Positions 1 through 64,000 of a DNA stretch of 64,000 bases are shown here, piece after piece. The notes beneath the pieces were generated by a model. That model did not search any database. It was not told the DNA's origin and was given only the letters and a program-made list of their open reading frames with translations. Each line of letters opens with the position of its first letter. Positions within the stretch are counted from its first letter, which is position 1. The position numbers were made by a program, and so were the translations under genes. The stretch is from Acutalibacteraceae bacterium (lineage in GTDB: Bacteria; Bacillota; Clostridia; Oscillospirales; Acutalibacteraceae). The DNA is taken from contig JBJEQD010000105.1 of NCBI GenBank assembly GCA_051881575.1, positions 4,316 to 68,315 on the forward strand, in the 5' to 3' direction.

Positions 1-566
1 AACACCTCAACATATATATTTCCGAATGCCGCTTTAATATTGGCATCGGAATATTTCGAGAGAATGCTTCTTGCCTTTTCTTTTCCCGCAAACGGAGAAA
101 AATAAAACTGCAATTCTTCAAAATCAGGCTTTTCTTCTTTTATATAATCGGCTAAGCTTGTTACGGTTATCGAATTTTTTGCGTCTTTACCGTAAATCAT
201 GTGCCCCATTGCGGACAATGCTTTTCCCTGAATGATATATTCATCATGTATATGAGCGGAAATTCCGAATTTCTGCCCGGCAAATTCATTTATAAGTGAA
301 TTTCCGATATCAAACGGAACGGCTGACTCAAAAATCTTTTCTTTTGTTTTTAAATCCAAAACCGAAGCGCCGTTTGAAGTGACGGCATAGCGGATGTACG
401 GTTCTCTTTTGATTTTTTCAGGCATGCAAGTAACGGTTCTTCCCGTTGTCGGCACTATTTCAATTCCAGCTTTTGCGGCTTTCCGCAAAGCGTCGATTGT
501 TCTGTCAGAAACATGGCCACGGCCGTAAACACAGGTGCCGTCCATATCTATAGCAAGCAATCTCAT
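1..566 (-). CDS. Cof-type HAD-IIB hydrolase (3' end runs off the window)
   Basis: Hand translation from ATG at 566: MRLLAIDMDGTC...TTGR...RYAVTSNGASV (HAD motifs I/II); frame open to position 1; SD AAGGAG upstream; absent from ORF track. Confidence 0.85.
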   Translation of the reverse strand, partial: MRLLAIDMDGTCVYGRGHVSDRTIDALRKAAKAGIEIVPTTGRTVTCMPEKIKREPYIRYAVTSNGASVLDLKTKEKIFESAVPFDIGNSLINEFAGQKFGISAHIHDEYIIQGKALSAMGHMIYGKDAKNSITVTSLADYIKEEKPDFEELQFYFSPFAGKEKARSILSKYSDANIKAAFGNIYVEV

Positions 567-704
567 GGCGTACTCCTTTCGGTTATGTTTATTTAATTAT
601 ACCCGATTAATTTGCCTACTTCAATCGTCAAAATGATGCAAATGTATAATTATTAAATATGCTTTATGAACGCAGATTATCGGTGAAAAAAGCCGAAAAA
701 GCTG

Positions 705-1457
705 TTACATTATTTCATTCAAACATTCCCTGAATTTCGGGAGCCACCATTCTTTATAGCCCGCTTTGGTGGGATGAATTCTGTCAACAAGATAAAGCTT
801 TCGCTCTCCTTGCGTGATTGAGTTAATTTCTTCATCGTTCCATAAATCCAGAACGGTTATATCCCATTTTTTCTGAATCTTCAAAAGCAAATCAACCATT
901 TCGGCGTAATAATCGCTGTCATATCTTGCTTGGGTATAAAACACAACGGGGCAATCCCATGCAGACCTTGCATAAGAGATTATGTATTCAATTGCACCTG
1001 CAACGGTCAGAGTGTCAAAATCGTTCATGTCGAAGCTTTCGGAGATTTCTCCGAGCGGCATTTCCTTTGTTGCGTCGTTGGTTGAAAGCTGACAAACGAA
1101 CGCATCGGCTTTGATGCTTTTATCGATGTTTTTCAGCCTCGAAACATAGGAGTTGCTTTTAACATCAACAAGAGTTGTGCCCGAAACAGCCTCCTTAACG
1201 GCGTTTATGCCGTCGGTTTTTTCAAGATAATCCGCAAAGCTGATACCGAACGAGCCGTAGCCGTAGGTTACGGAACTGCCGAGAAAGATAACCGTTTTTC
1301 CCTTTAATGACGAATCGGCATCGGCTTTTGCACCGTTCATAGAATAATCGCCGTAGTTGCCTTTTGAAAACACGCCGAACATATTGCCCACAAAGCCTCC
1401 CGGAATCATCAATAGAATCAAAATAACCGAAATAATAATTATTGTTTTCTTTTTCAT
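705..1457 (-). CDS. SGNH/GDSL hydrolase with N-terminal membrane anchor
   Basis: FLGSSVTYG, STND and DRIHP blocks; start MKKKTIII at 1457 overlaps the upstream stop (ATGA). Confidence 0.75.
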   Translation of the reverse strand: MKKKTIIIISVILILLMIPGGFVGNMFGVFSKGNYGDYSMNGAKADADSSLKGKTVIFLGSSVTYGYGSFGISFADYLEKTDGINAVKEAVSGTTLVDVKSNSYVSRLKNIDKSIKADAFVCQLSTNDATKEMPLGEISESFDMNDFDTLTVAGAIEYIISYARSAWDCPVVFYTQARYDSDYYAEMVDLLLKIQKKWDITVLDLWNDEEINSITQGERKLYLVDRIHPTKAGYKEWWLPKFRECLNEIM

Positions 1458-2647
1458 TTCTTCACCCTGCCGTAAAGACACCTTACCGGCTCTTTCTCAA
1501 TTACCAATCCGCAGTAATTGCACATAATGCATTTAGCTTCGGGCTGGCCGTTTTTCAGCTTTGCCGCAAGGTCGGGCTCGCAGATAAACGGCCTGCACAT
1601 TGAAACATAATCCGCCTTGCCGTCGGATAAAATCTTTTGCATATCGCAGACTTTATGTATTCCGCCGACAACGATAACGGGAACCGAAACATTTTTCTTT
1701 ATTTTTGCGGCGTTTTCAACATTGAAATTTTCAAGCGGCTTCGGCTGTCTGATTAACGTATTTATCAGATTTGCGGCGGGCAATGCGATTTTATTCAGGA
1801 GCTTCGGGAACGATGCGCACGGCTCTCTGTATCTGAAAACTGCGTCCATCGGCAAATGCTCGCTTCGCATTGTGTTCATTCCGTCCTGAACCGTGCCGCA
1901 GGAAACCTCGATTGCGTCGCATCCTGCCGCTTCAAGCCGTTTGCAGATTTCAACCGAGGATTGAATATTCATTCCGCCTTTTCTGTTATCCTCGGCACTG
2001 ATTTTTATCCATACGGGGAGCTTTGTTGCGGATTTTATGCCTTTTATTATAAGCTCAACCGCTTTGCAACGGTTTTCGAGGCATCCGCCCCACCCGTCTT
2101 TTCTTCTGTTGCCGTAGGGCGAAAGAAAATCGTGAAGCAGATAACCGTGACCGCCGTGAAGCTGAACTGCGTCAAATCCCGCCTTTTCGGCTCTGACGGC
2201 AGCCGAAACAAAATCGTCGATTATGCCGTATATTTCACCATCGGAAAGCTCTTTTGCTTTGTCGGGATAAAAAGCGTGAAAAACATTCGACGGCGCAGCC
2301 TTTTGCGCCCCGATAACCTTTGACGAGGTTTGTCTGCCGCAATGGGCAATCTGGAGCACGATGGGCGTTCCATGGCTGTGAACGGCATCGGTAAGAGCTT
2401 TGTATCCGTCAATCACGCTGTCATCATAAATTTTCAGCATTCTCGGATAGGGCGAAACGCCGTTTCTGCTGACCGCCGCATAGCCCGTGATGATGCACCC
2501 GACCCCATTCTTTGCGAGATGCTCATATTTTGCAATAAGCTTGTCGCTCGGTGCACCGTTTTCGTCCGCAAGCCCGTCATGGGTTGCGCTTCGGATTATT
2601 CTGTTCTTAACTTCAATTCCCGATATTTCCGCTCGGCTGAATAGCAT
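1454..2647 (-). CDS. NADH:flavin oxidoreductase (Old Yellow Enzyme family)
   Basis: NRIIRSAT, QIAHCGR, GFDAVQLHGGHGYLLHDFLSP motifs; likely start MLFSRAE at 2647 with SD AGGGGTG. Confidence 0.9.
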   Translation of the reverse strand: MLFSRAEISGIEVKNRIIRSATHDGLADENGAPSDKLIAKYEHLAKNGVGCIITGYAAVSRNGVSPYPRMLKIYDDSVIDGYKALTDAVHSHGTPIVLQIAHCGRQTSSKVIGAQKAAPSNVFHAFYPDKAKELSDGEIYGIIDDFVSAAVRAEKAGFDAVQLHGGHGYLLHDFLSPYGNRRKDGWGGCLENRCKAVELIIKGIKSATKLPVWIKISAEDNRKGGMNIQSSVEICKRLEAAGCDAIEVSCGTVQDGMNTMRSEHLPMDAVFRYREPCASFPKLLNKIALPAANLINTLIRQPKPLENFNVENAAKIKKNVSVPVIVVGGIHKVCDMQKILSDGKADYVSMCRPFICEPDLAAKLKNGQPEAKCIMCNYCGLVIEKEPVRCLYGRVKK

Positions 2648-2675
2648 ATCTTTCACCCCTTGATTTGATGAAATA

Positions 2676-2704
2676 ATTATATAGGATGATTTCGGATAAT
2701 TCAA
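2676..2704 (-). promoter_or_regulatory. sigma-A type promoter for the OYE-SGNH operon
   Basis: TTGAAT-17-TATAAT on the minus strand. Confidence 0.5.
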
Positions 2705-2744
2705 GTGCTTGGGAAATATCAAGGCAGTTCATATTGCAAAATAG

Positions 2745-2784
2745 TGTCAATAAATGTTGACAATGAACTTAATAATGATAAAAT
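2745..2784 (+). promoter_or_regulatory. sigma-A promoter of the beta-helix gene with an overlapping inverted repeat
   Basis: TTGACA(2757)-16-TAAAAT with TG extension; TGTCAA-N6-TTGACA palindrome covers the -35. Confidence 0.5.
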
Positions 2785-2806
2785 AGACTTGACAGAGGTG
2801 TTGCAA

Positions 2807-3766
2807 ATGAAATTCTATGACATCGGGCAGGATAAAAATATTTATACAGACGGTATCCACGACGACACAAAGGCAATTCAGGCTTGTCTTGACAATATGA
2901 AAGACGGCGGAACGGTTTTCTTCCCCGACGGAACATATCTTATTTCAGCCGCCCTGATTTTTTATTCGGGTCAATGGCTGAAATTTTCCGATAATGCCGT
3001 CTTGCTTCGTTCAAAAGACAGCAATCCCGTGACAAGATATATGCTCGCTTCTTATTCGGAGGGCGATTGGTGCGGATACGACGGCACACATGACGCCGTG
3101 ATTACGGGCGGCATTTTTGACGGAAATGCGGAGCTTGACGAAAACCTGACGATTATCAACACGGTTCATTCAAAAAATATTGTTATCAGAAACTGTAGGT
3201 TTCTTCATTGCGCCAACTGGCATTGCATTGAAATCAATTCCACCGACACTGCCCGGATTGCTGACTGCGTTTTTGAGGGTGCAACATACACATCAATAAG
3301 AGAAGATCTGACAAGCGAGCTTTTGCAGATTGACGCCGCAAATCACGGCGCTTACGGCCCCGTTTACAACTGTGACGGAAAGCACATAGCGCACGCTGTT
3401 GATGACACTCCGTGCAGGAATATTTCCGTTGATTCCTGCATCTTCAAATGCGACGGTTTCCCCGGCATAGGTCACCACGGCGACGCTGAGCATCAAAACA
3501 TTAAAATTGTCAGCAATGTATTCACGGGAGCGTCGGGAAAATTCGGCAAAAGCAGAGGATATATTACTTTCACTCCGAAAGTCCACGGAGTATATGTAGG
3601 CGACAATGCTTTTATTTCTCCTGTCGAAAAAGGAATTAATAATATCGGTGTGATTGCGAATAATCCCGACAAAAAATCAATGATTGCCGAGAATAACACC
3701 TTTATCGGCAATTTCAGCGAATATTTCAAAGGCGGAATAACCGTCGGAGACAATAATGAACATTGA
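2807..3766 (+). CDS. Right-handed parallel beta-helix protein (pectate lyase-3 / GH28-like fold)
   Basis: DGIHDDTKAIQACLD...GGTVFFPDGTYLIS N-terminal motif and repeated beta-helix rungs; SD GAGGTG before ATG 2807. Confidence 0.75.
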   Translation: MKFYDIGQDKNIYTDGIHDDTKAIQACLDNMKDGGTVFFPDGTYLISAALIFYSGQWLKFSDNAVLLRSKDSNPVTRYMLASYSEGDWCGYDGTHDAVITGGIFDGNAELDENLTIINTVHSKNIVIRNCRFLHCANWHCIEINSTDTARIADCVFEGATYTSIREDLTSELLQIDAANHGAYGPVYNCDGKHIAHAVDDTPCRNISVDSCIFKCDGFPGIGHHGDAEHQNIKIVSNVFTGASGKFGKSRGYITFTPKVHGVYVGDNAFISPVEKGINNIGVIANNPDKKSMIAENNTFIGNFSEYFKGGITVGDNNEH

Positions 3767-3790
3767 TATTGCGGTTTCAGCCATAATATG

Positions 3791-3832
3791 CGGCAGCAGC
3801 CTCTGCACTTTGCAGAGACTGCTGTTTTTTTG
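3791..3832. terminator. Bidirectional intrinsic terminator between convergent beta-helix and recombinase genes
   Basis: GCAGCAGCCTCTGC-ACTTT-GCAGAGACTGCTG followed by a T run. Confidence 0.7.
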
Positions 3833-3835
3833 CTT

Positions 3836-5530
3836 TTACGCCGATTTTTTGCCCGCCTTTTCTGCAAGCTCCCTGTTCATTTCGATATATTCAGCCGCCT
3901 TTTCGTAAGCGTCATTGAATTTGAACTTAACCGTAATATTTCCGCCCTCATGGACGAGTATTTCGTCAATAAGCTCAACAACCATAGCTCTGTTGAGCGA
4001 ATCGATGTTTCCGTACTGCCTGAAGCGGGCGATAAATTCATTTCCGCCGTCAACTCCGTTTTCGTATTCCTCTGCGGTCTTTTTGAGGCTCTCTATCGTT
4101 TTGTCAATCGCTTCAATTTTATCCGTAAGATTGGTTTTCAGCGTGATATATTCCTCTTTTGAAATTATGCCGTCTTTCCAGTCGGGATACAGGTCAAGAG
4201 ACATTTTCAGGCACTTTTCACGCTCTGCAATACGGGATTTCAACATCTTCTGCAAATGCGTTGATTCTTTTTTCCTTTCCGTGCTTTTATTAATCTCCGC
4301 CAATATCTCATCGAACTCAGCGGCGGTGTCAATCATCTTTTGGAGAGTTACCAAAACGGCATTTTCAAGCTTGTCAATGCGGATTGTGTGGTTTGTGCAG
4401 GCGTTTTTGCTCATCTTTCTTGAAGTCAGGCATCTGTAATAACGGTAAGTGCCGTAAGGATGCTCGTTGGTTTTCTTGTTCATCGTTCTGCCGCAGTCGG
4501 CGCATCTGACAAGCCCCGAAAACAAATCAACCTCTTTTCTGACGGGCGAAGAACGGATATTTTTTCTGAAAAGCGACTGTGCCTTATTAAAAGTGTCTTT
4601 ATCTATAATCGGCTCATGCGTATTTTCAACAATTATCCATTCTTCTCTCGGGACGGGTCGGCATTGCTTTATTTTGTAGCTGATGGTCGTATTCTTGCCC
4701 TGCACCATGTTGCCGATATACATTTCATTCTGCAAAATGCGCCTAACGGAGCTGTCATGCCACAAGCCGTCGTTGTTTTTGCCCGTCGGGTGGCGGTAGT
4801 TAAGCCCTTTCAGCTTCTTATACATTGAGGGGTTGGGAATGCCCTCATCGTTCAAAGCTTTGGCAATGCCGATAATGCTCTGACCGGCGATAAACCTTTC
4901 AAAAATCATTCTGACAACGGGCGCAGTCTCATCATCAATAATAAGCTGATGGCGGTCATCGGGATTTTTAAGATATCCGTAAGTAGGGAATGAGCCGATG
5001 AACTTGCCCTGCGCTCTGTTAACATTCAGAGTTCCCCTGACATTCACCGATGTGGTCGCCGCAAGACTTTCGTTGATAACATTTGTAACGCCGACTGAAA
5101 TACACTGCGTTGCGGCGTTCATATTGTCAGAAGCCGTGTCAACTCCGTTGTTAAGGGCGATAAAACGAACCTTTAAGCGAACAAAAATATTGTCGAGATA
5201 ATTGCCCGCATCGGTATAATTTCGCCCGAATCTTGACAAATCCTTAACAATAACGCAGTTGACCGCTCCCGAATAGATATCCTCCATCATACGGGCAAAA
5301 CCGGGTCTGTCAAAGCTTGTGCCGCTCCAGCCGTCGTCGATATAGAAATCGTGCATTTCAATGTCGGGATGAAGCTTCAGATACTCTTTCAGAATCTCAC
5401 GCTGAGATGTGATTGAATAGCTCTCCGTTTTGTCGCCGTCCTCTCGGGACAGACGAATATAAAGAGCAGCCCTCCAGGTTTTCAAGCTCTTTTGAGGCTG
5501 CTCTGAGTAATCATTATATTTTGCATGCAT
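3836..5530 (-). CDS. Large serine recombinase (resolvase + recombinase + zinc ribbon + coiled coil, DUF4368-like C-terminus)
   Basis: YIRLSRED catalytic motif, DDGWSGTSFDRP, VKDLSRFGRN, CADCG...YYRC zinc ribbon; SD GGAGG 8 nt before ATG 5530. Confidence 0.93.
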   Translation of the reverse strand: MHAKYNDYSEQPQKSLKTWRAALYIRLSREDGDKTESYSITSQREILKEYLKLHPDIEMHDFYIDDGWSGTSFDRPGFARMMEDIYSGAVNCVIVKDLSRFGRNYTDAGNYLDNIFVRLKVRFIALNNGVDTASDNMNAATQCISVGVTNVINESLAATTSVNVRGTLNVNRAQGKFIGSFPTYGYLKNPDDRHQLIIDDETAPVVRMIFERFIAGQSIIGIAKALNDEGIPNPSMYKKLKGLNYRHPTGKNNDGLWHDSSVRRILQNEMYIGNMVQGKNTTISYKIKQCRPVPREEWIIVENTHEPIIDKDTFNKAQSLFRKNIRSSPVRKEVDLFSGLVRCADCGRTMNKKTNEHPYGTYRYYRCLTSRKMSKNACTNHTIRIDKLENAVLVTLQKMIDTAAEFDEILAEINKSTERKKESTHLQKMLKSRIAEREKCLKMSLDLYPDWKDGIISKEEYITLKTNLTDKIEAIDKTIESLKKTAEEYENGVDGGNEFIARFRQYGNIDSLNRAMVVELIDEILVHEGGNITVKFKFNDAYEKAAEYIEMNRELAEKAGKKSA

Positions 5531-5560
5531 AAGCAAAACCTCCGTTGATCCATATATACC

Positions 5561-5620
5561 AAGCGGCGGCTGCCATATATCTTACAGGATGATTATAGCA
5601 CACCGCTGCTTTATTTTCAA
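5561..5620 (-). promoter_or_regulatory. Recombinase promoter embedded in a 51-bp imperfect inverted repeat (att-like site or operator)
   Basis: Minus strand TTGAAA-17-TATAAT with TG extension; arms 5561-5580 and 5592-5611 are imperfectly complementary around an 11-bp spacer. Confidence 0.6.
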
Positions 5621-5649
5621 TTTATATCAGGCTGAAAAATAATGGCAAA

Positions 5650-5898
5650 TCAAGAAACAAAAAGTGCGCTGCTCAAAGCGCCCGAAAAATCTTTTCCGCC
5701 GCTGTATTCCACCTTTACGGCAACATCGCCCACCTTAAAAAGATAAGGATTTTTTGCCTGTTTCACAAAGCTTTCAATTCGTTCAGTCACGGGCTTTCCT
5801 CTGTCAATGTTAATGTCCCTCAAATCGGCAAGCGCACTTTTGTCGCAAAACGCTATTTCGGCGGCTTTGCATTTTTCAAGCTCCGATCGGTTAAGCAT
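5650..5898 (-). CDS. DUF6870-like small protein, recombinase-associated
   Basis: LADLRDINIDRGKPVTERIESFVKQAKNPYLFKVGDVAVKVEY pattern recognised from memory of this family; SD GAGGAG; position directly upstream of the recombinase. Confidence 0.7.
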   Translation of the reverse strand: MLNRSELEKCKAAEIAFCDKSALADLRDINIDRGKPVTERIESFVKQAKNPYLFKVGDVAVKVEYSGGKDFSGALSSALFVS

Positions 5899-5983
5899 AA
5901 AATCACTCCTCTTATAATCATGTTTGGCTATGTTTATGGATTTAATTCGATTTGTCGGACAGTAGCTGCTCTGAATTTTCCTT

Positions 5984-6035
5984 GAAAAAAAGCCCCGAAG
6001 AATGTCTCAAAACCCATGAGATGATTCTTCGGGGT
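5984..6035 (-). terminator. Intrinsic terminator of yaaL-bofA
   Basis: CCCCGAAGAAT...ATTCTTCGGGG stem with a T7 tail on the minus strand. Confidence 0.7.
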
Positions 6036-6110
6036 AATTCTATTAATTTTCGATTGATTATTTTGCGGTGTGCGTTATTCTCTTGTTATATATTATTACA
6101 TTATCTATGT

Positions 6111-6368
6111 TCATACCGCAAAAATGAAATTGAGCGCCAAGGTTCCGATAACTCCGGGCAGACCGAGCAGGGCGGCAGTTGCTATCGTATACCAATTAAC
6201 GGCAACCGTCACCCCCGTTGCAAGCCCTGCAAGGTTGACGGCGAACATTGCCGCAATCCCCTGGAGCGCCGAAAGAGCAAGGCTCGACGCCCCTTTTTCG
6301 CTTCTTATCATCCACCAAAGCACGCTCACGGCGCTGACTGCCGCCGCTGCAATAAACCAGCCGTTCAT
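6111..6368 (-). CDS. bofA: Pro-sigmaK processing inhibitor BofA family
   Basis: Hydrophobic protein with AVNLAG...VAVNWYT...LGLPGVI; follows a DUF2508 gene as in the yaaL-bofA order; start MNGWF overlaps the upstream stop (TGATG). Confidence 0.85.
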   Translation of the reverse strand: MNGWFIAAAAVSAVSVLWWMIRSEKGASSLALSALQGIAAMFAVNLAGLATGVTVAVNWYTIATAALLGLPGVIGTLALNFIFAV

Positions 6369-6649
6369 CAGATAACCTCCTTGCCGAAAACCGATATTTC
6401 GGCGCACTCGATTCCGTTCTGCTTCGCCTGCTTGATGAGATATCTGTAGAGCGCTCTGAGCGACTGAATCTCATAGATTATTGAATCAATCAAATCTTCG
6501 TTGCTCTCATTTTCAAAGCGTGCATAGGCATTCTGAAGCTTAACCGAGGTTTCTCTTATCTGTTGTAAAATGCCGTCCTGAACGGCGGGCGCAGGCTTTT
6601 TTATCCTTTCATAATAAAAAATCTTAGCCGAATCCAAAAATTTTTCCAT
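6368..6649 (-). CDS. YaaL / DUF2508 family protein
   Basis: AYARFENESNEDLIDSIIYEIQSLRALYRYLIKQAK pattern; upstream of bofA. Confidence 0.8.
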   Translation of the reverse strand: MEKFLDSAKIFYYERIKKPAPAVQDGILQQIRETSVKLQNAYARFENESNEDLIDSIIYEIQSLRALYRYLIKQAKQNGIECAEISVFGKEVI

Positions 6650-6670
6650 ATTTTCCGTCCTCCCGTAAAT

Positions 6671-6699
6671 ATTCTATAGAAATTGTTGGACAAATATGA
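6671..6699 (-). promoter_or_regulatory. Putative sigma-E (mother cell) promoter for yaaL-bofA
   Basis: TCATATT-14-TATAGAAT matches the B. subtilis sigma-E consensus; bofA is sigma-E controlled in Bacillus. Confidence 0.55.
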
Positions 6700-6748
6700 T
6701 AGAATAATACAGATTAAATACAAAACCACGGCTTTGGAGGAAAAAATA

Positions 6749-7708
6749 ATGAAATTATATCCCATAAAACTGCTCCCCTATGTTTCAGAAACGATTTGGG
6801 GCGGCAGAAAGCTGATTGAAGAATACGGAGTTAAAACCGAAAAAAAGAACGCCGCAGAGGGCTGGATGCTCTCCTGCCATGAGGCGGGAGCAAGCACGGC
6901 GGCAAACGGAGAATTTGCAGGGATGCCCCTCCCCGAAATTGTTGCAAAGCATCCCGAAATTTGCGGAAAGAACGCCGAAAAATTCGATGATTTCCCCATT
7001 CTCATCAAATTCATTGATGCAAGAGACGACCTTTCCGTTCAGGTTCATCCCACAAAGGAATATTGCGAAAAAACGGGCAGAGGTCAGAGCAAAACCGAGT
7101 GCTGGTATATCATCGACTGCGATGAGGACGCAAGACTGCTTCTCGGCTTCAAGGACAAAATAACGCCCGAACAGTTCAAGGCGGCAATTGAAAGCAACAC
7201 TCTGACCGATTATGTCAGCTCCGTCAAGGTTAAAAAGGGCGATTTCTTCTTCATTGAGTCGGGAACTCTCCACGCTATCTGTAAAGGTATATTACTTGCG
7301 GAAGTGCAGGAAAGCTCCAATACAACCTACCGAATTTATGACTATAACCGCCTCGGAAACGACGGAAAGCCAAGGGAATTGCATGTTGCCGATGCAGTTG
7401 AGGTCACAAAGCTTGAAAAATACTCTCAGCCCGATTTTTGTAAAGGCAGTTCACTTGACACGCCTGAAAGAAGGCTTCTTGCAGATTGCCCGCTTTTCAA
7501 GGTCTGGAAGCTTGAAACAGACGGAGAATTCAGCGAAAAAGCGGACGAAAGCTCCTTTGTTTCCCTGCTTGTCATGGACGGAGACGGCTCTCTTGACTGC
7601 TGTGGAGAGACCTTGCCGCTCAAAAAGGGAGACAGCATTTTCATCCCTGCGGGGGCGGGAGAATACAAGCTTTCGGGCAAGCTTGAAATAATTGAAACAA
7701 GAATTTAA
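6749..7708 (+). CDS. manA: Mannose-6-phosphate isomerase, class I
   Basis: IWGGRKL, LSVQVHP, KTECWY, GTLHAI, EVQESSNTTYRIYDY; SD GGAGG before ATG 6749. Confidence 0.9.
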   Translation: MKLYPIKLLPYVSETIWGGRKLIEEYGVKTEKKNAAEGWMLSCHEAGASTAANGEFAGMPLPEIVAKHPEICGKNAEKFDDFPILIKFIDARDDLSVQVHPTKEYCEKTGRGQSKTECWYIIDCDEDARLLLGFKDKITPEQFKAAIESNTLTDYVSSVKVKKGDFFFIESGTLHAICKGILLAEVQESSNTTYRIYDYNRLGNDGKPRELHVADAVEVTKLEKYSQPDFCKGSSLDTPERRLLADCPLFKVWKLETDGEFSEKADESSFVSLLVMDGDGSLDCCGETLPLKKGDSIFIPAGAGEYKLSGKLEIIETRI

Positions 7709-7717
7709 GGATTAAAT

Positions 7718-9634
7718 ATGTCAGTTGTCAGTATTCAGAATTTGAAAAAAGATTTCGGCGGCAAGGTGCTGTTTGAAAACATTTCGTTTGATGTCAATCC
7801 CGGCGACAGAGTCGGGCTTATCGGCGCAAACGGAACGGGCAAAACAACGCTTTTCAAAATCATAACCGGCGAAACCGAAGCGAGCGACGGCGGCGCATTT
7901 GTCGGCAAAAACATTAAGGTCGGCTATCTTGAACAGCACGCCTGCCAAGGTTCGGTCAGAACGGTTTATGACGAAGCTTTAAGCATTTTTCAGCCTCTTA
8001 TGGAGACGGAAAAACAGCTTGAAGAAATCGCCTGCGCTCTTGAAAACGGTAACGGCGACAGAGACGGGCTGATTGAAATGCAAAACCGCCTTAACGAGCA
8101 GTTTCAGGCTTCGGAGGGTCTGACCTACCGCAGCCGAACCCGTTCTGCCCTGCTCGGTCTCGGATTTTCCGAAAACGATTTTTCGCTGACCTGCGATAAG
8201 CTCAGCGGCGGTCAGCGTTCAAAGCTGAGCATGTGCAAGCTGCTTCTGAGCGGTTCGGATTTGCTTTTGCTTGACGAGCCGACAAACCATCTTGACATTG
8301 CGGGAACGGAATGGCTCGAAAGCTTTCTTTCGGGCTTCAAGGGCACAATTATCGTTATTTCCCATGACCGTTATTTTCTCGACAGAGTAACCAACAAAAC
8401 CGTTGAAATTTCGGGGCGCAAAAGCCATTGGTCAAAAGGGAATTATTCGGCGTATCTGAAGCTGAAAGAGGAACGCCTTGAGAGCGAACGCCGCCAATAT
8501 GAAAATCAGATTGCCGAAATCAAACGCATTGAGGGCATTATTGAGCAGCAGCGTTCTTTTGCAAGAGAGCGCAATTTCATAACAGCCGAAAGCAAGCGCA
8601 AGATGCTTGAAAAGAAAAAAGCTGAGCTTGTTGTTCCCGACCCTCCGCTTTCAAAAATGCGAATGAAATTCACTCCCGAGTGCGAAACGGGCAACGATGT
8701 GCTTTTTGTTAAGGGTCTTTCAAAATCGTTCGGCGAAAAACGCCTTTTCAGTTCGGCGGATATGGAGGTTTATAAAAATGAGCGTGTTTTCGTTCTCGGC
8801 TCAAACGGTTGCGGCAAAACAACGCTTCTGCGTATTCTGACTCGTCAGCAGAGAGCCGATGACGGCAGTTTTTCATTCGGCGCAAATGTCAAAATAGGCT
8901 ATTTTGACCAAAGCCTTGAAAGCCTCAGAGGCGGCAAAACCGTTATTGATGAGATTTGGGACGAGCACCGTTCTTTCAACGAAACCACCGTCAGAAGCTA
9001 CCTTGCGCTGTTCCTTTTCAGGGGTGATGATGTTTTCAAAAATGTTGACAGCCTGAGCGGCGGAGAAAAAGCCAAGCTCTGCCTGCTGAAACTCATGCTT
9101 TCGGGCGCAAATGTGCTTCTGCTCGACGAGCCGACAAATCACCTTGACATTCCGTCAAGAGAGGTTCTCGAAGCGGCTCTTTCAGACTTTGACGGCACGA
9201 TTATTGCCGTTTCGCATGACAGATATTTTATCAATAAGCTTTCAACAAAAATTTACCGCATGACCCCCGACGGCTTTGAAAAATTCGACGGAGACTATAA
9301 CGACTACGCACAGTTTGCTCTCGCTCAGGCAAAGGAAAAGCCGAAAAAAGCGGAGCAAAAGGTCAATTTTTACAAGCTTCGCAAGGAGCGTGAAAGCGAA
9401 ATCAACCGCCTGAAAGGCAAAATCAGCCGCACGGAGGCGGAAATTGAACGGCTCGACGGTGAGATTGCCGAGCTGAACGGAATGCTTTCAACGCCCGAGG
9501 TCTCGGCAGACTACGAAAAGGTTATCGCTCTGACAAAAGAGCTTGAAGATCTGAGCGATAAACAGCTTGAAATCATGGACGAATGGGAACAGATGAATTC
9601 ACGGCTTTCAAAACTGAACGAACAGGAGATTTAA
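7718..9634 (+). CDS. ABC-F family ATP-binding protein
   Basis: Two ABC cassettes (GANGTGKTT, LSGGQ; GSNGCGKTT, LSGGEK), no TM segments, C-terminal coiled coil. Confidence 0.92.
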   Translation: MSVVSIQNLKKDFGGKVLFENISFDVNPGDRVGLIGANGTGKTTLFKIITGETEASDGGAFVGKNIKVGYLEQHACQGSVRTVYDEALSIFQPLMETEKQLEEIACALENGNGDRDGLIEMQNRLNEQFQASEGLTYRSRTRSALLGLGFSENDFSLTCDKLSGGQRSKLSMCKLLLSGSDLLLLDEPTNHLDIAGTEWLESFLSGFKGTIIVISHDRYFLDRVTNKTVEISGRKSHWSKGNYSAYLKLKEERLESERRQYENQIAEIKRIEGIIEQQRSFARERNFITAESKRKMLEKKKAELVVPDPPLSKMRMKFTPECETGNDVLFVKGLSKSFGEKRLFSSADMEVYKNERVFVLGSNGCGKTTLLRILTRQQRADDGSFSFGANVKIGYFDQSLESLRGGKTVIDEIWDEHRSFNETTVRSYLALFLFRGDDVFKNVDSLSGGEKAKLCLLKLMLSGANVLLLDEPTNHLDIPSREVLEAALSDFDGTIIAVSHDRYFINKLSTKIYRMTPDGFEKFDGDYNDYAQFALAQAKEKPKKAEQKVNFYKLRKERESEINRLKGKISRTEAEIERLDGEIAELNGMLSTPEVSADYEKVIALTKELEDLSDKQLEIMDEWEQMNSRLSKLNEQEI

Positions 9635-9635
9635 A

Positions 9636-11786
9636 ATGACACATGACCGCATGTTCAAGGGCGCAAAATGGATAGAATGCGCCGTTTCTTCGGAAGCGCC
9701 GATTTTCAGAAAAACTTTCAATGCCGAAAAAGGCGAAAAGGCTCGGATCATCATCTGCGGCCTCGGCTTTTTCAAGCTTTTCATTAACGGCAAAAAGGTC
9801 AGCGATGACCTGCTTGTTCCGAACGCCACGGATTATTCGGAGCGTGACCTGACCAAGCTTTATTATAAAATCACCGATAAACTCAGCCACAGAATATATT
9901 GCATGGAATATGACATTTCGTATTATCTGATTCAGGGCGAAAACACTCTTGCCGTCATGCTCGGCAACGGCTACTATAACCAACATTCCCGCCATGCCGA
10001 GGGCGGCGTCGTTTTCGGAACGCCCAAGCTTTGTTATTTAATTGAAAAGGAGAGCGGAGCCGTTCTCTGCGACGCTTCAACGCTTTCGCACACGGGCTTT
10101 GTGACCGAAAATAATCTTTACAACGGTGAAAAGCACGATTACACGCTCTGCCCCCGGAACGGCGATTTTGCCGAAAGCCGTGAAATTCATGCCCCCGAAA
10201 GCGAATTTTATATTCAGACCTCCCCTGCCGACAAGGTTATCCGCTCGATTGAGCCGAAGCTTATCGGCACGGTTGACGGCGCAGACCTTTATGACGCAGG
10301 CGAAAATACGGTCGGCTACGCCGTATTCAAGGGCGGCGAAAAAGGAAACAAAATCACCGTTAATTATGCCGAAGTGCTCGACAGCTCACCGAAAAAATAC
10401 GGCATACATTTTGAATACGGCTATCAGCAGGATGAATTTATCTGCGGCGGCGAAGAAACGGAGTATATTCCGCATTTCACATGGCACGGCTTCAGATATT
10501 TCAAGGTCAGGGGCGCAAAGCCGCTCAGAGTTGATATTGTTCATTCCGACTGCCCCGTCACCTCGTCGTTTGAGTGTGACAATTCGGTTCTGAACTGGCT
10601 TTATTCTGCCTACATCAGAACTCAGCTTTGCAACATGCACAGCGGCGTTCCCTCCGACTGCCCTCACAGAGAACGGCTCGGCTACACGGGCGACGGTCAG
10701 CTTTGCTGCGAAGCGGCGATGATGATGCTTGACAGCCGTGAATTTTACCGCAAGTGGCTCTATGATATTTCAGACTGTCAATGCAAGGTCAGCGGTCATA
10801 TTCAGCACACCGCTCCGCTAATGGGCGGCGGCGGAGGCCCGTCGGGCTGGGGCGGCGCTATCGTTGAAGTTCCGATGAAATTCTACAAGACCTACGGCGA
10901 CAAAGACCTGCTTAATGGATTTTTCCCGAAAATGCTCCGCTTCCTTGATTATCTTGAAAGCAGAAGCGAAAACGGGCTTGTCTGCCGTGAGGAGGAGGGC
11001 GGCTGGTGCCTCGGCGACTGGTGCACTCCCGACGAAATAAAAATCCCCGAATCCTATGTCAACACCTGCCTTTATGTCAGATTCATGCAGCAAGCTCTTG
11101 AAGCCGCCGAAATTCTCGGCAGGCAGAGCGAAGCCGCTCATCTTAACGAGAGAATAGAGCAAGTTAAAAGAGCAATTGATATTGCCTATTTCAGCCCGTT
11201 CAGCCACACCTATATCGGCGACATTCAGGGCGCATCCTGCCTTGCGCTGAGAATAGGTCTCGGCGACGAAAAAACGCTGAAGGTCATAACGGAAAAATAT
11301 AAAAAACTCGGCACTTTCGACACGGGAATTATCGCCACCGAAGCGCTCATCGGCATGCTGTTTGAAAACGGCGAGGATCAGCTTGCCTTTGACCTGCTTT
11401 CAAACGAGGGCGAAAACTCATTCGGCAAAGAGGCGGCATGCGGAGCAACAACGCTTTGGGAATATTGGTCGGGAATCGAATCTCAGAATCACCCGATGTT
11501 CGGCGCCGCAACAAAATATCTGTTTATGTATCTTCTCGGCATCCGTCAGCCCGAGGGCGGAGCAGGCTATAAAAAAGCCGTTATTTCTCCCCGCTTCGTT
11601 GACGGACTTAACAGAGCAAAGGGACACATCACAACCGAAAACGGCATAATCTCCGTTGAATATGTCAGAGACGAAAAAACTGCTTCCGTCAAGGTCTTTG
11701 CCGACCCGAGAATAGACGCCGTGTTTGAACATAAAGGAATCAAAACTCCGTTCAGCGGAGAAAAAGTATTTAATATTGAGATTTAA
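9636..11786 (+). CDS. Alpha-L-rhamnosidase (GH78)
   Basis: FTWHGFRY, PSDCPHRERLGYTGDG, LGDW, GATTLWEYW, NHPMFG motifs. Confidence 0.88.
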   Translation: MTHDRMFKGAKWIECAVSSEAPIFRKTFNAEKGEKARIIICGLGFFKLFINGKKVSDDLLVPNATDYSERDLTKLYYKITDKLSHRIYCMEYDISYYLIQGENTLAVMLGNGYYNQHSRHAEGGVVFGTPKLCYLIEKESGAVLCDASTLSHTGFVTENNLYNGEKHDYTLCPRNGDFAESREIHAPESEFYIQTSPADKVIRSIEPKLIGTVDGADLYDAGENTVGYAVFKGGEKGNKITVNYAEVLDSSPKKYGIHFEYGYQQDEFICGGEETEYIPHFTWHGFRYFKVRGAKPLRVDIVHSDCPVTSSFECDNSVLNWLYSAYIRTQLCNMHSGVPSDCPHRERLGYTGDGQLCCEAAMMMLDSREFYRKWLYDISDCQCKVSGHIQHTAPLMGGGGGPSGWGGAIVEVPMKFYKTYGDKDLLNGFFPKMLRFLDYLESRSENGLVCREEEGGWCLGDWCTPDEIKIPESYVNTCLYVRFMQQALEAAEILGRQSEAAHLNERIEQVKRAIDIAYFSPFSHTYIGDIQGASCLALRIGLGDEKTLKVITEKYKKLGTFDTGIIATEALIGMLFENGEDQLAFDLLSNEGENSFGKEAACGATTLWEYWSGIESQNHPMFGAATKYLFMYLLGIRQPEGGAGYKKAVISPRFVDGLNRAKGHITTENGIISVEYVRDEKTASVKVFADPRIDAVFEHKGIKTPFSGEKVFNIEI

Positions 11787-11798
11787 CGAGGTTATTCT

Positions 11799-12359
11799 AT
11801 GGCGGAAATAAAAAGCTATAAGCCCGAACACCGTAAAGCCGTTCGGCAAATTTGCCTTGAAACAGGCCCCGACACGGCGCTGACCGACCCGAAAATGAGA
11901 GAATATATCCTTTCGGCTTACTGCGATTATTATATTGAAAATGAGCCGCAGAACGCCTTTGTTCTGACCGATGACAGCGACAGGGCGCAGGGTTATATCC
12001 TCTGCGCTGAGAATTTCAAAGCGTATTCAAAGGCGTTTCGCCCTTATTTGAAAAAAATCCTCAAAACGGGATTCGTCAACTGCTTTGAGGCGTTCGGCGA
12101 ATATCTCGCCTACGCCGCTTATTCAAAAAAATACCCCTCTCATCTTCACATTGACCTTAACAGCGGATTCAGAGGCGGCGGAAACGGCTCAAAAATGATT
12201 CAAATGCTTCTTGAAAAGCTGAAATCCAAAGGCTCGAAAGGCGTTATGCTGATAGTCGGCACGGGAAATGTTAAGGCAATCAATTTTTATAAGAAAAACG
12301 GCTTTAAGGTGCTGCGCCGAATCGGCGAGGGCACGGCAATGGCAAAGGAGCTGAATTAA
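11799..12359 (+). CDS. GNAT family N-acetyltransferase
   Basis: HLHIDL...RGGGNGSKMI acetyl-CoA loop; NVKAINFYKKNGF. Confidence 0.85.
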   Translation: MAEIKSYKPEHRKAVRQICLETGPDTALTDPKMREYILSAYCDYYIENEPQNAFVLTDDSDRAQGYILCAENFKAYSKAFRPYLKKILKTGFVNCFEAFGEYLAYAAYSKKYPSHLHIDLNSGFRGGGNGSKMIQMLLEKLKSKGSKGVMLIVGTGNVKAINFYKKNGFKVLRRIGEGTAMAKELN

Positions 12360-13330
12360 TGAGATACGGAGTTATCGGAACGGGCTGGATTGCAAAAGCG
12401 TTCATTGACGGCGCAAGACTGCTGACAAACGCCGAATTTTGCGCTGTTTATTCAAGAACGGAAGAAAGCGGCGGCAAATTTGCGGCCGAAAACGGAATAC
12501 CCAAGGTTTTCACCGACCTTGAAGAATTTGCAAACGGCGATTTTGATGCGGTTTATATTGCAAGCCCCAACGCTCTGCATTATCCGCAGTCAAAGCTGAT
12601 GCTCGAAAGCGGAAAGCATGTTATCTGCGAAAAGCCGATAACCGTTGAACCCTCTGAGCTTGAGGAGCTTCAGACGCTTGCCGCCGAAAAGGGACTTATC
12701 TATATTGAAGCCATCATGCACATGTTCAACCCCGCAAGACAGCTTCTCAAAGATGCGGTTTCAAAAATCGGCAAAATTTCAAGCGCACGCTTTGATTTTT
12801 CACAGCTTTCTTCAAAATATCCCGCCTACCTTGCGGGAGAGCTTCCGAATATATTCAATCCTGCCCTTGCGACGGGCTGTCTGATGGATTTGGGCATCTA
12901 CTGCGTTTATCCCGCACTTGACCTTTTCGGAATGCCCGAAAAAATAACCGCCTGCGCCGATTTCATGGCAAGCGGAGCAGACGGCGGCGGAAACGCCTCG
13001 TTCATTTATCCCGATAAAACGGTCACATTGACATATTCAAAGCTCGGTCAGAGCAGGCTCGGTTCCGAGATAATGGGCGATAACGGCACGGTTTTCACCG
13101 AATCGATTTCTAAGCTTATTAACTTGAAACTCGCCGATAATGACGGCAACATTACCGAAATCATCGGCGATGTTCCCAAAGACCGTCTCATGGGCTATGA
13201 AGCGCAGAAATTTGAAGCTTTCATTGCCGACCCATCCGACCCGCTCTATTCGGAAGCTAAAGAAAAAGCCCTGCAGGTCAGCAGGGTTATGAAGCAAATC
13301 CGTGAAATCGCAGGAATAAGTTTTAAATAG
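12359..13330 (+). CDS. Gfo/Idh/MocA family oxidoreductase
   Basis: GVIGTGWIA, YIASPNALH, HVICEKP, GCLMDLGIY. Confidence 0.9.
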   Translation: MRYGVIGTGWIAKAFIDGARLLTNAEFCAVYSRTEESGGKFAAENGIPKVFTDLEEFANGDFDAVYIASPNALHYPQSKLMLESGKHVICEKPITVEPSELEELQTLAAEKGLIYIEAIMHMFNPARQLLKDAVSKIGKISSARFDFSQLSSKYPAYLAGELPNIFNPALATGCLMDLGIYCVYPALDLFGMPEKITACADFMASGADGGGNASFIYPDKTVTLTYSKLGQSRLGSEIMGDNGTVFTESISKLINLKLADNDGNITEIIGDVPKDRLMGYEAQKFEAFIADPSDPLYSEAKEKALQVSRVMKQIREIAGISFK

Positions 13331-13340
13331 GCAAAAATAT

Positions 13341-13376
13341 ATCCGTCTCATCCGGCACAAGCACGGTGAGACGGAT
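13341..13376. terminator. Hairpin terminator between convergent genes
   Basis: ATCCGTCTCA...TGAGACGGAT 10-bp stem. Confidence 0.6.
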
Positions 13377-13379
13377 TAT

Positions 13380-13913
13380 CTATTTCTTTATTCCAAAGAA
13401 CGAACCGACGGGATCCTCAAAAAGAGGGATTTTCGGCTGAACAAATGTCAGAATAACAAAAGCAAGTGCAAAGATACACAGAATGACAACAGCCGTCACA
13501 TTCAAAGCACACGGAACGGGTTTTCGGCTCATAATTCGGGTTTCAAGAAGATACGCCGCAGCGGCAGCCAACAGGAAGGTTAATATATTAAACCAACCCG
13601 GCGCATTTCCGAAAGCGCCGACGCAGGTGTAATACAGCACGGGTATCAGCACAAGCCCGAGGCTTATTCCCGCAAGCTTTGAAGCCCCGAAGTTTTCATT
13701 TTTTCTGCCGATAAAAAGGTATTCAACGAATGCAAAAACAAACATCGGGAAAAACAGCAGTTTCATGTGCTCCCATGTTGACTCATTCACCGCCGCAAAC
13801 GGTGCGGCAATGACGCTTTGATTGCTCCACCCATAGACAAAATGGAGCAGCGTTCCCGCCGTTGCCGCAAAAATAAATCCCGCAGCCTGCCACCGCTTTA
13901 ACTCTTTGCTCAA
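13380..13913 (-). CDS. DUF6512-like membrane protein
   Basis: GTLLHFVYGWS...VNESTWEHMKLLFFP pattern; several TM segments; TTG start. Confidence 0.7.
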   Translation of the reverse strand: MSKELKRWQAAGFIFAATAGTLLHFVYGWSNQSVIAAPFAAVNESTWEHMKLLFFPMFVFAFVEYLFIGRKNENFGASKLAGISLGLVLIPVLYYTCVGAFGNAPGWFNILTFLLAAAAAYLLETRIMSRKPVPCALNVTAVVILCIFALAFVILTFVQPKIPLFEDPVGSFFGIKK

Positions 13914-14307
13914 ACCCTCTGCCCCCGTTAATCATCACTTCAAGCATAAGTATATTCAATACAGATATTTATATTACCGCTGAAAAAATTATTCTGTCAT
14001 TTTCAAAGCGTTACTGTATTTCTGAAAACATATATTAGCACTTTTTGGCAAATCAAAAGAAAACAGAAAGCTTTTTATTTGTTTTTCAAAAAACTTGTTG
14101 TAAATATGCACAAAAATTTAAAAATATATGAATGAAGCTAAAAAAGAACTTATCTATATCTTATGTAGAGAGTATTACTCATATGAATGTTATCTGTTTT
14201 TCAAAAAATGTTTCATTACCTAATCTGTATTAAAACAATTGTATTCGACCGCAGTCGAATTTTATATAAATTATAAATTTTTTCTCAAAAAGAGGAGGTT
14301 TTTTTAA

Positions 14308-16293
14308 GTGAAAAAAACAACAAAAATGACTATTGCGATACTTCTAACCATCATTATGGTATTCGGTTCGTTTGGTGCTGGAAACTCTAATCTTTTTTTC
14401 AAGTTGTTTGAGATTAAAGCATCCGGAGTGCAAGCAGGTATATTTCTTTGGCCAGTACCTTCTTCTTATTCTCTGTCACAAGGCTATAGTTCTAGCCATA
14501 AAGCAATAGATATTCAGAAGTGCGCAAACCAAAATGTAATTGCATCTTATTCCGGAGTCGTGTATAAACTTGATTCCGGAACAAATAGTTCAAGTTCAAC
14601 AGATAGCTCATACGGAACAAGCATGATTATCAAGCACAATATTAATGGGAGTGTTTACTATACCCACTATGCTCATATGGTTAAAGATTCAATCCCTCAA
14701 AGGCTCCGAACAATTGGCGCAAGTGTAAGCCAAGGTGAAATCATAGGAAAAGTTGGAAATACAGGAAATGTTTCTGGATCTTCTGGATATCATTTGCATT
14801 TTTCTATTGCAGATAGCACAGGCGTATGGAACGGACGATTCAACAACACTCCAACAGATAGTAGGCACAACATAAATAGTTCTAGCGGTGTGTCATACAG
14901 ATACAGTATTGAACATGAGCACGACTTTAGTGTTTATCTGTATTACTGGGCAAAACATCCTCACTACAATGATTATAAATGCAAATACTGCGATGCTAAG
15001 CAGGAAAACAGAAATGAAACAAATTATGTTGCATCATGTGAATTGTGCAATCACACCCATAGTTATACAGCCACTTCGGCATCATCTGCCACATGTGAGT
15101 CAGGCGGATACACGACATATAACTGTTCATGCGGAGACAGTTATACAACATATACAAACGCCTTAGGCCATAACTACAGTATTTTATCATATAATGAAAA
15201 CGCACATCCTCATTATGCAGTTTACAAATGCAGCAGGTGCAGTTCAACAAAAAGGACTTCAGAAACCGGTTATCTGAAATCATGTATAGATTGTATTTTC
15301 AGCGGTAAACCGGTTTTAACAGTTACACCGGGCACAAGCAAAACAGAAACTATTTTATTGTCAAGCGTTGTAAACGGTGCCGAATATTATGAATATAATA
15401 TTAAAACTTACTACGGCGATGAAAAGGTTCTATTCAGATATAGTGATGAAGGAGAGCCGGTATCTGTCATTCTTGATTCAGGCAAATATAAAGCATATGT
15501 AGTAATTTACGATAGATTAGCGTCGTATACATTAAAAAGTGATGAAGTAATATTCACCGTTGATGGCGTCTCCGAAGAAATAAGTACAACGGCATTCCAA
15601 AACGGATATTCAATATACTTCAACGCTAACGGTGGTTATGGCGCACCGTCGTCTCAAAGCGGAAAAACCTCTTATACAATTCCGCCAACTACGCCCACAC
15701 GAAACGGATATTCATTCCTTGGCTGGTCAAAAAACAGTAGTGCTTCATCTGCAAGCTATAAAGGCGGAGACTTCATTTATCTTGAAAACGACACAACGCT
15801 TTATGCTGTTTGGGAAAAAGATGAAATCTCCGAGGAAACGACAACAGCAATCCGAAACGGATATTCAATATACTTTAACGCTAACGGTGGTTCGGGAGCA
15901 CCGTCGGCTCAAAGTGGAAAAACATCTTATACAATTCCGTCAACAACACCAACAAGAAGTGGATATACATTTCTCGGTTGGTCAGAAAACAGTTCAGCAA
16001 TTTCTGCCGGCTACAAACCCGGTGACACAATAGTGCTCTCAACCGATACAACCCTTTATGCGGTTTGGCAAAAAGCAGAAGAGCCCACTACATCACCCAG
16101 TAATACTTGCCCTAACTGCGGAGAAGAATTCACGAGTGAAGAAGAATACAATGAACATATTTCAAACTGTGACTCAAATAACGGCAATAACAACAATTCG
16201 GGTGTTAGTTTATTTGGATTGATATTAGCATTTTTTGCAAGTATTATAAGCTTTATAGGAATGGTTCTAATGTTTCCGCTTCTTCTGTTTTAA
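14308..16293 (+). CDS. Secreted/surface M23 metallopeptidase with His/Cys-rich repeats, two InlB B-type repeats and a C-terminal hydrophobic tail
   Basis: Signal peptide; HKAID, YAHM, HLHF M23 motifs; two YFNANGG...GY.FLGWS...LYAVW repeats; GTG start with SD GAGGAGG; AT-rich relative to flanks. Confidence 0.85.
   Translation: MKKTTKMTIAILLTIIMVFGSFGAGNSNLFFKLFEIKASGVQAGIFLWPVPSSYSLSQGYSSSHKAIDIQKCANQNVIASYSGVVYKLDSGTNSSSSTDSSYGTSMIIKHNINGSVYYTHYAHMVKDSIPQRLRTIGASVSQGEIIGKVGNTGNVSGSSGYHLHFSIADSTGVWNGRFNNTPTDSRHNINSSSGVSYRYSIEHEHDFSVYLYYWAKHPHYNDYKCKYCDAKQENRNETNYVASCELCNHTHSYTATSASSATCESGGYTTYNCSCGDSYTTYTNALGHNYSILSYNENAHPHYAVYKCSRCSSTKRTSETGYLKSCIDCIFSGKPVLTVTPGTSKTETILLSSVVNGAEYYEYNIKTYYGDEKVLFRYSDEGEPVSVILDSGKYKAYVVIYDRLASYTLKSDEVIFTVDGVSEEISTTAFQNGYSIYFNANGGYGAPSSQSGKTSYTIPPTTPTRNGYSFLGWSKNSSASSASYKGGDFIYLENDTTLYAVWEKDEISEETTTAIRNGYSIYFNANGGSGAPSAQSGKTSYTIPSTTPTRSGYTFLGWSENSSAISAGYKPGDTIVLSTDTTLYAVWQKAEEPTTSPSNTCPNCGEEFTSEEEYNEHISNCDSNNGNNNNSGVSLFGLILAFFASIISFIGMVLMFPLLLF
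15568..16074 (+). repeat. Intragenic tandem duplication (about 258-nt period) encoding InlB B-repeats
   Basis: AAACGGATATTCAATATACTT(C/T)AACGCTAACGGTGGTT occurs in both copies. Confidence 0.85.
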
Positions 16294-16399
16294 TAGGTAA
16301 ACTTAGTTTATTTATAACAAATCAAAAAATTTATCTACACTATTCTGAACGTTTTTTGATAACAAAACTTAGCAAACAAGCCACCAATTGTAGCTTACT

Positions 16400-16446
16400 A
16401 CTTGCACCGCCGTGAATACCATTCGGTAAACGGCGGTGCAATTTTT
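16400..16446 (+). terminator. Terminator after the M23 gene
   Basis: TTGCACCGCCGT...ACGGCGGTGCAA stem followed by TTTTT. Confidence 0.7.
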
Positions 16447-16511
16447 AAGGGCTAATCCGTGTGCTCGCCAGCCATTATTTGCATAGAATTGTTGATATAT
16501 AACGATTTTTT

Positions 16512-17018
16512 GTAGGGAACGCCGTCCTCGGCGTTCCGTGGGGTTTGGTGCGTTTCACGGACAACCGCAAGGCTACGGATTGATTTCAATTTGTAGCGGA
16601 CGATGCTCACATCGTCCAAAATGCAGAAATAACGGATTTTTCAGGATTCAAGGTAGGGCGGGGGCTCGCTCCCGCCGTTTTGGATTTATAAAGAATATAT
16701 CATTTATAGAAAAATTTAACAAATTATTCGCCCATGGCGAATTGGTTCGTCGGGGACGCCGAACCCTACGGATTTTACCGTTAGCAGTTCATATTTCCCG
16801 GAACGCTGAGGACAGCGTTCCCTACGAGAAAATCGTACTGATATCAGGCGTTTTCAAGCAAAAACCGTAGGGGACGGGTCGCCTGTCCCGCATAAAAAAC
16901 CGTTTCAACGGATTTTAAAAATTTGTGCTTTTTCAAGCGGGAGAACGCAGTTCTCCCCTACGGTGTTGCCGAGGTTTTTCTGCTGTTTTCCCGGAACGCC
17001 GGGGACGGCGTTCCCTAC
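16512..17018. repeat. Cluster of nine GTAG-type REP hairpins (REPIN/BIME-like)
   Basis: GTAG+hairpin at 16512, 16593, 16653, 16867; hairpin+CTAC ending at 16576, 16769, 16825, 16961, 17018; first and last units are 26-bp inverted copies (1 mismatch). Confidence 0.85.
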
Positions 17019-17068
17019 TGAATTTTGTGCTTTTGGGGATAATATCGTTTATCCGTAAGTTAATCAAT

Positions 17069-17305
17069 CCTCCGTCATTTGCTTCGCAAATGCCACGCTG
17101 ACGGCGCCGTCCCCCTTTGTCTGCTTCGCAGACATTTCCCCCACACTGCGGGGGAATCGACCTTTTCAAAGGAGGCCAACGAAGCAGTAACCTACTGCAT
17201 AGGCTCCTTTGGCAACTCCCTCCGTCACGGCTGCCGCCTCGGTCGGTGCTTCTGAGCTTTCGCTCAGAGGTTGCCACCGGCAACCCGCACCCTCAAGAGG
17301 GAGGC
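17069..17305. repeat. Two tandem CC(C)TCCGTCA...hairpin...GAGGC cruciform repeats, each with an inner hairpin module
   Basis: Shared start CCTCCGTCA (17069, 17219) and end GGAGGC; internal hairpins at 17076-92, 17118-34, 17136-56, 17251-68, 17270-84. Confidence 0.65.
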
Positions 17306-17396
17306 AGATCGCTGCCCGTAGGGCTGAGGATTGGAAAGGACGCTGAATAATCAAGGTTCACGGTCACACAGTTCGTTCCGCTGAAAAGCGAAATGC

Positions 17397-17507
17397 AATT
17401 CGTTCTTTCATATGCCGCAGGCATATTTCATATTTGCGAAGCAAATATTTCACAGCAAAGCTATTTCACTCGTTCCGAAGGAACGAATTTATTGAAAAAG
17501 CACTTCC
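17397..17507. repeat. TTTCA-punctuated array of short triloop hairpins
   Basis: TTTCA-[TATGCC GCA GGCATA]-TTTCA-[TATTTGC GAA GCAAATA]-TTTCA-[AGC AAA GCT]-TTTCA-[TCGTTCC GAA GGAACGA]. Confidence 0.75.
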
Positions 17508-17601
17508 ATTTTTTCTTTGCCCGAAGGGGAATTTACTATGCGGTAATTTCTTCTCGCCCTCTGCTCTTTTTTCTAAATAGTCTTATGTTTTTGTAGGTAT
17601 G

Positions 17602-18519
17602 TTATCTTTCAATAGACCAAAGAATCATATCTATTTTTCTTGGTGTCCAAAAATCTGTATTGAATTTATGATTTAACTCATCAGCTTTTTCTCTCATTAT
17701 TTCTATCAAAATGACACCGTCGCTTTTTTTCAAGGAATTGGGATTCATTTTATGCAGTTCATTGCAATATTTGGAGATATATAATTCTTTAAGTCGTTTT
17801 GCAACAAATTGGTCTATTGTTCCGAATTTTTGAGGAAAAATCACCGCTAATAATCCGCTTGCACCCGCTGCGCCAAGTCCGTGTATCTTGGTTGCCAAAT
17901 CTAAGCATTGTTCAATATCGTTATGATTCATTGTAAATATCTGAATTTGAATTTCGGCAAGTAAAGATAAGTTATCTTCGTCAACATATTTTTTTAATGC
18001 TTTTCTCGTTGTTGCCAAACGATTTTTTTGCGTGTATTTCCATACAAAATATTTGTCGTATAAGAAATCATAAAAATCTGTAACTGATAAAGCTTTTATT
18101 TCGTCTGCATTAAGATTTTCAATATATTTTTCTATTGCAATTTGTTCTTCCTTTAAAATTTCGTAATAATGGTTTAGTGCTCTTTCCCAATCCTCTTTTG
18201 AACCGTTTTCCCATAGAAATTTGAGAGATTTTTCTTCTGTAGCATAGCTTTCAAAATTTTTTATTGTCCTATTATCATTATCAATAAGACTTTGCTTTTT
18301 TTCATAATAACACACTTCGTCTGTATTTAATTGCATTGATACTTCATCAAATTTAATTTCATCTATACCATTATTTTTGGATTCGTTTTTGAAGTTTATA
18401 ATTCTTCCTGCTTTATAGCTTTTATGTAGCTTAACTATCAAAAAAATAACTGCCAAGCCAACAAACGCAATAAGAATATAGCTCCCGATTTCTTCAAAAA
18501 GACTATCAAGAATTGTCAT
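17602..18519 (-). CDS. Hypothetical protein: N-terminal TM helix + C-terminal HhH-GPD-like (DNA glycosylase-like) domain
   Basis: TM segment at residues ~12-30; IHGLGAAGASGLL hairpin motif, GTIDQFV acidic motif and terminal IDMILW; strongly AT-rich; SD GAGGTG. Confidence 0.55.
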   Translation of the reverse strand: MTILDSLFEEIGSYILIAFVGLAVIFLIVKLHKSYKAGRIINFKNESKNNGIDEIKFDEVSMQLNTDEVCYYEKKQSLIDNDNRTIKNFESYATEEKSLKFLWENGSKEDWERALNHYYEILKEEQIAIEKYIENLNADEIKALSVTDFYDFLYDKYFVWKYTQKNRLATTRKALKKYVDEDNLSLLAEIQIQIFTMNHNDIEQCLDLATKIHGLGAAGASGLLAVIFPQKFGTIDQFVAKRLKELYISKYCNELHKMNPNSLKKSDGVILIEIMREKADELNHKFNTDFWTPRKIDMILWSIER

Positions 18520-18667
18520 ATATAATGCACCTCAAAATCTTGCTTTAAATAATTGTATCATAAAAAACAATGTTTGTCTATTTTATAAAAAATAATTTAT
18601 AATTAAGAATTTTCACACAGTATGGATGTTTGAAAATCCTCGAAACATCGGTATTTAAGTAATAAAA

Positions 18668-18743
18668 AATTCGTTTTTCAAATTTGCAAAACAGCTGTTT
18701 CTCTTGTTCTGCAAGGAACGAATTTCATTGAAAAAGCACTTCC
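18668..18743. repeat. Eroded second copy of the TTTCA hairpin array
   Basis: AAGGAACGAATTT(C)ATTGAAAAAGCACTTCC at 18713-18743 matches 17478-17507 with one indel; AATTCGTT start also shared. Confidence 0.75.
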
Positions 18744-18759
18744 GAAGAAGTGCTTTTTC
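18730..18759 (-). terminator. Intrinsic terminator after the tRNA 3' copy
   Basis: GAAAAAGCACTTC-TTCG-GAAGTGCTTTTTC on the minus strand. Confidence 0.75.
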
Positions 18760-18868
18760 TTGGCCCGCCCGAAGGGATTCGATTCGCACGCCTGCGGGCG
18801 TTTGGTCGCTCGCGGTCACAACGCTCCACCGGAGCGTTGCTCTGTGCCGCTCGTCCTTCGAATCCCTT
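18760..18868 (-). repeat. Duplicated tRNA-Arg 3' end with inverted T-arm and 74-bp insert
   Basis: 18760-18782 identical to 18915-18937 (23 bp); AAGGGATTCGA...TCGAATCCCTT inverted arms. Confidence 0.85.
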
Positions 18869-18873
18869 ATCAT

Positions 18874-18915
18874 GCAAAAAACCGACAGGTCAGTCTTCGA
18901 CTGCCCTGCCGGTTT
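18874..18915 (-). terminator. tRNA-Arg terminator
   Basis: AAACCGGCAGG-GCAGTC-GAA-GACTG-A-CCTGTCGG-TTTTTT on the minus strand. Confidence 0.7.
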
Positions 18916-18992
18916 TGGCCCGCCCGAAGGGATTCGAACCCCCGATCTTCAGAATCGGAATCTGCTGCGTTATCCAACTGCGCCACGAGCGG
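18916..18992 (-). tRNA. tRNA-Arg (anticodon CCG)
   Basis: Cloverleaf CCGCTCG...CGGGCGG-G-CCA; anticodon loop TT-CCG-AT; T-loop TTCGAAT; encoded CCA; promoter TTGACT-17-TATATT at 19041-19013. Confidence 0.95.
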
Positions 18993-19041
18993 AAATGTTA
19001 AGTTACTATGAGAATATACACCAAATCGGGTCAAAAGTCAA

Positions 19042-19077
19042 GGCAATGCCGCACAATAATTATTGCACGGTATTGCC
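19042..19077. terminator. Hairpin after iolC
   Basis: GGCAATGCCG...CGGTATTGCC stem. Confidence 0.5.
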
Positions 19078-19092
19078 CCGTTTAAATCGTAA

Positions 19093-20112
19093 TTATTTGA
19101 TTTTTTCGATAACCTCGCCAGAGGTCGGCTTGGTTTTGTCGATGAACTCCTGAACAGCCTGAGCCGAGGGCATTGCTGCGGAACAGCTGTGAGCCGAAAC
19201 AAGCATTGAAGCCGAAGCCGTTGCAAATTCAAGCGCATCGGGAACGCTCTTGCCGTTCAGCAGAGAATAAATGAACGCCGATGCGTATCCGTCGCCGCCG
19301 CCGAAGCCTTTGAGCATCTTAACGGGGAACGGTTTAACCTTATATGCCGAGCCGTCGTTCAGGTAGGCAACGGAGCCTTCCTTGCCGTGCTTGATAATTA
19401 CAATCTTATTGCCGTAAGAGAACCAACGCTTTGCGGATTCTTCATCGTCGGCGCAAACACCCTCGATAGCTTCCGTGAGGTCAAACTCCTCTCTTGAGCC
19501 GAGGATAATATCGCTGTTTTTGGCGGCGATTGAATAATAAATCGAAATCTCGTCCTTATTCTTCCATGTGTAGCTTCTGTAATCGATATCAAAGATAACG
19601 ACAACGCCGTTTTTCTTCGCAAGGAAAAGAGTTTTGAGAGCCGCTTCTCTTGACGGGCTTGTGCAGAGAGCCGTGCCCGAAATAACAACAGCCTTTGCGG
19701 TCTTTATGTATTCCTCGTCAACATCGTCAACGCAGACCTGCAAATCCGCAACGCCGTCACGGTACATAAGAATACTGCTCTGAGTGGGGCTGAGAATTTC
19801 GGTAAAGGTCAGGCCAAGCTTTTCGCCGTTTTCGCATCTGAAAACATGAGAAACATCAATGCCGTCAGCCTTGAAATAATTCTCAACATAATCGCCGAAC
19901 TGATCGTCGGATACCCTTGCGATAAAGCCGCACTTTGCGCCGAGCCTTGCAAGACCGACTGCAATATTTGCGGGCGAACCGCCGACATATTTATTGAAAT
20001 TACTGCTCTGAGAAAGCGGCATATTCATATCGGTGGGGTTAAAATCGATTGCGATTCTGCCGATGGGGATAACATCCAAAGGCTTGGTTTTGTCAAATTC
20101 AATATAACTCAT
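19093..20112 (-). CDS. iolC: 5-dehydro-2-deoxygluconokinase (PfkB family)
   Basis: IGRIAIDFN...KYVGGSPANIAVGLARLG, FDIDYR, GFGGGDGYASAF are IolC-type motifs. Confidence 0.88.
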   Translation of the reverse strand: MSYIEFDKTKPLDVIPIGRIAIDFNPTDMNMPLSQSSNFNKYVGGSPANIAVGLARLGAKCGFIARVSDDQFGDYVENYFKADGIDVSHVFRCENGEKLGLTFTEILSPTQSSILMYRDGVADLQVCVDDVDEEYIKTAKAVVISGTALCTSPSREAALKTLFLAKKNGVVVIFDIDYRSYTWKNKDEISIYYSIAAKNSDIILGSREEFDLTEAIEGVCADDEESAKRWFSYGNKIVIIKHGKEGSVAYLNDGSAYKVKPFPVKMLKGFGGGDGYASAFIYSLLNGKSVPDALEFATASASMLVSAHSCSAAMPSAQAVQEFIDKTKPTSGEVIEKIK

Positions 20113-20126
20113 TTCGTTTCTTCCTT

Positions 20127-20972
20127 TCATGCTTTTCCGGCACAGCCGAATATTTCAATATGTCTGAGCGCATTTCTGTATGCGCCCTCAACCTCGGCGG
20201 TCTGCAAATCATAATAGCCTTTTATGCTCTGAGCGTCATAAGCCGCTCTTGCGCTCTGCTCAACGCTGTCAAAGGTTGCGGTTGCAATATTAATCTTGCT
20301 GATTCCGAGCTTTATGCATTTTCTGAAATCATCGGGGAGGATTCCCGTTCCGCCGTGGAGAACGAGCGGGGCTTTGACCAAAGCCGCCGTTTCTTCAAGA
20401 ATATCAAAGCGGAGCTTCGGCGCTTGCTTATAATTTCCGTGGGCATTGCCGATTGCAACGGCAAGAGCGTCAACGCCTGTTTTTTCGCTGAATTCAAGCG
20501 CCTGTTTGGGCGAAGTGCAGTTAATTGCAATGTCTTCGCTGCCGTCCTCGCTTCCGCCGACGCAGCCTATTTCGCCCTCGCAGTCCGCTCCGTATTCGGC
20601 GGCAAGCTGTTTCACCGAAGCGGTAACGGCTGAATTTTCTTCAAACGGAAGATGAGAGCCGTCAAACATAACGCTCGTAAAGCCGATGTCAAGCGCCTGC
20701 TTTATTTTTTCCGTAGTTTTGCCGTGGTCAAAATGAACGGCAACCGGCATCGGGCTGTTCTTTGCGGCGGCAACCATCAGCGGGCCGATAAGCTCCAGCG
20801 GCGAATGGTTCAGCCTTACCTCGGCAATCTGAATGATTGCCGGGCTTTTTGTTTCTTCAACCGCTTTGAGAACGCCGAGAACCATTTCCATATTTGCAAC
20901 GCTGAAGCTGCCGACGGCATAGCCCTCTTTCTTTGCCTTTTCCAAAAGCGGTTTCATGTTAACAAGAGGCAT
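20127..20972 (-). CDS. Class II fructose-bisphosphate-type aldolase (IolJ-like by context)
   Basis: VHFDHG, SVMFDGS, AVAIGNAHG, LVLHGGTG, KINIAT; adjacent to iolC. Confidence 0.88.
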   Translation of the reverse strand: MPLVNMKPLLEKAKKEGYAVGSFSVANMEMVLGVLKAVEETKSPAIIQIAEVRLNHSPLELIGPLMVAAAKNSPMPVAVHFDHGKTTEKIKQALDIGFTSVMFDGSHLPFEENSAVTASVKQLAAEYGADCEGEIGCVGGSEDGSEDIAINCTSPKQALEFSEKTGVDALAVAIGNAHGNYKQAPKLRFDILEETAALVKAPLVLHGGTGILPDDFRKCIKLGISKINIATATFDSVEQSARAAYDAQSIKGYYDLQTAEVEGAYRNALRHIEIFGCAGKA

Positions 20973-22119
20973 CCTGAGTCCCCTCCTTGAATTTTCCGTA
21001 ATAAATTGCGGCGCAGACTGCGCTTGTCAGCGGCAGGGTCAGAAGCATACCCATACTGCCCGCCAAAGCCTGCAAGATTTCCGCAACGATAAGCTCTTTA
21101 TTGACAACCTGCTCGATATTTGCGTTATAAGCAACAAGCAGAAGAACGCAGGTCAGCGAACTGCCGATATAGGCAAGCACAAGCGTATTCGCCATCGTTC
21201 CCATCATATCTCTGCCGATTGTGAAGCCCGATTTCATAAGCTCGGATGGCTTAATATCGGGTGATTTTATTCTGAGCTCATAAAGCGATGATGAAATTGA
21301 CATTGAAACATCCATAACCGCACCGACAGCGCCGACTATTATCATTGCAAAGACGATAGCTTTCAGATTAATCGGATTGTCGGGATAAAGCTGGAAAAGA
21401 TAGATTGACTCCTCCTCCAGCAAGCCCGTCATATTAAGGAATTTATCCATTATCAGAACGATTAATCCCGAGCAGATAACGCCGCTCACGCAGCCGATAA
21501 AAGAGCAAAGAGCCTTAACATTAAAGCCGCTGATTATGCTCAGCGTCATCGCCGTTATGAAAACGCACACGGCAATCGACCAGAAATAGATGTTCCTGCC
21601 GTTAAGAATTGCAGGGATAAGCACAACAAAAACCGCAAGGCAGGTGTAAAGAAGCGAAATGACGGTTTTGACGCCCTGCATTCTTGAAAATACGATAACA
21701 AGCAGGCAGAAAATGACAAGCAACCAGATGAGCGGAGTTATTCTGACAAAATCGCCGAAATAATAATTCAGCGTTCCGTTCTGAGTGTAGCCCTCAACGA
21801 GAATTTTATCTCCCTGCTCAACCTGACGGGGGCTGAACGCATAGGATTTATCAATCTCCTGAATAACTTCAATCGTTTTGCCTCTCAGGGAGGTGTTGAG
21901 AGCCTGCGCCTTGAAATGAACGGTCAGAAACTCATTTTCGCCGCTGACATTGCCTTTTTCAACCTCGGTGACACGGAGAACCTTGCATTTTATTGTTTCG
22001 CCCTCCATCGAGCCTTTGAAAATCGTTCCGCCGCCGACAACCGAAAGATACCCCGCAAGAATAATCAGCGCCGAGACAAAAACCGAGATAATCTGATAGA
22101 CAGCCTGCCTGTTTTTCAT
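20959..22119 (-). CDS. YibE/F family membrane protein
   Basis: GAVGAVMDVSMSISS, GRDMMGTMANTLVLAYIG, GMLLTLPLT motifs. Confidence 0.88.
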   Translation of the reverse strand: MKNRQAVYQIISVFVSALIILAGYLSVVGGGTIFKGSMEGETIKCKVLRVTEVEKGNVSGENEFLTVHFKAQALNTSLRGKTIEVIQEIDKSYAFSPRQVEQGDKILVEGYTQNGTLNYYFGDFVRITPLIWLLVIFCLLVIVFSRMQGVKTVISLLYTCLAVFVVLIPAILNGRNIYFWSIAVCVFITAMTLSIISGFNVKALCSFIGCVSGVICSGLIVLIMDKFLNMTGLLEEESIYLFQLYPDNPINLKAIVFAMIIVGAVGAVMDVSMSISSSLYELRIKSPDIKPSELMKSGFTIGRDMMGTMANTLVLAYIGSSLTCVLLLVAYNANIEQVVNKELIVAEILQALAGSMGMLLTLPLTSAVCAAIYYGKFKEGTQDASC

Positions 22120-22134
22120 TGTTTCACCTGTTTT

Positions 22135-23742
22135 TTATTTTGTAACCTTTTCTGCTTTTCTTTCTTCAATCTCGGCAACCATTTCCGCCTGCTTCTTCTC
22201 GGTTATCTTATAGAAGAACATGGGAACGGCGCAGGCAAACATGCTGATAACGCCCGAAAGAATGAGCATGTTCCAAAGTGTGTTTGCGCCCTCCGGGGAG
22301 ATAAAGCCGGTTTCGGAGTTTATGCCCGCCGCCGAGAACGATATAACGCCGATGAAAGCGCCGACAGCCATGCCGATTTTGTTGATAAGGGTCTGCATTG
22401 CGAAGCAGATTCCCTCGCCTCTTTCGCCTGTTTTCCACTCGAGGTAATCAACCGTGTCGCCGATCATAGCGTATGTAATAATATTGTTAACACCCTGAGG
22501 AATGCCGAGAAGAACAAGACCGATTGCCGCAACAACAAGCTTCCACGGTGCGTCATAGCCGACAAAATACATAACCGCCATAACAACGCCGCCGAAAAGA
22601 TGAACGGCAATATATGTCCATTTTTTCGTGAATTTCTTTGACATCCACGGAACAAGAACCGAAGCGACAAGGCCGCCCGGAACAACAAGGAGAGTTATAA
22701 GGCTGTAGAAGCCCTCATTCTGAAGAACATACTTTGCAAAATAAAGGCCGCCGGTGTATGTATAAACCATTCTTGCGCCGCCGAGAATGCCGGAAAGCAC
22801 GATGAGAAGAAGCTGTTTATTCTTGAAGAGAAGCTTCAGATTGTGGCCGAATGAGGGAGGATTGTCGGTTGCGGTGAAGCGTTCCTTGGTGTTTTTGAAG
22901 CCGTAGTAGAACATCGGGACAGCCGCAGCAACAAGAACAACGGCGCAGATGAAATAAGTCCATTTGAGTGTGTCCGCATTTGCGGTTTCCATTCCTGCCT
23001 TAACCGTTCCGATAAAGGATTCGGCGGCTTCATTGACCGTCATTCCCTTGGTTGCAACAAGCTTTGCAATTGCATCTGCCTTATCGGTGATAATCTGAGA
23101 GATATCAGCCTGTGTATACTTGAACTTTGCGGTTATACCGTTTGTGATAACGGGAACAAAAACGGTAACGATGCCTGCGCCAAGAGTGCAGACAAGTCTT
23201 GTGACCGTCAGAATGTTTCCTCTGACAACGGTATCGTTGGTCATGCAGGTGGAAAGTCCCCAATAAGGAACATCGGCAACGGTATAAACCATGCTCCAGA
23301 TAACATAAATGACAGAGATGATAACAAATGTTGAGGTCGCCTTTGAATTATAAACCGGGAGGAAGCAGGCGATGGTCATAAATGCAATCGGGATAGCCAT
23401 CCATTTAAGATAAGGGCGGCATTTGCCCCACTTTGTACGGGTCTTGTCAACGATGCTTCCCATGATGGGGTCGTTGAAAGCGTCAAAAACTCTTGTGCCG
23501 AGCATAAGATAAGCAACAGCCATCGAGCCGCTGAGCGCTCCGACAGTTACGCCGTCAGCGCCGAAAAGAAGCGCATCGGTGAGAAAAATCGTCAGGTAAG
23601 AGCCGATAATCGTGCAGATGAAATTCTGACCGAAGCCGGCTACGCTGTAGGCGATTGCCTCTTTTGGCTGAACGCCCTTGTTCGGAGTTGTTCCGAACAG
23701 CTTGTGGAGAAATTTGCTTTGGTTAAGTTTGCTTTGTTCCAT
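22135..23742 (-). CDS. MFS transporter, glycoside-pentoside-hexuronide (GPH) family
   Basis: DAFNDPIMGSIVDKTRTKWGKCRPY, YTVADVPYWGL, MIGDTVDYLEWKTG. Confidence 0.9.
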   Translation of the reverse strand: MEQSKLNQSKFLHKLFGTTPNKGVQPKEAIAYSVAGFGQNFICTIIGSYLTIFLTDALLFGADGVTVGALSGSMAVAYLMLGTRVFDAFNDPIMGSIVDKTRTKWGKCRPYLKWMAIPIAFMTIACFLPVYNSKATSTFVIISVIYVIWSMVYTVADVPYWGLSTCMTNDTVVRGNILTVTRLVCTLGAGIVTVFVPVITNGITAKFKYTQADISQIITDKADAIAKLVATKGMTVNEAAESFIGTVKAGMETANADTLKWTYFICAVVLVAAAVPMFYYGFKNTKERFTATDNPPSFGHNLKLLFKNKQLLLIVLSGILGGARMVYTYTGGLYFAKYVLQNEGFYSLITLLVVPGGLVASVLVPWMSKKFTKKWTYIAVHLFGGVVMAVMYFVGYDAPWKLVVAAIGLVLLGIPQGVNNIITYAMIGDTVDYLEWKTGERGEGICFAMQTLINKIGMAVGAFIGVISFSAAGINSETGFISPEGANTLWNMLILSGVISMFACAVPMFFYKITEKKQAEMVAEIEERKAEKVTK

Positions 23743-23808
23743 TGGTTCAGTTCCTTTCTGTTATATTTATTATTAAAGATAATAGTAACCTTATAGAAAG
23801 TTTATAAA

Positions 23809-24537
23809 TCAAACTAATGATTTATAAAAATCAAGCGCTTTGAACCTTGTTCGGGTCTGAGAAAGAAGAAATTTTTCGCAGACCTGAGCAAAGCGGATTT
23901 CATCCCGTTCGGGCATTGAAAAAGAATAAATTCTTTCAATCGGATTTGCGCAGACATGGCGCATTGCGGCAAGAACGGTTGCGTTTATTATTTCACCGCC
24001 GCCGCAGTTTTTGCAATAAATACAGCCGTCATCAAGATTGAGAAAGGCTTCTCCCGACGGCTCGCAGCCGCAGCCACGGCAGACGGTCAAATCGGGCATA
24101 AAGCCCGAAAACGCCGCAATTTTAAGCTCCGTTACGCCCTTTAAGAAATTGTTTGAGCGCCGCCCTGTTTCAAGCAGATGCATTGAGTTCAGAAGCACCC
24201 GCAGATAATTCCTTGCAGGCTCCATTTCGGGCGCAAGCTCTGCGGCAACAGCGCAGAAATACTGCGCCAGCGCAAGCTTTTCGATATCTTCCCTCAGCCC
24301 GAAAAAAACTTCCTTTGCCGAAGCGTCGTCGATTATGTAGCTGTCCCTGCTCTTATAGATTGAAAAATCCGCATAGCAAAGGGACTGCGTTGCGCCGTGC
24401 ATACGGCTGTTTATTTTCTTGGCTCTGTTTGCAAAAGCCCGGAGCACTCCGTATTCGGAGGTGAGCAAAGTAACAAGTCTGTCACTTTCCCCCGTGTCCG
24501 TCACTTTCAGCACCAGAGCGTCGGTGTTCATTCTCAT
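23809..24537 (-). CDS. recO: DNA repair protein RecO
   Basis: GESDRLVTLLTSEYG, CRGC...CKNC zinc motif; after era; start 24537 or 24531. Confidence 0.9.
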   Translation of the reverse strand: MRMNTDALVLKVTDTGESDRLVTLLTSEYGVLRAFANRAKKINSRMHGATQSLCYADFSIYKSRDSYIIDDASAKEVFFGLREDIEKLALAQYFCAVAAELAPEMEPARNYLRVLLNSMHLLETGRRSNNFLKGVTELKIAAFSGFMPDLTVCRGCGCEPSGEAFLNLDDGCIYCKNCGGGEIINATVLAAMRHVCANPIERIYSFSMPERDEIRFAQVCEKFLLSQTRTRFKALDFYKSLV

Positions 24538-24643
24538 TTTGATTTGCCCCCGCCGCACCGTTTCGGGCGCAGTTTCTGAATTCAAGATAATCTCCGACCG
24601 AGCCGGATTTTGAAAATTTTCTCCATGCCTCTTGCTTATCCAT
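24482..24643 (-). CDS. YqzL family small protein
   Basis: Hand translation MDKQEAWRKFSKSGSVGDYLEFR... (53 aa) with SD GGGAGG; sits between era and recO as yqzL does; below the ORF-track cutoff. Confidence 0.7.
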   Translation of the reverse strand: MDKQEAWRKFSKSGSVGDYLEFRNCARNGAAGANQNENEHRRSGAESDGHGGK

Positions 24644-24718
24644 TTTTATCATCCTCCCGTTACTAATTTAACACGGCAACGGAAAAATATAATCGGGAAA
24701 AATAAGGCATTTGAAATT

Positions 24719-25606
24719 TTAATCAAGCCCGAAATTATGGATAAGCCCCTCTCGGTTGCGCCAGCCCTCTTTGACCTTGACCCAGCATTGGAGATTGACC
24801 TTGCATTGGAAAAAGTTCTCCAAATCAACTCTTGCTCTCGTTGAAATTCGTTTGAGCATTTCTCCCTTTTTGCCGATGATGATGCCCTTGTGCGAATCCT
24901 TTTCGCAGTAAATCGTCGCTTCAACATCCATGATGTCGCCGTTCGGACGCTCACGCATTTTTTCAATGCTGACCGCAACTCCGTGCGGCACCTCCTTATC
25001 GAGCAAAAGCAGCATTTTTTCACGGATTATTTCAGCCGCAAGCACCCTTTCGGGCTGGTCTGTCAGAGTATCGTCGGGGAAAAAGTGAACGGATTCATAA
25101 GCAAGCTTTTCAAGCTCCGAAATCAGGGTGTCAACATTCTCGTTTTTGAGTGCGCTGACGGGAACAACCGCTTCAAAGTCAAATTTGCTTGTAAATTTGA
25201 CTATTCTTTCCATCAGCTGTTCCTTTTGCTTTATTGTGTCAATCTTGTTGATTGCAAGCACAACGGGAACTTTTTCGGCTCTGACTCTTTTGAGAAGCTC
25301 AAGCTCGGTTTCTTTGATTTCTCCCTCGGGCTCGGTCACGAACAGGCAGACATCAACGCCGGTTATTCCGTCGCCGACCGCCTTTATCATTTTTTCGCCG
25401 AGCTTTGTTTTGGGGTGATGATAACCCGGGGTATCGGTGAAAACAAGCTGAGTATCACCTCTGGTTAAAACTCCCATGATTCTTGTTCTCGTTGTCTGCG
25501 GCTTTTGGGTGACGATAGCCACCTTCTGACCGAGCATTCTGTTAAGCAGAGAGGATTTGCCGACATTCGGGCAGCCGACAATTGCTGCAAAAGCTGTTTT
25601 TGGCAT
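24719..25606 (-). CDS. era: GTPase Era
   Basis: GCPNVGKSSL, PQTTR, DTPG, NKID; KH domain with IIIGKKG. Confidence 0.95.
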   Translation of the reverse strand: MPKTAFAAIVGCPNVGKSSLLNRMLGQKVAIVTQKPQTTRTRIMGVLTRGDTQLVFTDTPGYHHPKTKLGEKMIKAVGDGITGVDVCLFVTEPEGEIKETELELLKRVRAEKVPVVLAINKIDTIKQKEQLMERIVKFTSKFDFEAVVPVSALKNENVDTLISELEKLAYESVHFFPDDTLTDQPERVLAAEIIREKMLLLLDKEVPHGVAVSIEKMRERPNGDIMDVEATIYCEKDSHKGIIIGKKGEMLKRISTRARVDLENFFQCKVNLQCWVKVKEGWRNREGLIHNFGLD

Positions 25607-25616
25607 TTCTGACTCC

Positions 25617-26111
25617 TTATTTAATGTGTTTTTTGAAAAATGCTTTGATTCCCGACGGCCCTGCAAAAATAAAAACAAGGCTTGCGGCAACGCTGACAAT
25701 CAGCAGAATCAAAACGGGAATATTTTTGCAGTAATATTCAGCCATGGCACGGAACGCCTCGGGCTGATAAAGGATTGTAACGCCGACTGCAACCGCACCG
25801 ACTGCGGCAAAAAGCACCGCTCCTGCGGCGGCGTCCTTTGCCGCCTTGGCAAGAGGATTTCTTTTTCCGCCCGTTTCAATGTCAACCGCCCTTTCAACGG
25901 CGGTGTTGACCGCTTCAAGAGCAAAAACGGCGGCGCAGGTTATAATCAGAATTGCCGCCTGAGTTCTGCTGACCTCAAAGAAGTCATAGACTGTCAGAAA
26001 TCCGAGCATATAAGACGCAAAGCAAAGGTGGATTCTCATGTTCTGCTCGTTTGCAATGCAGTATGTTATTCCTTTGAAAGCATAATAAAAGCTTTTGATA
26101 AGTTTTTTCAT
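25617..26111 (-). CDS. dgkA: Diacylglycerol/undecaprenol kinase (DgkA family)
   Basis: EQNMRIH, EAVNTAVERAVD, AKDAAAGAVL. Confidence 0.88.
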   Translation of the reverse strand: MKKLIKSFYYAFKGITYCIANEQNMRIHLCFASYMLGFLTVYDFFEVSRTQAAILIITCAAVFALEAVNTAVERAVDIETGGKRNPLAKAAKDAAAGAVLFAAVGAVAVGVTILYQPEAFRAMAEYYCKNIPVLILLIVSVAASLVFIFAGPSGIKAFFKKHIK

Positions 26112-26620
26112 TCTTCGTCGTCATCCATGTAGTAGCTCGAATTGCGTTTTAAGCCGAGCTTTGTTAAAACGGTTTCTTCCTTTTCACGCATTCTGACGCT
26201 CTCAATGCCGCCGTTTACATGGTCGTAGCCGAGCAGGTGAAGCATCGAATGAACCGTCAGAAAGCCAATCTCTCTTTGCAGGCTGTGACCGTATCTGTCC
26301 GCCTGGTCGATTGCGTGGGGAATCGAAATAACAATGTCGCCGAGGATTTTCGCTCCCGTGTCCTGATTAATGTCGTAAACTCCGTTTTCACCCATCGGGA
26401 ACGACAGAACATCGGTAGGTCTGTCAATGTTTCTGTATTCCTTATTGAGCTTCTGAATCTCATCGTCATCAACGAAGGTTACGCTTATTTCGGCGGAGCC
26501 GTCAAATTCTTCAAGCACCAGAACAGCCGTGCAGCAGCGGCGGACAAGCAGACGAACGCCCGTCGGTATTCTGACCTCGTGCTGTTCATTTGATATAATA
26601 ACTTTAACCTTGCCGATCAT
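26108..26620 (-). CDS. ybeY: rRNA maturation RNase YbeY
   Basis: RPTDVLSFP, LGDIVIS, HSMLHLLGYDH. Confidence 0.95.
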   Translation of the reverse strand: MIGKVKVIISNEQHEVRIPTGVRLLVRRCCTAVLVLEEFDGSAEISVTFVDDDEIQKLNKEYRNIDRPTDVLSFPMGENGVYDINQDTGAKILGDIVISIPHAIDQADRYGHSLQREIGFLTVHSMLHLLGYDHVNGGIESVRMREKEETVLTKLGLKRNSSYYMDDDEE

Positions 26621-27582
26621 TTCCTTTTTCTCTCCTCTTCCTGTTTTTCGTACGCCTTGATAATATCCTGAACCAATCTGTGACGCACAACATCCTTTTC
26701 GCTGAATCTGACCGTGCCGATATCTTCGATGTTTTTCAGTATTCTGACCGCATCTTTAAGACCCGAGCGCTTGCCGTCTGGCAAATCTATCTGAGTTATG
26801 TCGCCCGTAACGACCATTTTTGAATTGAAGCCGAGGCGGGTCAGGAACATTTTCATCTGCTCCGCCGTCGTGTTCTGCGCTTCGTCAAGAATGATGAAGC
26901 TGTCGTCAAGAGTTCTGCCTCGCATATATGCAAGGGGGGCTACCTCAATGTCTCCCCGCTCCTGATGCTTCTGAAAATTCTCTGCGCCGAGCATGTCAAA
27001 AAGAGCATCGTAAAGCGGTCTTAAATAAGGGTCAACCTTTGACTGTAGGTCACCCGGCAGAAAGCCGAGCTTTTCTCCCGCTTCAACCGCAGGCCTTGTT
27101 AAGATTATGCGGTTGATTTCCTTGGCTCTGAACGCCGTTACCGCCATTGCAACGGCAAGATAGGTTTTGCCCGTGCCCGCAGGCCCGACGCCGAAAGTGA
27201 CGGTATTGTTTCTTATCGTTTCGATATATTTCTTCTGACCGAGAGTTTTGGGCTTTACGGGCTTGCCCTTTGCGGTTATGCAAACGCAGTCCGCCGCCAT
27301 GTGAACCAATTTATCCTCGTTGCCCTCGTTGACAAGCGAGAGCACATACCGCACATTCTGATCGCTGAGCGATTCGCCACGGTTAATCAGGGTCAGCAGA
27401 CCGTTGATTGCCCGAACGCCCTTTTGAACATTATCAGCCTCGCCCGTGACTTTAAGCTCCGAGCCCCTGCTGATAACCGAAACCGAAAATTCCTTTTCGA
27501 TCAGTTTTATATTCTCATCAAAGCTGCCGAACAGGCTCACCGCCTGTTCCATCCTGTCAACATTTATTATCTGCTCAAACAT
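26617..27582 (-). CDS. phoH: PhoH family ATPase
   Basis: GPAGTGKTYLA, RPAVEAGEKLGFLPGD, RGRTL, DEAQN. Confidence 0.95.
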   Translation of the reverse strand: MFEQIINVDRMEQAVSLFGSFDENIKLIEKEFSVSVISRGSELKVTGEADNVQKGVRAINGLLTLINRGESLSDQNVRYVLSLVNEGNEDKLVHMAADCVCITAKGKPVKPKTLGQKKYIETIRNNTVTFGVGPAGTGKTYLAVAMAVTAFRAKEINRIILTRPAVEAGEKLGFLPGDLQSKVDPYLRPLYDALFDMLGAENFQKHQERGDIEVAPLAYMRGRTLDDSFIILDEAQNTTAEQMKMFLTRLGFNSKMVVTGDITQIDLPDGKRSGLKDAVRILKNIEDIGTVRFSEKDVVRHRLVQDIIKAYEKQEEERKRK

Positions 27583-27787
27583 AAGTCCAGCTCCTAAAGG
27601 CAGAAAATTATTACTGCTTATTATAACACGCTTTTCCGAAAAAGTCACTATAAATTAACAATTATTTATATAAATAAGCAGAAATTTTTATATTTTTTAT
27701 TTATTATGCCCCAAAAGATATAAAGCTGCCGGAAATACATAATAGAAATCCCCCGGCTCTGAATTATGCAAAGCCGGGGAAACAGAA

Positions 27788-29830
27788 TTATGCAAATAAA
27801 AGAACAATATGATAGACGATAAAGGTGACTATCCATGCCGTTACGGCCTGACAGCCGAGCGTGATTGCCGTCCACTTTCTGCTGTTCATTTCACGGCGTA
27901 TTGACGAAACCGCCGCAACGCAGGGGATAAACAGAAGCGTAAAGGTCATGAACGAATAAGCCTGAGCAGGAGTGAACACCTGAGAAATAACGTCCGAAAC
28001 TCCGCCCTCGCCCGAGCCGTAAAGTATGCCGAGAGTGCTGACTATCGATTCTCTTGCGATAAGTCCGCTGAGAACCGAAACCGAGCTTTGCCATTCGCCG
28101 AAGCCGAGCGGCGCAAATATCGGAGCAATCGCCTTGCCGATAACCGCAAGCATACTTTCATCGGGATTTGTTACATGCCTGAAGCTGAAGCTGAAATACT
28201 GAAGCGCCCAGACAACTATGCTTGCTCCGAGCAGAACCGTTCCCGCCTTTGTGAAGAAATCACGGAGCTTTTCCCAAAGATGAAGCCCGAGAGTTTTGGC
28301 GGTCGGCAGTCTGTAGGGCGGAAGCTCCATGACAAACGGAGTGTGACCGCCTTTAAGTATCGTTTTTTGCATGATGAACGCATATATTATCGCAACTATC
28401 AGACCGAGCGCATAGATTGAAAAAACGGTAATTCCGCTGTACGAAGCGAAAAGCGCAGAAATGAACACGGCGTAAACGGGCATTTTTGCGCTGCACGACA
28501 TAAACGGCACGAGCATTATGGTCATTCGCCTGTCTTTTTCGTTTTCAAGCGTTCTTGTTGCCATCAGCGCAGGCACGGAGCAGCCGAAGCCCATGAGCAT
28601 CGGCACAAAGGATTTGCCCGAAAGACCGATTGCGTGGAGCGCTCTGTCCATGATAAACGCCGCTCTCGCCATGTAGCCGCTGTCCTCAAGAATCGAAAGG
28701 AAAAGAAACAGCAAAGCAATCTGCGGAAAGAACGAAAGTATCGAGCCGAGGCCGCCGATAACGCCGTCGCAGACAAGCCCGACCGCCCAGTCCGCCGCTC
28801 CGAGATTAATCAGACCTTCTCTTGCGAACGAAGCAAATTTTTCGTTGAAAAGCATGTCGACAATATCCGTCAGTCGGCTTCCGAGCGCACCGAAAGTAAT
28901 ATAAAACACGCCTATCATAATCAGCGCAAACAGCGGAATTGCAAGAAAACGGTTTGTTACTACCCTGTCAATTTTATCCGAGGTTGAAAGCTCATGCGAT
29001 TTTTTGCTGAGCTTGACCGCCTTTTCGCAGAGTGAGCAAATAAATTTATATTTCTGATCAGCAACAATAATTTCCCTGTCAATTTTCGGAGTTTCGATTT
29101 TTTTAACCAAGCCGTCAATAAAATCCGCTTCCGCCTCTGAAAGCTCAAGAGACTTTTCGGTCGGTTCGTCGCCCTCAATCAGCTTGACCGCAGACCAACG
29201 CAGAGGAATGTTTTTGCTTACACATTTTTCTCTGATTATATCCTCAACGGTTTCAACCGTGTTTTTCAGCGATTCGGTATAAATCGGCAGAGGTTCGCCG
29301 ATGTTGATGTGCCTGTCAAGGTGATTTGACTCTCCCCTGTGGGCAAGCTCATGCTCGGCGGCGTGAATCAGCTTGTGAATGCCGACGCCCTTTGATGCGC
29401 TGATGGGAACAACTCTTATTCCAAGCTCGTTTTCAAGAACCTTGACATCAATCTTATCGCCCCGTTTTTCAAGCACATCAATCATGTTCAGGGCAATTAC
29501 CATCGGCACTCCGAGCTCCGAAAGCTGGATTGTGAGGTAAAGATTTCTTTCAAGATTGGTGGCGTCAACAATGTTTATTATCAAATCGGGCTTTTCATCG
29601 ATTATGTAATTTCTGCTGACAAGCTCCTCCGCCGAATAAGGAGAAAGTGAATAAATTCCGGGCAAATCAACAACGCTGATATCCGCATCGTTATGCTTGA
29701 GCTTGCCCTCTTTTTTCTCAACGGTAACGCCCGCCCAGTTGCCGACATATTGATTTGAACCCGTCAGAGCGTTGAAAAGAGTTGTTTTGCCGCAGTTCGG
29801 GTTGCCCGCAAGCGCATATCTGAGATTCAT
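27788..29830 (-). CDS. feoB: Ferrous iron transporter FeoB
   Basis: GNPNCGKTT, NWAGVTVE, DLPGIYS, MGFGCSVP, PFMSCSAK. Confidence 0.95.
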   Translation of the reverse strand: MNLRYALAGNPNCGKTTLFNALTGSNQYVGNWAGVTVEKKEGKLKHNDADISVVDLPGIYSLSPYSAEELVSRNYIIDEKPDLIINIVDATNLERNLYLTIQLSELGVPMVIALNMIDVLEKRGDKIDVKVLENELGIRVVPISASKGVGIHKLIHAAEHELAHRGESNHLDRHINIGEPLPIYTESLKNTVETVEDIIREKCVSKNIPLRWSAVKLIEGDEPTEKSLELSEAEADFIDGLVKKIETPKIDREIIVADQKYKFICSLCEKAVKLSKKSHELSTSDKIDRVVTNRFLAIPLFALIMIGVFYITFGALGSRLTDIVDMLFNEKFASFAREGLINLGAADWAVGLVCDGVIGGLGSILSFFPQIALLFLFLSILEDSGYMARAAFIMDRALHAIGLSGKSFVPMLMGFGCSVPALMATRTLENEKDRRMTIMLVPFMSCSAKMPVYAVFISALFASYSGITVFSIYALGLIVAIIYAFIMQKTILKGGHTPFVMELPPYRLPTAKTLGLHLWEKLRDFFTKAGTVLLGASIVVWALQYFSFSFRHVTNPDESMLAVIGKAIAPIFAPLGFGEWQSSVSVLSGLIARESIVSTLGILYGSGEGGVSDVISQVFTPAQAYSFMTFTLLFIPCVAAVSSIRREMNSRKWTAITLGCQAVTAWIVTFIVYHIVLLFA

Positions 29831-30060
29831 TTCTCCACCTCCACGCTTATTTCGAGCGCCTCGCTGCGCCTTATGCTCAGCTCATAGCCTCTGACATTTA
29901 TTTCAATCGGGTCTCCGAGCGGCGCCTGCTTTCGCATGATTATCACCGCACCCGGAGTTATGCCCATATCGATAATATGGCGGCGAACCGCACCCTTGCC
30001 GCCGAGCGAATCAACAATTCCTTTCTCTCCCGGCTTCATTTTATCAACAGTTTTCAGCAT
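29827..30060 (-). CDS. feoA: Ferrous iron transport protein FeoA
   Basis: DMGITPG...APLGDPIEINVRGYELSIR. Confidence 0.92.
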   Translation of the reverse strand: MLKTVDKMKPGEKGIVDSLGGKGAVRRHIIDMGITPGAVIIMRKQAPLGDPIEINVRGYELSIRRSEALEISVEVEK

Positions 30061-30089
30061 TTTTCAATCTTCCTCTCCGAAATCCGCAC

Positions 30090-30147
30090 AGTTAACCTTA
30101 ACTAATTAATCTAAACTAACTTTACACCAATATTCCTGTTTTGTCAA
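30090..30147 (-). promoter_or_regulatory. feoAB promoter with candidate metal-dependent repressor operator
   Basis: TTGACA(30147)-17-TAAAGT; palindrome AGTTAA-CC-TTAACT at 30090-30103 plus a related half-site downstream of the -10. Confidence 0.5.
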
Positions 30148-30252
30148 TGGTAATTAACACAAATAATCTCCCTCAAAGAGCAATTGAAACTATTGATATT
30201 GGCAAATCATTGTGATATAATATATTTTGTATTTTGAAACCGAAAGGATGTT

Positions 30253-30465
30253 TTGGAAATGAAAGAAATTACAAAAGATATGAAGATCGGCGAGATTCTT
30301 GATAATAACTCCGACCTTGCTCAGTTCTTCTTTGCAATGGGAATGCATTGCCTCGGCTGCCCCTCCGCAAGAAACGAAACGGTTGCTCAGGCTTGCATGG
30401 TTCACGGAACCGACGCTGACAAGCTCGTTGAGGATATCAACGATTATCTTGCAAAGAATGCTTAA
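30253..30465 (+). CDS. DUF1858 domain protein
   Basis: ITKDMKIGEIL...GMHCLGCPSARNETVAQACMVHG; promoter TTGATA-17-TATAAT at 30193-30221. Confidence 0.88.
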   Translation: MEMKEITKDMKIGEILDNNSDLAQFFFAMGMHCLGCPSARNETVAQACMVHGTDADKLVEDINDYLAKNA

Positions 30466-31153
30466 TCTTTCCGAAAGAATGCTCATGGCGGCGAAAATGG
30501 TAAGGCACGGCAGCGTTGTTGCCGATATCGGCACCGACCATGCCTACCTGCCCGCCTATCTCGTTCTGAACGGGATTGCTCCAAAGGCTCTTGCGTGCGA
30601 TGTTCGCAAGGGTCCGCTTGCAAACGCCGAAAAAACGGTTGAGCATTACGGACTTGAGAAGCAAATCACCCTGCGGCTTTCGGACGGCTTTGACGAAATC
30701 GAGCCGTTTGAAGCGCAGGATTTTATTATCTGCGGCATGGGCGGCACTCTGATGGAACAGCTCGTTTCACGGACCTTTTGGCTGAAAGACAAATCAAAAC
30801 GCATTATCGTTCAGCCCCAATCCCACGCCGAGGATATCAGAAAATTCTTTGTTGAAAACGGTTTCAGAATACTGTTTGAGGACGCCTGCGTTGACTCCGG
30901 CAAGCTTTACTGCGCCATGGCGGCGGAATACACGGGCGAAATAACCGAAAAACCGATTTCTTACATATACACGGGCGAACTGCCCTCCTGCAAAAAGGAA
31001 GAAGCCCGTCTCTATCTTCAGAAAATCGTTTCAAGGCTCAGGAAAAAGGCGGAATCCGAGCGGCTTCACGGCTCTGCCGACGAAGCGGAAAGGCTCGAAA
31101 AAATCATTGCCGAAACGGAGGAGAAAATCAATGCAATGCAAACCGACGGTTAA
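30458..31153 (+). CDS. trmK: tRNA (adenine22-N1)-methyltransferase
   Basis: LSERM...VADIGTDHAYLP, ICGMGG, IIVQPQS; true start MLNLSER at 30458. Confidence 0.9.
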   Translation: MLNLSERMLMAAKMVRHGSVVADIGTDHAYLPAYLVLNGIAPKALACDVRKGPLANAEKTVEHYGLEKQITLRLSDGFDEIEPFEAQDFIICGMGGTLMEQLVSRTFWLKDKSKRIIVQPQSHAEDIRKFFVENGFRILFEDACVDSGKLYCAMAAEYTGEITEKPISYIYTGELPSCKKEEARLYLQKIVSRLRKKAESERLHGSADEAERLEKIIAETEEKINAMQTDG

Positions 31154-31892
31154 AGATATTTTCGATTTTATCAATTCATTTGCGCCGTTTGACAGGCAAT
31201 GCGAATGGGATAACAGCGGTCTGCTTGTCGGCAATCCCGCCGCTTTGGTCAAAAAAATCGGCGTTGTGCTCGACATAACCTCCGATGCGGTAAAATACGC
31301 CGCAGAAAACGGAATTGACCTTATCGTCAGCCATCATCCCGTTATTTTCAGAGCCGCAAAAAGCTTTCTTGACGGCGACCCTGCGTTTATGCTCGCTCAA
31401 AACGGAATTTCGGCAATCTGCGCCCACACCTCGCTTGACATTGCAAACGGCGGCGTTAACGACGTCCTTGCAGAAGCTCTCGGCTTTGAAAATGCCGCTT
31501 CAATCTGCGAAGGCGAAGCGGAAATGCTCAGGGCTGCGGATATTCCCGAAACCGACGGAGAAAGCCTTGCAAAACTTGTTTCCGAAAAGCTTTCGGCGGG
31601 TGTCAGGCTTGCCGATTGCGGAAAAAGGATAAAGAGAATTGCCCTCTGCGGAGGAAGCGGCGGCGACTTCATTGAGGATGCGGCATCAGCAGGCTGTGAC
31701 GCATACATAACGGGCGACCTGTCTCACCACGATTTTCTCAAAGGCATTGAATGCGGAGTAACTTTAATTGCCGCAGGGCATTTTGAAACCGAAAATCCCG
31801 TTGTATCCGTTTTATGCAAAAAGCTTAACGAAAACTTTGACTGCGAGACTGTTATAATACCGCAGACGTCACCCGTAAAATATTATTTTTAA
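31131..31892 (+). CDS. Nif3-like dinuclear metal centre protein (YqfO family)
   Basis: WDNSGLLVG, SHHPVIF, HTSLD, ITGD...HH, AGHFETE. Confidence 0.92.
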   Translation: MQCKPTVKDIFDFINSFAPFDRQCEWDNSGLLVGNPAALVKKIGVVLDITSDAVKYAAENGIDLIVSHHPVIFRAAKSFLDGDPAFMLAQNGISAICAHTSLDIANGGVNDVLAEALGFENAASICEGEAEMLRAADIPETDGESLAKLVSEKLSAGVRLADCGKRIKRIALCGGSGGDFIEDAASAGCDAYITGDLSHHDFLKGIECGVTLIAAGHFETENPVVSVLCKKLNENFDCETVIIPQTSPVKYYF

Positions 31893-31904
31893 GAGGAAAA
31901 AACT

Positions 31905-33662
31905 ATGCCCCTTGACGGAATAACCCTGAATCTGTTAACAAAAGAGCTTTCACAATATATAATCGGAAGCAGAGTTGAAAAAATACACCAGCCCTCAAAA
32001 GACGAGCTGGTGTTCCATTTGCGAACCCGTGAGGGCGCATACCGCCTGCTTGTTTCGGCTTCTGCCAACAGCCCGAGGCTTCATCTGATTTCGGGCGCTC
32101 CCGAAAATCCCGCTTCGCCGCCCATGCTCTGCATGCTGTTCAGAAAGCATCTGACGGGTGCGACAATAACGGGAATTCGTCAGCTCGGGCTTGACCGTGT
32201 TGTCTTTCTCGACTTCTCTGGGACAAATGAGATAGGCGACAGCGTAAACTTCACTCTCTGCGTTGAAATAATGGCGAAACACAGCAATATAATTCTGATT
32301 AACGGCGACGGAAATATCGTTGACTCTGTAAAGCGAGTTGACTTTACTCAGTCGTCGGTTCGTCAGATTCTCCCCTCTCTGAAATACGAACTGCCGCCCC
32401 GTCAGAACAAGCTGAATCTGACCGAATCCGACCCCGAAGCGGTTGCAAAAGCGGTTGAAAGCTGCACGGGAAAGCGTCTTTCGGGGGCAATTCTGGAGAC
32501 CGTTGAGGGCGCTTCTCCCTTGATATGCCGAGAGATTGCGGCATTTGCCTGCGGCGACGACATCGCTGTTTCCGAAATGAACGGCTTTCACCGTGAACGG
32601 CTCATTAAGAAACTTTGCGAACTGCGTGATACTCTGCTCAGCGGCAAGGGTGAACCGACAATGCTGATGCGTGATTCCGTAAAGCCTTTTGACTTTACAT
32701 TTACGGATATAACGCAATACGGCTTCACGGTTACTTCAAAGCGTTTTGACAGCTTTTCGGAGCTTCTCGACGACTTTTATTTTGAAAAAGACCGTTTTGA
32801 AAGAACCCGTCAGCGCAGTCAATCGCTGTTGAAGCTGCTGAACAATGCCGCCGCAAGAGCAGCAAGAAAGCTTCAGAGCAGAAAAGCGGAGCTTGAAGCC
32901 TGCGCCGACCGAGACACGCTCAGAATCAATGCGGAGCTTATTCTCGCCAATCAATACAGGCTTGAAAAAGGCTCGCTTTTCTATGACCTTGAAAATTTTT
33001 ATGATGAAAACAAAACGGTCAGAATTGCCACCGACCCTTCGCTTTCTCCCTCGGCAAACGCTCAGAAATATTTCAAGGAATACCGAAAAGCGAAAACGGC
33101 GGAGCAGATGCTCGGCGAGCTTATCGAGCAGAGCGAGCAGGAGCTTGCCTATCTTGAAACGGTTATCGATTCGGTCAACAGAGCCGACGGCTACACGGAG
33201 CTTGCCGAAATCCGAAATGAGCTTTACGAACAGGGCTACCTCAAAAGAGCAAAAACCGATAAGGCTAAAAAGCAGAAACCTCTGCCGCCAATGGAATATG
33301 TTTCCGATGACGGCTACACGATTCTTGTCGGCAGAAACAACATTCAGAATGATATCCTGACCTTCAAAACTGCCGCAAAGGACGATTCATGGTTTCATGT
33401 TCAGAAAATGCCAGGCTCTCATGTCGTTGTTATCGGCAACGGCGATATTATCCCCGAGCGCACCTGCCGTCAGGCCGCCGTTCTTGCCGCCTATCACAGC
33501 GGAGGGCGTGAATCCTCACAGGTTGCGGTTGATTATACCGAAGTGCGTTCGCTGAAAAAGCCGAGCGGCACACGCCCCGGAAAGGTCATTTATCACACAT
33601 ATAATACCATGTGGGTAACCCCCGACCGTGACATATGCGAACGGCTCAAAAAGAAGAAGTGA
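31905..33662 (+). CDS. rqcH: Ribosome quality control protein RqcH / NFACT (FbpA) family
   Basis: MPLDG...RVEKIHQP, PPMLCMLFRKHL, EIMAKHSN, VGRNNIQND, WFHVQKMPGSHV. Confidence 0.92.
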   Translation: MPLDGITLNLLTKELSQYIIGSRVEKIHQPSKDELVFHLRTREGAYRLLVSASANSPRLHLISGAPENPASPPMLCMLFRKHLTGATITGIRQLGLDRVVFLDFSGTNEIGDSVNFTLCVEIMAKHSNIILINGDGNIVDSVKRVDFTQSSVRQILPSLKYELPPRQNKLNLTESDPEAVAKAVESCTGKRLSGAILETVEGASPLICREIAAFACGDDIAVSEMNGFHRERLIKKLCELRDTLLSGKGEPTMLMRDSVKPFDFTFTDITQYGFTVTSKRFDSFSELLDDFYFEKDRFERTRQRSQSLLKLLNNAAARAARKLQSRKAELEACADRDTLRINAELILANQYRLEKGSLFYDLENFYDENKTVRIATDPSLSPSANAQKYFKEYRKAKTAEQMLGELIEQSEQELAYLETVIDSVNRADGYTELAEIRNELYEQGYLKRAKTDKAKKQKPLPPMEYVSDDGYTILVGRNNIQNDILTFKTAAKDDSWFHVQKMPGSHVVVIGNGDIIPERTCRQAAVLAAYHSGGRESSQVAVDYTEVRSLKKPSGTRPGKVIYHTYNTMWVTPDRDICERLKKKK

Positions 33663-33768
33663 TTAATAGGATTCAATAATGCTTTTTGAAGAATGCAAAG
33701 CCGTATTTAATTCTGCGATGAATTAATGTTATAGCAAAAATCGAACTATAATAACCCAAAATCTATTT

Positions 33769-33810
33769 CAGCCGAGTTCGTGCAATTTGTGCGGATTCGG
33801 CTGTTTTTAT
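33769..33810 (+). terminator. Terminator after rqcH
   Basis: CAGCCGAG...TTCGGCTG stem followed by TTTTT. Confidence 0.6.
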
Positions 33811-33927
33811 ACCCAACTCGGATAATGACGCTTTTGTGAAAAATAAAAAAGACAATATTTTTCATAAATATCGCTTTGATTCTCGAAAAAAACGCAGAAA
33901 AAAATTCGCAGTTTTATCCTTTTTCTG

Positions 33928-33956
33928 TTGACAATGCTACGATTATGTGCTATTCT
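33928..33956 (+). promoter_or_regulatory. Strong sigma-A promoter heading the AT-rich gene run
   Basis: TTGACA-17-TATTCT with TG extension. Confidence 0.6.
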
Positions 33957-34039
33957 CATATTGTGAAATAAATAAATTTATTTATTGCGATAGCAATAGG
34001 GTTTATTGAGCGATTATTTCAGTCATTTATATATCGGAT

Positions 34040-34546
34040 GTGGTTATCATTAAACACATTGCAAATATAATTACTGCCGCCAGATTAATTCTTTCTGTTC
34101 CGCTTATTTTTTCAAAGCCTTTTTCGGCGGCATTTTATATTCTTTATTCATTATGCGGACTGTCCGACATGGCGGACGGATTCGTTGCCCGGCGCACGAA
34201 TACTGAGAGCAAAACGGGCGAAAAGCTTGACAGCGCAGCGGATTTTCTGTTTTTGGCTGTATGCTTCATTAAAATTATTCCGTGTTTATCCCTGCCGCCG
34301 TGGATTTGGGTATGGGTCGGAATCATTTTTGCCATCAGAGTTGTAAATATTGTTATAGGATTTATCCTACACGGAAAAGCATTTGCAATGCACACCCCTC
34401 TCAACAAAATCACGGGACTTCTGCTGTTTTTGATTCCGTTTTTCATTCCTGTGTTTAATATTCTCTGCCCTGTTATTATTACCTGTGTTAGTGCAACTCT
34501 CGCATGCGTGCACGAAGGATATCTGATATTAAAGGATAAAGAATAA
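34040..34546 (+). CDS. CDP-alcohol phosphatidyltransferase family protein
   Basis: ANIITAAR, DMADGFVAR...GEKLDSAAD (DxxDGxxAR...GxxxDxxxD); start codon uncertain (GTG 34040). Confidence 0.85.
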   Translation: MVIIKHIANIITAARLILSVPLIFSKPFSAAFYILYSLCGLSDMADGFVARRTNTESKTGEKLDSAADFLFLAVCFIKIIPCLSLPPWIWVWVGIIFAIRVVNIVIGFILHGKAFAMHTPLNKITGLLLFLIPFFIPVFNILCPVIITCVSATLACVHEGYLILKDKE

Positions 34547-34563
34547 TTTATACCTATTTTTTA

Positions 34564-34637
34564 TTGTCTCTGAAATCAAGTAACCGACGGTTAAATCTTG
34601 TCGCAATTATTAACGGGACGGTTTTTGTCAGAGACAA
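34564..34637. repeat. Degenerate ~75-bp palindrome
   Basis: TTGTCTCTGA (34564) / TCAGAGACAA (34628) arms with inner AACCG.C.GTTAA / TTAACGGGACGGTT. Confidence 0.5.
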
Positions 34638-34698
34638 ATCGTTGTTGGTGTAGTTATAAATATATTTTTGCTCGTTTATAGAATGGAGATGATTATAA

Positions 34699-35466
34699 AT
34701 GAGAATTGCTGCGTATCAATTTGCGGTATCCGGAAATATTAGTGAGAATTATAAAGAAATAGAAAAAGCAATATATCTCGCAAAAACTGAAGATGTTCAG
34801 TTGCTTATATTTCCTGAATGTTCATTAACAGGGTATCCTCCGAGGGATATAGCTAATTCGTCATGTGTTGATTTTAATCTTGTTCAGACAATGTGTGATA
34901 AACTTCAATCAATAGCTAACGAAAATGATATTTCCTTTATTATTGGAACTATATTCAAAGAAAAAGAAATCTACAATAGAGCAATGTTGTTTCAGCCTAA
35001 CAGTCAAATTAAGTTCTATGACAAGCGTGCCTTGTGGGGATGGGATAAAGATAATTTCGCAAAAGGCAGTAATGATGGAATATTTGAAATGGAAGGGATA
35101 CAATTTGGAATAAGAATTTGTTTTGAAATCAGATTTCCTGAATTCTTTCGAGAACTATACAAAAGAAATACAGATATAAATCTTGTTCTATTTTATGATG
35201 TAGCAGATAAAGATGATAACGAAAGATATAACATGATTAGAGGACACTTACAAACTCGAGCAGTTGAAAATGTTACTACCACTATTTCTGTAAATGCTAT
35301 TTCACCATTTCAAACTGCTCCGACAATGGTTTTTGGGAAATCGGGTCAGTGCATAAAAGAATGTGTTAGAAATAAACCTGAACTTCTGATTTATGATTTT
35401 GAAAAGACAGATAATGATTTCGGCGAAAATGGAAGGACATCAATATCTGATATGCTGATTGTGTAG
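34699..35466 (+). CDS. Carbon-nitrogen hydrolase (nitrilase superfamily)
   Basis: IFPECSLTGY (Glu), YDKRALW (Lys), ICFEIRFPE (Cys) triad; AT-rich. Confidence 0.9.
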   Translation: MRIAAYQFAVSGNISENYKEIEKAIYLAKTEDVQLLIFPECSLTGYPPRDIANSSCVDFNLVQTMCDKLQSIANENDISFIIGTIFKEKEIYNRAMLFQPNSQIKFYDKRALWGWDKDNFAKGSNDGIFEMEGIQFGIRICFEIRFPEFFRELYKRNTDINLVLFYDVADKDDNERYNMIRGHLQTRAVENVTTTISVNAISPFQTAPTMVFGKSGQCIKECVRNKPELLIYDFEKTDNDFGENGRTSISDMLIV

Positions 35467-35562
35467 AGTGCAATTGATATTTCAAGACAATGAATTGGAC
35501 AACTTCCGGTTTTGTGATAAATTAACGAATTAATCAGTGCAACAAAAAATACGCAAGCATCA

Positions 35563-35910
35563 GTAGGGAACGCCGTCCTCGGCGTTCCGTGGGATTTAAT
35601 ATGTTTTCACGGACAGCCGCAAGGCTACGAATTGTTTTTCATTTTGTAGTGGACGATGCCCACATCGTCCAAACGAACTTTGTTTCATTATTCGCCTGCG
35701 GCGAATTGGTTCGTCGGGGACGCCGAACCCTACGGATTTTTGTGAATTTGTCCGTTTTCAGGTAGCAATCGTAGGGGACAGTCACCCGTCCCGCATAAAA
35801 ACCGTGCCATTGTTCTTATGTTTTACCGGAACGCTGGGGACAGCGTTCTCTACGAGGACTTTGTGCATTTTCGGGTTCTTTCAGGCGGGCGAACACAGTT
35901 CGCCCCTAAC
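35563..35910. repeat. Second GTAG-REP cluster, homologous to 16512-17018
   Basis: 31-bp identity at 35563 vs 16512; 41-bp identity at 35700 vs 16736; seven units. Confidence 0.85.
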
Positions 35911-36051
35911 GATATTGTCACTGATTTCGGCTGTTTTTTCATAACACCGAAGACGGAATTTCTGCATTTCAATGCCGGAGAAATAAATCCGCTACGACAT
36001 GGTGGAATTTTGCGATTTGAAACAAAATCGGAATTTGGAGGTCACAAGGAT

Positions 36052-36675
36052 ATGAGACAAAAATATACATTCTTTGATGGCGGTACAATAGAATTTGATG
36101 ACACAAGAAGCGTGAAAGAACTCATTGCATACGCTTTCGATTGCTTTGGGTATTATGAGCCATTTGGCATTGATGTAGTATCATTGTTTCAACCTCATCA
36201 CTCTAAAACAGATACCGGGTGGTTTACTACTGATATCAAACGAAGTTGTGCAGATGAAATAGAATATCCGAATGAATTGTGTTTTGCGTATTATCTTCCT
36301 GACACATTCTATTTTGCTGAAGGTGGCTGGGGGCACCATATGAATGATCTTGGTAACCATCCCGTAATACCTAATCCGATTTCTCTTAGGATTAGATTTG
36401 ATGGATTCGATAACACGGTTATAATTAACGGTAAATATTGCTTCCATGATATCATTAATGCTTTGATAAGAACCGGTTATATATCCGATAAATGTAAATC
36501 TTTGAAAGTGTTACCCGTAGGTTGTGCCAATAAATCTTATTCCATCCCCTTTTCCGATCCTATAATGAGATTCTCGCTAACAGATTTTGAAAAAGCTATC
36601 CAACAGTATAATTCAAAATACATCAAGTCAGAACAAGGCGATTGCATATACCATGAAATTTTGCAAATTTGCTAA
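36052..36675 (+). CDS. Hypothetical protein (207 aa)
   Basis: Open AT-rich frame from MRQKYTFF with SD-like GGAGG/AAGGA; the ORF-track extension to 35818 runs through REP DNA and is unlikely. Confidence 0.6.
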   Translation: MRQKYTFFDGGTIEFDDTRSVKELIAYAFDCFGYYEPFGIDVVSLFQPHHSKTDTGWFTTDIKRSCADEIEYPNELCFAYYLPDTFYFAEGGWGHHMNDLGNHPVIPNPISLRIRFDGFDNTVIINGKYCFHDIINALIRTGYISDKCKSLKVLPVGCANKSYSIPFSDPIMRFSLTDFEKAIQQYNSKYIKSEQGDCIYHEILQIC

Positions 36676-36889
36676 TAAACACTACAACCAAAAAAATGTT
36701 AAACTATTAATATAAACAATCTATTGAGCAACATAGCTGACAAAAAATATATTAATAATTTTGACAATGTGATATATACAAAAAGGAAAATACATTTCAG
36801 CTTTTGACATTATTGCAAGATATGATAAAGCAAATAAGCATTCTAGAGAACGAACTTTCAAAACTTCCAATTCGTGAGGTATTAACAAT

Positions 36890-37234
36890 ATGCAAAACAA
36901 CAGAGAATTTTGGGAAGCATTGGATGAACTGGTAGCCAATTCGGAAATTATAATTGACAGGCCAAAAGGAACTGCACATCCCAAGTATCCCGATTTCATT
37001 TATAAAGTTGATTACGGATATCTGAAAGATACATCATCCATGGACGGTGCAGGGATAGATGTATGGGTTGGAAGCGGCGAAAAAAAGATTGATGCGATAA
37101 TGTGTATTGTTGATTTGATAAAAAAGGATTCGGAAATCAAAATACTGATTGGATGCACGGAAGAAGAAAAGAAAATAATATATGAAACACATAACGAAAC
37201 CCGGTTTATGAAAGGTGTTTTAATACGCCGATAA
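36890..37234 (+). CDS. Small inorganic pyrophosphatase-like protein
   Basis: IIDRPKG..HP.YP.FIYKVDYGYL..T.SMDG.GIDVWVG. Confidence 0.8.
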   Translation: MQNNREFWEALDELVANSEIIIDRPKGTAHPKYPDFIYKVDYGYLKDTSSMDGAGIDVWVGSGEKKIDAIMCIVDLIKKDSEIKILIGCTEEEKKIIYETHNETRFMKGVLIRR

Positions 37235-37275
37235 ATTCCGCTTTATTAACAAGTATTCGGAAAGGAGGAGCCCGA

Positions 37276-37668
37276 ATGTTTTCTCCGACGCCTTTCGGCA
37301 CGATGCTTAAACAGCTGCGTGAAGAAAAAGGTCTGTCGCAGGGTGAGCTTGCCGAGGAGCTGAACAAAACAGCTCAGTACATCAGCAACATCGAAAAAGG
37401 CAAAAACAATGCGCCGCCAAATGAGCACGATTTGCAGCTTTTGATAAAAAAGCTTGGTTTGATGGGCGATGACGCCGAAAAATTCAGGATGCTCGCCTAT
37501 GCCGACCGTGGCATGCTTCCGCCCGAAATGTTCAGCTATGTTTTTGAACGGCCGTCGCTTATCGGGCTTATCCGCTGTGCCATGAACAATGAAATCTCCG
37601 AAGATTATTGGAACTGTTCAATCAAAAAAATAAACAACGCCGACATAATCGGCAGAAAGGAAAACTGA
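37276..37668 (+). CDS. XRE-family helix-turn-helix regulator
   Basis: LKQLREEKGLSQGELAEELNKTAQYISNIEKG. Confidence 0.85.
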   Translation: MFSPTPFGTMLKQLREEKGLSQGELAEELNKTAQYISNIEKGKNNAPPNEHDLQLLIKKLGLMGDDAEKFRMLAYADRGMLPPEMFSYVFERPSLIGLIRCAMNNEISEDYWNCSIKKINNADIIGRKEN

Positions 37669-37669
37669 T

Positions 37670-39091
37670 ATGAGCCAAACTCCCGATTATGTTAAATATG
37701 CCGCTTCCGTCGTTCCGAGCGAACGGCAGATAAAATGGCAGGAGCTTGAATTCTATTCATTCATTCATTTCGGAATGAACACATTCACCAATTCCGAATG
37801 GGGCAACGGCAACGACGACCCCGAGCTTTTCAACCCCGAAAAGCTGGACTGCCGCCAATGGGCGAAGGTCTGCCAGCTTGCGGGAATGAAAGGCATGATT
37901 CTGACTGCAAAGCACCATGACGGCTTCTGCCTTTGGCCGACTGCCTACACGGATTACTGCGTTCGTTCAAGCCTCTGGAAAGACGGCAAGGGCGATGTTG
38001 TTGCCGAATGTGCAAAGGCTTGCAAAGAATTCGGCTTGAAATTCGGCATATATCTTTCGCCTTGGGACAGGCACGAGGCAACCTACGGCTCGGGCGAAGC
38101 GTATAACCGTTTCTTCAAAAATCAGCTTCGTGAGCTTCTGACCGCTTACGGTGATATCTTCTGCGTTTGGTTTGACGGAGCGTGCGGCGAAGGCCCCAAC
38201 GGCAAGAAACAAGAATACGATTGGGAGGGCTATTACAAGCTCATCCGTGAGCTTCAGCCCAACGCAACCATTAATGTCTGCGGCCCCGATGTCCGCTGGT
38301 GCGGCAATGAGGCGGGCGTTTGCAGAAAGAGCGAATGGAGCGTCGTTCCCTATTGGCATTCAAACTATGAGCTGATTAACGCCGCAAGTCAGAGCGATGT
38401 TTCAAAGCCGCCTAAAAAAATAAATCCCACCGCCCTTGATCTGGGCAGCAGGAAAGCAATTAAAAAATGCAGCAAGCTGATTTGGTACCCCGCCGAGGTC
38501 AACACCTCGATAAGAAAAGGCTGGTTTTATCACGCCGACGAGGATTATTCGGTCAAACCGCTCTCAAAGCTTATGGAAATTTACTATAACTCGGTCGGTT
38601 CAAACGCCAATTTCCTTTTGAACATTCCCCCGACACCCGAGGGAAAATTCCACGAAAAGGATGTTGAAACCCTGCTCTCAATGGGTGCTCAGCTTGAAAT
38701 AGATTTCAACGAAAATCTTGCCGATGATTCGATAATGACGGATAACCGCCATCTTGACGAAAAGCACACGGGTCAGGCGGCTCTCAGCCATGACCCCGAG
38801 GATTACTGGCACTCGGGCGACAATCCCGAGGGCGCAGAGCTGATTCTTGACCTCGGAGACGACTATGATATCGATAAAATCGTTCTCGGAGAGCATATCA
38901 GAACGGGTCAGCAGATTGAAAAATTTTCGCTTTATGCTGAAATCGACGGAAAATGGAAAAAAATATTCTCGGGAACGATTATCGGCTACAAGCGTATCTG
39001 CCGCTTCAAGGAAATGAGAATTCAGCGCTTCAAGCTCGTCATTGAGCAGGCAAGATGCTTTGCAACAATCGCAAAATTTGAGGCTTATTAA
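37670..39091 (+). CDS. Alpha-L-fucosidase (GH29) with C-terminal F5/8-type domain
   Basis: FIHFGMNTF, LTAKHHDGFCLWPT, YLSPWDRH, VWFDGA, SIRKGWFYH. Confidence 0.92.
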   Translation: MSQTPDYVKYAASVVPSERQIKWQELEFYSFIHFGMNTFTNSEWGNGNDDPELFNPEKLDCRQWAKVCQLAGMKGMILTAKHHDGFCLWPTAYTDYCVRSSLWKDGKGDVVAECAKACKEFGLKFGIYLSPWDRHEATYGSGEAYNRFFKNQLRELLTAYGDIFCVWFDGACGEGPNGKKQEYDWEGYYKLIRELQPNATINVCGPDVRWCGNEAGVCRKSEWSVVPYWHSNYELINAASQSDVSKPPKKINPTALDLGSRKAIKKCSKLIWYPAEVNTSIRKGWFYHADEDYSVKPLSKLMEIYYNSVGSNANFLLNIPPTPEGKFHEKDVETLLSMGAQLEIDFNENLADDSIMTDNRHLDEKHTGQAALSHDPEDYWHSGDNPEGAELILDLGDDYDIDKIVLGEHIRTGQQIEKFSLYAEIDGKWKKIFSGTIIGYKRICRFKEMRIQRFKLVIEQARCFATIAKFEAY

Positions 39092-39429
39092 TCCCACTCT
39101 TTCCAGATTTCGGGGCAATAGCCGACGGTTGCCTGCTTACCGTTGCGGACAATCGGGGTTTTGAAAAGCTCGCCGTGTTCGAGCAGCTTTTCCTCAACCG
39201 CCTCTTTGCTTGCAAGATATTTGATAAAATGCTTTTCGTAAGCCTTTGATTTTTCGTTGATAAGGGCTTCCATTGAGCCGACAGCGGCTTTGACGCTGTT
39301 GTATTCACCCTTGCTCATGCTCTTTTGAGAAAGGTCGATGAATTGAAACTTGATTCCCCTCTCCTTGAAATATCTCTGCGCTTTTTTGGTGTCAAAGCAT
39401 TTATTTGTTCCGAAAATCTGTATATTCAT
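39088..39429 (-). CDS. ArsC/Spx-like arsenate reductase family protein
   Basis: MNIQIFGTNKCFDTKKAQRYFKERGI, KTPIVRNG. Confidence 0.85.
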   Translation of the reverse strand: MNIQIFGTNKCFDTKKAQRYFKERGIKFQFIDLSQKSMSKGEYNSVKAAVGSMEALINEKSKAYEKHFIKYLASKEAVEEKLLEHGELFKTPIVRNGKQATVGYCPEIWKEWD

Positions 39430-39458
39430 TAATATCACTCCGTTTTTGGTATAATACT

Positions 39459-40799
39459 ATGGTAATAAATATTCCTCAACAAGTCAATAGAGCAATAAAA
39501 ATTCTTTCTTCATGCGGTCATTCGGCTTTCGTTGTCGGCGGGGCTGTCAGAGACATGCTCATGGGCGTTTCGGCTCACGATTGGGACATTGCGACCTCCG
39601 CTCAGCCGAGCGAAACCCTTGCCGCTTTCAAGGATTTCAGAACGGTTGAAACGGGAATCAAGCACGGAACGGTCACGGTTATTATCGATGGAATGAGCCT
39701 TGAGATAACCACTTTCCGAATTGAAAAAGGCTATTCCGATAACCGACATCCCGACAAGGTTGAGTTTGCCTCGGATATCTGCGAGGATCTCTCACGGCGG
39801 GATTTCACCGTTAACGCCATTGCGTATTCCCCCGAATCGGGCTTCGTTGACCCGTTCGGCGGCAAAGAGGATATTGAAAGTCAAATAATCAGATGCGTCG
39901 GAGAAGCGGACAGGCGTTTCGGCGAAGATGCGCTCAGAATTCTTCGTGCATTGAGGTTTTCGGCAACTCTCGGATTTGAGATTGAGGCTGAAACGGCGGC
40001 AAGCATTCACAGAAACTTCAGGCTTTTGGAGCATATTTCCTCCGAAAGAATATTTGTTGAAATGTCGAAGCTTCTCTGCGGCAAAAACGCAGGCAAAATT
40101 CTTAGAGAATATGAAGATGTGATTTTCTTCATCTTCCCTGAGCTTCGGGCGATGAAAGGCTGCAATCAAAATCACGAAAGGCATATTTTCGATGTCTGGG
40201 GGCACACGGTCAAGGCGGTTGAAACGGTAAGTCCCTCTCCCGAGCTACGCTTCGCCATGCTTTTTCATGATTCGGGAAAGCCCGAATGCAAGACAACCGA
40301 TGAAAACGGAGTTGACCATTTTTATTCTCACGCAAAAAAAAGCAGAATTATTGCTTATAATATTTTGACAAGGCTCAAAACCTCGTCAAAATTCCGTGAA
40401 CGGGTTTGCAATCTCGTTGAATATCACGATGTTCTGCCCGATAAAATAAGCAAAAAGACCTATAAAAAATATATTTCCCTGCTCGGATTTGAAACCGTAA
40501 AACAGCTTTTTGAGGTTCGTGCCGCCGATGTTTCGGCTCAGAACCCCGCCTTTTTGAACGAAAGCCTGAAAGCAAACGAAAAAGGGCTTGAAATTCTCGG
40601 CGATATTGAAAAAGAAAACGCCTGCATGAAGCTCGGCGATCTTGCAATCGGCGGAAAAGAGCTTGAAAACCTCGGATTCAAGCCCTCGCCCGAAATGGGA
40701 AAAATTCTGAATATTCTCCTTGACGAGGTCATGGAAGAAAAACTTGAAAACACTAAGGACGCTCTGCTCGGCAGAGCCATACAGCTGAAACAGCGCTGA
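39459..40799 (+). CDS. cca: CCA tRNA nucleotidyltransferase with HD domain
   Basis: VGGAVRD, DWDIATS, DLSRRDFTVNA, EDALRILRALRF, HDSGKP. Confidence 0.92.
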   Translation: MVINIPQQVNRAIKILSSCGHSAFVVGGAVRDMLMGVSAHDWDIATSAQPSETLAAFKDFRTVETGIKHGTVTVIIDGMSLEITTFRIEKGYSDNRHPDKVEFASDICEDLSRRDFTVNAIAYSPESGFVDPFGGKEDIESQIIRCVGEADRRFGEDALRILRALRFSATLGFEIEAETAASIHRNFRLLEHISSERIFVEMSKLLCGKNAGKILREYEDVIFFIFPELRAMKGCNQNHERHIFDVWGHTVKAVETVSPSPELRFAMLFHDSGKPECKTTDENGVDHFYSHAKKSRIIAYNILTRLKTSSKFRERVCNLVEYHDVLPDKISKKTYKKYISLLGFETVKQLFEVRAADVSAQNPAFLNESLKANEKGLEILGDIEKENACMKLGDLAIGGKELENLGFKPSPEMGKILNILLDEVMEEKLENTKDALLGRAIQLKQR

Positions 40800-40810
40800 A
40801 AGGAGCCGCT

Positions 40811-41860
40811 ATGGAAACCGTAAAGATTGAAAATGCACAGGAATTTGACAGCTTTGTCCGTTCTAACCCGAAAGGTCACATGATGCAGACCTCGGCATGG
40901 GGAAAGGTCAAAAAGGAATGGGAATGGAGAGGCTTTATCAGCCGTGACGAAAGCGGAAAAATAAAAGGCGTTTGCGGAGTTCTGCTCCGTCAGATACCCA
41001 TGACGCCGTTCAAGATGATGTATGCCCCGAGAGGCCCCGTCTGCGACCTTGCCGATAAAGAAACCGTCACCGAGCTGCTCACCGCAGTTAAGGAATACGG
41101 CATCAAGAACAAAGCATATACTTTTAAGATTGACACCGACACTCTCGCCTCAAACACGGAATATATCAGCCTGTTAAAGGAACTCGGCTTCACCTTCAAG
41201 GATCATAATGCCGCTTTCAACACGATTCAGGCAAGATACATTTTCAGGCTTGATATTGCAGGAAAGACCGAAGAAGAGGTCATGGCTTCGTTCCACCCCA
41301 AAACCCGCTACAATGCCCGCCTTGCGGCAAGAAAAGGCGTAACCGTTGAAATCAAGGGTGCGGAAGCCTGCGAAGAATTTCACGATCTTATGCTGATAAC
41401 GGGCGAAAGAGATAATTTTGCAACCCGTGACGCTTCATATTTCCGCAGAATCATGGACGCATTCGGCGACGACGCAAGGATTTATCTTGCCAAATACGAG
41501 GGCAAAACCATTGCGGGCGCATTGAATGTTATCTGCGGCGACAAGGAGTGGTATGTCTACGGCGCAAGCTCCAACGAATACCGCAATGTCATGCCGAACT
41601 ACCTTGTTCAATGGGAAATGATACGCTGGGCAATCGAACGGGGCTGTAATTATTATGACTTCAGAGGCGGCTACCCAGACGAGAACAACCCCCTGCACGG
41701 CATTTTTAAATTCAAAAAAGGCTTCTGCAACGACTACATGGAGCTCATGGGCGAAGCGGATCTGATTATCAACAAATTTGGCTTTAAAGCTGTTGACGCC
41801 GCTCAGAAGCTTGCAAAATCAACCCGTGGAATCCGTGCAAAGATAATCAACCGCAAATAA
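40811..41860 (+). CDS. FemABX family peptidoglycan bridge aminoacyltransferase
   Basis: MYAPRGPV, KTRYNARLA, YVYGASS, PNYLVQWEMI, YDFRG, KFKKGF. Confidence 0.9.
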   Translation: METVKIENAQEFDSFVRSNPKGHMMQTSAWGKVKKEWEWRGFISRDESGKIKGVCGVLLRQIPMTPFKMMYAPRGPVCDLADKETVTELLTAVKEYGIKNKAYTFKIDTDTLASNTEYISLLKELGFTFKDHNAAFNTIQARYIFRLDIAGKTEEEVMASFHPKTRYNARLAARKGVTVEIKGAEACEEFHDLMLITGERDNFATRDASYFRRIMDAFGDDARIYLAKYEGKTIAGALNVICGDKEWYVYGASSNEYRNVMPNYLVQWEMIRWAIERGCNYYDFRGGYPDENNPLHGIFKFKKGFCNDYMELMGEADLIINKFGFKAVDAAQKLAKSTRGIRAKIINRK

Positions 41861-41920
41861 TCATCGCTTCACAAATCAGACAACTACGAGTCAGAGACAT
41901 TCTTTGACTGCTCAAACCTC

Positions 41921-41972
41921 CATAAAATCATTGGGGCAGCGTCGGCTTCGGCGCTGCCCCGATGATTTTATA
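41921..41972. terminator. Bidirectional terminator between the fem gene and rarA
   Basis: ATAAAATCATTGGGGCAGCG...CGCTGCCCCGATGATTTTAT long stem. Confidence 0.75.
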
Positions 41973-41980
41973 ATCTTTAT

Positions 41981-43249
41981 TTATGGCTTTTTCTTTATTC
42001 TTGACCAATATTCCTTGGCGGCCTGTTCATTTTTGTTGTCGCCGAATTCGTAGTATTTTTTATTTTTCAGCGCATCGGGCAGATACTGCTGTTCGACCCA
42101 ATGACTCGGAAAATCGTGGGCATATTTATAAAACTGCCCTTTGTTTTTGTTATCCTCGCCGTCATAGTGCATGTTCTGGAGCTGACGGGGAACGGGGCCC
42201 GTTCTGCCTGCCGATACATCCGCCATCGCCTCATTTATCGCATTATATGCCGAGTTGGATTTAGGGCTGTTCGCAACCAGCACCACGGCATCGGCAAGCG
42301 GAATTCTCGCTTCGGGCAGGCCGAGCATCATTGCCGAATCAACCGCCGCCTTGACTATCGGAATTATCTGAGGATAAGCAAGCCCGACATCCTCGCAGGC
42401 GCAGACAAGCAGCCTGCGGCAGGCGGAAACAAGGTCGCCCGCTTCAAGCAGCCGTGCAAGATAATGCACCGCCGCATCGGGGTCTGAGCCACGCATCGAT
42501 TTCTGATAAGCGGAAATAATGTCGTAATGCTCGTCGCCGTCTTTATCATAGCGCATTGCGCTTTTCTGAGTCAGCGCTTTTGCATTTTCAAGCGTTATCA
42601 GCTTTTTGCCGTTATCCGAATTTGCCGAAAGCACGCAAAGCTCAACGCTGTTCATCGCCTTTCGGACATCGCCGCCCGCCGCCGAGGCAATGTGAGAATA
42701 AACTCCGTCCTCAACGGAATACTCCTCTCCCCTGTCCTCAGCCATAAAATCAAACGCTCTTTTGACGGCTTTTTCGATTTCAGCGGGGGTAACGCTCTTG
42801 AATTCAAAAACCGTGGAGCGGCTCAGAATTGCGCTGTAAACATAAAAATACGGATTCTCCGTGGTTGAAGCAATGAGAGTAATTGCTCCGTTTTCGATAT
42901 ATTCAAGCAGGGTTTGCTGTTGTTTCTTATTGAAATACTGAATTTCGTCAAGATAAAGCAGAATGCCGTTCGGCGCAAGAAAGGTGTCAAGCTTTGCGAC
43001 AACCTCTTTGATATCCGCCGTGCCTGCGGTCGTTCCGTTGAGCTTAACAAGATGGCGGTCGGTCTTTTTCGCAATTATGCTCGCAAGCGTCGTTTTGCCG
43101 ACCCCGGGAGGGCCGTAAAAGACCATGTTGGGCAGCTCGCCGGATTCGATAATATTTCTCAGCGGCTTGCCCGTGCCGAGCAAATGGGTCTGACCGACGA
43201 TATCTTCAATTGTTTTCGGGCGGAGTCTTTCCGCAAGCGGAGCCGACAT
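41981..43249 (-). CDS. rarA: Replication-associated recombination protein A (MgsA family)
   Basis: PLAERLRP, GPPGVGKTT, DEIQYFNK, TTENPYF, KSMRGSDPDAA. Confidence 0.93.
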   Translation of the reverse strand: MSAPLAERLRPKTIEDIVGQTHLLGTGKPLRNIIESGELPNMVFYGPPGVGKTTLASIIAKKTDRHLVKLNGTTAGTADIKEVVAKLDTFLAPNGILLYLDEIQYFNKKQQQTLLEYIENGAITLIASTTENPYFYVYSAILSRSTVFEFKSVTPAEIEKAVKRAFDFMAEDRGEEYSVEDGVYSHIASAAGGDVRKAMNSVELCVLSANSDNGKKLITLENAKALTQKSAMRYDKDGDEHYDIISAYQKSMRGSDPDAAVHYLARLLEAGDLVSACRRLLVCACEDVGLAYPQIIPIVKAAVDSAMMLGLPEARIPLADAVVLVANSPKSNSAYNAINEAMADVSAGRTGPVPRQLQNMHYDGEDNKNKGQFYKYAHDFPSHWVEQQYLPDALKNKKYYEFGDNKNEQAAKEYWSRIKKKP

Positions 43250-43276
43250 AAAAAATCACTGCTTTCTGAGATGCTG

Positions 43277-43732
43277 TCAAAGTTTTGAAACTGCCGAAGA
43301 ATATTTTTCGGTAATGATAAGATAAATCGTGCCGTCCGAGGCTTCGGCAACCTCGCTTTGGGCGGTTTTTGCGTAGTTTTCGGGCGAATATGACTGCGTG
43401 TTGCTCTTGACGCTTTCAAGATAGGTTTCGAGAGAAGCAATAACACCCGCCTTGTCTGCGCCGTCTTTCAGCCTGATAAGAATAATTGCGTCAGCGTTGA
43501 TATCGGGTTCTGCCGCTTCGGCAAAAACATATTCCTCAAACCGAGAAAGGTCAACGCCGAACAGCGTTTCAATCAGGCTGTCGGGCATGACCGACATTTC
43601 GGGCATACCGTCCGAAGCCGAAACGGATGCGTAAATTTCACTCAGCGGTTTCCGGGCTTCTTTGCCCGTGCAGGAAGCAAGCAGGCAAAGGCAGACCGCC
43701 GCCGCAAGAAAAACCGAGATAACTCTCTTCAT
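43277..43732 (-). CDS. DUF4358-like lipoprotein
   Basis: Lipobox LLASC; LFGVD..FEEY, YSPENYAK. Confidence 0.7.
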   Translation of the reverse strand: MKRVISVFLAAAVCLCLLASCTGKEARKPLSEIYASVSASDGMPEMSVMPDSLIETLFGVDLSRFEEYVFAEAAEPDINADAIILIRLKDGADKAGVIASLETYLESVKSNTQSYSPENYAKTAQSEVAEASDGTIYLIITEKYSSAVSKL

Positions 43733-43747
43733 AACAAACTCCTCCTT

Positions 43748-44623
43748 TTATTTTGCGCCGAGCCTTTCAGCCCAGATTTCATATGCGCCGTTGCCCTGAT
43801 GAATAAAGCCGTCGCTGCAATACTTGCCGTCAAGGGCATATTTTTCGTTTTGCAGACCCGACATAATGTCTATATAGTCAAGCCGTTCATCTTCAAGGCA
43901 GATAAGCTTCATATTGTGGTTGAGGTTCGCAAGATTGAGATTGTTGAGATTCTTTTTCTGCGCCTGCTCAACCATAAAGGTTGTGCTGACAATATAAATA
44001 TGAATATTCGGGTCAACGCCCCAAACGGAGTTTATCAGCTTGCAGTAGTTTTTGACCGTGCCCTCAACTCCGAATCCCGAAATATCGTTTATTCCGAGAC
44101 AGAAATATATATTCTTCGGCTTAATCTCCTCAACCGCTTTGAGAAGCGGAGTTTCTTTGCCCTTATAAATCGGATGCTTGAAGCCCTTATCCGCCGCCAT
44201 GCTTTTGCTCAGAGCATAGTGCACGGCATATGAGCCTGCGGTCAGAAACACGGTTTCTTTCATTATACCCTGCTTTGCACAGTAGCGTGAAAAACCGAGC
44301 GATACGGAATCGCCGACAAAAACCGAATCGGACAAGTCGGGCTTTTCGGTTGTTGAGCCGACGGGAGTGCCCGTTGATTCCTCAGAGGAATAAATAATTA
44401 TTCTTTCGGGGAATGCAAGAGTCAGAAGCTCAGTCGGCTTTTCGGTTTGTGAAAGCGTTTGCGGCTGAGATTCTCCGACCGTTGACGGCACAAAAGCAGA
44501 ATACTCCGCAGTCACCCTGTTCTGACGCCGTGAAGCTCCGATTTCATAATATCCGATTTTAAAAGCGACTGCACACAACACCAATACCGCAAAAAATACC
44601 GCTGTTTTTGCAAGCGTTTTCAT
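43748..44623 (-). CDS. SGNH/GDSL family protein with N-terminal anchor and Ser/Thr-rich linker
   Basis: FVGDSVSLG, LGIND, SDGFIH. Confidence 0.75.
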   Translation of the reverse strand: MKTLAKTAVFFAVLVLCAVAFKIGYYEIGASRRQNRVTAEYSAFVPSTVGESQPQTLSQTEKPTELLTLAFPERIIIYSSEESTGTPVGSTTEKPDLSDSVFVGDSVSLGFSRYCAKQGIMKETVFLTAGSYAVHYALSKSMAADKGFKHPIYKGKETPLLKAVEEIKPKNIYFCLGINDISGFGVEGTVKNYCKLINSVWGVDPNIHIYIVSTTFMVEQAQKKNLNNLNLANLNHNMKLICLEDERLDYIDIMSGLQNEKYALDGKYCSDGFIHQGNGAYEIWAERLGAK

Positions 44624-44771
44624 CTGATACCCTCCGAAAAATCGCTTTTCTCATTTTTCAGAATTAAATTATAGCATAAAGACTTAAACTTGTCTATACT
44701 TTCCCGTGCTTTACATTTCGGAGAATTAATGTTATAATAGTATTATTATACTGAATGCGGAGAGCTTTTGC

Positions 44772-45515
44772 ATGGATAAATTCAGAAAAGAATACCTCGG
44801 CTCGGGGATAACCGCCTTCGTTTCGGATTCCCACAGTTTCGGAACAGACGCAGTTCTGCTCGCCGATTTTTCCTCGCCGTCAAAGTGCTCCGTCTGCTGT
44901 GACCTCGGCTCGGGCTGCGGAATAATCCCCCTGCTTTGGTGCAAAAAAGAGACGGGCAAAATCACCGCCGTTGAGCTTCAGAAGCTTGCGGTTGAGCAGA
45001 TTAATGCGGCAATAGAATATAATTCGCTCTCCGAAAGGCTCAGCGCAGTCAATGCGGATTTAAGAGATCTTAAAGGCTCGGTTCCGTTCGGCTGTTTTGA
45101 CCTCGTGACGATGAATCCGCCCTACAAGGCGAGCGGAGCGGGAATTGAGAGCCGAAGCGGAGCGGATAAAATCGCAAGGCACGAAACGATGTGCACCTTT
45201 TCGGATATTTGCGCCGCCGCAAAAAAGCTGCTTAATTTCGGCGGCAGGCTCTGCATGTGCATCCGTCCCGAGCGGCTGTGCGAGCTTATGCTTGAAATGC
45301 ATTCGGCAGGCATCGAGCCGAAAAGGCTTCGCCTTGTTGCAAAATGCCCCGGCAAAGCGCCGTGGCTTGCCCTGATTGAGGGGCGCAGGGGCGGCAAAAG
45401 CGGAATAACCGTTGAACCCGAGCTTTTCGTTCACGGCTCGGACGGAGGTTACTCCGAGGAAATGAAAAAAATCTACGGCGATTATCTTTTGGAAAACAGA
45501 GGTGAAAATTCTTGA
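44772..45515 (+). CDS. tRNA1(Val) A37 N6-methyltransferase family (YabB/TrmN6)
   Basis: FGTDAVLLADF, DLGSGCGIIPL, MNPPY, ARHE. Confidence 0.85.
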   Translation: MDKFRKEYLGSGITAFVSDSHSFGTDAVLLADFSSPSKCSVCCDLGSGCGIIPLLWCKKETGKITAVELQKLAVEQINAAIEYNSLSERLSAVNADLRDLKGSVPFGCFDLVTMNPPYKASGAGIESRSGADKIARHETMCTFSDICAAAKKLLNFGGRLCMCIRPERLCELMLEMHSAGIEPKRLRLVAKCPGKAPWLALIEGRRGGKSGITVEPELFVHGSDGGYSEEMKKIYGDYLLENRGENS

Positions 45516-46339
45516 GCGGAACTCTTTTTGTTGTCGGCACGCCTATCGGCAATCTCGGAGACACATCTCCGAGGGCGCTCAGCGTTCTTGAAAGCGTTGA
45601 TTTCATTGCCGCCGAGGATACAAGAGTCAGCCTCAAGCTTTTGAATCACTTCGGGATAAAAAAGCCGATGATAAGCTATTTTGAACATAACCGTTTTGAA
45701 AAAGGCCCGATAATTGCCGAGCGTTTGCTGAAAGGCGAAAGCTGTGCAATCGTTACGGATGCGGGAATGCCCGCAATCTCCGACCCCGGCGAAGATCTTG
45801 TTAAGCTCTGCATTGAAAAAGGAATACGGATTGAAGCCGTTCCGGGTCCGTGCGCTTTTGCAACGGCTCTTGCGGTTTCGGGAATGCCGTCACGGCGTTT
45901 CACCTTTGAGGGCTTCCTGCCGACGGATAAGCAGGAGAGAAAAGCGCATATTGAATCGCTTATCGGCGAAAAAAGAACAATGATTTTCTATGAAGCCCCG
46001 CATAAGCTTGCCGCAACCCTCTCCGACCTTGCCGCCGCTCTCGGAGACAGAGAAACGGCAATAGTCAGAGAATTAACCAAAATTCACGAGCAGGTTCTGA
46101 AAACAACCCTATGCGCCGCAGCGGAAAAATATTCCGCCGAGAGCATAAAGGGCGAAATCGTTCTGATTGTTGCGGGCGCAGCTCCAGAGGAAAAAGACGA
46201 AATGACGCTTGCTCAGGCGGCGGACTATGCAAGGGAGCTCATAGAAAAGGGTGAGAGCAAAACGGACGCCGCAAAGATTGCCGCAAAGATGAGCGGCTTG
46301 AAAAAAGGCGATATATACAAGCTTTTGGTGGAGGAATAA
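45512..46339 (+). CDS. rsmI: 16S rRNA C1402 2'-O-methyltransferase
   Basis: GTPIGNLGD, AAEDTR, DAGMPAISDPG, FYEAPHK, RELTKIHE; TTG start. Confidence 0.93.
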   Translation: MSGTLFVVGTPIGNLGDTSPRALSVLESVDFIAAEDTRVSLKLLNHFGIKKPMISYFEHNRFEKGPIIAERLLKGESCAIVTDAGMPAISDPGEDLVKLCIEKGIRIEAVPGPCAFATALAVSGMPSRRFTFEGFLPTDKQERKAHIESLIGEKRTMIFYEAPHKLAATLSDLAAALGDRETAIVRELTKIHEQVLKTTLCAAAEKYSAESIKGEIVLIVAGAAPEEKDEMTLAQAADYARELIEKGESKTDAAKIAAKMSGLKKGDIYKLLVEE

Positions 46340-46343
46340 AAAT

Positions 46344-46955
46344 ATGCTTCAATATTATTCGGAACGCCCGTATCTGTTTTTGATTTTTGCCGTGCTCATC
46401 GCTCTGACGGTGTTTGTCTGCATTATGGCAGGCAGAGCAAGCTCAAAAAGATACAAGGCAAACGAAAAAATCATGAAAAAGCTGAAAGAGGAGAACGAGC
46501 TTCGCAACGAGTTTGCCGTTTTGACAGAAACCCTTGCGGAAAAATCCGAGCCCGAAAGACTTTTTAAAGGCGTTGCTCTGAATCTGCAAAAGCGTGTTTC
46601 TGATGCGGAGGATATGATTGCCGAGTTTAACTCTCTCACATCCGAACAGCGGGAAATATACGCTCTTTCCGTCGTTGTCGAGGACGGCTCTGAAAAACTG
46701 AGCGAATTTTTCAGAGCAAGCGTTCAGCCCCTGACGGGAGCGGCGCTTGATGCGGTCAAACACATTTTCGGCGGTAAGGCGGCGGAAATTTTTGAAAGCG
46801 AATTTAACTCCTTTGACCCCGATAATGAAACCGCTTCGGTAATTCTCGCAGAGATTGAGAAAAAGGACGCCGAGTTTGCCTCAATTCTGCCTGAAAATGA
46901 GCTTTGCCGCAAAGCCGGAATGTTCATAAAGGAAAATTTTGATAAATTTATCTGA
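46344..46955 (+). CDS. Hypothetical protein with N-terminal TM helix
   Basis: 203-aa ORF with host-like codon usage and SD GGAGG. Confidence 0.6.
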   Translation: MLQYYSERPYLFLIFAVLIALTVFVCIMAGRASSKRYKANEKIMKKLKEENELRNEFAVLTETLAEKSEPERLFKGVALNLQKRVSDAEDMIAEFNSLTSEQREIYALSVVVEDGSEKLSEFFRASVQPLTGAALDAVKHIFGGKAAEIFESEFNSFDPDNETASVILAEIEKKDAEFASILPENELCRKAGMFIKENFDKFI

Positions 46956-47004
46956 ATAGAATCACCTCCCGAAGCCGAAAATATCGGTAACGGGAGGTAT
47001 TATT

Positions 47005-47544
47005 ATGGAATTCAAAGGAAGCAAAACCGAAGCCAATCTTATGGCGGCGTTCGCAGGCGAATCTCAGGCAAGGAACAAATACACCTTTTATGCCGACAAG
47101 GCAAAAAAAGACGGCTATGAGCAGATTGCCGATATCTTCATGAAAACTGCCGACAACGAAAAAGAGCATGCAGAAATATGGTTCAAGCATCTGCATGAAA
47201 ACTCAATTCCGGGAACGGCGGAGAATCTGCTTGATGCGGCGGCAGGCGAAAACTACGAATGGACTGAAATGTATAAAGAATTTGAGCAGGTCGCATCTCA
47301 GGAGGGCTTCACGGAGATTGCCGCTCTGTTCAAAATGGTCGGTTCAATCGAAAAAGAGCATGAAAACCGTTTCAGAACCCTGAGCAAAAATCTTGAACAG
47401 GGAATCGTTTTTGCAAAAAGCGGCGAAACCGTCTGGCTGTGCCGCAACTGCGGTTATATTCATGTTGCCAAAGCCGCTCCGAAGGTCTGCCCGGTTTGCG
47501 CTCATCCTCAATCATTTTTTGAGGTCAGGGCGGAGAATTATTAA
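47005..47544 (+). CDS. rbr: Rubrerythrin
   Basis: AFAGESQARNKY, NEKEHA, EKEHENRF, C-terminal CRNCG...CPVCAHP. Confidence 0.93.
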   Translation: MEFKGSKTEANLMAAFAGESQARNKYTFYADKAKKDGYEQIADIFMKTADNEKEHAEIWFKHLHENSIPGTAENLLDAAAGENYEWTEMYKEFEQVASQEGFTEIAALFKMVGSIEKEHENRFRTLSKNLEQGIVFAKSGETVWLCRNCGYIHVAKAAPKVCPVCAHPQSFFEVRAENY

Positions 47545-47569
47545 CGCCGTTTGCGGCAAATACGCATCA

Positions 47570-47603
47570 AAAAAAGAGGCTCCCAAAGCGGAAGCCTCTT
47601 TTC
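47570..47603. terminator. Bidirectional terminator between rbr and the DUF378 gene
   Basis: AAAAAAGAGGCT...AGCCTCTTTT. Confidence 0.7.
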
Positions 47604-47615
47604 TGTCAATAATAA

Positions 47616-47840
47616 TTATTCGATTTCGTTTGAACCCGCATGGGAAACGCTCTCGGATTCTCTGAAAAGCAGGGAAATACACCAAACACCTGCAAGGGCA
47701 ACAAGTGTGTAGACAATTCTGCTCAGAATTGCTCCCTGACCGCCGAAAATCCAGGCGACAATATCAAACTGAAACAACCCTATGCTGCCCCAGTTGAGCG
47801 CACCGATTATTACAAGAATCAGTGAAATTTTATCAAGCAT
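47616..47840 (-). CDS. DUF378 (YuzA-like) small membrane protein
   Basis: LVIIGALNWGSIGLFQFDIVAWIFG...RIVYTLVALAG; SD AGGAG. Confidence 0.88.
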   Translation of the reverse strand: MLDKISLILVIIGALNWGSIGLFQFDIVAWIFGGQGAILSRIVYTLVALAGVWCISLLFRESESVSHAGSNEIE

Positions 47841-47871
47841 TCGTTTCAACTCCTTAATTGCTTTTCAAGGA

Positions 47872-47900
47872 TATTATTAGCCGAATGAATGCTTTTATAC
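47872..47900 (-). promoter_or_regulatory. Putative sigma-G/F (forespore) promoter for the DUF378 gene
   Basis: GTATA-17-AATAATA matches the B. subtilis sigma-G consensus. Confidence 0.5.
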
Positions 47901-47919
47901 TTTTAAGGGCAGGAAATCT

Positions 47920-48471
47920 TTAGAAATAAAATTTAACATCGCTGTCTTTGAGCAGCGGTGCATTTTTATCTTTTTCGGAAAGAACGGGGTCGGTTATTCC
48001 CCAGTCAACTCCGATTTCGGGGTCGCAGAAGCAGACGCTTCTGTCATTTTCGGGGGAATAAAATTCATCAACCTTATATGAAATTTCAACATTTTCGCTC
48101 AGGGTAACAAAGCCGTGCAGACAGCCTTTCGGGATAAAGAGCATTTTTTTGTTTTCTTCGCTCAGTTCAACCGCAACCCACTTCATAAATGTCGGCGAGC
48201 CTTGACGGATATCAACCGCCACATCGAGAATTTTACCCTTGAGGCAGGTCAGGAGCTTCGCCTGAGCCATCGGGTCGGTCTGGCAATGCAGGCCTCTGAG
48301 CGTTCCTTTTTTTGCCGAAAAAGAACGGTTATCCTGAACAAAATCAACATTTATGCCGAGCTTTTCAAATTCTCTTTTTGAATATGTTTCGTAAAACCAG
48401 CCTCGGTTATCGCCGAAAACCTTCGGTTCAACAATATAAACGCCGTTAACGGCAGTTTCATTCAGCGTCAT
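47920..48471 (-). CDS. rmlC: dTDP-4-dehydrorhamnose 3,5-epimerase
   Basis: [38 protein letters not shown]; start 48471 or 48477. Confidence 0.93.
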
Positions 48472-49396
48472 TGTCATTCTCCAATCCCCAGCACGGTCTT
48501 TCGCCGGGCTTATCGCTCGAATACAGAATTTTACCCTCTGCAACGGAGCGCAGATGCTGGCCGTAAGAGGATTTGCCGTATTTTTCAGCCGAACGGAGCA
48601 GAGCCTCACGGCTTATCCAGCGCATATTATAAGCAATTTCTTCGGGTGCGGAAATCTTGATTCCCTGAAGCCTTTCAACGGTCTTGATGAAGTTTGCGGC
48701 GTCAATCAGGCTGTCAACCGTGCCGGTATCAAGCCACGCAAAGCCTCTGCCCATGAGCTTGATATCAAGGTCGCCGTTCTGAAGATACATCTGATTAATG
48801 TCGGTTATTTCAAGCTCGCCTCTTTTTGAAGGCTTCAGCGATTTCGCATATTCAACAACCCTGTTGTCATAGAAATAAAGACCCGTTACGGCATAATTTG
48901 ATTTCGGAACTTCGGGCTTTTCCTCAATTGAAACGGGAACACCGTGTTCGTCAAATTCAACAACGCCGAAGCTCTGAGGGTTGTCAACATAATAGCCGAA
49001 AATCGTCGCTCTGTTCTTATTCTTTGCCGCCTGCCTGAGCATATGCCCGAGCCCGTTGCCGTAGAAAATATTGTCGCCGAGCACCATGGCAACATCATCG
49101 TTACCGATGAATTTTTCGCCGATGATGAACGCCTGAGCAAGCCCGTCGGGACTTTCCTGAACGGCATATGAGAGGTTCAGGCCGAACTGCCTGCCGTTCC
49201 CGAGAAGCTCCTGAAACCTCGGCGTATCGGTCGGGGTTGAAATAATCAAAATCTCTCTGATTCCCGCAAGCATGAGGGTTGAGAGAGGATAATATATCAT
49301 CGGTTTATCATAAACCGGCAGAAGCTGTTTGCTCGTTACCAAGGTCAATGGATAGAGCCTTGTTCCCGAACCGCCGGCCAAAATGATACCTTTCAA
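48458..49396 (-). CDS. rmlA: Glucose-1-phosphate thymidylyltransferase
   Basis: [42 protein letters not shown]; probable TTG start 8 nt after GGAG. Confidence 0.95.
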
Positions 49397-49555
49397 ACAA
49401 AACACTCCGTTTCAAAATTGAACTGCCGCAAGCTTTTATTTTAGAGTATAATACCACTATTTGTTAAAAATGTCAACAAACAATAGATATTTTCGCTTTT
49501 TCTTTATGAAAAGTGTTAATAAAGCTGTTTTTTTCGTTTATTTTTAAATAAAAGG

Positions 49556-49602
49556 TTTACATTTAAATTAGAATGTGATATAATCGTTTAGAACATTTGT
49601 TC
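49556..49602 (+). promoter_or_regulatory. uvrBA promoter with LexA (Cheo) box
   Basis: TTTACA-17-TATAAT (TG-extended); GAAC-ATTT-GTTC at 49591-49602. Confidence 0.8.
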
Positions 49603-49623
49603 ATAGACGGAGGGTCGGATTAT

Positions 49624-51582
49624 ATGGATAGATTTGTGCTTCATTCAAAATATAAGCCAATGGGCGATCAGCCTCAGGCAATCGAACAGCTCGTTGACGG
49701 GCTTAACAAAGGCTATGCCGAGCAGACGCTTCTCGGCGTTACGGGTTCGGGCAAAACCTTCACCATGGCGAACATCATCGAAAAGGTCAACAGACCCACG
49801 CTTGTGCTTGCCCACAACAAAACTCTTGCGGCGCAGCTTTGCTCGGAGTTCAGGGAATTCTTCCCCGAAAACGCCGTTGAATATTTTGTTTCATATTATG
49901 ATTATTATCAGCCCGAAGCTTATATTCCGACCACCGACACATATATAGAAAAGGATTCTGCAATCAACGATGAAATTGATAAACTGCGCCACTCTGCGAC
50001 CTCGGCTCTGTCCGAAAGGCGTGATGTTATTATCGTTGCCAGCGTCTCCTGCATTTACACCCTCGGCGACCCGATTGATTACCGCAGCATGGTTATTTCC
50101 CTGCGCACGGGCATGGAAAAGAGCCGTGATGAGCTGATTGAAAAGCTCGTTTCGATTCAGTACGAACGCAACGACATTGATTTCAGCCGAAACAAATTCA
50201 GGGTCAGGGGCGATGTTGTTGAGATTTTTCCCGTTTATTCAAACGAAAACGGAATAAGGGTTGAATTCTTCGGCGATGAGATTGAACGCATCAGCGAAAT
50301 CAACGCTTTGACCGGTCAGGTTAAAAATGTTGTTTCTCATGCCGCAATTTATCCCGCATCTCACTATGTCATTTCCCCCGAAAAGCTTGAAAAATCAATC
50401 GGAAAAATCTATTCCGAAATGCTTGACAGGGTTAAATATTTTGAAGAGAACGGCAAACTGCTCGAAGCTCAGAGAATCAGGCAGAGAACCGAATATGACA
50501 TTGAAATGCTGCGTGAAACGGGCTTTTGCAAGGGCATAGAGAACTATTCAAGGGTTATGTCAGACAGAGAGCCCGGCTCTGCGCCGTTCACTCTGCTTGA
50601 TTATTTCCCCGATGATTTTATACTCTTCGTTGACGAATCCCATGTCACTCTGCCCCAGGTCAGGGCGATGTACGGCGGCGACCGAGCAAGAAAAGACAGC
50701 CTTATTGAATACGGCTTCCGTCTGCCCTCGGCTTATGACAACCGACCGCTGACCTTTGACGAATTCTATTCAAAAATCGGTCAGAAAATTTTTGTCAGTG
50801 CAACGCCCGGAGATTTTGAGAAAGAAAAGAGCGCCTCAATCGCCGAGCAGGTCATCAGACCGACGGGTCTGCTTGACCCCGAAATATCGGTCAGACCCGT
50901 TGACGGGCAGATTGACGACCTCGTTTCCGAAATCAACATCCGCACTGAAAAGGGCGAAAGAGTGCTTGTTACGACCCTCACCAAACGAATGGCTGAGGAT
51001 TTGACGGATTATCTCGATAATCTGAATATCAAGGTGCGCTACATGCACCACGACATTGATACGATTGAGAGAATGGAAATCATCAGAGGGCTTCGTCTCG
51101 GCGATTTTGATGTGCTTGTCGGCATAAATCTGCTCCGTGAGGGTCTTGATATTCCCGAGGTTTCGCTCGTTGCAATTCTCGACGCCGACAAGGAGGGCTT
51201 CCTGCGCTCCGAAACCTCGCTCATTCAGACGATAGGCAGAGCCGCAAGAAACGCAGGCGGAACGGTTATCATGTATGCCGACTGCGTCACTCCGTCAATG
51301 GAAAGAGCGATAACCGAAACGGAACGCCGCCGCAAAAAGCAGATGAAATATAACGAAGAACACGGCATCGTGCCGAAAACAATAGTTAAAGATGTTCACG
51401 AAATAATAGAAATTTCGGCAAAGAACGACGAAGAAAAGGCAGTCTCGAAGCTCAGCAAGAAAGAGCGTGAACAGCTTATTATCAAGCTCACCGCCGAAAT
51501 GAAAGCGGCGGCAAAGATTCTTGAATTTGAACACGCCGCATATCTGCGTGACAGAATTGAAAAACTCAGAAGAGGTAAATAA
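49624..51582 (+). CDS. uvrB: Excinuclease ABC subunit B
   Basis: [40 protein letters not shown]. Confidence 0.97.
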
Positions 51583-51585
51583 TAT

Positions 51586-54417
51586 ATGGCATCAAAATTC
51601 CTGACAGTTAAGGGTGCAAAGGAACACAATCTAAAAAATGTTGATATCTCCGTTCCGAGGGACAAGCTCGTTGTTTTCACGGGTCTTTCGGGTTCGGGCA
51701 AATCCTCGCTTGCCTTCGACACGATTTATGCCGAGGGTCAGCGCAGATATGTTGAGTCGCTTTCGTCTTATGCAAGGCAGTTTCTCGGTCAGATGGAAAA
51801 GCCGAATGTTGAGAGCATTGACGGACTTTCTCCCGCAATTTCAATCGATCAGAAAACGACCTCAAAAAATCCCCGTTCAACCGTCGGAACGGTAACGGAA
51901 ATCTATGATTATCTGCGCTTGCTTTACGCAAGGGTCGGTATCCCCCATTGCCCCGAATGCGGCAGAGAAATCAGCAGACAGACCGTTGACGACATCACAA
52001 AGCAGGTGCTTTCCCTGCCCGAGGGCACAAAAATTCAGGTTATGTCGCCCATTGCAAGAGGGAAAAAAGGCGAATATGTCAAGGAGCTTGAGAGCGTTCG
52101 CAAGGGTGGCTTTGCAAGGGTCAGAATTGACTCGATTATTTATGATTTATCCGAAGAAATCAAGCTTGAAAAGAACATCAAGCATAATATTGAGGTTATC
52201 GTTGACCGCCTTGTGATAAAAGACGGTATCCGTTCAAGGCTTGCGGATTCAATCGAAACCGCAACCAATCTCAGCGGCGGTCTGCTGCTTGTTGATGTTA
52301 TCGGCGGTGAAGAACAGCTCTATTCGCTCAACTACGCCTGCCCCGAGCACGGAGTGAGCATTGAAGAGCTTGAACCCCGCTCGTTCTCTTTCAACAATCC
52401 TTTCGGCGCATGCCCGAAATGCAGCGGCCTCGGCGTTTTCATGAAAATCGACCCGAAAATGGTCGTTCCAGACGGCAGCCTTTCAATCAGAGAGGGCGCA
52501 ATCAAGGCGAGCGGCTGGTCGTCGTCGGAGGGCGGCACGATAGCTCAGATGTATTTTGAGGGACTTGCCAAAGCTTATGATTTTTCGCTTGATACTCCTT
52601 TCAATGAGCTTCCGAAGAAAGCAAAGGATGTTGTGTTTTACGGCACGGGCGGAAAAAAAATAAAGCTCGAACGCCGAAACGAATACGGCAGCGGAACTTA
52701 TATGACCGATTTTGAAGGCATAATTAACAACCTTGAACGCAGATACAAGGAAACGACAAGCGAATATTCCCGAGCAGAAATTGAAAACTATATGTCAACG
52801 GTTGAATGCCCCGAATGCGGCGGTTCAAGGCTTCGCAAGGAGTCGATGGGAGTTACCGTCGGTGGCATCAACATTGATGAATTTTCAAGAAAATCAATAA
52901 ATGATGAAATAGAGTTTCTGGATAAGCTTTCTCTCAGCGAGCGTGACACCATGATTGCTGAGCAGATTATCAAGGAGATTCGCAGCAGGCTGAGCTTTCT
53001 TTCAAGCGTCGGTCTTGATTATCTGACCCTTGCCCGTTCATCGGCAACGCTTTCGGGCGGCGAGGCGCAGAGAATACGCCTTGCAACTCAGATCGGTTCT
53101 TCGCTCATGGGAGTTCTTTATATTCTTGACGAGCCGAGCATCGGGCTTCATCAGCGTGACAATGCAAAGCTGCTCAAAACTCTTGAACATCTGCGTGACA
53201 TCGGCAACACTCTCATTGTTGTTGAGCATGATGAAGAAACAATGCGTGCGGCGGATTATATCGTCGATGTCGGCCCGGGGGCGGGCATTCACGGCGGCGA
53301 AATCGTCTGCTGCGGCAGCGTTGACGATATTATCAACTGCGAAAAATCGGTAACGGGTCAGTATCTCAGCGGTAAGAAGTTTATACCCGTGCCTGAAAAA
53401 CGCCGTGAGGGAAACGGCAAATCGCTTATCGTCTACGGCGCAAAAGAAAACAACCTTAAAAACATTGATGTTGAATTTCCTCTCGGAAAATTCATTGCCG
53501 TAACGGGCGTTTCGGGTTCGGGAAAATCGTCGCTTGTCAATGAAATTCTCAACAAGCACCTTGCAACCGAGCTGAACAACGCAAAAAAAATTGCCGGAAA
53601 TCACGACAGAATCACCGGCACGGAATATCTTGACAAGGTTATAAACATCGACCAATCTCCGATTGGCAGAACTCCCCGTTCAAACCCTGCGACCTACACG
53701 GGCGTTTTCACGGATATCAGGGAGCTTTTCGCTTCAACAACCGATTCAAAGAAAAGGGGCTACAAGGCGAACCGCTATTCGTTCAATGTCAAGGGCGGCC
53801 GCTGTGAAGCCTGCCAGGGCGACGGAATCGTTAAAATTGAAATGCACTTTATGAGCGATATCTATGTTCCGTGCGAGGTCTGCAAGGGCAAAAGATACAA
53901 CAGAGAAACGCTTGAGGTGCACTATAAAGGCAAAAACATCAGCGATGTTCTTGACATGACGGTTGAGGAAGCAATGAATTTCTTTGAGAGCATTCCGAAG
54001 ATTCACCGCAAGATAAAAACGCTCTATGATGTCGGCTTGGGATATGTCAAGCTCGGTCAGCCCGCAACGACACTTTCGGGCGGCGAAGCGCAGAGGGTTA
54101 AGCTTGCAACGGAGCTTTCAAAGCATTCAACGGGCAAAACGGTTTATATTCTTGACGAGCCGACAACGGGTCTGCACACGGCAGATGTTCACCGCCTTAT
54201 AGATGTTTTGCAGAAGTTTGTTGACAACGGCAACACGGTTATCGTTATCGAGCATAATCTTGATGTTATCAAGGTTGCCGACCACATAATCGACCTTGGC
54301 CCCGAGGGCGGAAACGGCGGCGGCGAAATCGTTGCACAGGGCACACCCGAAGAGGTTGCCGCCTGCGAAAAGTCATATACGGGAATGTATCTTAAAAAGT
54401 TGCTTAGCAATAAATAA
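51586..54417 (+). CDS. uvrA: Excinuclease ABC subunit A
   Basis: [31 protein letters not shown], second cassette GVSGSGKSS, zinc fingers. Confidence 0.97.
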
Positions 54418-54495
54418 TCAGCTTGATATTCTGTTTGAAAGCAGAAAAAAACAGACTAATAATACTTTTGCAAGATTTGAGAAAGGAATGTCCTT

Positions 54496-55047
54496 ATGAA
54501 TGTATTGCTGACTTCATGCGGATTGGAAACCGAGAAAATCAAAAGCGTATTTTTAGATATGCTATGTAAAAATCCGCAGGATGCAAAGGCATTGTTTATC
54601 CCCACAGCCGCAATTGACCCGGATGCAATTGAGGTTTTGCCGAAATGCCTGAATGATTTGCTCAAATGCGGCATAAAGAGAGAAAATATATCCGTTTATG
54701 ACTTGCATAAAGCGTATGACGGCAAGGTTTCGCAAGCATTCGATATTATTTATATTTGCGGCGGCAACGCCGAATATTTATTGGAGCGAATTAACGAAAT
54801 CGGTTTCAATAATAAAATATCGGAGTTCATTGACGACGGCGGAACCGTTGTGGGTGTGAGCGCAGGGAGCATTATTTTTGCAAATAATCTTGAAAATAAC
54901 CTCGGTCTGCTCCCCTGCTATTTGGATGTTCATTGTGAAAACCCCGAAATGCCCGCAAAAATCAAAAAAGATTCAAAGGAACGCATTGATTTAGGCAACG
55001 AGCAGGGAATTATTTTTGAAGAAGATAACATTATCATCTTTGAATAA
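54496..55047 (+). CDS. Peptidase E / type 1 glutamine amidotransferase-like (S51 family)
   Basis: LFIPTAA, IYICGGNA..L, GVSAGS nucleophile elbow, DVHC. Confidence 0.8.
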   Translation: MNVLLTSCGLETEKIKSVFLDMLCKNPQDAKALFIPTAAIDPDAIEVLPKCLNDLLKCGIKRENISVYDLHKAYDGKVSQAFDIIYICGGNAEYLLERINEIGFNNKISEFIDDGGTVVGVSAGSIIFANNLENNLGLLPCYLDVHCENPEMPAKIKKDSKERIDLGNEQGIIFEEDNIIIFE

Positions 55048-55111
55048 AATCCCGCCGCACAGAGTACGCCATAAGAAATTGTAAACTGCGTTAATTTTAA
55101 TAAGCATAAAA

Positions 55112-55147
55112 AATCCGCCCTGCGTTTTGCAGAGCGGATTGCTTTTT
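55112..55147. terminator. Bidirectional terminator
   Basis: AATCCGC-C-CTGC...GCAG-A-GCGGATT with A and T runs. Confidence 0.65.
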
Positions 55148-55154
55148 GTTAAAA

Positions 55155-55439
55155 TTACTGCTCAACAGCGTAAACGCTGACCTTCTTGCGGTCTTTGCCC
55201 ATACGCTCGAACTTAACCGTTCCGTCGATGAGAGCAAAAAGAGTGTCATCCGAGCCGATGCCAACATTGTTGCCGGGATGGATGTGAGTGCCTCTCTGTC
55301 TTACAAGGATGTTGCCTGCAAGAACGAACTGGCCGTCAGCTCTCTTTGCGCCGAGTCTCTTTGACTCTGAATCACGGCCGTTACGGGTTGAACCCATACC
55401 TTTCTTATGAGCGAAAAGCTGAACATTTATCTTAAGCAT
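55155..55439 (-). CDS. rpmA: 50S ribosomal protein L27 (with Prp-cleaved N-terminal extension)
   Basis: [24 protein letters not shown]. Confidence 0.97.
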
Positions 55440-55755
55440 TTCTTACACCTCCGTAGATTATTCTGATGTTTTGCGGATACTGCTTTGAAAGCTCCGTCAG
55501 ATGAAGCGCCAGCCCCTTGAGAACCGCTTCGGCTCTTTCATCGGGCTGATTAAGCGATAAGCTCATTGCGCCGTCTCCCGCCTTGGCATCGGCGTTTGCG
55601 CCGATAACTTCGGTTATCGTGTTGGCAGCCATATATGCCGCCGAGGAAACAGAAGCGCAGATTATGTCTTTGCCGCTTTCGGCAAACATTGCGTGACCGC
55701 TTATTTCAAAGCCTTTAAGCTGTCCGTTTCCGACTGAGAATCTGACCTTTATCAT
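55432..55755 (-). CDS. prp: Ribosomal-processing cysteine protease Prp
   Basis: GHA...DIICASVSS; between rplU and rpmA. Confidence 0.92.
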
Positions 55756-55767
55756 AAGGTCGGTTAA

Positions 55768-56079
55768 TTATGCGTTGATGGCTGAGATTTCAACCTTAGT
55801 GTAAGGCTGTCTGTGACCCATCTTGCGCTTTGCATTCTTCTTTGACTTGTAGGTAAAAACGGTGATCTTCTTGCTCTTGCCGTTTTTAACGATCTTTGCG
55901 GAAACGCTTGCTCCGTCAACATAGGGAGCGCCGACGGTGATTCCGTCGTCCTTTCCGACAGCGACAACCTTATCGAAGGTGTACTCGCTTGCTTCTTCAG
56001 CGTCAAGCTTCTCGATGAATACTACATCGCCGGCCTGAACCTTGTACTGCTTGCCGCCTGTTTCAATAACTGCGTACAT
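55768..56079 (-). CDS. rplU: 50S ribosomal protein L21
   Basis: [21 protein letters not shown]. Confidence 0.97.
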
Positions 56080-56099
56080 TCGGAATATCAATCCTTTTC

Positions 56100-56176
56100 T
56101 TTAAGACTCGCTACTCTGAGGCACAGAAATCTGCTTTTGGGCGCACGAAATGCACCGCCCCGAATATGCGGCATAT
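56100..56176 (-). ncRNA. L21 leader (ribosomal protein leader RNA)
   Basis: 5' UTR of rplU with CCGCA...GGCGG stem and GCGAGTCT end; promoter TTGACA-17-TATAAT at 56208-56180. Confidence 0.6.
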
Positions 56177-56235
56177 GAGATTATAACACAACAGTCAACC
56201 GTTGTCAAATACTTTTTGCGGTTTTTTCAAAAAAA

Positions 56236-56493
56236 TCAGTTCTGATTGTTGTCATAAGGCTCATAGTTTGCCTGCTGATAATTCTGATTGTCGGGCATTG
56301 CAGGCTCCTCGGGCATAATGAGAGCCATAACAAAATAAATGATGATGGGACTGCCGAGAACAAAAATTGACAGCAGAACATAAATTACTCTGAGAATCGT
56401 TGAGTCAATGTCAAAATAGCTTGCCAGACCGCCGAGAACGCCGCAGATTTTCTTGTCCGTGGTGCTTCTGTAAAGTTTTTTCTTCATGGTCAT
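56236..56493 (-). CDS. PspC domain protein
   Basis: KKLYRSTTDKKICGVLGGLASYFDID...YFVMALIMP. Confidence 0.9.
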   Translation of the reverse strand: MTMKKKLYRSTTDKKICGVLGGLASYFDIDSTILRVIYVLLSIFVLGSPIIIYFVMALIMPEEPAMPDNQNYQQANYEPYDNNQN

Positions 56494-56522
56494 TTTTCCT
56501 TTCTCTTATATATTTTACAACT

Positions 56523-57383
56523 TTAAATTTGGTTTTGTATTTCCGCAGCCGTTAGGGTGTTCCTCATAAGCATTGCAATAGTCATCGGGCCGACGCCGCC
56601 GGGAACGGGAGTTATCAGCGAAGCCTTGTCCTTAACCGCTTCAAAATCAACATCGCCGCAGAGCTTGCCGTTTTCGTCTCTGTCCATGCCGACATCGAGG
56701 ACTACAGCCCCCTGCTTGACCATATCGGCTTTAACGAATTTCGGAATTCCGACAGCGGCAACAAGAATATCCGCCTGATTTGTGATTTCGGCAAGATTCC
56801 CGGTTTTAGAGTGGCAGACCGTGACCGTCGCATTTCTCGCAAGCATCAGCATTGCCATGGGCTTGCCGACAATGTCGCTTCTGCCGATAATAACACAATG
56901 CTTGCCCGTCGGGTCAACGCCCTCATATTCAAGCAGCTTAACCATACCCATGGGTGTGCAGGGAACAAGGCTTCCGCTGCCGATTGAAAGCCTGCCGACA
57001 TTTTCGGGGTGGAAGCAGTCAACATCCTTTTCGGGCAGAATCCGTTCAAGCACGGCGTTTTTGTCAATATGTTTCGGCACGGGAAGCTGGCAGAGAATGC
57101 CGTTAACAGATTTATCGGCATTGAGCCTGTCAATAAGCTCCAAAAGCTCCTCGGTCGTTGTTTCCTCGGGCAGAGCAAATTCGAGCGACCTCATTCCCGT
57201 TCTCTCACAGGCATTTTTCTTGTTGTTGACATAAATTCTTGACGCAGGGTCGCTGCCGACGATAATTACCGCCAGAGCGGGCTGAACGCCCTTTTCTTTA
57301 AGAGCCGCAACCCTTTCGGATATTCTGTCAAGATTATATTCTCTGACCGCCTTGCCGTCAATTATCTTTCCCATCGGAATCAT
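56523..57383 (-). CDS. folD: Bifunctional methylene-THF dehydrogenase/cyclohydrolase
   Basis: YVNNK, KDVDCFH, PCTP, GRSDIVGKP, VPGGVGPMT. Confidence 0.95.
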   Translation of the reverse strand: MIPMGKIIDGKAVREYNLDRISERVAALKEKGVQPALAVIIVGSDPASRIYVNNKKNACERTGMRSLEFALPEETTTEELLELIDRLNADKSVNGILCQLPVPKHIDKNAVLERILPEKDVDCFHPENVGRLSIGSGSLVPCTPMGMVKLLEYEGVDPTGKHCVIIGRSDIVGKPMAMLMLARNATVTVCHSKTGNLAEITNQADILVAAVGIPKFVKADMVKQGAVVLDVGMDRDENGKLCGDVDFEAVKDKASLITPVPGGVGPMTIAMLMRNTLTAAEIQNQI

Positions 57384-57441
57384 CTCACTTTATATTTATA
57401 TTACATTATATTAAGACCGAATTGTTATGAAATTCTTACAA

Positions 57442-58446
57442 TTAAATTACATTACCGCTTTCGGACTTTTCTCTTTCAAGATAAGCGTCGAGCCATTTCT
57501 GAGCCTGTTCGATGTCTTCGTCTCTCTTTTTCAGCTCAAGCTCGGTGAAATAATCAACGCCGTCAATAGGCTTCGGATGCTTTTTATATTTTATAATCAA
57601 AACAACAAGCAGAACGGCGCAAACAAGAGCAAGAGCGGCTGAAAGAGCCTGCGATATTCTGATTGTAGTGCCTGCAATATAGAGGCTGTCGGTTCTCAGA
57701 CCCTCAACCACCATTCTCTCAACGCCGTACCAAACGCCGTAGCAGAGAGCAATCTGACCGCTGAACAGCCTTGCCTTGCGGCAGATGATATAAAGCACGA
57801 AAAATCCGAGCAGACACCAGATTGATTCATAAAGGAAAGTCGGATGAACGGGCTTTGACGGGTCAACCTCAAAGCCGTTAGCGGCAAAAAACTGCTGATT
57901 GGCAATGATATAATCCGCAACCTTTTCGCTCCACATTCCCCAGGGCAAATCCGTGTTGACGCCGAACGCCTCCTGATTTGTGAAATTGCCCCAGCGGCCT
58001 ATGCCCTGACCGATAAGAAAGCTCATGGTTGCAATATCAAGCAGATTCCAGAAATTCATCTTTCTCGCTTTGCAGACAAAATATGCCGCTATAACTCCTG
58101 CAATAAGTCCGCCGTAAATTGCAAGTCCGCCGTTCCAGATTTTCGGAATTTCGGAAAGATGATTTCCGTAATAATCCCACTTAGAGAAAACATAGTAAAG
58201 CCTTGCACCGACTATCGCCGCAAGAGTTCCGTAAATCAGAACATCAACCATTTTGTCAAGGCTCATCTTCCATTTGTAAGCCATTCTGCCGCCGAAAAGC
58301 ACCGCAAGCAGAAATCCGAAAGCAATTATTGCGCCGTAAAATCTTATCTGAATATCAATTCCGAAAATCGAAAAATCAGCAAGAATACTCGGGACGCTGA
58401 AGCCCCTGTTGATTCCCGTAAAATATACAACCGTATAATCCGACAT
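57442..58446 (-). CDS. lgt: Prolipoprotein diacylglyceryl transferase
   Basis: RFYG, GARLYYV, GGLAIYGG, QGIGRWGNF, HPTFLYES. Confidence 0.93.
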   Translation of the reverse strand: MSDYTVVYFTGINRGFSVPSILADFSIFGIDIQIRFYGAIIAFGFLLAVLFGGRMAYKWKMSLDKMVDVLIYGTLAAIVGARLYYVFSKWDYYGNHLSEIPKIWNGGLAIYGGLIAGVIAAYFVCKARKMNFWNLLDIATMSFLIGQGIGRWGNFTNQEAFGVNTDLPWGMWSEKVADYIIANQQFFAANGFEVDPSKPVHPTFLYESIWCLLGFFVLYIICRKARLFSGQIALCYGVWYGVERMVVEGLRTDSLYIAGTTIRISQALSAALALVCAVLLVVLIIKYKKHPKPIDGVDYFTELELKKRDEDIEQAQKWLDAYLEREKSESGNVI

Positions 58447-58477
58447 TTTATTATTCCTTTCGCTTTTTATATTACCG

Positions 58478-59749
58478 TTACCCTATCGGGCTGATAACCG
58501 AAAGAGCCGCAGATTCTTCTTTGAGAACGGCAAGCCTCTCCTGAGCCTTTTCAAGCGTCAGATTCCGGCAGGCATCAAGCTCCGCAAAAGGCTCGTAGCC
58601 GTTAAAGCCCATATCCATAAGCAGATTCGCCGTGTCGTCAATATCGTTATAGTTCATAACAAATCTGCCGTAAGCCTTGCGCTTTGCTCTTTCAAAAGCC
58701 GCCTTGTCAATTCCGTTGATTTGAGCGTTTTTAATTTCTTCTTTAATAATTTCAGCGGTTCTTTCGGGGTCTTTGCTTGTTCCGCCGAGCATTACGCATG
58801 AATAGCCGAAGCCGTTGAACAGCTCGCCGCCGAAGCCCATGTCAACAAGCCCTTCATCGATAAGCCTTTTGAAAAGCGGCGAAGATCTGCCCGTCAATGC
58901 GTCAATCATTACCGAAGAGGCAATCTCATCTTCAAGGCTGAGAAGCGGCTCGGAAATATCCTCCTTAAAGCCGAGCATGAACTGCTTTTCGGCAACGGAA
59001 AGGCGCTCCTCAACATAGCTCTGAACGGGCAGAGGGCTTTCTTTCTCAAACTTTCTTTCGCATTTTTTGCCCTCGGAGGACTTAATGCACCTGTCAACAA
59101 TATCAAAAATCTCCTGCGGGTCAACTCCGCCGACAACGCAGAGCACCATATTTGCGGGATTATAGAAATTTTTATAAAGCCTGTACAGCAAATCAGCGTC
59201 AATCTTTGCAATCGAATCCTGCGTTCCCGCAATGTCGATTCTGACGGGATGAACGCTGAAGAGCGCACGAAGCAGATTGAACATAACCTGCCAGCTCGGC
59301 GAATCCTGATACATTCTGATTTCCTGGCCGATTATGCCCTGCTCCTTTTCAACGGTCTGCTGAGTAAAAAACGGATTCTGAACAAAATCAAGCAGAATTT
59401 CGAGCGATTCATCTATCTTTGACGAACCCTTAAAAAGATAAGCCGTTTTCTCAAAGGAGGTGTAAGCGTTTGCGCTCGCTCCCGTTTTTGCAAAGCGTTC
59501 AAAAGCGTTCAAATCCTCGCTTTCAAACAGCTTGTGCTCAAGAAAATGAGCCGTTCCCTCGGGAATGCTTTCAAATTCTCCTTTATCATTTTTTACCGCC
59601 GTATCGATTGAACCGTATTTGACGCCGAAAATCGCATAGGCGGAGTCATAGTCCTCTTTCGGCAGAACTCTGATTTCAAGCCCCGACGGATGAACGGCGC
59701 AGAACACGCTCTCGCCGAGCTTTTCGTTGGTGAACTGCTTAATCTTCAT
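58478..59749 (-). CDS. M16 family peptidase (YmfH-like)
   Basis: GTAHFLEHKLF (HxxEH), ANAYTSF, EKEQGIIGQEI. Confidence 0.9.
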   Translation of the reverse strand: MKIKQFTNEKLGESVFCAVHPSGLEIRVLPKEDYDSAYAIFGVKYGSIDTAVKNDKGEFESIPEGTAHFLEHKLFESEDLNAFERFAKTGASANAYTSFEKTAYLFKGSSKIDESLEILLDFVQNPFFTQQTVEKEQGIIGQEIRMYQDSPSWQVMFNLLRALFSVHPVRIDIAGTQDSIAKIDADLLYRLYKNFYNPANMVLCVVGGVDPQEIFDIVDRCIKSSEGKKCERKFEKESPLPVQSYVEERLSVAEKQFMLGFKEDISEPLLSLEDEIASSVMIDALTGRSSPLFKRLIDEGLVDMGFGGELFNGFGYSCVMLGGTSKDPERTAEIIKEEIKNAQINGIDKAAFERAKRKAYGRFVMNYNDIDDTANLLMDMGFNGYEPFAELDACRNLTLEKAQERLAVLKEESAALSVISPIG

Positions 59750-61016
59750 TTTCAGCACCCTCCTCCGGCTGCGCCGCAAGCATAAATATCGTGTCAATGG
59801 TCAGCTTCTTTGCCGCTTCGCAGACCTGCTCCATTGTTACGGCTTCGATGCCTTCAACCTCCTGCTCGGGGGTGAATATTTCTTCTTCGGCAATCTGACT
59901 GCCGTACCATGCGGCAATCTCCTCGGGAGTTGAAAAAGTATGTCTCTCTTTCAAAGAAAGCTTTGACGCTTCCAGAATCTCAGGTTCGGTCTTGCCGTTT
60001 CTCAAATCCGTAAGCTGAGTGAGCACCTCTGCGGTGACCTTTTTTTCTTTATCGGTATCAATACCCGCTTCAACGGCAACTATTCCCTTGTCGGAAATTA
60101 GTCTTGAATTGCAGTAATATGCAAGGCTGAGCTTTTCACGGACATTTGTGAACAGCTTTGCGTAAGTTCCCCCGCCGAAAATATCATTCATAACCGTCAC
60201 GGCATGAATATTGTCTCTGCTGCCGCTCATGCCCGCTCTCATGCCGATAACAAGCTTGCCCTGATTAACGGGCTGTCTTTCTTCAAAACGGTTGAATCTT
60301 CCGCCTTTGAGAATGAATGTTGTTTCAAGCTTTTCGGGGGTTCTGTCGATTTTTTCAAAATACGAAGTGAATATTTTTTCAACCTTTTCGGTCTGTACGC
60401 TTCCGACAACTGTTATCTGAAAAACTGCGCTTGAGAGCATGTTTTTCCATGCCGCATAAACATCAGCCATTTTAACGGCGTTGATTTCTTCAACCGTGCC
60501 GTATTTTCCTCTGCCGAAAGGTTCGTTCTGGCACATATACCCGATGCACTTATTGAAAGAATAAGTTCTCTTGTTGTTAAATTCTTCCTCAACCTGCTGA
60601 ACAAGAAGGCGTTTTTCGAGCGCAAGATTCTCCGCTCCGAAGCTGCCGTTTTTGCAGTTAGGCTTGAATATCATGCCTGCAAGCAGCTCCGCACTCTGCT
60701 CTGCGATGCTTTCATCGGTCAGAGCAAAGCGGTCGTCAAGGCTTGAAATATTAATTGTGAGCACCTGAGCGTCGCCCTTTTTGAATATTCCGGCAGAAAC
60801 CGAAGCGCCGTAAAGCTCGTCAAGCTTGCCGTTAAGCATTGAAAAATCCGGATATTCCTTGCACGAACGCTTGAGAAGAAAAAGCATTAGAGCGTTTGCC
60901 GCCGCCCTTTCATCCAAAGGCAGAGCCATTGAAACCGATATTATTCCCGTCTTGAATTTATCCGACGGAACACTTATCAAACGCACCTTTTCCGCTAACA
61001 TACTGACCTTGGGCAT
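59739..61016 (-). CDS. M16 family inactive subunit (YmfF-like)
   Basis: DKFKT, KLDELYGA, LFTNVREKLSLAYY; no HxxEH motif; paired with the ymfH-like gene. Confidence 0.85.
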   Translation of the reverse strand: MPKVSMLAEKVRLISVPSDKFKTGIISVSMALPLDERAAANALMLFLLKRSCKEYPDFSMLNGKLDELYGASVSAGIFKKGDAQVLTINISSLDDRFALTDESIAEQSAELLAGMIFKPNCKNGSFGAENLALEKRLLVQQVEEEFNNKRTYSFNKCIGYMCQNEPFGRGKYGTVEEINAVKMADVYAAWKNMLSSAVFQITVVGSVQTEKVEKIFTSYFEKIDRTPEKLETTFILKGGRFNRFEERQPVNQGKLVIGMRAGMSGSRDNIHAVTVMNDIFGGGTYAKLFTNVREKLSLAYYCNSRLISDKGIVAVEAGIDTDKEKKVTAEVLTQLTDLRNGKTEPEILEASKLSLKERHTFSTPEEIAAWYGSQIAEEEIFTPEQEVEGIEAVTMEQVCEAAKKLTIDTIFMLAAQPEEGAENED

Positions 61017-61056
61017 TGTGTCACTTCCTAAATATATTTTTAATGGTTTTATCCTA

Positions 61057-62355
61057 TCAGATATCGCATTCCGCAACCTGCTCGTAGGTTTCACGCTTAA
61101 TAATAACTCTTGACTCTCCGTCCTTAACCATAACGGCGGGAAGTCTCGGGATTCTGTTATAGTTTGAAGCCATTGAGTAGTTATAAGCTCCGGTTGAAAG
61201 CACGGCGATTATGTCGCCCGGCTCAACGGGCTGAATGTGAGTCCACTCCTGAATAAGGTCGCCGCTCTCGCAGCATTTGCCCGCAACCGTCACGGTTTCG
61301 GTTCTCTTTTCGCTCGCCTTGTTGGCGCAGACAAGCTCATAATGCGACTGATAAAGCGCATATCTCGGATTGTCGCCCATTCCGCCGTCAATTGAAACAT
61401 AGGTTCTGACATCGGGAATGTTCTTAACTGCGCCGACGGTGTAGAGCGTTAAGCCTGCCGCTCCGACAACCGCTCTGCCCGGCTCAATGAGAATGAACGG
61501 AGTTTTGAGACCGAGCTTTGCCGAATAGCTGTTGACCGTTTCGGCAACCTTTCTCATGTAATCCGCAAAGGGTCTGGGTCTGTCGGTTTTCAGATATTTG
61601 ATTCCGAAGCCGCCGCCGAGGTTGAGTTCTTCAAGCTCAACGCCTGTCTGATCTTTAATATCCTTGAAAAGATCGAGCATGACCGTTGCGGCAAGCTCAA
61701 ACGGGTCAAGGTCGAAAATCTGAGAGCCGATATGGCAATGCAGACCTCTGAGCTTGATATTAGGCATTTTCAGAGCCTCTTTGACAGCCGCCATGGCTTC
61801 TCCCGTTTCAAGCGCAAAGCCGAATTTTGAATCTATCTGACCGGTTCTGATGAAATCGTGAGTGTGAGCGTCGATGCCGGGCTTTATTCTGAGCATGATG
61901 CCGACGGTTTTGCCCTGAGAAGCCGCAACCTCGTTGAGGCTTTCAAGCTCGGTGACATTATCAACGATTATTCTGCCGACATTGTTCGTGACCGCCATAA
62001 CAAGTTCGTCATAAGTTTTATTGTTTCCGTGAAAAACGATCCTATCCGTCGGGAAGCCGACTGAAAGCACCGTGTAAAGCTCTCCGCCCGAAACGACATC
62101 GATTCCCGTGCCCTCCTGAGCGCAGATTCGGCACATTTCCTTGCAGCAGAAAGCCTTGCTTGCATAAACAACAAGACCGTTGCCGCCGTAATTCTCATCA
62201 ATCGACTTTTTGAATTCTCTGAGATTGTTTCTTATCTCATTTTCATCAAAAATATAGGCGGGAGTGCCGTACTTTTCCGCAAGCTCAACGGTATCAGCGC
62301 CGCCGATGGTGAGATGTCCTTTTTCGTTCACCGAAATACAATCCGAAACATACAT
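61057..62355 (-). CDS. lysA: Diaminopimelate decarboxylase
   Basis: YASKAF, HCHIGSQIF, NLGGGFG, EPGR, GKCCESGD, YSMASNYN. Confidence 0.95.
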   Translation of the reverse strand: MYVSDCISVNEKGHLTIGGADTVELAEKYGTPAYIFDENEIRNNLREFKKSIDENYGGNGLVVYASKAFCCKEMCRICAQEGTGIDVVSGGELYTVLSVGFPTDRIVFHGNNKTYDELVMAVTNNVGRIIVDNVTELESLNEVAASQGKTVGIMLRIKPGIDAHTHDFIRTGQIDSKFGFALETGEAMAAVKEALKMPNIKLRGLHCHIGSQIFDLDPFELAATVMLDLFKDIKDQTGVELEELNLGGGFGIKYLKTDRPRPFADYMRKVAETVNSYSAKLGLKTPFILIEPGRAVVGAAGLTLYTVGAVKNIPDVRTYVSIDGGMGDNPRYALYQSHYELVCANKASEKRTETVTVAGKCCESGDLIQEWTHIQPVEPGDIIAVLSTGAYNYSMASNYNRIPRLPAVMVKDGESRVIIKRETYEQVAECDI

Positions 62356-62360
62356 TTTAT

Positions 62361-62951
62361 TTATCCTCCTATTTTTGAAGCGGCAATTATCTCCGCTTTT
62401 ATCTGTTCAACACCCGTGCCTTTTACGGCAGAAAACTCTATTGTTTTAACCTCGGGATAATCCGCAAGCTCGCTTTGCAGCTCCGCCCTGCGTTTTTCAA
62501 GCTCGCCTTTATTGAGTTTGTCGCATTTTGTCAATGCAATAGCAAACGGAATTCCGCTCTCTCTGAGAAAATTCAGCATGAGCATATCGTCCTCGGTCGG
62601 CGAATGGCGCATATCGATAAGCTGAATGACAAGGGGAATATTTCGTCCGGATTGGAAATATCCCTCCATGAGCTCAGCCCAGCGTTTTTTCTCTTTCATT
62701 TCACGCTTTGCATAGCCGTAGCCGGGCAGATCGACAAAATAAACACCGTCGCCTTTGAAAAAGTTGACCGTTATCGTCTTGCCAGGAACGGAGCTGACTC
62801 TTGCAAGATTCTTGCGATTAAAAATCTTATTTATAAGCGATGATTTGCCGACATTGGAGCGCCCCGAAAACACTATTTCCGCTTCCCTTGAGGGCGGAAG
62901 CTGAGAAGAAGTGCCGTAAGCGGCGGTAAATTCTATTTTATCAAATCTCAT
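62361..62951 (-). CDS. engB: Ribosome biogenesis GTP-binding protein YihA/YsxC
   Basis: GRSNVGKSSLIN, DLPGYGYA, TKCDKL; downstream of lon. Confidence 0.95.
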   Translation of the reverse strand: MRFDKIEFTAAYGTSSQLPPSREAEIVFSGRSNVGKSSLINKIFNRKNLARVSSVPGKTITVNFFKGDGVYFVDLPGYGYAKREMKEKKRWAELMEGYFQSGRNIPLVIQLIDMRHSPTEDDMLMLNFLRESGIPFAIALTKCDKLNKGELEKRRAELQSELADYPEVKTIEFSAVKGTGVEQIKAEIIAASKIGG

Positions 62952-62963
62952 TTCTGCACCTCG

Positions 62964-64000
62964 TTACTGCGTTATCGCCGCACGGGAGCTTTTCCCGACC
63001 TGCGGCGGAGCGGCGTGCTCCGATTTCGTGGCTTCGTCCTTTTCAAGGGCGATATCCCATACTGCGTCAACGGATTTAACCGGCATAAAGCTTATTGCAT
63101 CCTTAACGCATGAATCAACCTCGTCAAGATCGGCAACATTATCATAAGGAATAATGACCGTTTTGATTCCCGCACGGTAAGCCGCCATTGATTTTTCTTT
63201 AAGACCGCCTATCGGCAGAACCCTGCCTCTGAGGGTAATTTCGCCCGTCATGGCAACATCCTTGCGAACCTTTCTGCCGGTCAGAGCGGAAACAAGCGAG
63301 GTTGCAATCGTCACGCCCGCAGACGGTCCGTCCTTGGGCGTTGCGCCCTCGGGAACATGGATATGGATGTCCGTTTCTTTATAGAAGCTTCCGTTTATCG
63401 GCAGAGAATCAGCCTTTGAGCGGATATAGCTGACTGCCGCTTTTGCGCTCTCCTGCATAACATCGCCGAGAGAGCCCGTCAGTTCAAGCTTGCCCGTGCC
63501 TTTGAGAACCGCCGTTTCAACCTCAAGCATTTCACCGCCCACGCTCGTCCACGCAAGGCCGTTGACAACGCCGACCTCGTTTTCGCCCGTGAAAGCCTCG
63601 GCTTTATATTTTCTTGTGCCGAGCAGTTCTTCAACATTTTCGGGCTTGACGGAAACGCTCGGGACTTCGCCCTCGACTATCTTCATAACGGCTTTTCTGC
63701 AAATTGCCGCTATCTTCTGTTCAAGCGCTCTGACTCCTGCTTCTCTCGTGTAGCCCTCAATAATCAGCCTTATTGCTTTATCGGTTATTCTGAGCTGAGA
63801 AGCTTTGAGGCCGTGGCGTTTGAGCTGTTTGGGAATCAGATGCTTTTTGGCAATGCTGAATTTTTCCTCTGCCGTGTAGCTGCCGAGCTCAATAACTTCC
63901 ATTCTGTCCTTGAGCGGCTCGGGAATGTTTGATTCGACATTCGCCGTTGTGATAAACATAACCCTGCTCAGGTCAAACGGCAATTCAATATAATGATCTC
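62964..64000 (-). CDS. lon: Lon protease (C-terminal part; 5' end outside the window)
   Basis: [29 protein letters not shown] (Ser), GGLKEK (Lys). Confidence 0.95.

What the first reader, a model, noticed from the sequence alone, without database searches (positions are those of the whole stretch)
3836..5898. Lone DUF6870 + large serine recombinase module with an att-sized inverted repeat between the two genes
Seen: an 82-aa gene, then a 51-bp imperfect inverted repeat (arms 5561-5580 and 5592-5611, 11-bp spacer) whose distal arm carries the TG-TATAAT of the recombinase promoter, then an apparently intact recombinase. No phage, conjugation or relaxase genes flank it; the neighbours are yaaL-bofA and a metabolic operon. 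Known: serine integrase attP sites are ~50-bp imperfect inverted repeats, and Tn4451 places the tnpX promoter at the circle junction. Inference: the order 'small gene - att-like site - integrase' resembles an excised-circle junction frozen in the chromosome. DUF6870 may be a directionality factor, and the pair may act in trans or autoregulate through this site.
Basis: partly seen in the sequence, partly recalled or inferred. Interest (0 to 1): 0.62.

Follow-up and report, generated by a model that had tools for sequence, protein, structure and literature searches.

The report
Detached recombinase cassette for split spoVAD
The lone small gene plus serine recombinase is the cutting-and-joining cassette of a DNA element family that splits the spore gene spoVAD; in this genome the split gene lies on other contigs, and the repeat between the two genes looks like an expression-control hairpin, not the recombinase's DNA target.

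Summary
In detail: DUF6870 gene (5650-5898, -), intact large serine recombinase (LSR, 3836-5530, -), a TTGAAA-17-TGnTATAAT promoter, and an imperfect inverted repeat around its -10 box, flanked by host genes.

The "frozen attP junction" reading does not hold. In about 50 related loci this gene pair sits in an element that interrupts spoVAD at one fixed CC dinucleotide. This genome also has a split spoVAD, with the N half on contig C2 and the C half on C64. Joining the halves gives a protein identical to the intact gene of the nearest relative (37 synonymous, 1 non-synonymous codon difference). The reconstructed attP, a 27+CC+27 palindrome, is unrelated to the intergenic repeat.

The window's LSR is the only cognate recombinase and is under purifying selection (29 syn : 2 nonsyn). 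It sits next to bofA, away from both att sites.

The repeat arms change sequence between lineages but stay complementary (z -2.6 to -5.0 in 10 of 12). The promoter-distal arm hides the ribosome-binding site in 8 of 13 lineages, though not significantly in the window. A 25-45-nt reverse-complement copy of the LSR leader lies just inside attL in 13 of 16 genomes.

Best reading: a distant recombinase/directionality cassette that rebuilds spoVAD, under RNA-level control. Excision, timing and DUF6870's role are untested.

The parts
3836..5530 (-). Large serine recombinase gene (564 aa from ATG 5530; an upstream TTG at 5536 gives 566 aa). It is the ortholog of the recombinase of spoVAD-intervening elements.
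   Evidence: Pfam Resolvase, Recombinase, Zn_ribbon_recom and DUF4368. 84-86% aa identity to LSRs that lie 0.1-3.5 kb from attR/spoVAD-C in other Acutalibacteraceae. 29 synonymous versus 2 non-synonymous codon differences against a second strain. It is the only such LSR in the genome; the others are at most 33% identical.
5539..5543 (-). Shine-Dalgarno GGAGG of the recombinase gene, 8 nt before the ATG.
   Evidence: Read from the sequence; conserved in all aligned loci.
5543..5586 (-). Predicted 5' leader of the recombinase mRNA. It comprises the box TGTAAGAT (5586-5579), arm 2 and a distal part. It is the reverse complement of the sequence just inside attL on contig C2.
   Evidence: Duplex of -44.7 to -48.9 kcal/mol with the attL-proximal 110-125 nt. 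z is -6.4 against shuffles; 4 of 3000 random genomic windows and 0 of 400 random locus windows do as well. The same relation, with lineage-specific sequence, holds in 13 of 16 genomes.
5561..5580 (-). Arm 2 of the inverted repeat (core CCGCCGCTT, 5569-5561), transcribed. Candidate anti-Shine-Dalgarno.
   Evidence: Pairs with arm 1 in the fold. In 8 of 13 lineages the equivalent arm sequesters the SD (P free 0.00, at most 3 of 100 shuffles). In the window itself the effect is weak (0.22, 22 of 100).
5592..5600 (-). Extended -10 element TGcTATAAT of the recombinase promoter.
   Evidence: Promoter scan 11/12 with TG. The -35 / 17 nt / -10 layout is conserved in 16 loci.
5603..5611 (-). Arm 1 of the inverted repeat (AAGCAGCGG). 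It lies in the promoter spacer, so it is present only in transcripts that start upstream, that is, read-through from DUF6870.
5615..5620 (-). -35 element TTGAAA.
5650..5898 (-). DUF6870 gene (82 aa), a candidate recombination directionality factor or regulator.
   Evidence: Pfam PF21757 3.1e-20. Single copy in the genome. Always directly upstream of the LSR in related loci. AF2 model with pLDDT 81.6 has no fold match in PDB or BFVD.
5899..5965 (-). Conserved block upstream of DUF6870: RBS AGGAGTGAT and a promoter-like G(A/T)AT(A/T)...CAA(A/T)AAT pattern. The left limit of family-wide similarity is about 55-67 nt before the start codon.
   Evidence: Alignments.
5985..6035 (-). bofA terminator hairpin plus U-run. 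Together with 5966-6105 it forms a 207-nt stretch with no homolog elsewhere. Homology with the nearest relative, which lacks the module, ends at 6106.
3793..3831 (.). Bidirectional terminator hairpin between the recombinase stop and the convergent pectate-lyase-fold gene; right limit of the module.

Best explanation
The two genes are the recombination cassette of the element family that interrupts the sporulation gene spoVAD at one fixed CC dinucleotide: a large serine recombinase plus a small DUF6870 partner.

Shown:
- This genome carries a split spoVAD with intact attL (contig C2) and attR (contig C64).
- Both gene halves, and the recombinase, are under purifying selection.
- The window's recombinase is the only cognate one in the genome.
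- The cassette has been separated from the att sites and now lies between bofA and a pectate-lyase-fold gene.

Inferred:
- The recombinase, probably helped by DUF6870 as directionality factor, joins attL and attR to rebuild spoVAD. It acts at a distance or in trans.
- The inverted repeat is not a recombination site. It belongs to the recombinase gene's control region. Arm 1 lies in the spacer of a conserved sigma-A-type promoter. Arm 2 lies in the 5' leader, where in most lineages it pairs with the ribosome-binding site.
- Transcripts that start at the internal promoter would therefore be poorly translated. Transcripts that include arm 1 (read-through from DUF6870) would free the ribosome-binding site. 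So would pairing with the complementary box that lies just inside attL, in the sense direction of spoVAD-N.

The confidence of 0.6 is for the whole package. Family membership and the presence of cognate att sites rate about 0.9. The repeat being a control hairpin rather than an att site rates about 0.75. Actual spoVAD repair by this cassette rates about 0.5.
For: Family membership:
- The DUF6870+LSR pair recurs in 5 same-genus genomes (LSR 59-69% aa), 28 other Acutalibacteraceae or Clostridia MAGs (84-86%) and 11 further genera (52-67%).
- In these loci spoVAD-C with a conserved P arm follows the LSR within 0.1-6 kb. A truncated spoVAD-N lies upstream.

This genome:
- spoVAD-N is at C2:2572-1925 and spoVAD-C at C64:1580-1987.
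- The nearest relative G054 has the intact gene. Its flanks match C2 and C64, with a 2-nt overlap at the joint.
- The in-silico join is 100% identical in protein to G054's gene. There are 38 nt differences: 37 synonymous and 1 non-synonymous, spread over both halves.
- There is exactly one P arm and one P' arm in the genome.
- The attL-melibiase joint and the bofA-module-PL order are each confirmed by independent Logan contigs.
- The LSR shows 29 syn: 2 nonsyn against a second strain, and the intergenic region shows 0 of 113 differences.
- Spo0A and SpoIVA are present.

Control region:
- The promoter geometry is conserved in 16 loci.
- The hairpin has z -2.6 to -5.0 in 10 of 12 lineages, with at least five different arm sequences.
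- The SD is sequestered in 8 of 13 short leaders and freed in several long forms.
- The attL-proximal complementary box is present in 13 of 16 genomes, with lineage-specific covariation. Cognate duplexes are -29 to -49 kcal/mol. For 7 of the 15 genomes scored, at most 2 of 400 random windows did as well.
Against: - Excision, its timing and DUF6870's role are therefore all inferred.
- The assembly is fragmented. It cannot be told whether the window lies inside or outside the attL-attR interval, or whether the two sites are in direct or inverted orientation.
- In every other locus examined the LSR is close to attR. This detached arrangement could therefore be a step towards decay.
- In the window's own leader, SD sequestration is not significant (P free 0.22, 22 of 100 shuffles). 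It is also weak in four same-genus leaders.
- RNAalifold found no consensus on MAFFT alignments, because the arm register shifts between lineages.
- Three of 16 genomes lack the attL-proximal box.
- spoVAD acts in the forespore in model organisms. The mother-cell logic of known intervening elements therefore does not transfer.
Confidence: 0.6

Rival explanations
1. One reading: the intergenic repeat is an attP-like recombination site, a circle junction frozen in the chromosome, on which the recombinase acts.
For: - The repeat has att-like size (about 50 bp) and is an imperfect palindrome.
- The leader part is an inverted partial copy of the outer P' arm plus the adjacent box.
Against: - The true attB, attL, attR and attP are identified and differ from the repeat.
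- The repeat arms are not conserved among LSRs whose att arms are conserved.
- No P-like or P'-like arm with up to 6 mismatches lies near the module.
- The repeat sits unchanged inside integrated elements in about 50 loci, so it is not a junction product.
Confidence: 0.04
2. The repeat, together with its half-copy next to attL, is a DNA operator for a fast-evolving small DNA-binding protein. That protein would be DUF6870 acting like a Cox- or Xis-type factor, or the recombinase itself. Bound at the promoter it would repress the recombinase gene. Bound beside the P' arm it would steer excision.
For: - The half-sites flank the -10 box and the transcription start, a classic repressor position.
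- A copy lies directly beside the P' arm of attL.
- DUF6870 diverges quickly (35-50% identity between lineages), which could explain why the sites co-vary with it.
- The intergenic region is invariant between strains.
Against: - Arm spacing varies from 21 to 33 nt, which suits a stem-loop better than a dimer operator.
- Sequence around the SD co-varies with arm 2, which only RNA pairing explains.
- The DUF6870 model shows no recognisable DNA-binding fold and has no PDB or BFVD match.
- Complementarity with the attL box begins at the predicted transcription start.
Confidence: 0.2
3. The cassette is a stranded remnant. After rearrangement it no longer serves spoVAD, which is permanently broken in a lineage that is losing sporulation. 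Alternatively it now serves another function, such as inversion elsewhere.
For: - 17 of 61 genus genomes lack spoVAD altogether.
- The cassette is separated from both att sites, unlike every other locus examined.
- The first gene of the element's left end has been lost.
Against: - The LSR shows 29 syn: 2 nonsyn, and the intergenic region is invariant.
- Both spoVAD halves show 37 syn: 1 nonsyn against the intact ortholog.
- The att arms match those of active-looking relatives at 27 of 29 positions.
- Spo0A, SpoIVA, spoVAC and spoVAE are retained.
- The same arrangement is kept in a strain about 2-7% divergent.
Confidence: 0.12

Closest known systems
skin element of sigK with SpoIVCA (B. subtilis; C. 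difficile CD1231 with the directionality factor CD1234)
   Same: A sporulation gene is split by an element whose large serine recombinase rejoins it precisely. A small separate factor gives directionality (PMC5025042; bioRxiv 10.1101/2022.02.25.481979).
   Different: - The target is spoVAD, which by established knowledge is forespore-expressed, not a mother-cell gene.
[quoted passage not shown]
- In the same genus the intervening DNA is a 62-101 kb polysaccharide-synthesis island, not a prophage-like element.
gin element in gerE of Bacillus cereus ATCC 10987 (GirC recombinase plus the 42-aa GirX)
   Same: A non-phage intervening element with a serine recombinase plus a tiny accessory protein required for excision (PMC5595907).
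   Different: GirX is unrelated to DUF6870. gerE is a mother-cell gene. No leader hairpin or attL-proximal complementary box has been described for gin.
SPbeta SprA/SprB rebuilding spsM
   Same: - SprA (YokA) is the best-scoring solved-structure relative of the LSR (2.1e-27).
- An integrase plus a separately regulated small directionality factor rebuilds a gene during sporulation (PMC5499854, PMC4191935).
   Different: SPbeta is an active prophage. Here there are no phage genes, and the partner gene lies directly upstream of the integrase.
Tn4451/Tn4453 TnpX
   Same: A clostridial large serine recombinase with a DUF4368-type C-terminal region. The TnpX N-terminal domain matches at 4.6e-25.
   Different: - The crossover dinucleotide is CC, not GA.
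- There is no mobilisation gene in the window.
- The promoter is not assembled at a circle joint; it is contiguous in the integrated state in all 16 loci.
IS10 RNA-IN/RNA-OUT and structured transposase leaders such as IS200
   Same: The 5' end of the recombinase mRNA is complementary to a second element-encoded sequence, and a leader stem can hide the ribosome-binding site.
   Different: The complementary copy lies at the other end of the element, or on another contig, in the sense direction of the interrupted host gene. The predicted effect is activation by displacing an anti-SD, and this is untested.

Membership tests
Large serine recombinase (serine integrase) | N-terminal resolvase catalytic domain, recombinase domain and zinc-ribbon domain in one protein of about 450-700 aa | tested here: met
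   Pfam PF00239 (2.8e-20, profile positions 1-143 of 145), PF07508 (1.6e-27) and PF13408 (4.8e-17). PHROG 95 integrase at 1e-113.
Large serine recombinase (serine integrase) | att sites of about 40-56 bp that are imperfect palindromes around a non-palindromic 2-bp crossover | tested here: met
   attP reconstructed from attL and attR is 27 + CC + 27, with 21 of 27 arm positions symmetric. The overlap at the empty site is 2 nt.
Sporulation-gene intervening element (skin, SPbeta, gin type) | The element interrupts the coding frame of a sporulation gene, and a precise join restores the frame | tested here: met
   spoVAD is split on C2 and C64. The join equals the intact gene of G054, 338 aa at 100% identity.
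Sporulation-gene intervening element (skin, SPbeta, gin type) | The recombinase is encoded inside the element, at or near one edge | tested here: inconclusive
   This holds in relatives, where attR lies 0.1-6 kb after the LSR. In this genome the LSR lies between bofA and a pectate-lyase-fold gene on a different contig from both att sites.
Sporulation-gene intervening element (skin, SPbeta, gin type) | The target is a mother-cell-expressed gene, and excision is confined to the terminally differentiated mother cell | not testable with these tools
   By established knowledge, spoVAD belongs to the forespore sigma-G spoVA operon in Bacillus and C. difficile. There are no expression data for this organism.
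Sporulation-gene intervening element (skin, SPbeta, gin type) | Developmentally timed excision is observed | not testable with these tools
   The arms differ from P and P'. The arms vary between lineages that share att arms.
Tn4451 family | GA crossover, tnpZ mobilisation gene, and a tnpX promoter assembled at the circle joint | tested here: not met
   The core is CC. There is no mob gene in the window. The promoter is contiguous in integrated elements.
Recombination directionality factor (for DUF6870) | A small protein encoded with the integrase that binds it and switches it to excision | not testable with these tools
   Only the genetic linkage is shown, in about 50 loci. There is no fold match. 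No multimer prediction was available.
Known RNA families (Rfam) | A match at or above the gathering score | tested here: not met
   No match reached a family's gathering score; there were only two sub-threshold chance-level hits (bits 14.6 against 167, and 18 against 60; E 0.44 and 0.97).

The most novel reading that the evidence does not exclude
The interrupted gene's own transcript would license its repair.

- Transcription from the spoVAD promoter runs through the N-terminal fragment and across attL. It then copies a 25-45-nt box that is the reverse complement of the first part of the recombinase mRNA.
- Pairing of the two RNAs displaces the anti-Shine-Dalgarno arm, so the recombinase is translated only where and when spoVA is transcribed, namely in the forespore.
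- That would make this a self-timed DNA rearrangement in the germline. It would work in trans, which would explain why the cassette could move away from the att sites in this genome.
- After the join, the box is no longer downstream of the spoVAD promoter, so the system would switch itself off.
- If attL and attR are inverted in this genome, the event would be a reversible chromosomal inversion rather than a loss of DNA.
Probability: 0.2. Interest if true: 0.85.

Novelty: new variant of a known kind. Interest (0 to 1): 0.62.

Why it matters
All described sporulation-gene intervening elements (skin, SPbeta, gin and relatives) sit in mother-cell genes. Their excision is therefore harmless to the lineage.

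A conserved, selected system that splits a forespore gene raises a question: how does the germline copy cope? The options are excision with heritable loss, a reversible event, or expression elsewhere.

This genome adds three features:
- The recombinase cassette can be physically uncoupled from its sites and still be kept under selection.
- In the same genus the intervening DNA is a 60-100 kb surface-polysaccharide island. Rebuilding spoVAD would then remove or re-orient a whole glycan locus.
- The recombinase leader carries a covarying RNA switch, with a complementary partner placed exactly where the interrupted gene's transcript would read it.

Each point can be tested directly by junction PCR, RNA-seq and reporter fusions. 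On the practical side, the work defines a serine integrase family with known attB and attP sequences and a candidate directionality factor.

Tried and rejected
- Simple inverted-repeat statistics in the window alone: not significant, and the repeat finder does not list the claimed pair. Significance comes only from bulged folding and from comparison with homologs.
- Flanking repeats of the 2.1-kb module as att candidates (D6: 3821-3847 / 5927-5953; I15: 3786-3804 / 5562-5580). Rejected because module similarity ends at the LSR stop codon and about 60 nt before DUF6870, and I15's left arm is the terminator.
- Empty-site comparison at bofA. The nearest relative lacks the module, but the DNA beyond bofA is different, so this is not a clean insertion.
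- Pseudo-att sites near the module: none with up to 6 mismatches.
I relied on per-sequence folds with shuffles instead.
- Scaffolding of C105, C64 and C2. The contig ends share only a short hairpin repeat. Logan contigs with spoVAD-C stop about 400 nt before attR. The C64 ATPase is not on record.
- A single-inversion model explains bofA|module and attL|melibiase but not LSR|PL, so the arrangement is left unresolved.
- Assignment of a sporulation sigma factor to the DUF6870 promoter. A G(T/A)AT(A/T) ... CAA(A/T)AAT pattern is conserved and resembles the spoVAD upstream region. The match in the window itself is poor, so no claim is made.
- Fold and sequence searches for DUF6870 (PDB, BFVD, PHROGs, NCBIfam, literature): nothing.
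Full report
**1. What is in the window**

- On the minus strand, an 82-aa ORF (5650-5898) matches Pfam DUF6870 (3.1e-20).
- It is followed by a 113-nt spacer and a 564-aa ORF (3836-5530) with the full domain set of a large serine recombinase (LSR) plus a weak DUF4368 match.
- The spacer holds a near-consensus promoter: TTGAAA, 17 nt, TG-n-TATAAT at 5620-5592.
- With bulges they fold into a 19-pair hairpin (-21.6 kcal/mol, z -2.8).
- The neighbours are host genes: yaaL and bofA on one side, and a pectate-lyase-fold gene, OYE, GDSL and HAD on the other.
- Two Logan contigs from other runs show the same order.
- Against the more distant of the two, the LSR differs at 29 synonymous and 2 non-synonymous codons. 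The 113-nt spacer differs at no position, while bofA and the 207-nt stretch upstream of DUF6870 differ by about 7%.
- The observation therefore stands, and the cassette is under selection.

**2. Where the cassette normally lives**

- Homologous DUF6870+LSR pairs occur in 5 of 24 same-genus genomes sampled (LSR 59-69% aa).
- They also occur in 28 other Acutalibacteraceae or Clostridia MAGs (84-86%) and in 11 further genera of the family (52-86%).
- None shares the window's flanks.
- In those loci, a 3' fragment of spoVAD begins a few kb (0.1-6 kb) downstream of the LSR. It is preceded by a conserved sequence, TTTATGGT(T/G)T.C.CTTGACATT..CCCC.
- Upstream lies a truncated 5' fragment of spoVAD, followed by CC.GT.GATGTTAAA.TA..ACCAT.
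- The pair is therefore the recombination module of an element family inserted in spoVAD.
- After deriving this, I found that earlier agents of this scan had noted spoVAD-splitting elements in other genomes. I treat those notes as agreement, not as evidence.

**3. This genome has the split gene**

- spoVAD-N is on contig C2 (2572-1925) and spoVAD-C on contig C64 (1580-1987).
- The nearest relative G054 (about 95% nt identity) has an intact spoVAD. Its flanks match C2 and C64 and meet with a 2-nt overlap.
- The sites read as follows:
  - attB: GCAATGGCT-CC-TGCCGCATGC
  - attL: …GGCTCC|CGTAGATGTTAAAATAAAACCATAAAT
  - attR: ATTTATGGTTTTCCCTTGACATTTACC|CCTGCCGC
  - reconstructed attP: a 27 + CC + 27 imperfect palindrome, symmetric at 21 of 27 arm positions
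- Joining the halves gives a 338-aa protein identical to G054's. The two genes differ at 38 nt: 37 synonymous codons and 1 non-synonymous, in both halves.
- Three Logan contigs from three runs carry the same N fragment. One of them runs on into the full melibiase gene beyond attL, confirming that joint.
- The genome holds exactly one P arm and one P' arm, one DUF6870 gene and no other LSR above 33% identity.
- Spo0A, SpoIVA, spoVAC and spoVAE are present.
- The window's LSR is therefore the only plausible enzyme for this attL/attR pair, and the split gene is still kept intact by selection.

**4. The cassette is detached here**

- In every other locus examined the LSR lies close to attR. Here it is flanked by host DNA.
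- Homology with G054 ends 5 nt after bofA (window 6106).
- In G054, bofA is followed by an SDR gene, a melibiase-like gene and a C128-like block. In this genome that melibiase gene abuts attL, about 100 nt inside the element's left end.
- One inversion, with breaks just after bofA and just inside the left end, would explain both joints. It does not explain the LSR/pectate-lyase joint.
- The assembly (164 contigs) cannot tell whether the window lies inside the attL-attR interval or how the sites are oriented.
- In other genus members the arrangement bofA-(X)-spoVAC-spoVAD-N-attL is seen (G024, G053). This neighbourhood has therefore been reshuffled in the G000/G054 lineage.

**5. What interrupts spoVAD in this genus**

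- Among the 61 genus genomes searched, spoVAD is intact in about 27, split in at least 14, and absent in 17.
- Where both halves are on one contig they are 62-101 kb apart and in direct orientation (G001, G019, G047, G060).
- The intervening DNA is a surface-polysaccharide locus: glycosyltransferases, Wzx/Wzy-like proteins, ABC exporter, CpsA-D-like genes and giant surface proteins. There are no phage genes. DUF6870-LSR sits 4-6 kb from attR.
- In other genera the elements are small (about 6-10 kb) and carry relaxase or ParM-like genes.

**6. The inverted repeat is a control element, not an att site**

- In all 16 loci examined the -35 and -10 boxes are kept with a 17-nt spacer (18 nt in one).
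- Arm 1 lies in that spacer. Arm 2 lies about 15-22 nt after the -10 box.
- The arm sequences differ between lineages but stay complementary:

| Arm 1 | Arm 2 |
|---|---|
| AAGCAGCGG | CCGCCGCTT |
| GCGGAAG | CTTCCGC |
| GAAGGTATGG | CCATACCTTC |
| GAAGGTGG | CCACCTTC |
| GGCAGCGCAG | CTGTGCTGCC |
| GCGGTCGGAATGC | GCATACCTGCCGC |

- The hairpin beats dinucleotide shuffles in 10 of 12 lineages, with z from -2.6 to -5.0.
- The att arms, by contrast, are conserved across the same lineages. The repeat is therefore not read by the recombinase's att-binding surface.
- Arm 2 is pyrimidine-rich and complementary to the Shine-Dalgarno region. Sequence next to the SD changes together with it, for example GCATACCT / AGGTATGC and CCTTCATAT / ATATGGAGG.
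- In leaders starting at the predicted transcription start, the SD is fully paired in 8 of 13 lineages (at most 3 of 100 shuffles do as well).
- Adding the upstream part with arm 1 frees the SD in several lineages: 0.63, 0.78 and 0.66.
- In the window and in four same-genus leaders the effect is weak (0.22, 22 of 100). For this locus the anti-SD role is therefore an inference from relatives.
- Arm spacing varies from 21 to 33 nt, which fits a stem-loop better than a dimer operator.

**7. A second copy beside attL**

- In 13 of 16 genomes, representing at least six sequence-distinct lineages, the 25-45 nt just inside attL are the reverse complement of the LSR leader. They lie on the strand that continues spoVAD-N.
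- The complementarity starts at the predicted +1 and covers the box (TGTAAGAT, TGTATGATAAC, TGTGTAGAAAAA or TGTACTGAAAAT) and arm 2.
- For this genome the predicted duplex is -44.7 to -48.9 kcal/mol. z is -6.4; 4 of 3000 random genomic windows and 0 of 400 random locus windows do as well.
- Duplexes between an attL-proximal box and a leader from a different sequence group are at background. The two copies therefore co-vary.
- In silico, adding the cognate attL-proximal RNA raises SD accessibility from 0.22 to 0.63 in the window (non-cognate 0.41), and from 0.00 to 0.32 in G024.
- Here the box is retained even though the first gene of the left end has been lost and the cassette has moved away.
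- This fits a trans-acting role, either as RNA or as a protein-binding site. I cannot decide between the two.
- No Rfam family reaches its gathering score here; there are only two sub-threshold chance-level hits.

**8. DUF6870**

- It is always the gene directly upstream of the LSR.
- The AF2 model (pLDDT 81.6; three helices and a beta-hairpin) has no match in PDB or BFVD. There are no hits in PHROGs, NCBIfam or the paper library.
- A role as directionality factor is plausible by analogy with SprB, CD1234 and GirX (PMC5499854, PMC5025042, PMC5595907). It is untested.

**9. Verdict**

- The cassette is not a minimal mobile element with its att site between the genes. It is the detached recombinase module of the spoVAD-intervening element family, kept under selection in a genome whose spoVAD is split elsewhere.
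- The repeat is a leader and promoter hairpin.
- Shown: the gene family context, the att sites, selection, the covarying hairpin and the complementary box.
- Inferred: excision or inversion during sporulation, the role of DUF6870, and the RNA switch.
- Not resolved: the chromosomal arrangement, because no read-level tool was available.

Noticed in passing
L075:6330-6640 and L078:2200-2500 (also L151 and L012 leaders): A MITE-like insert of about 270 bp, with terminal inverted repeats GGGGTAGCAAATATAATC…GATTATATTTGTTACCCC, sits in the small hairpin just before the recombinase ribosome-binding site in several related loci.
   Followed up: no
L087:8070-8150 and other 'type 2' loci, against L089:8070-8150 'type 1': Directly after the LSR stop codon all loci share TCAATAGGGTATAT. 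Type 2 loci carry its perfect inverted copy about 38 nt further on, forming a 66-bp nested palindrome, followed by a HipA-like gene pair. Type 1 loci diverge at the palindrome centre and carry an HTH gene plus a DUF4143 ATPase. This looks like a joint where cargo modules are exchanged.
   Followed up: partly
G001:C37:31115-95047, G019:C32:3096-65287, G047:C18:4306-71475, G060:C60:12340-113477: In the window's genus, spoVAD is interrupted by 62-101 kb surface-polysaccharide synthesis islands without phage genes. 17 of 61 genus genomes have no spoVAD at all.
   Followed up: partly
window 6106 and G000:C2:1856-1925, against L053:10268-11117: The nearest relative has bofA-SDR-melibiase. This genome has bofA-DUF6870-LSR and attL-melibiase. 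A single inversion explains those two joints but not the LSR/pectate-lyase joint.
   Followed up: partly
G000:C105:45-90 (just before the window) and G000:C64:27-54: Both contig ends carry copies of a hairpin repeat (ATTGCTGTTAAAAAAACTAT…). It is probably a REP-like element that breaks the assembly.
   Followed up: no
window 586-1435: The GDSL lipase gene (705-1481) is absent from the nearest relative G054, where the flanking HAD and OYE genes are adjacent.
   Followed up: no
L167, L165, L168, L170 (attL regions of G201, G265, G324, G167): The attL-proximal box is the 3' half of a terminator-like hairpin. The 5' half of that hairpin is the outer P' arm (AAGACCATACCC…GGGTATGGTCTT followed by TTTTC).
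   Followed up: no
window 5899-5965; G000:C2:2573-2640; alignment A3: The upstream regions of DUF6870 in many lineages, and of spoVAD itself, share a GTATA/GAATA - about 15 nt - xxAA(A/T)AATA pattern. This is reminiscent of forespore sigma-F/G promoters. The window's own copy fits poorly.
   Followed up: partly
window 5666-5681 (-): A terminator-like hairpin plus T-run lies inside the last codons of DUF6870 (GCGCTTTGAGCAGCGC ACTTTTTGTT). It is not conserved in the same-genus loci.
   Followed up: no

What the first reader, a model, noticed from the sequence alone, without database searches (positions are those of the whole stretch)
16512..17018. A 507-bp train of about seven different GTAG-REP types bounded by inverted copies of one REP
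Seen: nine GTAG/CTAC-footed hairpins with different stems (GGAACGCCG, GGACGATG, GGCGGG, GGTTCG, GGGACGGG, GGGAGAAC and others) separated by AT-rich spacers. The first (16512-37) and last (16993-17018) are 26-bp inverted repeats with one mismatch. Known: GTAG-family REPs are substrates of RAYT/TnpA(REP) Y1 transposases, and described REPINs/BIMEs use one or two REP types. Inference: a composite REPIN that has collected REPs of many specificities, implying several RAYTs or one promiscuous enzyme. No RAYT gene is in the window.
Basis: partly seen in the sequence, partly recalled or inferred. Interest (0 to 1): 0.7.

Follow-up and report, generated by a model that had tools for sequence, protein, structure and literature searches.

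The report
Mixed REP hairpin array, Clostridia
The 507-bp stretch is a real cluster of small GTAG-footed DNA hairpins (REPs) of about seven kinds, one copy of a modular repeat family in gut Clostridia, and each kind of hairpin also occurs, in frame and twice, inside the gene of its own subfamily of REP-associated transposase (RAYT) in related bacteria.

Summary
Window 16512-17018 has eight intact GC-rich hairpins with a GTAG/CTAC foot and one decayed one; shuffles give 0.02. The outer two are 27-nt inverted copies with one mismatch.

It is not a one-off. A paralogous train lies at 35563-35964. The same order of hairpin types, 1+ 2- 3+ 5- 7+ 6- 8- 1-, recurs in related Acutalibacteraceae/Oscillospiraceae genomes. 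Read depth in a close relative suggests tens of copies per segment.

No RAYT gene is in the window. RAYT-like genes are common in the lineage (closest solved structure: E. coli TnpA-REP, 4ER8). They carry the same hairpins inside the ORF, twice and inverted, flanking the HUH motif. Reading each window hairpin as codons predicts peptide pairs found in separate RAYT subfamilies. HP7 gives VGDGSPVP/GTGDPSPT, which I predicted before finding it.

This favours several cognate RAYTs over one promiscuous enzyme. The set in this genome could not be determined.

Best reading: a BIME-like array of several REP classes, grown by adding REPs beside REPs and by copying multi-REP blocks. This is a new variant of a known kind. 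The in-gene REP pairs are the more surprising result.

The parts
16394..16449 (+). Intrinsic terminator of the upstream M23-peptidase/Listeria-Bacteroides-repeat gene (14308-16293). The stem is GCACCGCCGT...ACGGCGGTGC followed by a T-run. It lies before the train, so the train is not needed to terminate that gene.
   Evidence: (I3)
16512..16537 (+). HP1: GTAG + GGAACGCCG-TCCT-CGGCGTTCC. Left terminal REP. Read as codons it gives VGNAVLGVP / GTPRTAFPT.
   Evidence: (dG -12.3)
16558..16576 (-). HP2: decayed REP (CGGACAACCGCAAGG^CTAC). Seven nt of the 3' arm are deleted. The same deletion is present in site B and in L052.
16593..16617 (+). HP3: GTAGC + GGACGATG-CTCA-CATCGTCC. It matches the in-gene hairpins of the RAYT subfamily VGxDAHIx / GTMWASSPT.
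16653..16676 (+). HP4: GTAGG + GCGGGGG-CTCG-CTCCCGC. It is absent from site B and from most other copies, so it is an insertion into the canonical array. It is the only unit that looks like a terminator.
   Evidence: (joint 16621>16723)
16726..16742 (.). Small conserved palindrome ATTCGCC-NNN-GGCGAAT that always precedes HP5 in module A.
16744..16769 (-). HP5: GGTTCGTCG-GGGA-CGCCGAACC + CTAC. Right end of the conserved module A (HP1+ HP2- HP3+ HP5-).
16800..16825 (-). HP6: GGAACGCTG-AGGA-CAGCGTTCC + CTAC. A one-pair stem variant of the HP1 type.
   Evidence: (D1, D3)
16867..16889 (+). HP7: GTAG + GGGACGGG-TCG-CCTGTCCC. Read as codons it gives VGDGSPVP / GTGDPSPT, identical to RAYT P0250.
16939..16961 (-). 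HP8: GGGAGAAC-GCA-GTTCTCCC + CTAC. The site B copy carries a compensated pair change (GGGCGAAC...GTTCGCCC), which matches RAYT GRTQFAPT.
16993..17018 (-). HP9: GGAACGCCG-GGGA-CGGCGTTCC + CTAC. Right terminal REP and inverted copy of HP1. The identical 26-mer flanks classical REPtron RAYTs in L132 and L198.
   Evidence: (I2)
17058..17400 (.). Continuation of the repeat-rich, strongly structured zone. It holds other small hairpins without a GTAG foot. 17225-17309 is a separate repeat family found next to trains in L017, L079 and L042.
35563..35964 (+). Site B, the paralogous train in the canonical order: HP1+ 35563-35588; HP2- remnant 35610-35628; HP3+ 35646-35671; small palindrome 35690-35706; HP5- 35708-35733; HP7+ 35771-35792; HP6- 35829-35853; HP8- 35887-35909 (foot mutated to CTAA); decayed HP9 35941-35964.

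Best explanation
The region is a cluster of repetitive extragenic palindromes of the GTAG (RAYT/TnpA-REP-associated) superfamily. The host is an uncultured Oscillospirales (Acutalibacteraceae-like) gut bacterium. The cluster is built from several REP classes.

It is one copy of a modular array family. The canonical order is HP1+ HP2- HP3+ HP5- HP7+ HP6- HP8- HP1-. This copy has gained HP4 and has HP6 and HP7 in swapped order.

Shown here: the hairpins, their feet, their many copies, the recurrent order, and block-level copying. Also shown: each hairpin class is identical or nearly identical to a hairpin pair that sits in frame inside the gene of a distinct RAYT subfamily.

Inferred mechanism: RAYTs are HUH/Y1 enzymes that bind the folded REP on single-stranded DNA and cut beside it, using GTAG as a guide. 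This is established for E. coli, Stenotrophomonas and Marinomonas enzymes (PMC8266576). Such enzymes would add REPs of their own class next to existing REPs, so arrays accumulate classes from RAYTs that coexist or succeeded one another. Whole multi-REP blocks are then copied to new intergenic sites, either by the same chemistry acting on the outer HP1-type pair or by recombination. The array sits after the upstream gene's own terminator in a convergent intergenic gap. No cellular function is needed to explain it, and none is excluded.
For: Hairpins and statistics.

Second copy in the window: identity is 88% over HP1-HP3 including spacers, and 82-85% for the HP5, HP6 and HP7 blocks.

Dispersal: more than 114 genome loci for the HP1 pattern in Ruminococcus flavefaciens, Oscillospiraceae and Acutalibacteraceae. 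There are 498 GTAG hairpins in 772 kb of those loci, commonly in mixed trains of 2-10. Depth in run X9 is 600-3775 over the train against about 45 in the flank.

Recurrent order in L028 (twice), L017, L020, L010 and L040. Window A, window B and L052 share the same 7-nt deletion in HP2, which shows block-level copying.

RAYT link: the genes in L012, L025 and L047 contain GTAGGGAACGCCG...CGGCGTTCC twice, inverted and in frame. NCBIfam REP_Tyr_transpos scores E 7.6e-18. The best solved relative is TnpA-REP 4ER8 by sequence and by fold.

Virtual peptides of every window REP match a RAYT within 0-2 of 8 residues, and HP7 matches exactly at both sites.

Of 294 RAYTs with both peptide motifs, in 242 the two peptides can be encoded by one DNA read in both directions, against 44 with shuffled pairing.

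REPs are added beside REPs even inside ORFs (tandem REP peptides in P0017, P0052, P0064, P0097).

Classical REPtrons are flanked by exactly HP9's 26-mer (L132, L198).

Literature: one tnpA-REP per REP type, and several types per genome (PMC6006769, PMC3686654); clusters are frequent in GTAG families (PMC3733652).
Against: No RAYT is in the window, and the RAYT set of this genome could not be retrieved. RAYT-like contigs in runs of the closest organism had low depth, so they cannot be assigned to it.

No insertion/empty-site polymorphism of a single REP was seen between strains. The difference from L052 at site B involves whole genes as well.

Mobility is inferred from the copy pattern, not observed. 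The loci were found by searching for HP1, so counts of the other types are biased.

The RAYT family scores below the NCBIfam and Pfam curated cut-offs. No enzyme of this clade has been assayed.
Confidence: 0.75

Rival explanations
1. The whole 507-bp array is a single non-autonomous mobile element, a giant REPIN or MITE. It would be moved as a unit by the HP1-type RAYT acting on the inverted terminal HP1/HP9 pair, and the inner hairpins would be passengers.
For: The terminal arms are 27 nt with one mismatch. Arrays bounded by inverted HP1-type REPs recur (L028 645-1036, L010, site B with a decayed HP9). Spacers are conserved between copies, and the HP2 deletion is shared by copies at unrelated loci.
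Against: Copies differ in content and order. HP4 is present or absent, HP6 and HP7 are swapped, and many different joints between modules appear. No full-length copy of site A was found; the longest matches are about 190 bp. Module A (HP1..HP5) is conserved far better than the right half. In some arrays the outer HP1-type REPs are direct, not inverted (L079, L006). This reading partly overlaps with the best explanation rather than excluding it.
Confidence: 0.3
2. One promiscuous RAYT mobilises all the hairpin classes. It would recognise only the GTAG foot and a generic GC-rich stem.
For: All classes share the GTAG foot and a G-rich stem base. Some RAYTs carry two different stems in one gene (P0098/L118; P0067 mixes site-1 and site-2 types). 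L138 has an HP8-type RAYT about 850 bp from type 1/6 REPs. Stenotrophomonas TnpA-REP tolerates several stem changes (PMC8266576).
Against: The hairpin pairs inside RAYT genes covary with the subfamily: 146 distinct pairs, 82% self-consistent. Each window class has its own matching subfamily. Published systems have one tnpA-REP per REP family, and loop bases matter in group 3 (PMC6006769, PMC8266576).
Confidence: 0.15
3. The array is primarily a functional RNA or transcript element. It could be a multi-hairpin non-coding RNA, a terminator or mRNA-stabiliser stack, or part of a larger structured RNA that includes the neighbouring Gut-1 motif.
For: The hairpins keep their pairing through compensated changes, as in HP8 A/B and GGAACG versus GGTTCG. 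The zone 17060-17340 folds with z -4.9 to -5.7. Gut-1 RNA lies at 17420-17495. REPs elsewhere act on mRNA stability (PMC3733652).
Against: No Rfam family covers the train, even at E<=5. The feet point both ways (+ + + - - + - -), so no single strand carries a uniform motif. The order and content of modules vary between copies. The upstream gene has its own terminator before the train, and only HP4 looks like a terminator. No RNA runs were available. Compensated stems are equally expected for a DNA hairpin read by an enzyme.
Confidence: 0.1
4. The 27-nt inverted repeats flank an invertible DNA switch (inverton).
For: Near-perfect inverted repeats lie 453 nt apart, and there are weak promoter-like matches inside.
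Against: The repeat belongs to a family with more than 100 dispersed copies. No recombinase gene lies nearby. No strand-switch joints appeared among the listed joints, although contigs are poor evidence for that. The same arms occur in direct orientation in other arrays.
Confidence: 0.03

Closest known systems
E. coli BIMEs (clusters of REPs) and the TnpA-REP/RAYT REPtron (PDB 4ER8; PMC3333891, PMC3479197)
   Same: Short GC-rich palindromes with a 5' GTAG foot, clustered in alternating orientation in intergenic gaps after genes. The associated enzyme family is the closest solved relative by sequence (E 4.4e-9) and by fold (TM 0.56-0.60).
   Different: E. coli uses one REP family (Y, Z1, Z2) with bulged stems, and its REPs flank the tnpA-REP gene. 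Here 5-8 classes with perfect 8-9 bp stems are mixed in one array in a fixed modular order. The host is a Clostridia member. The cognate hairpins lie inside the RAYT ORF.
Multi-class REP/RAYT systems of Stenotrophomonas maltophilia and Pseudomonas fluorescens (group 3 RAYTs; SMAG repeats; PMC3686654, PMC3733652, PMC8266576)
   Same: Short perfect palindromes (8-bp stem, 3-4-nt loop) with a GTAG foot. There are many classes per genome, each with a cognate RAYT, and syntenic RAYTs associated with different REP classes ('orthoswitch'). Clusters and head-to-head dimers are common.
   Different: In those species the classes are mostly dispersed as singletons or same-class dimers, and the REPs flank the RAYT gene. 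A conserved heterotypic array of about 8 hairpins, copied as blocks, and in-frame REP pairs inside the RAYT are not described in the papers I could read.
REPINs (Bertels and Rainey; PMC3116915, PMC5581495)
   Same: Inverted pairs of REPs, thought to be the unit mobilised by single-copy, vertically inherited RAYTs. The R. flavefaciens RAYT here is single-copy and syntenic (dnaN-recF-remB-RAYT-gyrB).
   Different: A REPIN is about 100 nt and folds as one long hairpin. This array spans 507 bp, is asymmetric and holds other classes. Only RAYT groups 2 and 3 were reported with abundant REPs, and Clostridia were mentioned only for group 1.
IS200/IS605 insertion sequences
   Same: An HUH/Y1 enzyme and subterminal hairpins with a guide tetranucleotide at the foot. 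The predicted fold matches IS608/ISDra2 TnpA.
   Different: No transposase lies between the hairpins of the array. The hairpins are far more numerous than the genes. The RAYT genes sit in conserved housekeeping contexts.

Membership tests
REP (repetitive extragenic palindrome), GTAG superfamily | 20-40 nt palindrome able to form a stem-loop | tested here: met
   Eight hairpins with 8-9 bp stems and 3-4 nt loops; ssDNA dG -6.4 to -12.3 kcal/mol
REP (repetitive extragenic palindrome), GTAG superfamily | Conserved unpaired GT(A/G)G tetranucleotide at the 5' foot | tested here: met
   GTAG (or CTAC on the other strand) at all nine units; 9 words against 1.06 expected
REP (repetitive extragenic palindrome), GTAG superfamily | High copy number, dispersed, mostly intergenic | tested here: met
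   More than 114 genome loci and more than 120 metagenome loci for HP1-type patterns. Depth is 13-84 times the flank in run X9. Both window copies are intergenic. The census of the window's own genome was not possible.
REP (repetitive extragenic palindrome), GTAG superfamily | Association with a RAYT/TnpA-REP gene carrying the same REP | tested here: met
   Met in the lineage, not in this genome. In-gene pairs occur in L012, L025, L116-L119, L122, L131, L138 and L247. Classical flanking occurs in L132 and L198.
REPIN | Two REPs of one class in inverted orientation, separated by a short spacer, folding into one long hairpin; the doublet is the replicating unit | tested here: not met
   The terminal arms are inverted, but they are 453 nt apart and the interior is asymmetric and mixes classes. 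Copies differ in content.
BIME (bacterial interspersed mosaic element) | Cluster of REPs in alternating orientation with recurrent linker motifs | tested here: met
   Orientation is + - + + - - + - - (including the decayed HP2). Spacers are conserved in module A across six copies. It differs from E. coli BIMEs in the number of classes.
RAYT / TnpA-REP (for the associated proteins found in related genomes) | HUH motif and catalytic Tyr in an IS200-like core, with RAYT-specific motifs; closest to TnpA-REP rather than to IS200 transposases | tested here: inconclusive
   HxH and Y..NP motifs are present. NCBIfam REP_Tyr_transpos gives 64.8 bits, below the 80-bit cut-off, but far above IS200 (17.8 bits). 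The PDB best hit is 4ER8 by profile and by fold. Sources name members 'RayT'.
RAYT / TnpA-REP (for the associated proteins found in related genomes) | Single copy, vertically inherited, not on mobile elements | tested here: met
   The R. flavefaciens gene is always found in dnaN-S4-recF-remB-RAYT-gyrB (23 contigs). P0250 lies between pflB and pflA.
RAYT / TnpA-REP (for the associated proteins found in related genomes) | Sequence-specific cleavage and joining of the single-stranded cognate REP | not testable with these tools
   Needs purified protein and oligonucleotide assays
Integron attC array | 60-140 nt imperfect palindromes with R''/L''-L'/R' boxes (GTTRRRY) separating promoterless cassettes | tested here: not met
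   The hairpins are 22-26 nt perfect palindromes with GTAG feet, and no ORFs lie between them

The most novel reading that the evidence does not exclude
In this large RAYT clade the enzyme's cognate REP pair lies inside its own reading frame, in two surface loops that bracket the HUH-bearing segment. That hairpin-bounded segment behaves as an exchangeable specificity cassette. Two R. flavefaciens strains with 96-100% identical recF/remB and gyrB flanks differ by 20-37% across exactly this part of the RAYT gene, and both hairpins switch together from GGAACGCCG to GGGAGGCCG. On this reading, heterotypic trains like the one in the window record several such specificities, coexisting or successive, each writing its own hairpin next to older ones. 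The REP-recognition module and the REP would then travel together, a form of REP/RAYT co-evolution not described in the literature I could search.
Probability: 0.35. Interest if true: 0.8.

Novelty: new variant of a known kind. Interest (0 to 1): 0.6.

Why it matters
REP/RAYT systems have been worked out almost entirely in Proteobacteria. There the REPs flank the RAYT gene, and arrays use one family. This window shows a REP system in gut Clostridia that has many hairpin classes and a conserved array of mixed classes.

The search for its enzyme showed that thousands of RAYT-family genes encode their own target hairpins in frame. That gives a simple sequence-only rule: translate a REP in the GTA|GGN frame to pair an orphan REP class with its likely RAYT subfamily.

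It also offers a natural system to ask three questions. How does REP specificity change ('orthoswitch')? Does a RAYT act on its own gene? Are REP arrays recombination hot spots at the edges of variable gene islands?

There is a practical point too. These arrays break short-read assemblies and create spurious ORFs, such as 16538-16870 and the N-terminal extension of 35818-36675.

Tried and rejected
1. Known RNA families. Rfam at gathering score and at E<=5 finds nothing on either train. It finds only Gut-1 at 17420-17495 and tRNA-Arg.

2. Terminator stack. Only HP4 fits, and the upstream gene has its own terminator at 16394-16449.

3. Relic RAYT pseudogenes. tblastn and a RAYT profile hit only the hairpin-coded peptides, never the spacers.

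4. Inverton. There is no recombinase nearby and the arms belong to a dispersed family.

5. attC or CRISPR-like array. The sizes and motifs do not fit.

6. Finding the RAYT of the window's own genome.
- The window's proteins trace only to a 3.8-kb Logan contig.
- Laying runs of the closest organism on an R. flavefaciens RAYT gave only REP matches plus two short low-depth RAYT-like C-termini.

7. RNA evidence. No RNA runs were available.

8. A metagenome scan for the module A junction (TTATTCGCCNNNGGCGAATNGGTTCGTCG) found nothing. The composite seems confined to lineages that are not in that collection.

9. Literature. Three full-text searches and targeted reading found no description of REP arrays in Oscillospiraceae or of REP pairs inside RAYT ORFs. 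The library is incomplete, so this is not proof of novelty.

Full report
**What is there**

Window 16512-17018 lies in a 1.3-kb gap between two genes that converge on it. The upstream gene (14308-16293, +) encodes an M23 peptidase with Listeria-Bacteroides repeats. The downstream gene (17602-18519, -) encodes a 305-aa protein with no family match. The upstream gene has its own intrinsic terminator at 16394-16449 (I3).

The train holds eight intact GC-rich hairpins. Each has an 8-9 bp stem and a 3-4 nt loop, and each abuts GTAG on one strand or the other. A ninth foot belongs to a hairpin that has lost its 3' arm. Orientations are + (-) + + - - + - -.

Dinucleotide-preserving shuffles of the 507 bp give 0.02 such hairpins against 8 observed. 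In the whole 64-kb window, 12 of 13 such hairpins lie in two places. The outer units are 27-nt inverted copies that differ only in one loop base.

Two adjustments apply:
- HP1, HP9, HP6 and HP5 are variants of one architecture (GTAG-GGWWCG.YG-TCCY).
- The repeat-rich zone continues to about 17460.

**It is a member of a repeat family, at two levels**

A second train at 35563-35964 has the same hairpin types. Identity is 88% across HP1-HP3 including the spacers, and 82-85% for the HP5, HP6 and HP7 blocks.

They come from Ruminococcus flavefaciens, other Oscillospiraceae, Acutalibacteraceae and Faecousia, plus two Armatimonadota MAGs. Those loci hold 498 GTAG-footed hairpins in 772 kb, often as mixed trains of 2-10 units.

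L052 (MAG210) is 95% identical to window 36862-43449. The host is therefore an uncultured Oscillospirales bacterium from animal gut, and runs holding the region are mostly pig-gut metagenomes.

In run X9, from the closest organism, depth over the train is 600-3775 against about 45 in the flanking gene. That suggests tens of copies per segment, with the caveat that the run may not be pure.

In the genomes nearest to the window the types recur in one order: 1+ 2- 3+ 5- 7+ 6- 8- 1- (L028 twice, L017, L020, L010, L040 and window site B). Site A is that array plus HP4, with HP6 and HP7 swapped. Many alternative joints between modules are seen.

Module A (HP1, HP2, HP3, a small ATTCGCC...GGCGAAT palindrome, HP5) is conserved through its spacers. 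Site A, site B and L052 share the same 7-nt deletion in HP2, whereas L028, L017 and L020 have it intact. Whole blocks, not just single hairpins, have therefore been copied within this lineage.

**The enzyme link**

No RAYT is in the window: a profile built from 12 RAYTs finds nothing. Three of the R. flavefaciens loci brought in by the HP1 pattern matched inside a gene for a 174-178 aa HUH/Y1 protein.
- NCBIfam's REP_Tyr_transpos model scores it at E 7.6e-18. That is below the curated cut-off but far above IS200.
- The best solved relative is E. coli TnpA-REP bound to a REP (4ER8), both by profile (E 4.4e-9) and by predicted fold (TM 0.56-0.60).
- Public sources call members 'RayT'.
- The family is very large: 35,750 50%-identity clusters at E<=0.001.

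In these genes the REP occurs twice, inverted and in frame. GTAGGGAACGCCGcccTCGGCGTTCC is read as VGNAALGVP after the first strand. GGAACGCCGagggCGGCGTTCCCTAC is read as GTPRAAFPT after the HUH strand.

Both peptides are insertions relative to 4ER8. Both fall in low-confidence loops of the AlphaFold model (residues 44-51 and 100-113).

**Each hairpin class in the train has its own RAYT subfamily**

Reading the window's hairpins in the same two frames gives 'virtual peptides'. For HP7 this predicted VGDGSPVP / GTGDPSPT. I wrote that prediction before the representative search returned P0250, which has exactly both. Its gene (L119 8001-8522, between pflB and pflA) contains GTAGGGGACGGGTCTCCCGTCCC and its inverse.

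Other matches:

| Window hairpin | Matching RAYT peptide or protein |
|---|---|
| HP8 | GRTQFAPT (P0115, P0154, L138) |
| HP3 | VGDDAHIV / GTMWASSPT (P0123, P0208, P0119) |
| HP1 / HP9 | VGNAVLGV / TPRAAFPT |
| HP5 | SSGTPTPT (P0209) |
| HP4 | most like VGEGLAPP / GGASPSPT (P0245) |

Across 384 family members, 294 have both peptide motifs, in 146 distinct pairs. In 242 of them the two peptides can be encoded by one DNA read in both directions, against 44 when the pairs are shuffled. The in-gene hairpins are therefore matched pairs that covary with the subfamily.

Some genes carry extra REP-coded peptides in tandem at the first site (P0017, P0052, P0064, P0097). These are miniature trains inside an ORF, and they show that REPs are added next to REPs.

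Classical REPtrons also exist. In L132 and L198 (55-58% GC) a RAYT without internal hairpins is flanked by exactly HP9's 26-mer.

**How it most likely works**

Experiments on E. coli, Stenotrophomonas and Marinomonas enzymes establish the chemistry. TnpA-REP binds the folded REP on single-stranded DNA. It cuts at CT (or CA) beside the REP, with GTAG acting as a guide, and it can rejoin strands. In the short-palindrome group, loop bases are read (PMC8266576). Surveys find one tnpA-REP per REP type and several types per genome (PMC6006769, PMC3686654).

By inference, several RAYT specificities in this lineage, coexisting or successive, each deposit their own hairpin beside existing ones. Multi-REP blocks are then copied to new intergenic sites. 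This accounts for five features:
- the mixed classes;
- the feet that point both ways;
- the recurrent but editable order;
- the decayed members (HP2, and HP9 of site B);
- the location after a terminator.

Mobility itself was not observed. The only orthologous comparison (site B against L052) shows homology ending exactly after the GTAG of HP3. The adjacent genes differ too, so recombination that uses the arrays as portable homology is an equally good account of that event.

**Rivals**

- A single giant element bounded by HP1 and HP9 fits the terminal repeat and the block copying. It does not fit the variable content, or the arrays whose outer REPs are direct.
- One promiscuous RAYT is disfavoured by the subfamily-specific pairs. 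It is not excluded, because some genes carry two different stems (L118, P0067).
- An RNA role cannot be excluded for lack of RNA data. It is not needed, and no Rfam family matches.
- An inverton is unlikely.

**Known or new**

REPs with GTAG feet, RAYTs, clusters, many classes per genome and switches of REP class at syntenic RAYTs are all known. Three things are not in the papers I could read:
- a REP system of this kind in Oscillospirales (Firmicutes are absent from the GTAG survey PMC3733652, and Clostridia appear only as hosts of group 1 RAYTs in PMC5581495);
- a conserved array of about eight mixed-class hairpins copied as blocks;
- cognate REP pairs inside the RAYT reading frame.

One further case stands out. 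Two R. flavefaciens strains have flanks that are 96-100% identical. The first 400 nt or so of their RAYT genes, which include both hairpins and the HUH region, are only 63-80% identical, and both hairpins change together.

I rate the train itself as a new variant of a known kind. The in-gene pairs are the part a specialist would find surprising.

Noticed in passing
L012 5365-5898; L122 2501-3025; L131 2501-3019; L119 8001-8522; L116 481-990; L117 2321-2797; L118 2506-3009; L138 1337-1834: RAYT-family genes carry their cognate GTAG hairpin twice, inverted and in frame, bracketing the HUH motif. The peptide pairs covary across 146 distinct pairs. Both peptides are insertions relative to E. coli TnpA-REP and fall in predicted loops.
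   Followed up: yes
L122 versus L131 (R. flavefaciens, dnaN-S4-recF-remB-RAYT-gyrB): The RAYT is a tightly packed single-copy gene of the replication-origin gene cluster. Between strains the flanks are 96-100% identical, but RAYT nt 1-400 are 63-80% identical, and both in-gene hairpins switch from GGAACGCCG to GGGAGGCCG. This looks like replacement of a hairpin-bounded cassette.
   Followed up: partly
window 18760-18870 (-), next to tRNA-Arg(CCG) 18916-18992; L006 4753-5010: A copy of the 3' end of the neighbouring tRNA, plus an inverted copy of its T-arm, encloses a conserved 75-nt GC-rich core and is followed by a terminator. The same core (92-95% identical) occurs twice in tandem in L006, flanked there by the 3' end of a different neighbouring tRNA. 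No Rfam family matches; it folds at -50 kcal/mol. Its nature is unknown; it may be a tRNA-linked element or mimic.
   Followed up: partly
window 17420-17495 (-): Gut-1 RNA motif (RF01706, 53.2 bits, just above the gathering score) lies directly beside the repeat zone. A weak partial second match is at 18605-18730. Its ATTTGCTTCGCAAAT hairpin also occurs, inverted, at about 17076-17092.
   Followed up: partly
window 17058-17400: A strongly structured stretch (RNA fold z -4.9 on + and -5.7 on -) made of small hairpins without GTAG feet. 17225-17309 is a separate repeat found next to trains in L017, L079 and L042 at 91-95% identity. Depth is 5-16 times the flank in X9.
   Followed up: partly
window 35499-36862 versus L052 687-1414: In a 95%-identical relative, the genes on both sides of the site B train differ, and the train is shorter with other REP types (GGAGGCG, and the HP7 type inverted). 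Homology ends exactly after the GTAG of HP3. REP arrays sit at the edges of low-GC variable islands (14-19 kb and 34-37 kb).
   Followed up: partly
L132 1582-2331; L198 291-1014; L035, L036: The identical 26-nt REP (GTAGGGAACGCCGTCCCCGGCGTTCC) flanks classical REPtron RAYTs in 55-58% GC metagenome contigs and occurs in Armatimonadota MAGs. One REP sequence is therefore shared across very distant hosts.
   Followed up: no
window 16538-16870 (+), 16933-17283 (-), 35818-36051 (+): Long ORFs run through the trains, because GC-rich hairpins in frame avoid stop codons. These are likely spurious calls. The real start of the 35818-36675 ORF is probably the ATG at 36052, behind a GGAGG.
   Followed up: no

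What the first reader, a model, noticed from the sequence alone, without database searches (positions are those of the whole stretch)
17397..17507. TTTCA-punctuated array of triloop hairpins, likely a single-stranded DNA signal
Seen: four hairpins with unrelated stems, with loops GCA, GAA, AAA and GAA, each separated by exactly (A)TTTCA; an inverted TGAAA/CGAAAT remnant lies just left at 17382-94. Known: GNA triloops form very stable ssDNA mini-hairpins. Inference: conserved linker + variable stem is the pattern expected of iterated nick sites for a HUH-type enzyme, or of a protein-binding array. It is not CRISPR, since the 'spacers' are self-complementary and under 20 nt. I recall similar arrays after tRNAs in other Clostridia but cannot verify this here.
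Basis: partly seen in the sequence, partly recalled or inferred. Interest (0 to 1): 0.65.

Follow-up and report, generated by a model that had tools for sequence, protein, structure and literature searches.

The report
Truncated Gut-1 hairpin array after tRNA-Arg
The flagged hairpin array is real. It is a truncated, gene-less copy of the already catalogued but unexplained "Gut-1" repeat of gut Clostridia, which normally sits just behind tRNA genes and often in front of a small Avd-like gene.

Summary
In detail: four perfect mini-hairpins (loops GCA, GAA, AAA, GAA on the + strand) are joined by (A)TTTCA(C).

Window 17420-17495 on the minus strand matches Rfam Gut-1 RNA (RF01706) over the full model, at 53.2 bits against a gathering score of 50.

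Sixty-odd related loci show that Gut-1 is only arm 1 of a larger mirrored element. The full unit is a stable-RNA gene end, an intrinsic terminator, arm 1 (four short GC hairpins with GTGAAAT linkers), a centre, then arm 2 (longer hairpins with ATTTCAC linkers).
- 21 of 87 elements lie within 150 nt of a tRNA gene.
- Seven lie within 160 nt of an Avd-like PF05635 gene.
- No transposase or HUH gene recurs nearby.

The window copy keeps arm 1 and its closing inverted repeat but has lost arm 2. A 1.24-kb cassette carrying an orphan 305-aa gene separates it from tRNA-Arg. A related contig (L126) has the uninterrupted form.

Most likely it is a multivalent heptamer-display platform for a nucleic-acid-binding protein, with the Avd-like protein as best candidate. 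Whether it acts as RNA or as folded DNA is unresolved.

The parts
17420..17495 (-). Match to Rfam Gut-1 RNA (RF01706), model positions 1-77 of 77, 53.2 bits (gathering score 50). It covers hairpins 1-3 and the start of hairpin 4 of arm 1.
17470..17486 (.). One of its arms also pairs with the distal closing repeat.
   Evidence: The homologous hairpin is 100% paired in 22 relatives, and 6 of its 7 pairs covary.
17454..17462 (.). Hairpin 2, AGC-AAA-GCT (3 bp). The same AGC-NNN-GCT hairpin occurs at this position in L079, L038 and L126.
17431..17447 (.). Hairpin 3, TATTTGC-GAA-GCAAATA. It contains the GCGAAGC mini-hairpin core, and an identical hairpin is present in L079, L038 and L023.
17410..17426 (.). 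Hairpin 4, ATATGCC-GCA-GGCATAT. This is the family-wide conserved GCCTGCGGC hairpin that ends arm 1.
17447..17453 (.). One of the heptamer linkers: ATTTCAC on the +, GTGAAAT on the - strand. The others are at 17463-17469, 17425-17430 and 17405-17410. These columns are invariant in the alignment of 22 relatives.
17397..17405 (.). Distal half of the closing inverted repeat: AATTCGTTC here, pairing with GAACGAATT at 17481-17489. It encloses the array.
   Evidence: The homologous long-range pairing is 96.7% paired in 22 relatives, and 6 of its 11 pairs have changes on both sides.
17380..17394 (.). Degenerate remnant of the element's centre and arm 2 (minus strand ATTTCGC-TTTTCAGC). Homology to the intact ortholog L126 ends at 17385.
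17491..17507 (-). Half of the intrinsic terminator that normally precedes arm 1 (minus strand GGAAGTGC-TTTTTCA-AT). The 5' arm of its stem is deleted.
18668..18757 (-). Second, degenerate copy (copy B): a complete terminator GCACTTC-TTCG-GAAGTGC, then TTTTTCA-ATGAAAT and a decayed arm 1. About 51 nt are duplicated between 18747-18693 and 17507-17457, flanking the 1.24-kb insert.
18916..18992 (-). tRNA-Arg(CCG), the stable-RNA gene behind which the element originally lay. A copy of its 3' end lies at about 18761-18786.
17602..18519 (-). Orphan 305-aa gene in low-GC DNA, inserted between the two element copies. No terminator-like site separates its stop codon from the array, so its mRNA probably runs into arm 1.

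Best explanation
SHOWN
- Window 17380-17507 is a truncated, gene-less copy of a dispersed structured repeat of gut and rumen Clostridia. Its proximal arm is filed in Rfam as Gut-1 RNA (RF01706).
- The complete unit reads: 3' end of a tRNA or rRNA operon, intrinsic terminator ending in TTTTTCA, arm 1, centre, arm 2. Arm 1 has four short GC-rich hairpins separated by GTGAAAT. Its first hairpin arm is also complementary to the centre. The centre reads GG..ATTT-ATTTCA-TTTCAC. Arm 2 has three or four longer, AT-richer hairpins separated by ATTTCAC.
- In about a tenth of copies an extended -10 promoter and a 115-120-aa Avd-like (PF05635) gene follow arm 2.
- The window copy keeps arm 1 and the closing repeat and has lost arm 2.
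- A 1.24-kb AT-rich cassette carrying an orphan 305-aa gene landed in its first ~50 nt and duplicated them. That cassette now separates the array from tRNA-Arg(CCG).

INFERRED
- The fixed heptamers are held between hairpins whose shape, not sequence, is conserved. Together they form a multivalent binding platform for a sequence-specific nucleic-acid-binding protein.
- The best candidate is the Avd-like four-helix-bundle protein encoded beside complete copies.
- The platform would be read on a folded single strand. That strand could be read-through RNA leaving the upstream terminator (here, the 3' UTR of the 305-aa gene) or extruded DNA.
- Orphan copies such as this one would be spare or decaying binding sites.

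My confidence in the identity and architecture is about 0.9. My confidence in the protein-platform mechanism is about 0.35-0.4.
For: Identity
- The full-length Rfam hit is above the gathering score.
- Twenty related loci give 22 arm-1 hits of 54-81 bits, plus 2 arm-2 hits on the opposite strand.

Architecture
- 24 two-armed elements all have the terminator next to arm 1.
- Linker columns are invariant.
- Hairpin 1 is 100% paired and 6 of its 7 pairs covary. The closing stem is 96.7% paired and 6 of its 11 pairs covary.
- 206 of 306 inter-linker segments form whole-segment stems, against 24 after shuffling.

Context
- 21 of 87 elements lie within 150 nt of a tRNA, and in 20 the tRNA 3' end faces the element.
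- In L089 the element follows 23S-5S-tRNA-tRNA.

Partner
- PF05635 is the commonest Pfam family among 128 flanking ORFs.
- Avd-like ORFs lie 17-157 nt from the element in L012, L034, L050, L070, L072, L088 and L104.
- Six of these seven (all but L104) share one architecture: tRNA, terminator, arm 1, arm 2, promoter, Avd-like gene. In L104 the gene lies upstream, between the tRNA and arm 1.
- Avd-like genes of other clades (L007, L028, L104) carry arrays with other linker words.

Constraint
- The array is 93.6% identical to its ortholog in L126, against 86% for the neighbouring PfkB DNA, while the DNA around it has turned over.

Local history.

Transcription
- In L059 and L107 the element lies between tRNA-Arg and tRNA-His on one strand and ends 11-20 nt before tRNA-His. 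It must therefore be transcribed there.
- No terminator-like site lies between the 305-aa gene and the array.
Against: - No binding experiment exists.
- About 90% of copies, including this one, have no Avd-like gene beside them, and the 64-kb window has none.
- No RNA data could be obtained.
- In complete units the Avd-like promoter lies downstream of the array. The array is therefore not that gene's own 5' UTR.
- Stems are almost purely Watson-Crick: 1288 WC, 15 G-T, 16 A-C.
- Loop type is mirrored between the arms. That fits a DNA-level palindrome at least as well as an RNA.
- The Avd-like gene could be merely the commonest cargo at tRNA-adjacent insertion hotspots.
Confidence: 0.55

Rival explanations
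1. It is a genuine structured RNA, as Rfam files it. It would be made by read-through of the upstream terminator, or here as the 3' UTR of the 305-aa gene. It would act at the RNA level without a dedicated protein, for example as a barrier to exonucleases, a processing spacer in stable-RNA precursors, or a fail-safe stop behind tRNA and rRNA operons.
For: - Weinberg et al. 2010 judged it an RNA on covariation.
- Arm 1 is next to the upstream, co-oriented terminator in 24 of 24 elements.
- The element sits inside a tRNA-Arg to tRNA-His operon in L059 and L107.
- G-T outnumbers A-C about 9 to 4 on the Gut-1 strand of two-armed elements, which is not significant.
- No terminator-like site separates the 305-aa gene from the array.
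Against: - A strong terminator directly precedes almost every copy, and no promoter does.
- Wobble pairs are only about 1% of stem pairs.
- On the Gut-1 strand the arm-1 loops are UNC triloops, which are not known to be stabilising. The stable GNA and GNNA loops lie on the other strand.
- The U-runs after the hairpins are only 3 nt long.
- No RNA reads were available.
Confidence: 0.25
2. It is a selfish, non-autonomous DNA repeat of MITE, REP or BIME type. It would fold as single-stranded or cruciform DNA and be copied or nicked at the TTTCA words by an enzyme encoded elsewhere.
For: - It is a dispersed, multi-copy repeat. Word depth in the source metagenome is 343 over 17413-17469 against 6.8 for the unique gene.
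- Stems are perfect palindromes with G-T about equal to A-C.
- The arms are mirrored, and C(GNA)G loops, hyperstable in DNA, lie on the ATTTCAC strand of each arm.
- It usually lies between a terminator and the next promoter.
- It sits beside true GTAG REPs in the same spacer (unverified note).
- A full element folds as one long imperfect palindrome, z = -5.7 as DNA.
Against: - No transposase, HUH or integrase family is hit by two or more of 128 flanking ORFs.
- No target-site duplication is evident.
- Homologous hairpins differ between genomes by compensatory changes, which indicates selection rather than recent copying.
- The strict polarity towards the upstream terminator is unexplained.
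Confidence: 0.15
3. It is a recombination landing pad, or portable homology, at which integrase-free gene cassettes are captured behind tRNA genes, in the manner of an attC site.
For: - The 305-aa gene is bracketed by a ~51-nt duplication of the terminator and the start of arm 1, and it is absent from ortholog L126.
- Similar brackets surround a 134-aa LRR gene in L079, genes in L041 and an Avd-like gene in L104.
- Relatives L127 and L130 carry other cassettes behind the same tRNA-Arg.
Against: - Ordinary homologous recombination between any dispersed repeats gives the same picture.
- The tRNA 3' end is duplicated too, which points to classical tRNA-targeted integration followed by decay.
- No recombinase is linked to the element.
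- Most copies are solitary.
Confidence: 0.05

Closest known systems
Gut-1 RNA motif (Rfam RF01706; Weinberg et al. 2010, Genome Biol 11:R31, PMC2864571)
   Same: It matches the full-length covariance model above the gathering score. Both have three or four short covarying hairpins separated by (G)UGAAAU, come from gut metagenomes, and follow a terminator. One published seed also follows a tRNA.
   Different: The published motif is only arm 1. It was reported from the human gut only, with no function, no partner and no context. Here the source is a pig-gut MAG, and relatives come from ruminants, deer and Hadza samples. The unit is two-armed and tied to stable-RNA operon ends and Avd-like genes. 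The window copy is truncated.
REP/BIME elements of Enterobacteria and their RAYT transposases
   Same: Both are small extragenic palindromes clustered in alternating orientation behind operon ends. Both are dispersed and conserved in structure, and REP/BIMEs are known to bind proteins (gyrase, IHF; from my own knowledge).
   Different: These hairpins have no GTAG foot and no RAYT is nearby. The conserved part is the linker rather than the stem. The number of units is fixed and arm 1 differs from arm 2.
CsrB/RsmZ-type protein-sponge RNAs
   Same: Both show many copies of one short word displayed around hairpins, which suggests multivalent capture of a single protein.
   Different: In Gut-1 the word lies in the linkers rather than the loops. 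No CsrA-type partner is known, no promoter of its own is present, and transcription is unproven.
Integron attC sites and Vibrio VCR repeats
   Same: Both are imperfect palindromes conserved in structure rather than sequence. Both are found next to promoter-poor single-gene cassettes and were first noticed as dispersed repeats.
   Different: There are no R/L boxes and no IntI gene. Copies are scattered rather than lying in one cassette array, and a heptamer-hairpin sub-structure is present.
d(GCGAAGC)-type GNA mini-hairpins of single-stranded DNA
   Same: C(GAA)G and C(GCA)G triloops closed by C-G dominate on the ATTTCAC strand. Hairpin 3 contains GCGAAGC itself.
   Different: Those are a thermodynamic motif, not a genetic element. 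Their presence here does not show that the DNA is ever single-stranded.

Membership tests
Rfam Gut-1 RNA (RF01706) | Scores at or above the curated gathering score (50 bits) with the family covariance model, full length | tested here: met
   53.2 bits, model positions 1-77 of 77, not truncated, E = 1e-7 over 64 kb. Relatives score 54-81 bits.
Rfam Gut-1 RNA (RF01706) | Three hairpins separated by the conserved (G)UGAAAU word, with stems supported by covariation | tested here: met
   Alignment to the model. Hairpin 1 is 100% paired and 6 of its 7 pairs covary. 206 of 306 segments form whole-segment stems against 24 after shuffling.
Rfam Gut-1 RNA (RF01706) | Expressed and functional as an RNA (filed as Gene; sRNA) | not testable with these tools
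   No RNA run holds this organism. A rumen relative gave only two low-depth contigs within the Avd-like gene and none on the array. Indirect clues point both ways.
REP/BIME with RAYT | Conserved GTAG/CTAC foot on each palindrome and a RAYT (HUH Y1) gene in the system | tested here: not met
   These hairpins have no GTAG foot. No HUH or transposase family is hit by two or more of 128 flanking ORFs.
IS200/IS605-type HUH transposon ends | Sub-terminal hairpins beside a TnpA gene, with a defined cleavage tetra- or pentanucleotide | tested here: not met
   No TnpA-like ORF is next to this copy, and none recurs next to relatives. Cleavage itself is not testable in silico.
CRISPR array | Repeats of 23-50 nt, non-palindromic unique spacers of similar length, and usually cas genes | tested here: not met
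   The repeat is 7 nt, the 'spacers' are 9-19-nt palindromes, and there are at most 4 units per arm.
Integron attC | R''-L''/L'-R' boxes with the GTTRRRY core, and an IntI integrase with attI | tested here: not met
   No such core is present in the sequence, and no integrase recurs among the flanking ORFs.
MITE (non-autonomous transposon) | Terminal inverted repeats flanked by a target-site duplication, with occupied and empty sites among relatives | tested here: inconclusive
   Mirrored arms exist but no target-site duplication was seen. Relatives L127 and L130 lack the array behind the same tRNA-Arg, but their whole spacer differs.
Cis-partner of Avd-like / 23S_rRNA_IVP (PF05635) genes (proposed, not published) | An Avd-like gene directly adjacent to the array | tested here: not met
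   No Avd-like ORF occurs anywhere in the 64-kb window (tblastn). Seven relatives have one within 160 nt of the element, so this copy is an orphan.

The most novel reading that the evidence does not exclude
Gut-1-type arrays and Avd-like (PF05635) proteins would form a previously unrecognised, sequence-coded nucleic-acid-protein system anchored at the ends of tRNA and rRNA operons. Each protein clade would read its own heptamer word displayed between hairpins. The arrays, together with their terminators, would double as portable landing pads where integrase-free single-gene cassettes are captured, such as the 305-aa gene here.
Probability: 0.15. Interest if true: 0.75.

Novelty: new member of a known kind. 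Interest (0 to 1): 0.4.

Why it matters
Gut-1 has been an orphan Rfam motif since 2010, with no organism, context or function attached. This locus places it in an assembled pig-gut genome.

Together with relatives, it shows four things:
- The filed motif is only half of a mirrored element.
- The element sits at the ends of stable-RNA operons.
- It is more conserved than the neighbouring coding DNA.
- It has a recurring candidate partner, the Avd-like four-helix-bundle protein, whose role outside diversity-generating retroelements is also unknown.

That makes both orphans directly testable. For this particular copy the news is modest. It is a truncated, gene-less member, and other windows of this scan have already noted the same family.

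Tried and rejected
- Transcription could not be tested. Only DNA-type runs hold the locus. The two runs of unknown type gave only short repeat contigs or coverage within the Avd-like gene.
- Exact-protein look-ups of the neighbours returned only contigs of 1.4-2.2 kb that break at the repeats.
- The HUH, IS and REP reading is rejected as unsupported. There are no such genes in the flanks and no GTAG foot.
- CRISPR is rejected on unit sizes.
- A phage or plasmid origin is rejected. blastn found nothing in either collection. In viral contigs only 4 of 119 pattern hits are true elements; three of them lie behind tRNAs and probably represent host flank.
- The wobble-pair strand test was inconclusive. 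G-T to A-C is 15:16 pooled and about 9:4 on the Gut-1 strand of two-armed elements.
- A literature search for PF05635 together with arrays found nothing relevant.
- The 305-aa protein has no match in Pfam, PADLOC or the PDB, and only marginal PHROG hits.
- The MAFFT alignment of the middle hairpins was too ragged for pair counts. Only hairpin 1 and the closing stem were counted.

Full report
**Observation.** It holds four hairpins:
- ATATGCC-GCA-GGCATAT (17410-17426)
- TATTTGC-GAA-GCAAATA (17431-17447)
- a weak AGC-AAA-GCT (17454-17462)
- TCGTTCC-GAA-GGAACGA (17470-17486)

Each is separated by (A)TTTCA(C). The inverted remnant GCTGAAAAGCGAAAT lies to the left. I add a 9-bp inverted repeat that encloses the array: AATTCGTTC at 17397-17405 with GAACGAATT at 17481-17489. 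The linker pattern occurs once in the window against 0.04 expected. Both strands fold into the four hairpins, as RNA or DNA, with z-scores of -2.8 to -3.1.

**Identity.** Rfam's covariance-model scan gives one non-tRNA hit in the whole 64 kb. It is Gut-1 RNA (RF01706) at 17420-17495 on the minus strand, model 1-77 of 77, at 53.2 bits against a gathering score of 50, E = 1e-7. The literature holds almost nothing on Gut-1. Weinberg et al. 2010 report 43 representatives, from the human gut only, judged an RNA, not cis-regulatory, with no function. Their seed alignment already shows a downstream inverted array, tandem copies, upstream terminators and one copy behind a tRNA.

**The larger element.** Most are gut and rumen Clostridia MAGs: Oscillospiraceae, Acutalibacteraceae, Faecousia, Ruminococcus and Christensenellaceae. 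In 62 of the 120 the matched segments are perfect hairpins. The same scan of viral contigs gave 8 of 119, of which 4 are true elements.

Twenty-four loci carry a complete two-armed unit. In order it contains:
- an intrinsic terminator ending in TTTTTCA;
- (A)CGAAAT or ATGAAAT;
- hairpin 1 (AAATCCC..GGGATTT or AAATTCGCC..GGCGA);
- three more short GC hairpins, each followed by GTGAAAT, the last being the conserved GCCTGCGGC;
- a centre, GG..ATTT-ATTTCA-TTTCAC;
- three or four longer, AT-richer hairpins separated by ATTTCAC.

Rfam's model hits arm 1 in all 20 loci tested (22 hits, 54-81 bits). In two loci it also hits arm 2 on the opposite strand. The filed Gut-1 motif is therefore arm 1 of a mirrored element. 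The window's score is at the low end of the range.

**Structure statistics.**
- Linker columns are invariant in an alignment of 22 arm-1 copies.
- Hairpin 1 is paired in 100% of cells, and 6 of its 7 pairs change on both sides.
- The same 5' arm also pairs with the centre. That pairing is 96.7% paired over 11 pairs, 6 of them with changes on both sides. Arm 1 therefore has two mutually exclusive closures.
- Of 306 distinct inter-linker segments, 206 form a stem spanning the whole segment, against about 24 after shuffling.
- Stems are almost purely Watson-Crick: 1288 WC, 15 G-T, 16 A-C and 11 other pairs.
- Separated by physical strand in two-armed elements, G-T to A-C is about 9:4 on the Gut-1 strand, which is not significant.
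- Loops are strongly strand-biased. C(TTC)G, C(TGC)G, C(TAC)G and C(TNNC)G occur on the TGAAAT strand of each arm. These read as C(GNA)G and GNNA on the ATTTCAC strand, and this holds in both arms in their own orientation.
- A full element folds on itself as one long imperfect palindrome, with z = -5.2 as RNA and -5.7 as DNA.

**Context.** Of 87 elements, 21 lie within 150 nt of a tRNA gene. In 20 of these the tRNA 3' end faces the element. In all 24 complete units arm 1 is the arm next to the upstream terminator. In L089 the element closes a 23S-5S-tRNA-tRNA operon. In L059 and L107 it lies between tRNA-Arg and tRNA-His on one strand and ends 11-20 nt before tRNA-His. There it must be transcribed.

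Among 128 flanking ORFs the commonest Pfam family is PF05635 (23S_rRNA_IVP, Avd-like), with 5 members. No transposase, HUH or integrase family is hit twice. tblastn finds Avd-like ORFs 17-157 nt from the element in L012, L034, L050, L070, L072, L088 and L104, and none in the window. In six of these seven the order is tRNA, terminator, arm 1, arm 2, TGnTATAAT promoter, Avd-like gene, terminator; in L104 the gene lies between the tRNA and arm 1. Avd-like genes of more distant clades (L007 in Akkermansia, L028, and upstream of L104) are flanked by arrays with other linker words. This independently reproduces leads left by earlier agents of this scan. It does not prove binding.

**Local history.** On the minus strand the order is:
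1. tRNA-Arg(CCG) at 18992-18916 with its own terminator;
2. a split copy of the tRNA 3' end;
3. a complete terminator, GCACTTC-TTCG-GAAGTGC;
4. TTTTTCA-ATGAAAT and a decayed arm 1 (copy B, 18730-18668);
5. a promoter and the 305-aa gene (18519-17602, GC about 0.28);
6. a decayed tRNA-end copy;
7. half a terminator;
8. the intact arm 1.

Metagenome contig L126 (PfkB 97% identical in protein) has the uninterrupted form: tRNA-Arg, a tRNA 3' copy, the terminator, arm 1 and a short arm 2, with no 305-aa gene. BLAST shows that L126 positions 2442-2521 match window 18776-18693, and positions 2471-2595 match window 17507-17385. The window therefore carries a 1.24-kb insertion flanked by a duplication of about 51 nt.

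The array is 93.6% identical between the two lineages, against 86% for the adjacent PfkB DNA. The spacer around it is unalignable. Three of the eight differences are in loops, and the only stem change affects a terminal pair. Other relatives (L127, L130) carry different cassettes behind the same tRNA. In the source metagenome the array segment has a word depth of 343 against 6.8 for the unique gene, as expected of a dispersed repeat.

**Mechanism.**
- *Shown:* a conserved heptamer alternates with hairpins whose shape, not sequence, is maintained. The arms are mirrored. The element sits at stable-RNA operon ends with strict polarity. It recurs next to Avd-like genes.
- *Inferred:* the array is a multivalent platform that presents the heptamer to a sequence-specific protein on a folded single strand. 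The Avd-like protein is the best candidate. DGR Avd proteins are nucleic-acid-binding ring-formers (my own knowledge).

Whether the strand is RNA or DNA is open.
- *For RNA:* the polarity, the placement inside tRNA operons, and the missing terminator after the 305-aa gene.
- *For DNA:* the strong terminator before nearly every copy with no promoter, the Avd-like promoter lying downstream of the array, about 1% wobble pairs, mirrored loop types, and C(GNA)G loops on the strand opposite the Rfam model.

**Limits.** No RNA-seq run was usable.

**Verdict.** This is a real feature and a member of a described but unexplained family. The copy is truncated and has no partner gene. It is of moderate interest, mainly as one more well-resolved data point for a family that now has a testable partner.

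Noticed in passing
window 17457-18747: A 1.24-kb low-GC cassette carrying an orphan 305-aa gene is flanked by a ~51-nt imperfect direct repeat. The repeat comprises the terminator and the start of arm 1. The cassette is absent from the otherwise orthologous contig L126. The gene has no match in Pfam, PADLOC or the PDB, and only marginal PHROG hits. No integrase is nearby.
   Followed up: partly
window 18755-18992: The 3' end of tRNA-Arg(CCG) is repeated about 155 bp downstream (GAATCCCTTCGGGCGGGCCA). A further decayed copy lies at about 17525-17545. This suggests successive insertions at the tRNA end. Relatives L127 and L130 hold different cassettes at the same place.
   Followed up: partly
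window 16293-17380: This is a 1.1-kb ORF-free spacer packed with other GC-rich hairpin repeats, including GTAG-footed REP-like units and CCTCCGTCA...GGAGG units. These are also multi-copy in pig-gut metagenomes, with word depth up to 780.
   Followed up: no
L007:5900-6800 (Akkermansia MAG): An Avd-like gene is bracketed on both sides by hairpin arrays that use a different linker word (GATATAACC / GGTTATATC). The same design therefore occurs in another phylum with another word.
   Followed up: no
L059:5563-5934 and L107:6685-7046: A complete two-armed element lies inside a tRNA cluster, between tRNA-Arg plus a weak terminator and tRNA-His. Only 11-20 nt separate arm 2 from the tRNA-His 5' end, so tRNA-His appears to depend on transcription through the array.
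   Followed up: partly
L079:4295-5182 and L041:205-3123: Near-identical duplicates of terminator plus whole element bracket small genes. In L079 the gene is a 134-aa BspA-type LRR protein. The layout matches that around the 305-aa gene in the window.
   Followed up: no
window 14308-16293: A low-GC gene encodes a 661-aa secreted protein with an M23 peptidase domain and Listeria-Bacteroides (Flg_new) repeats. It converges on the array from the other side.
   Followed up: no
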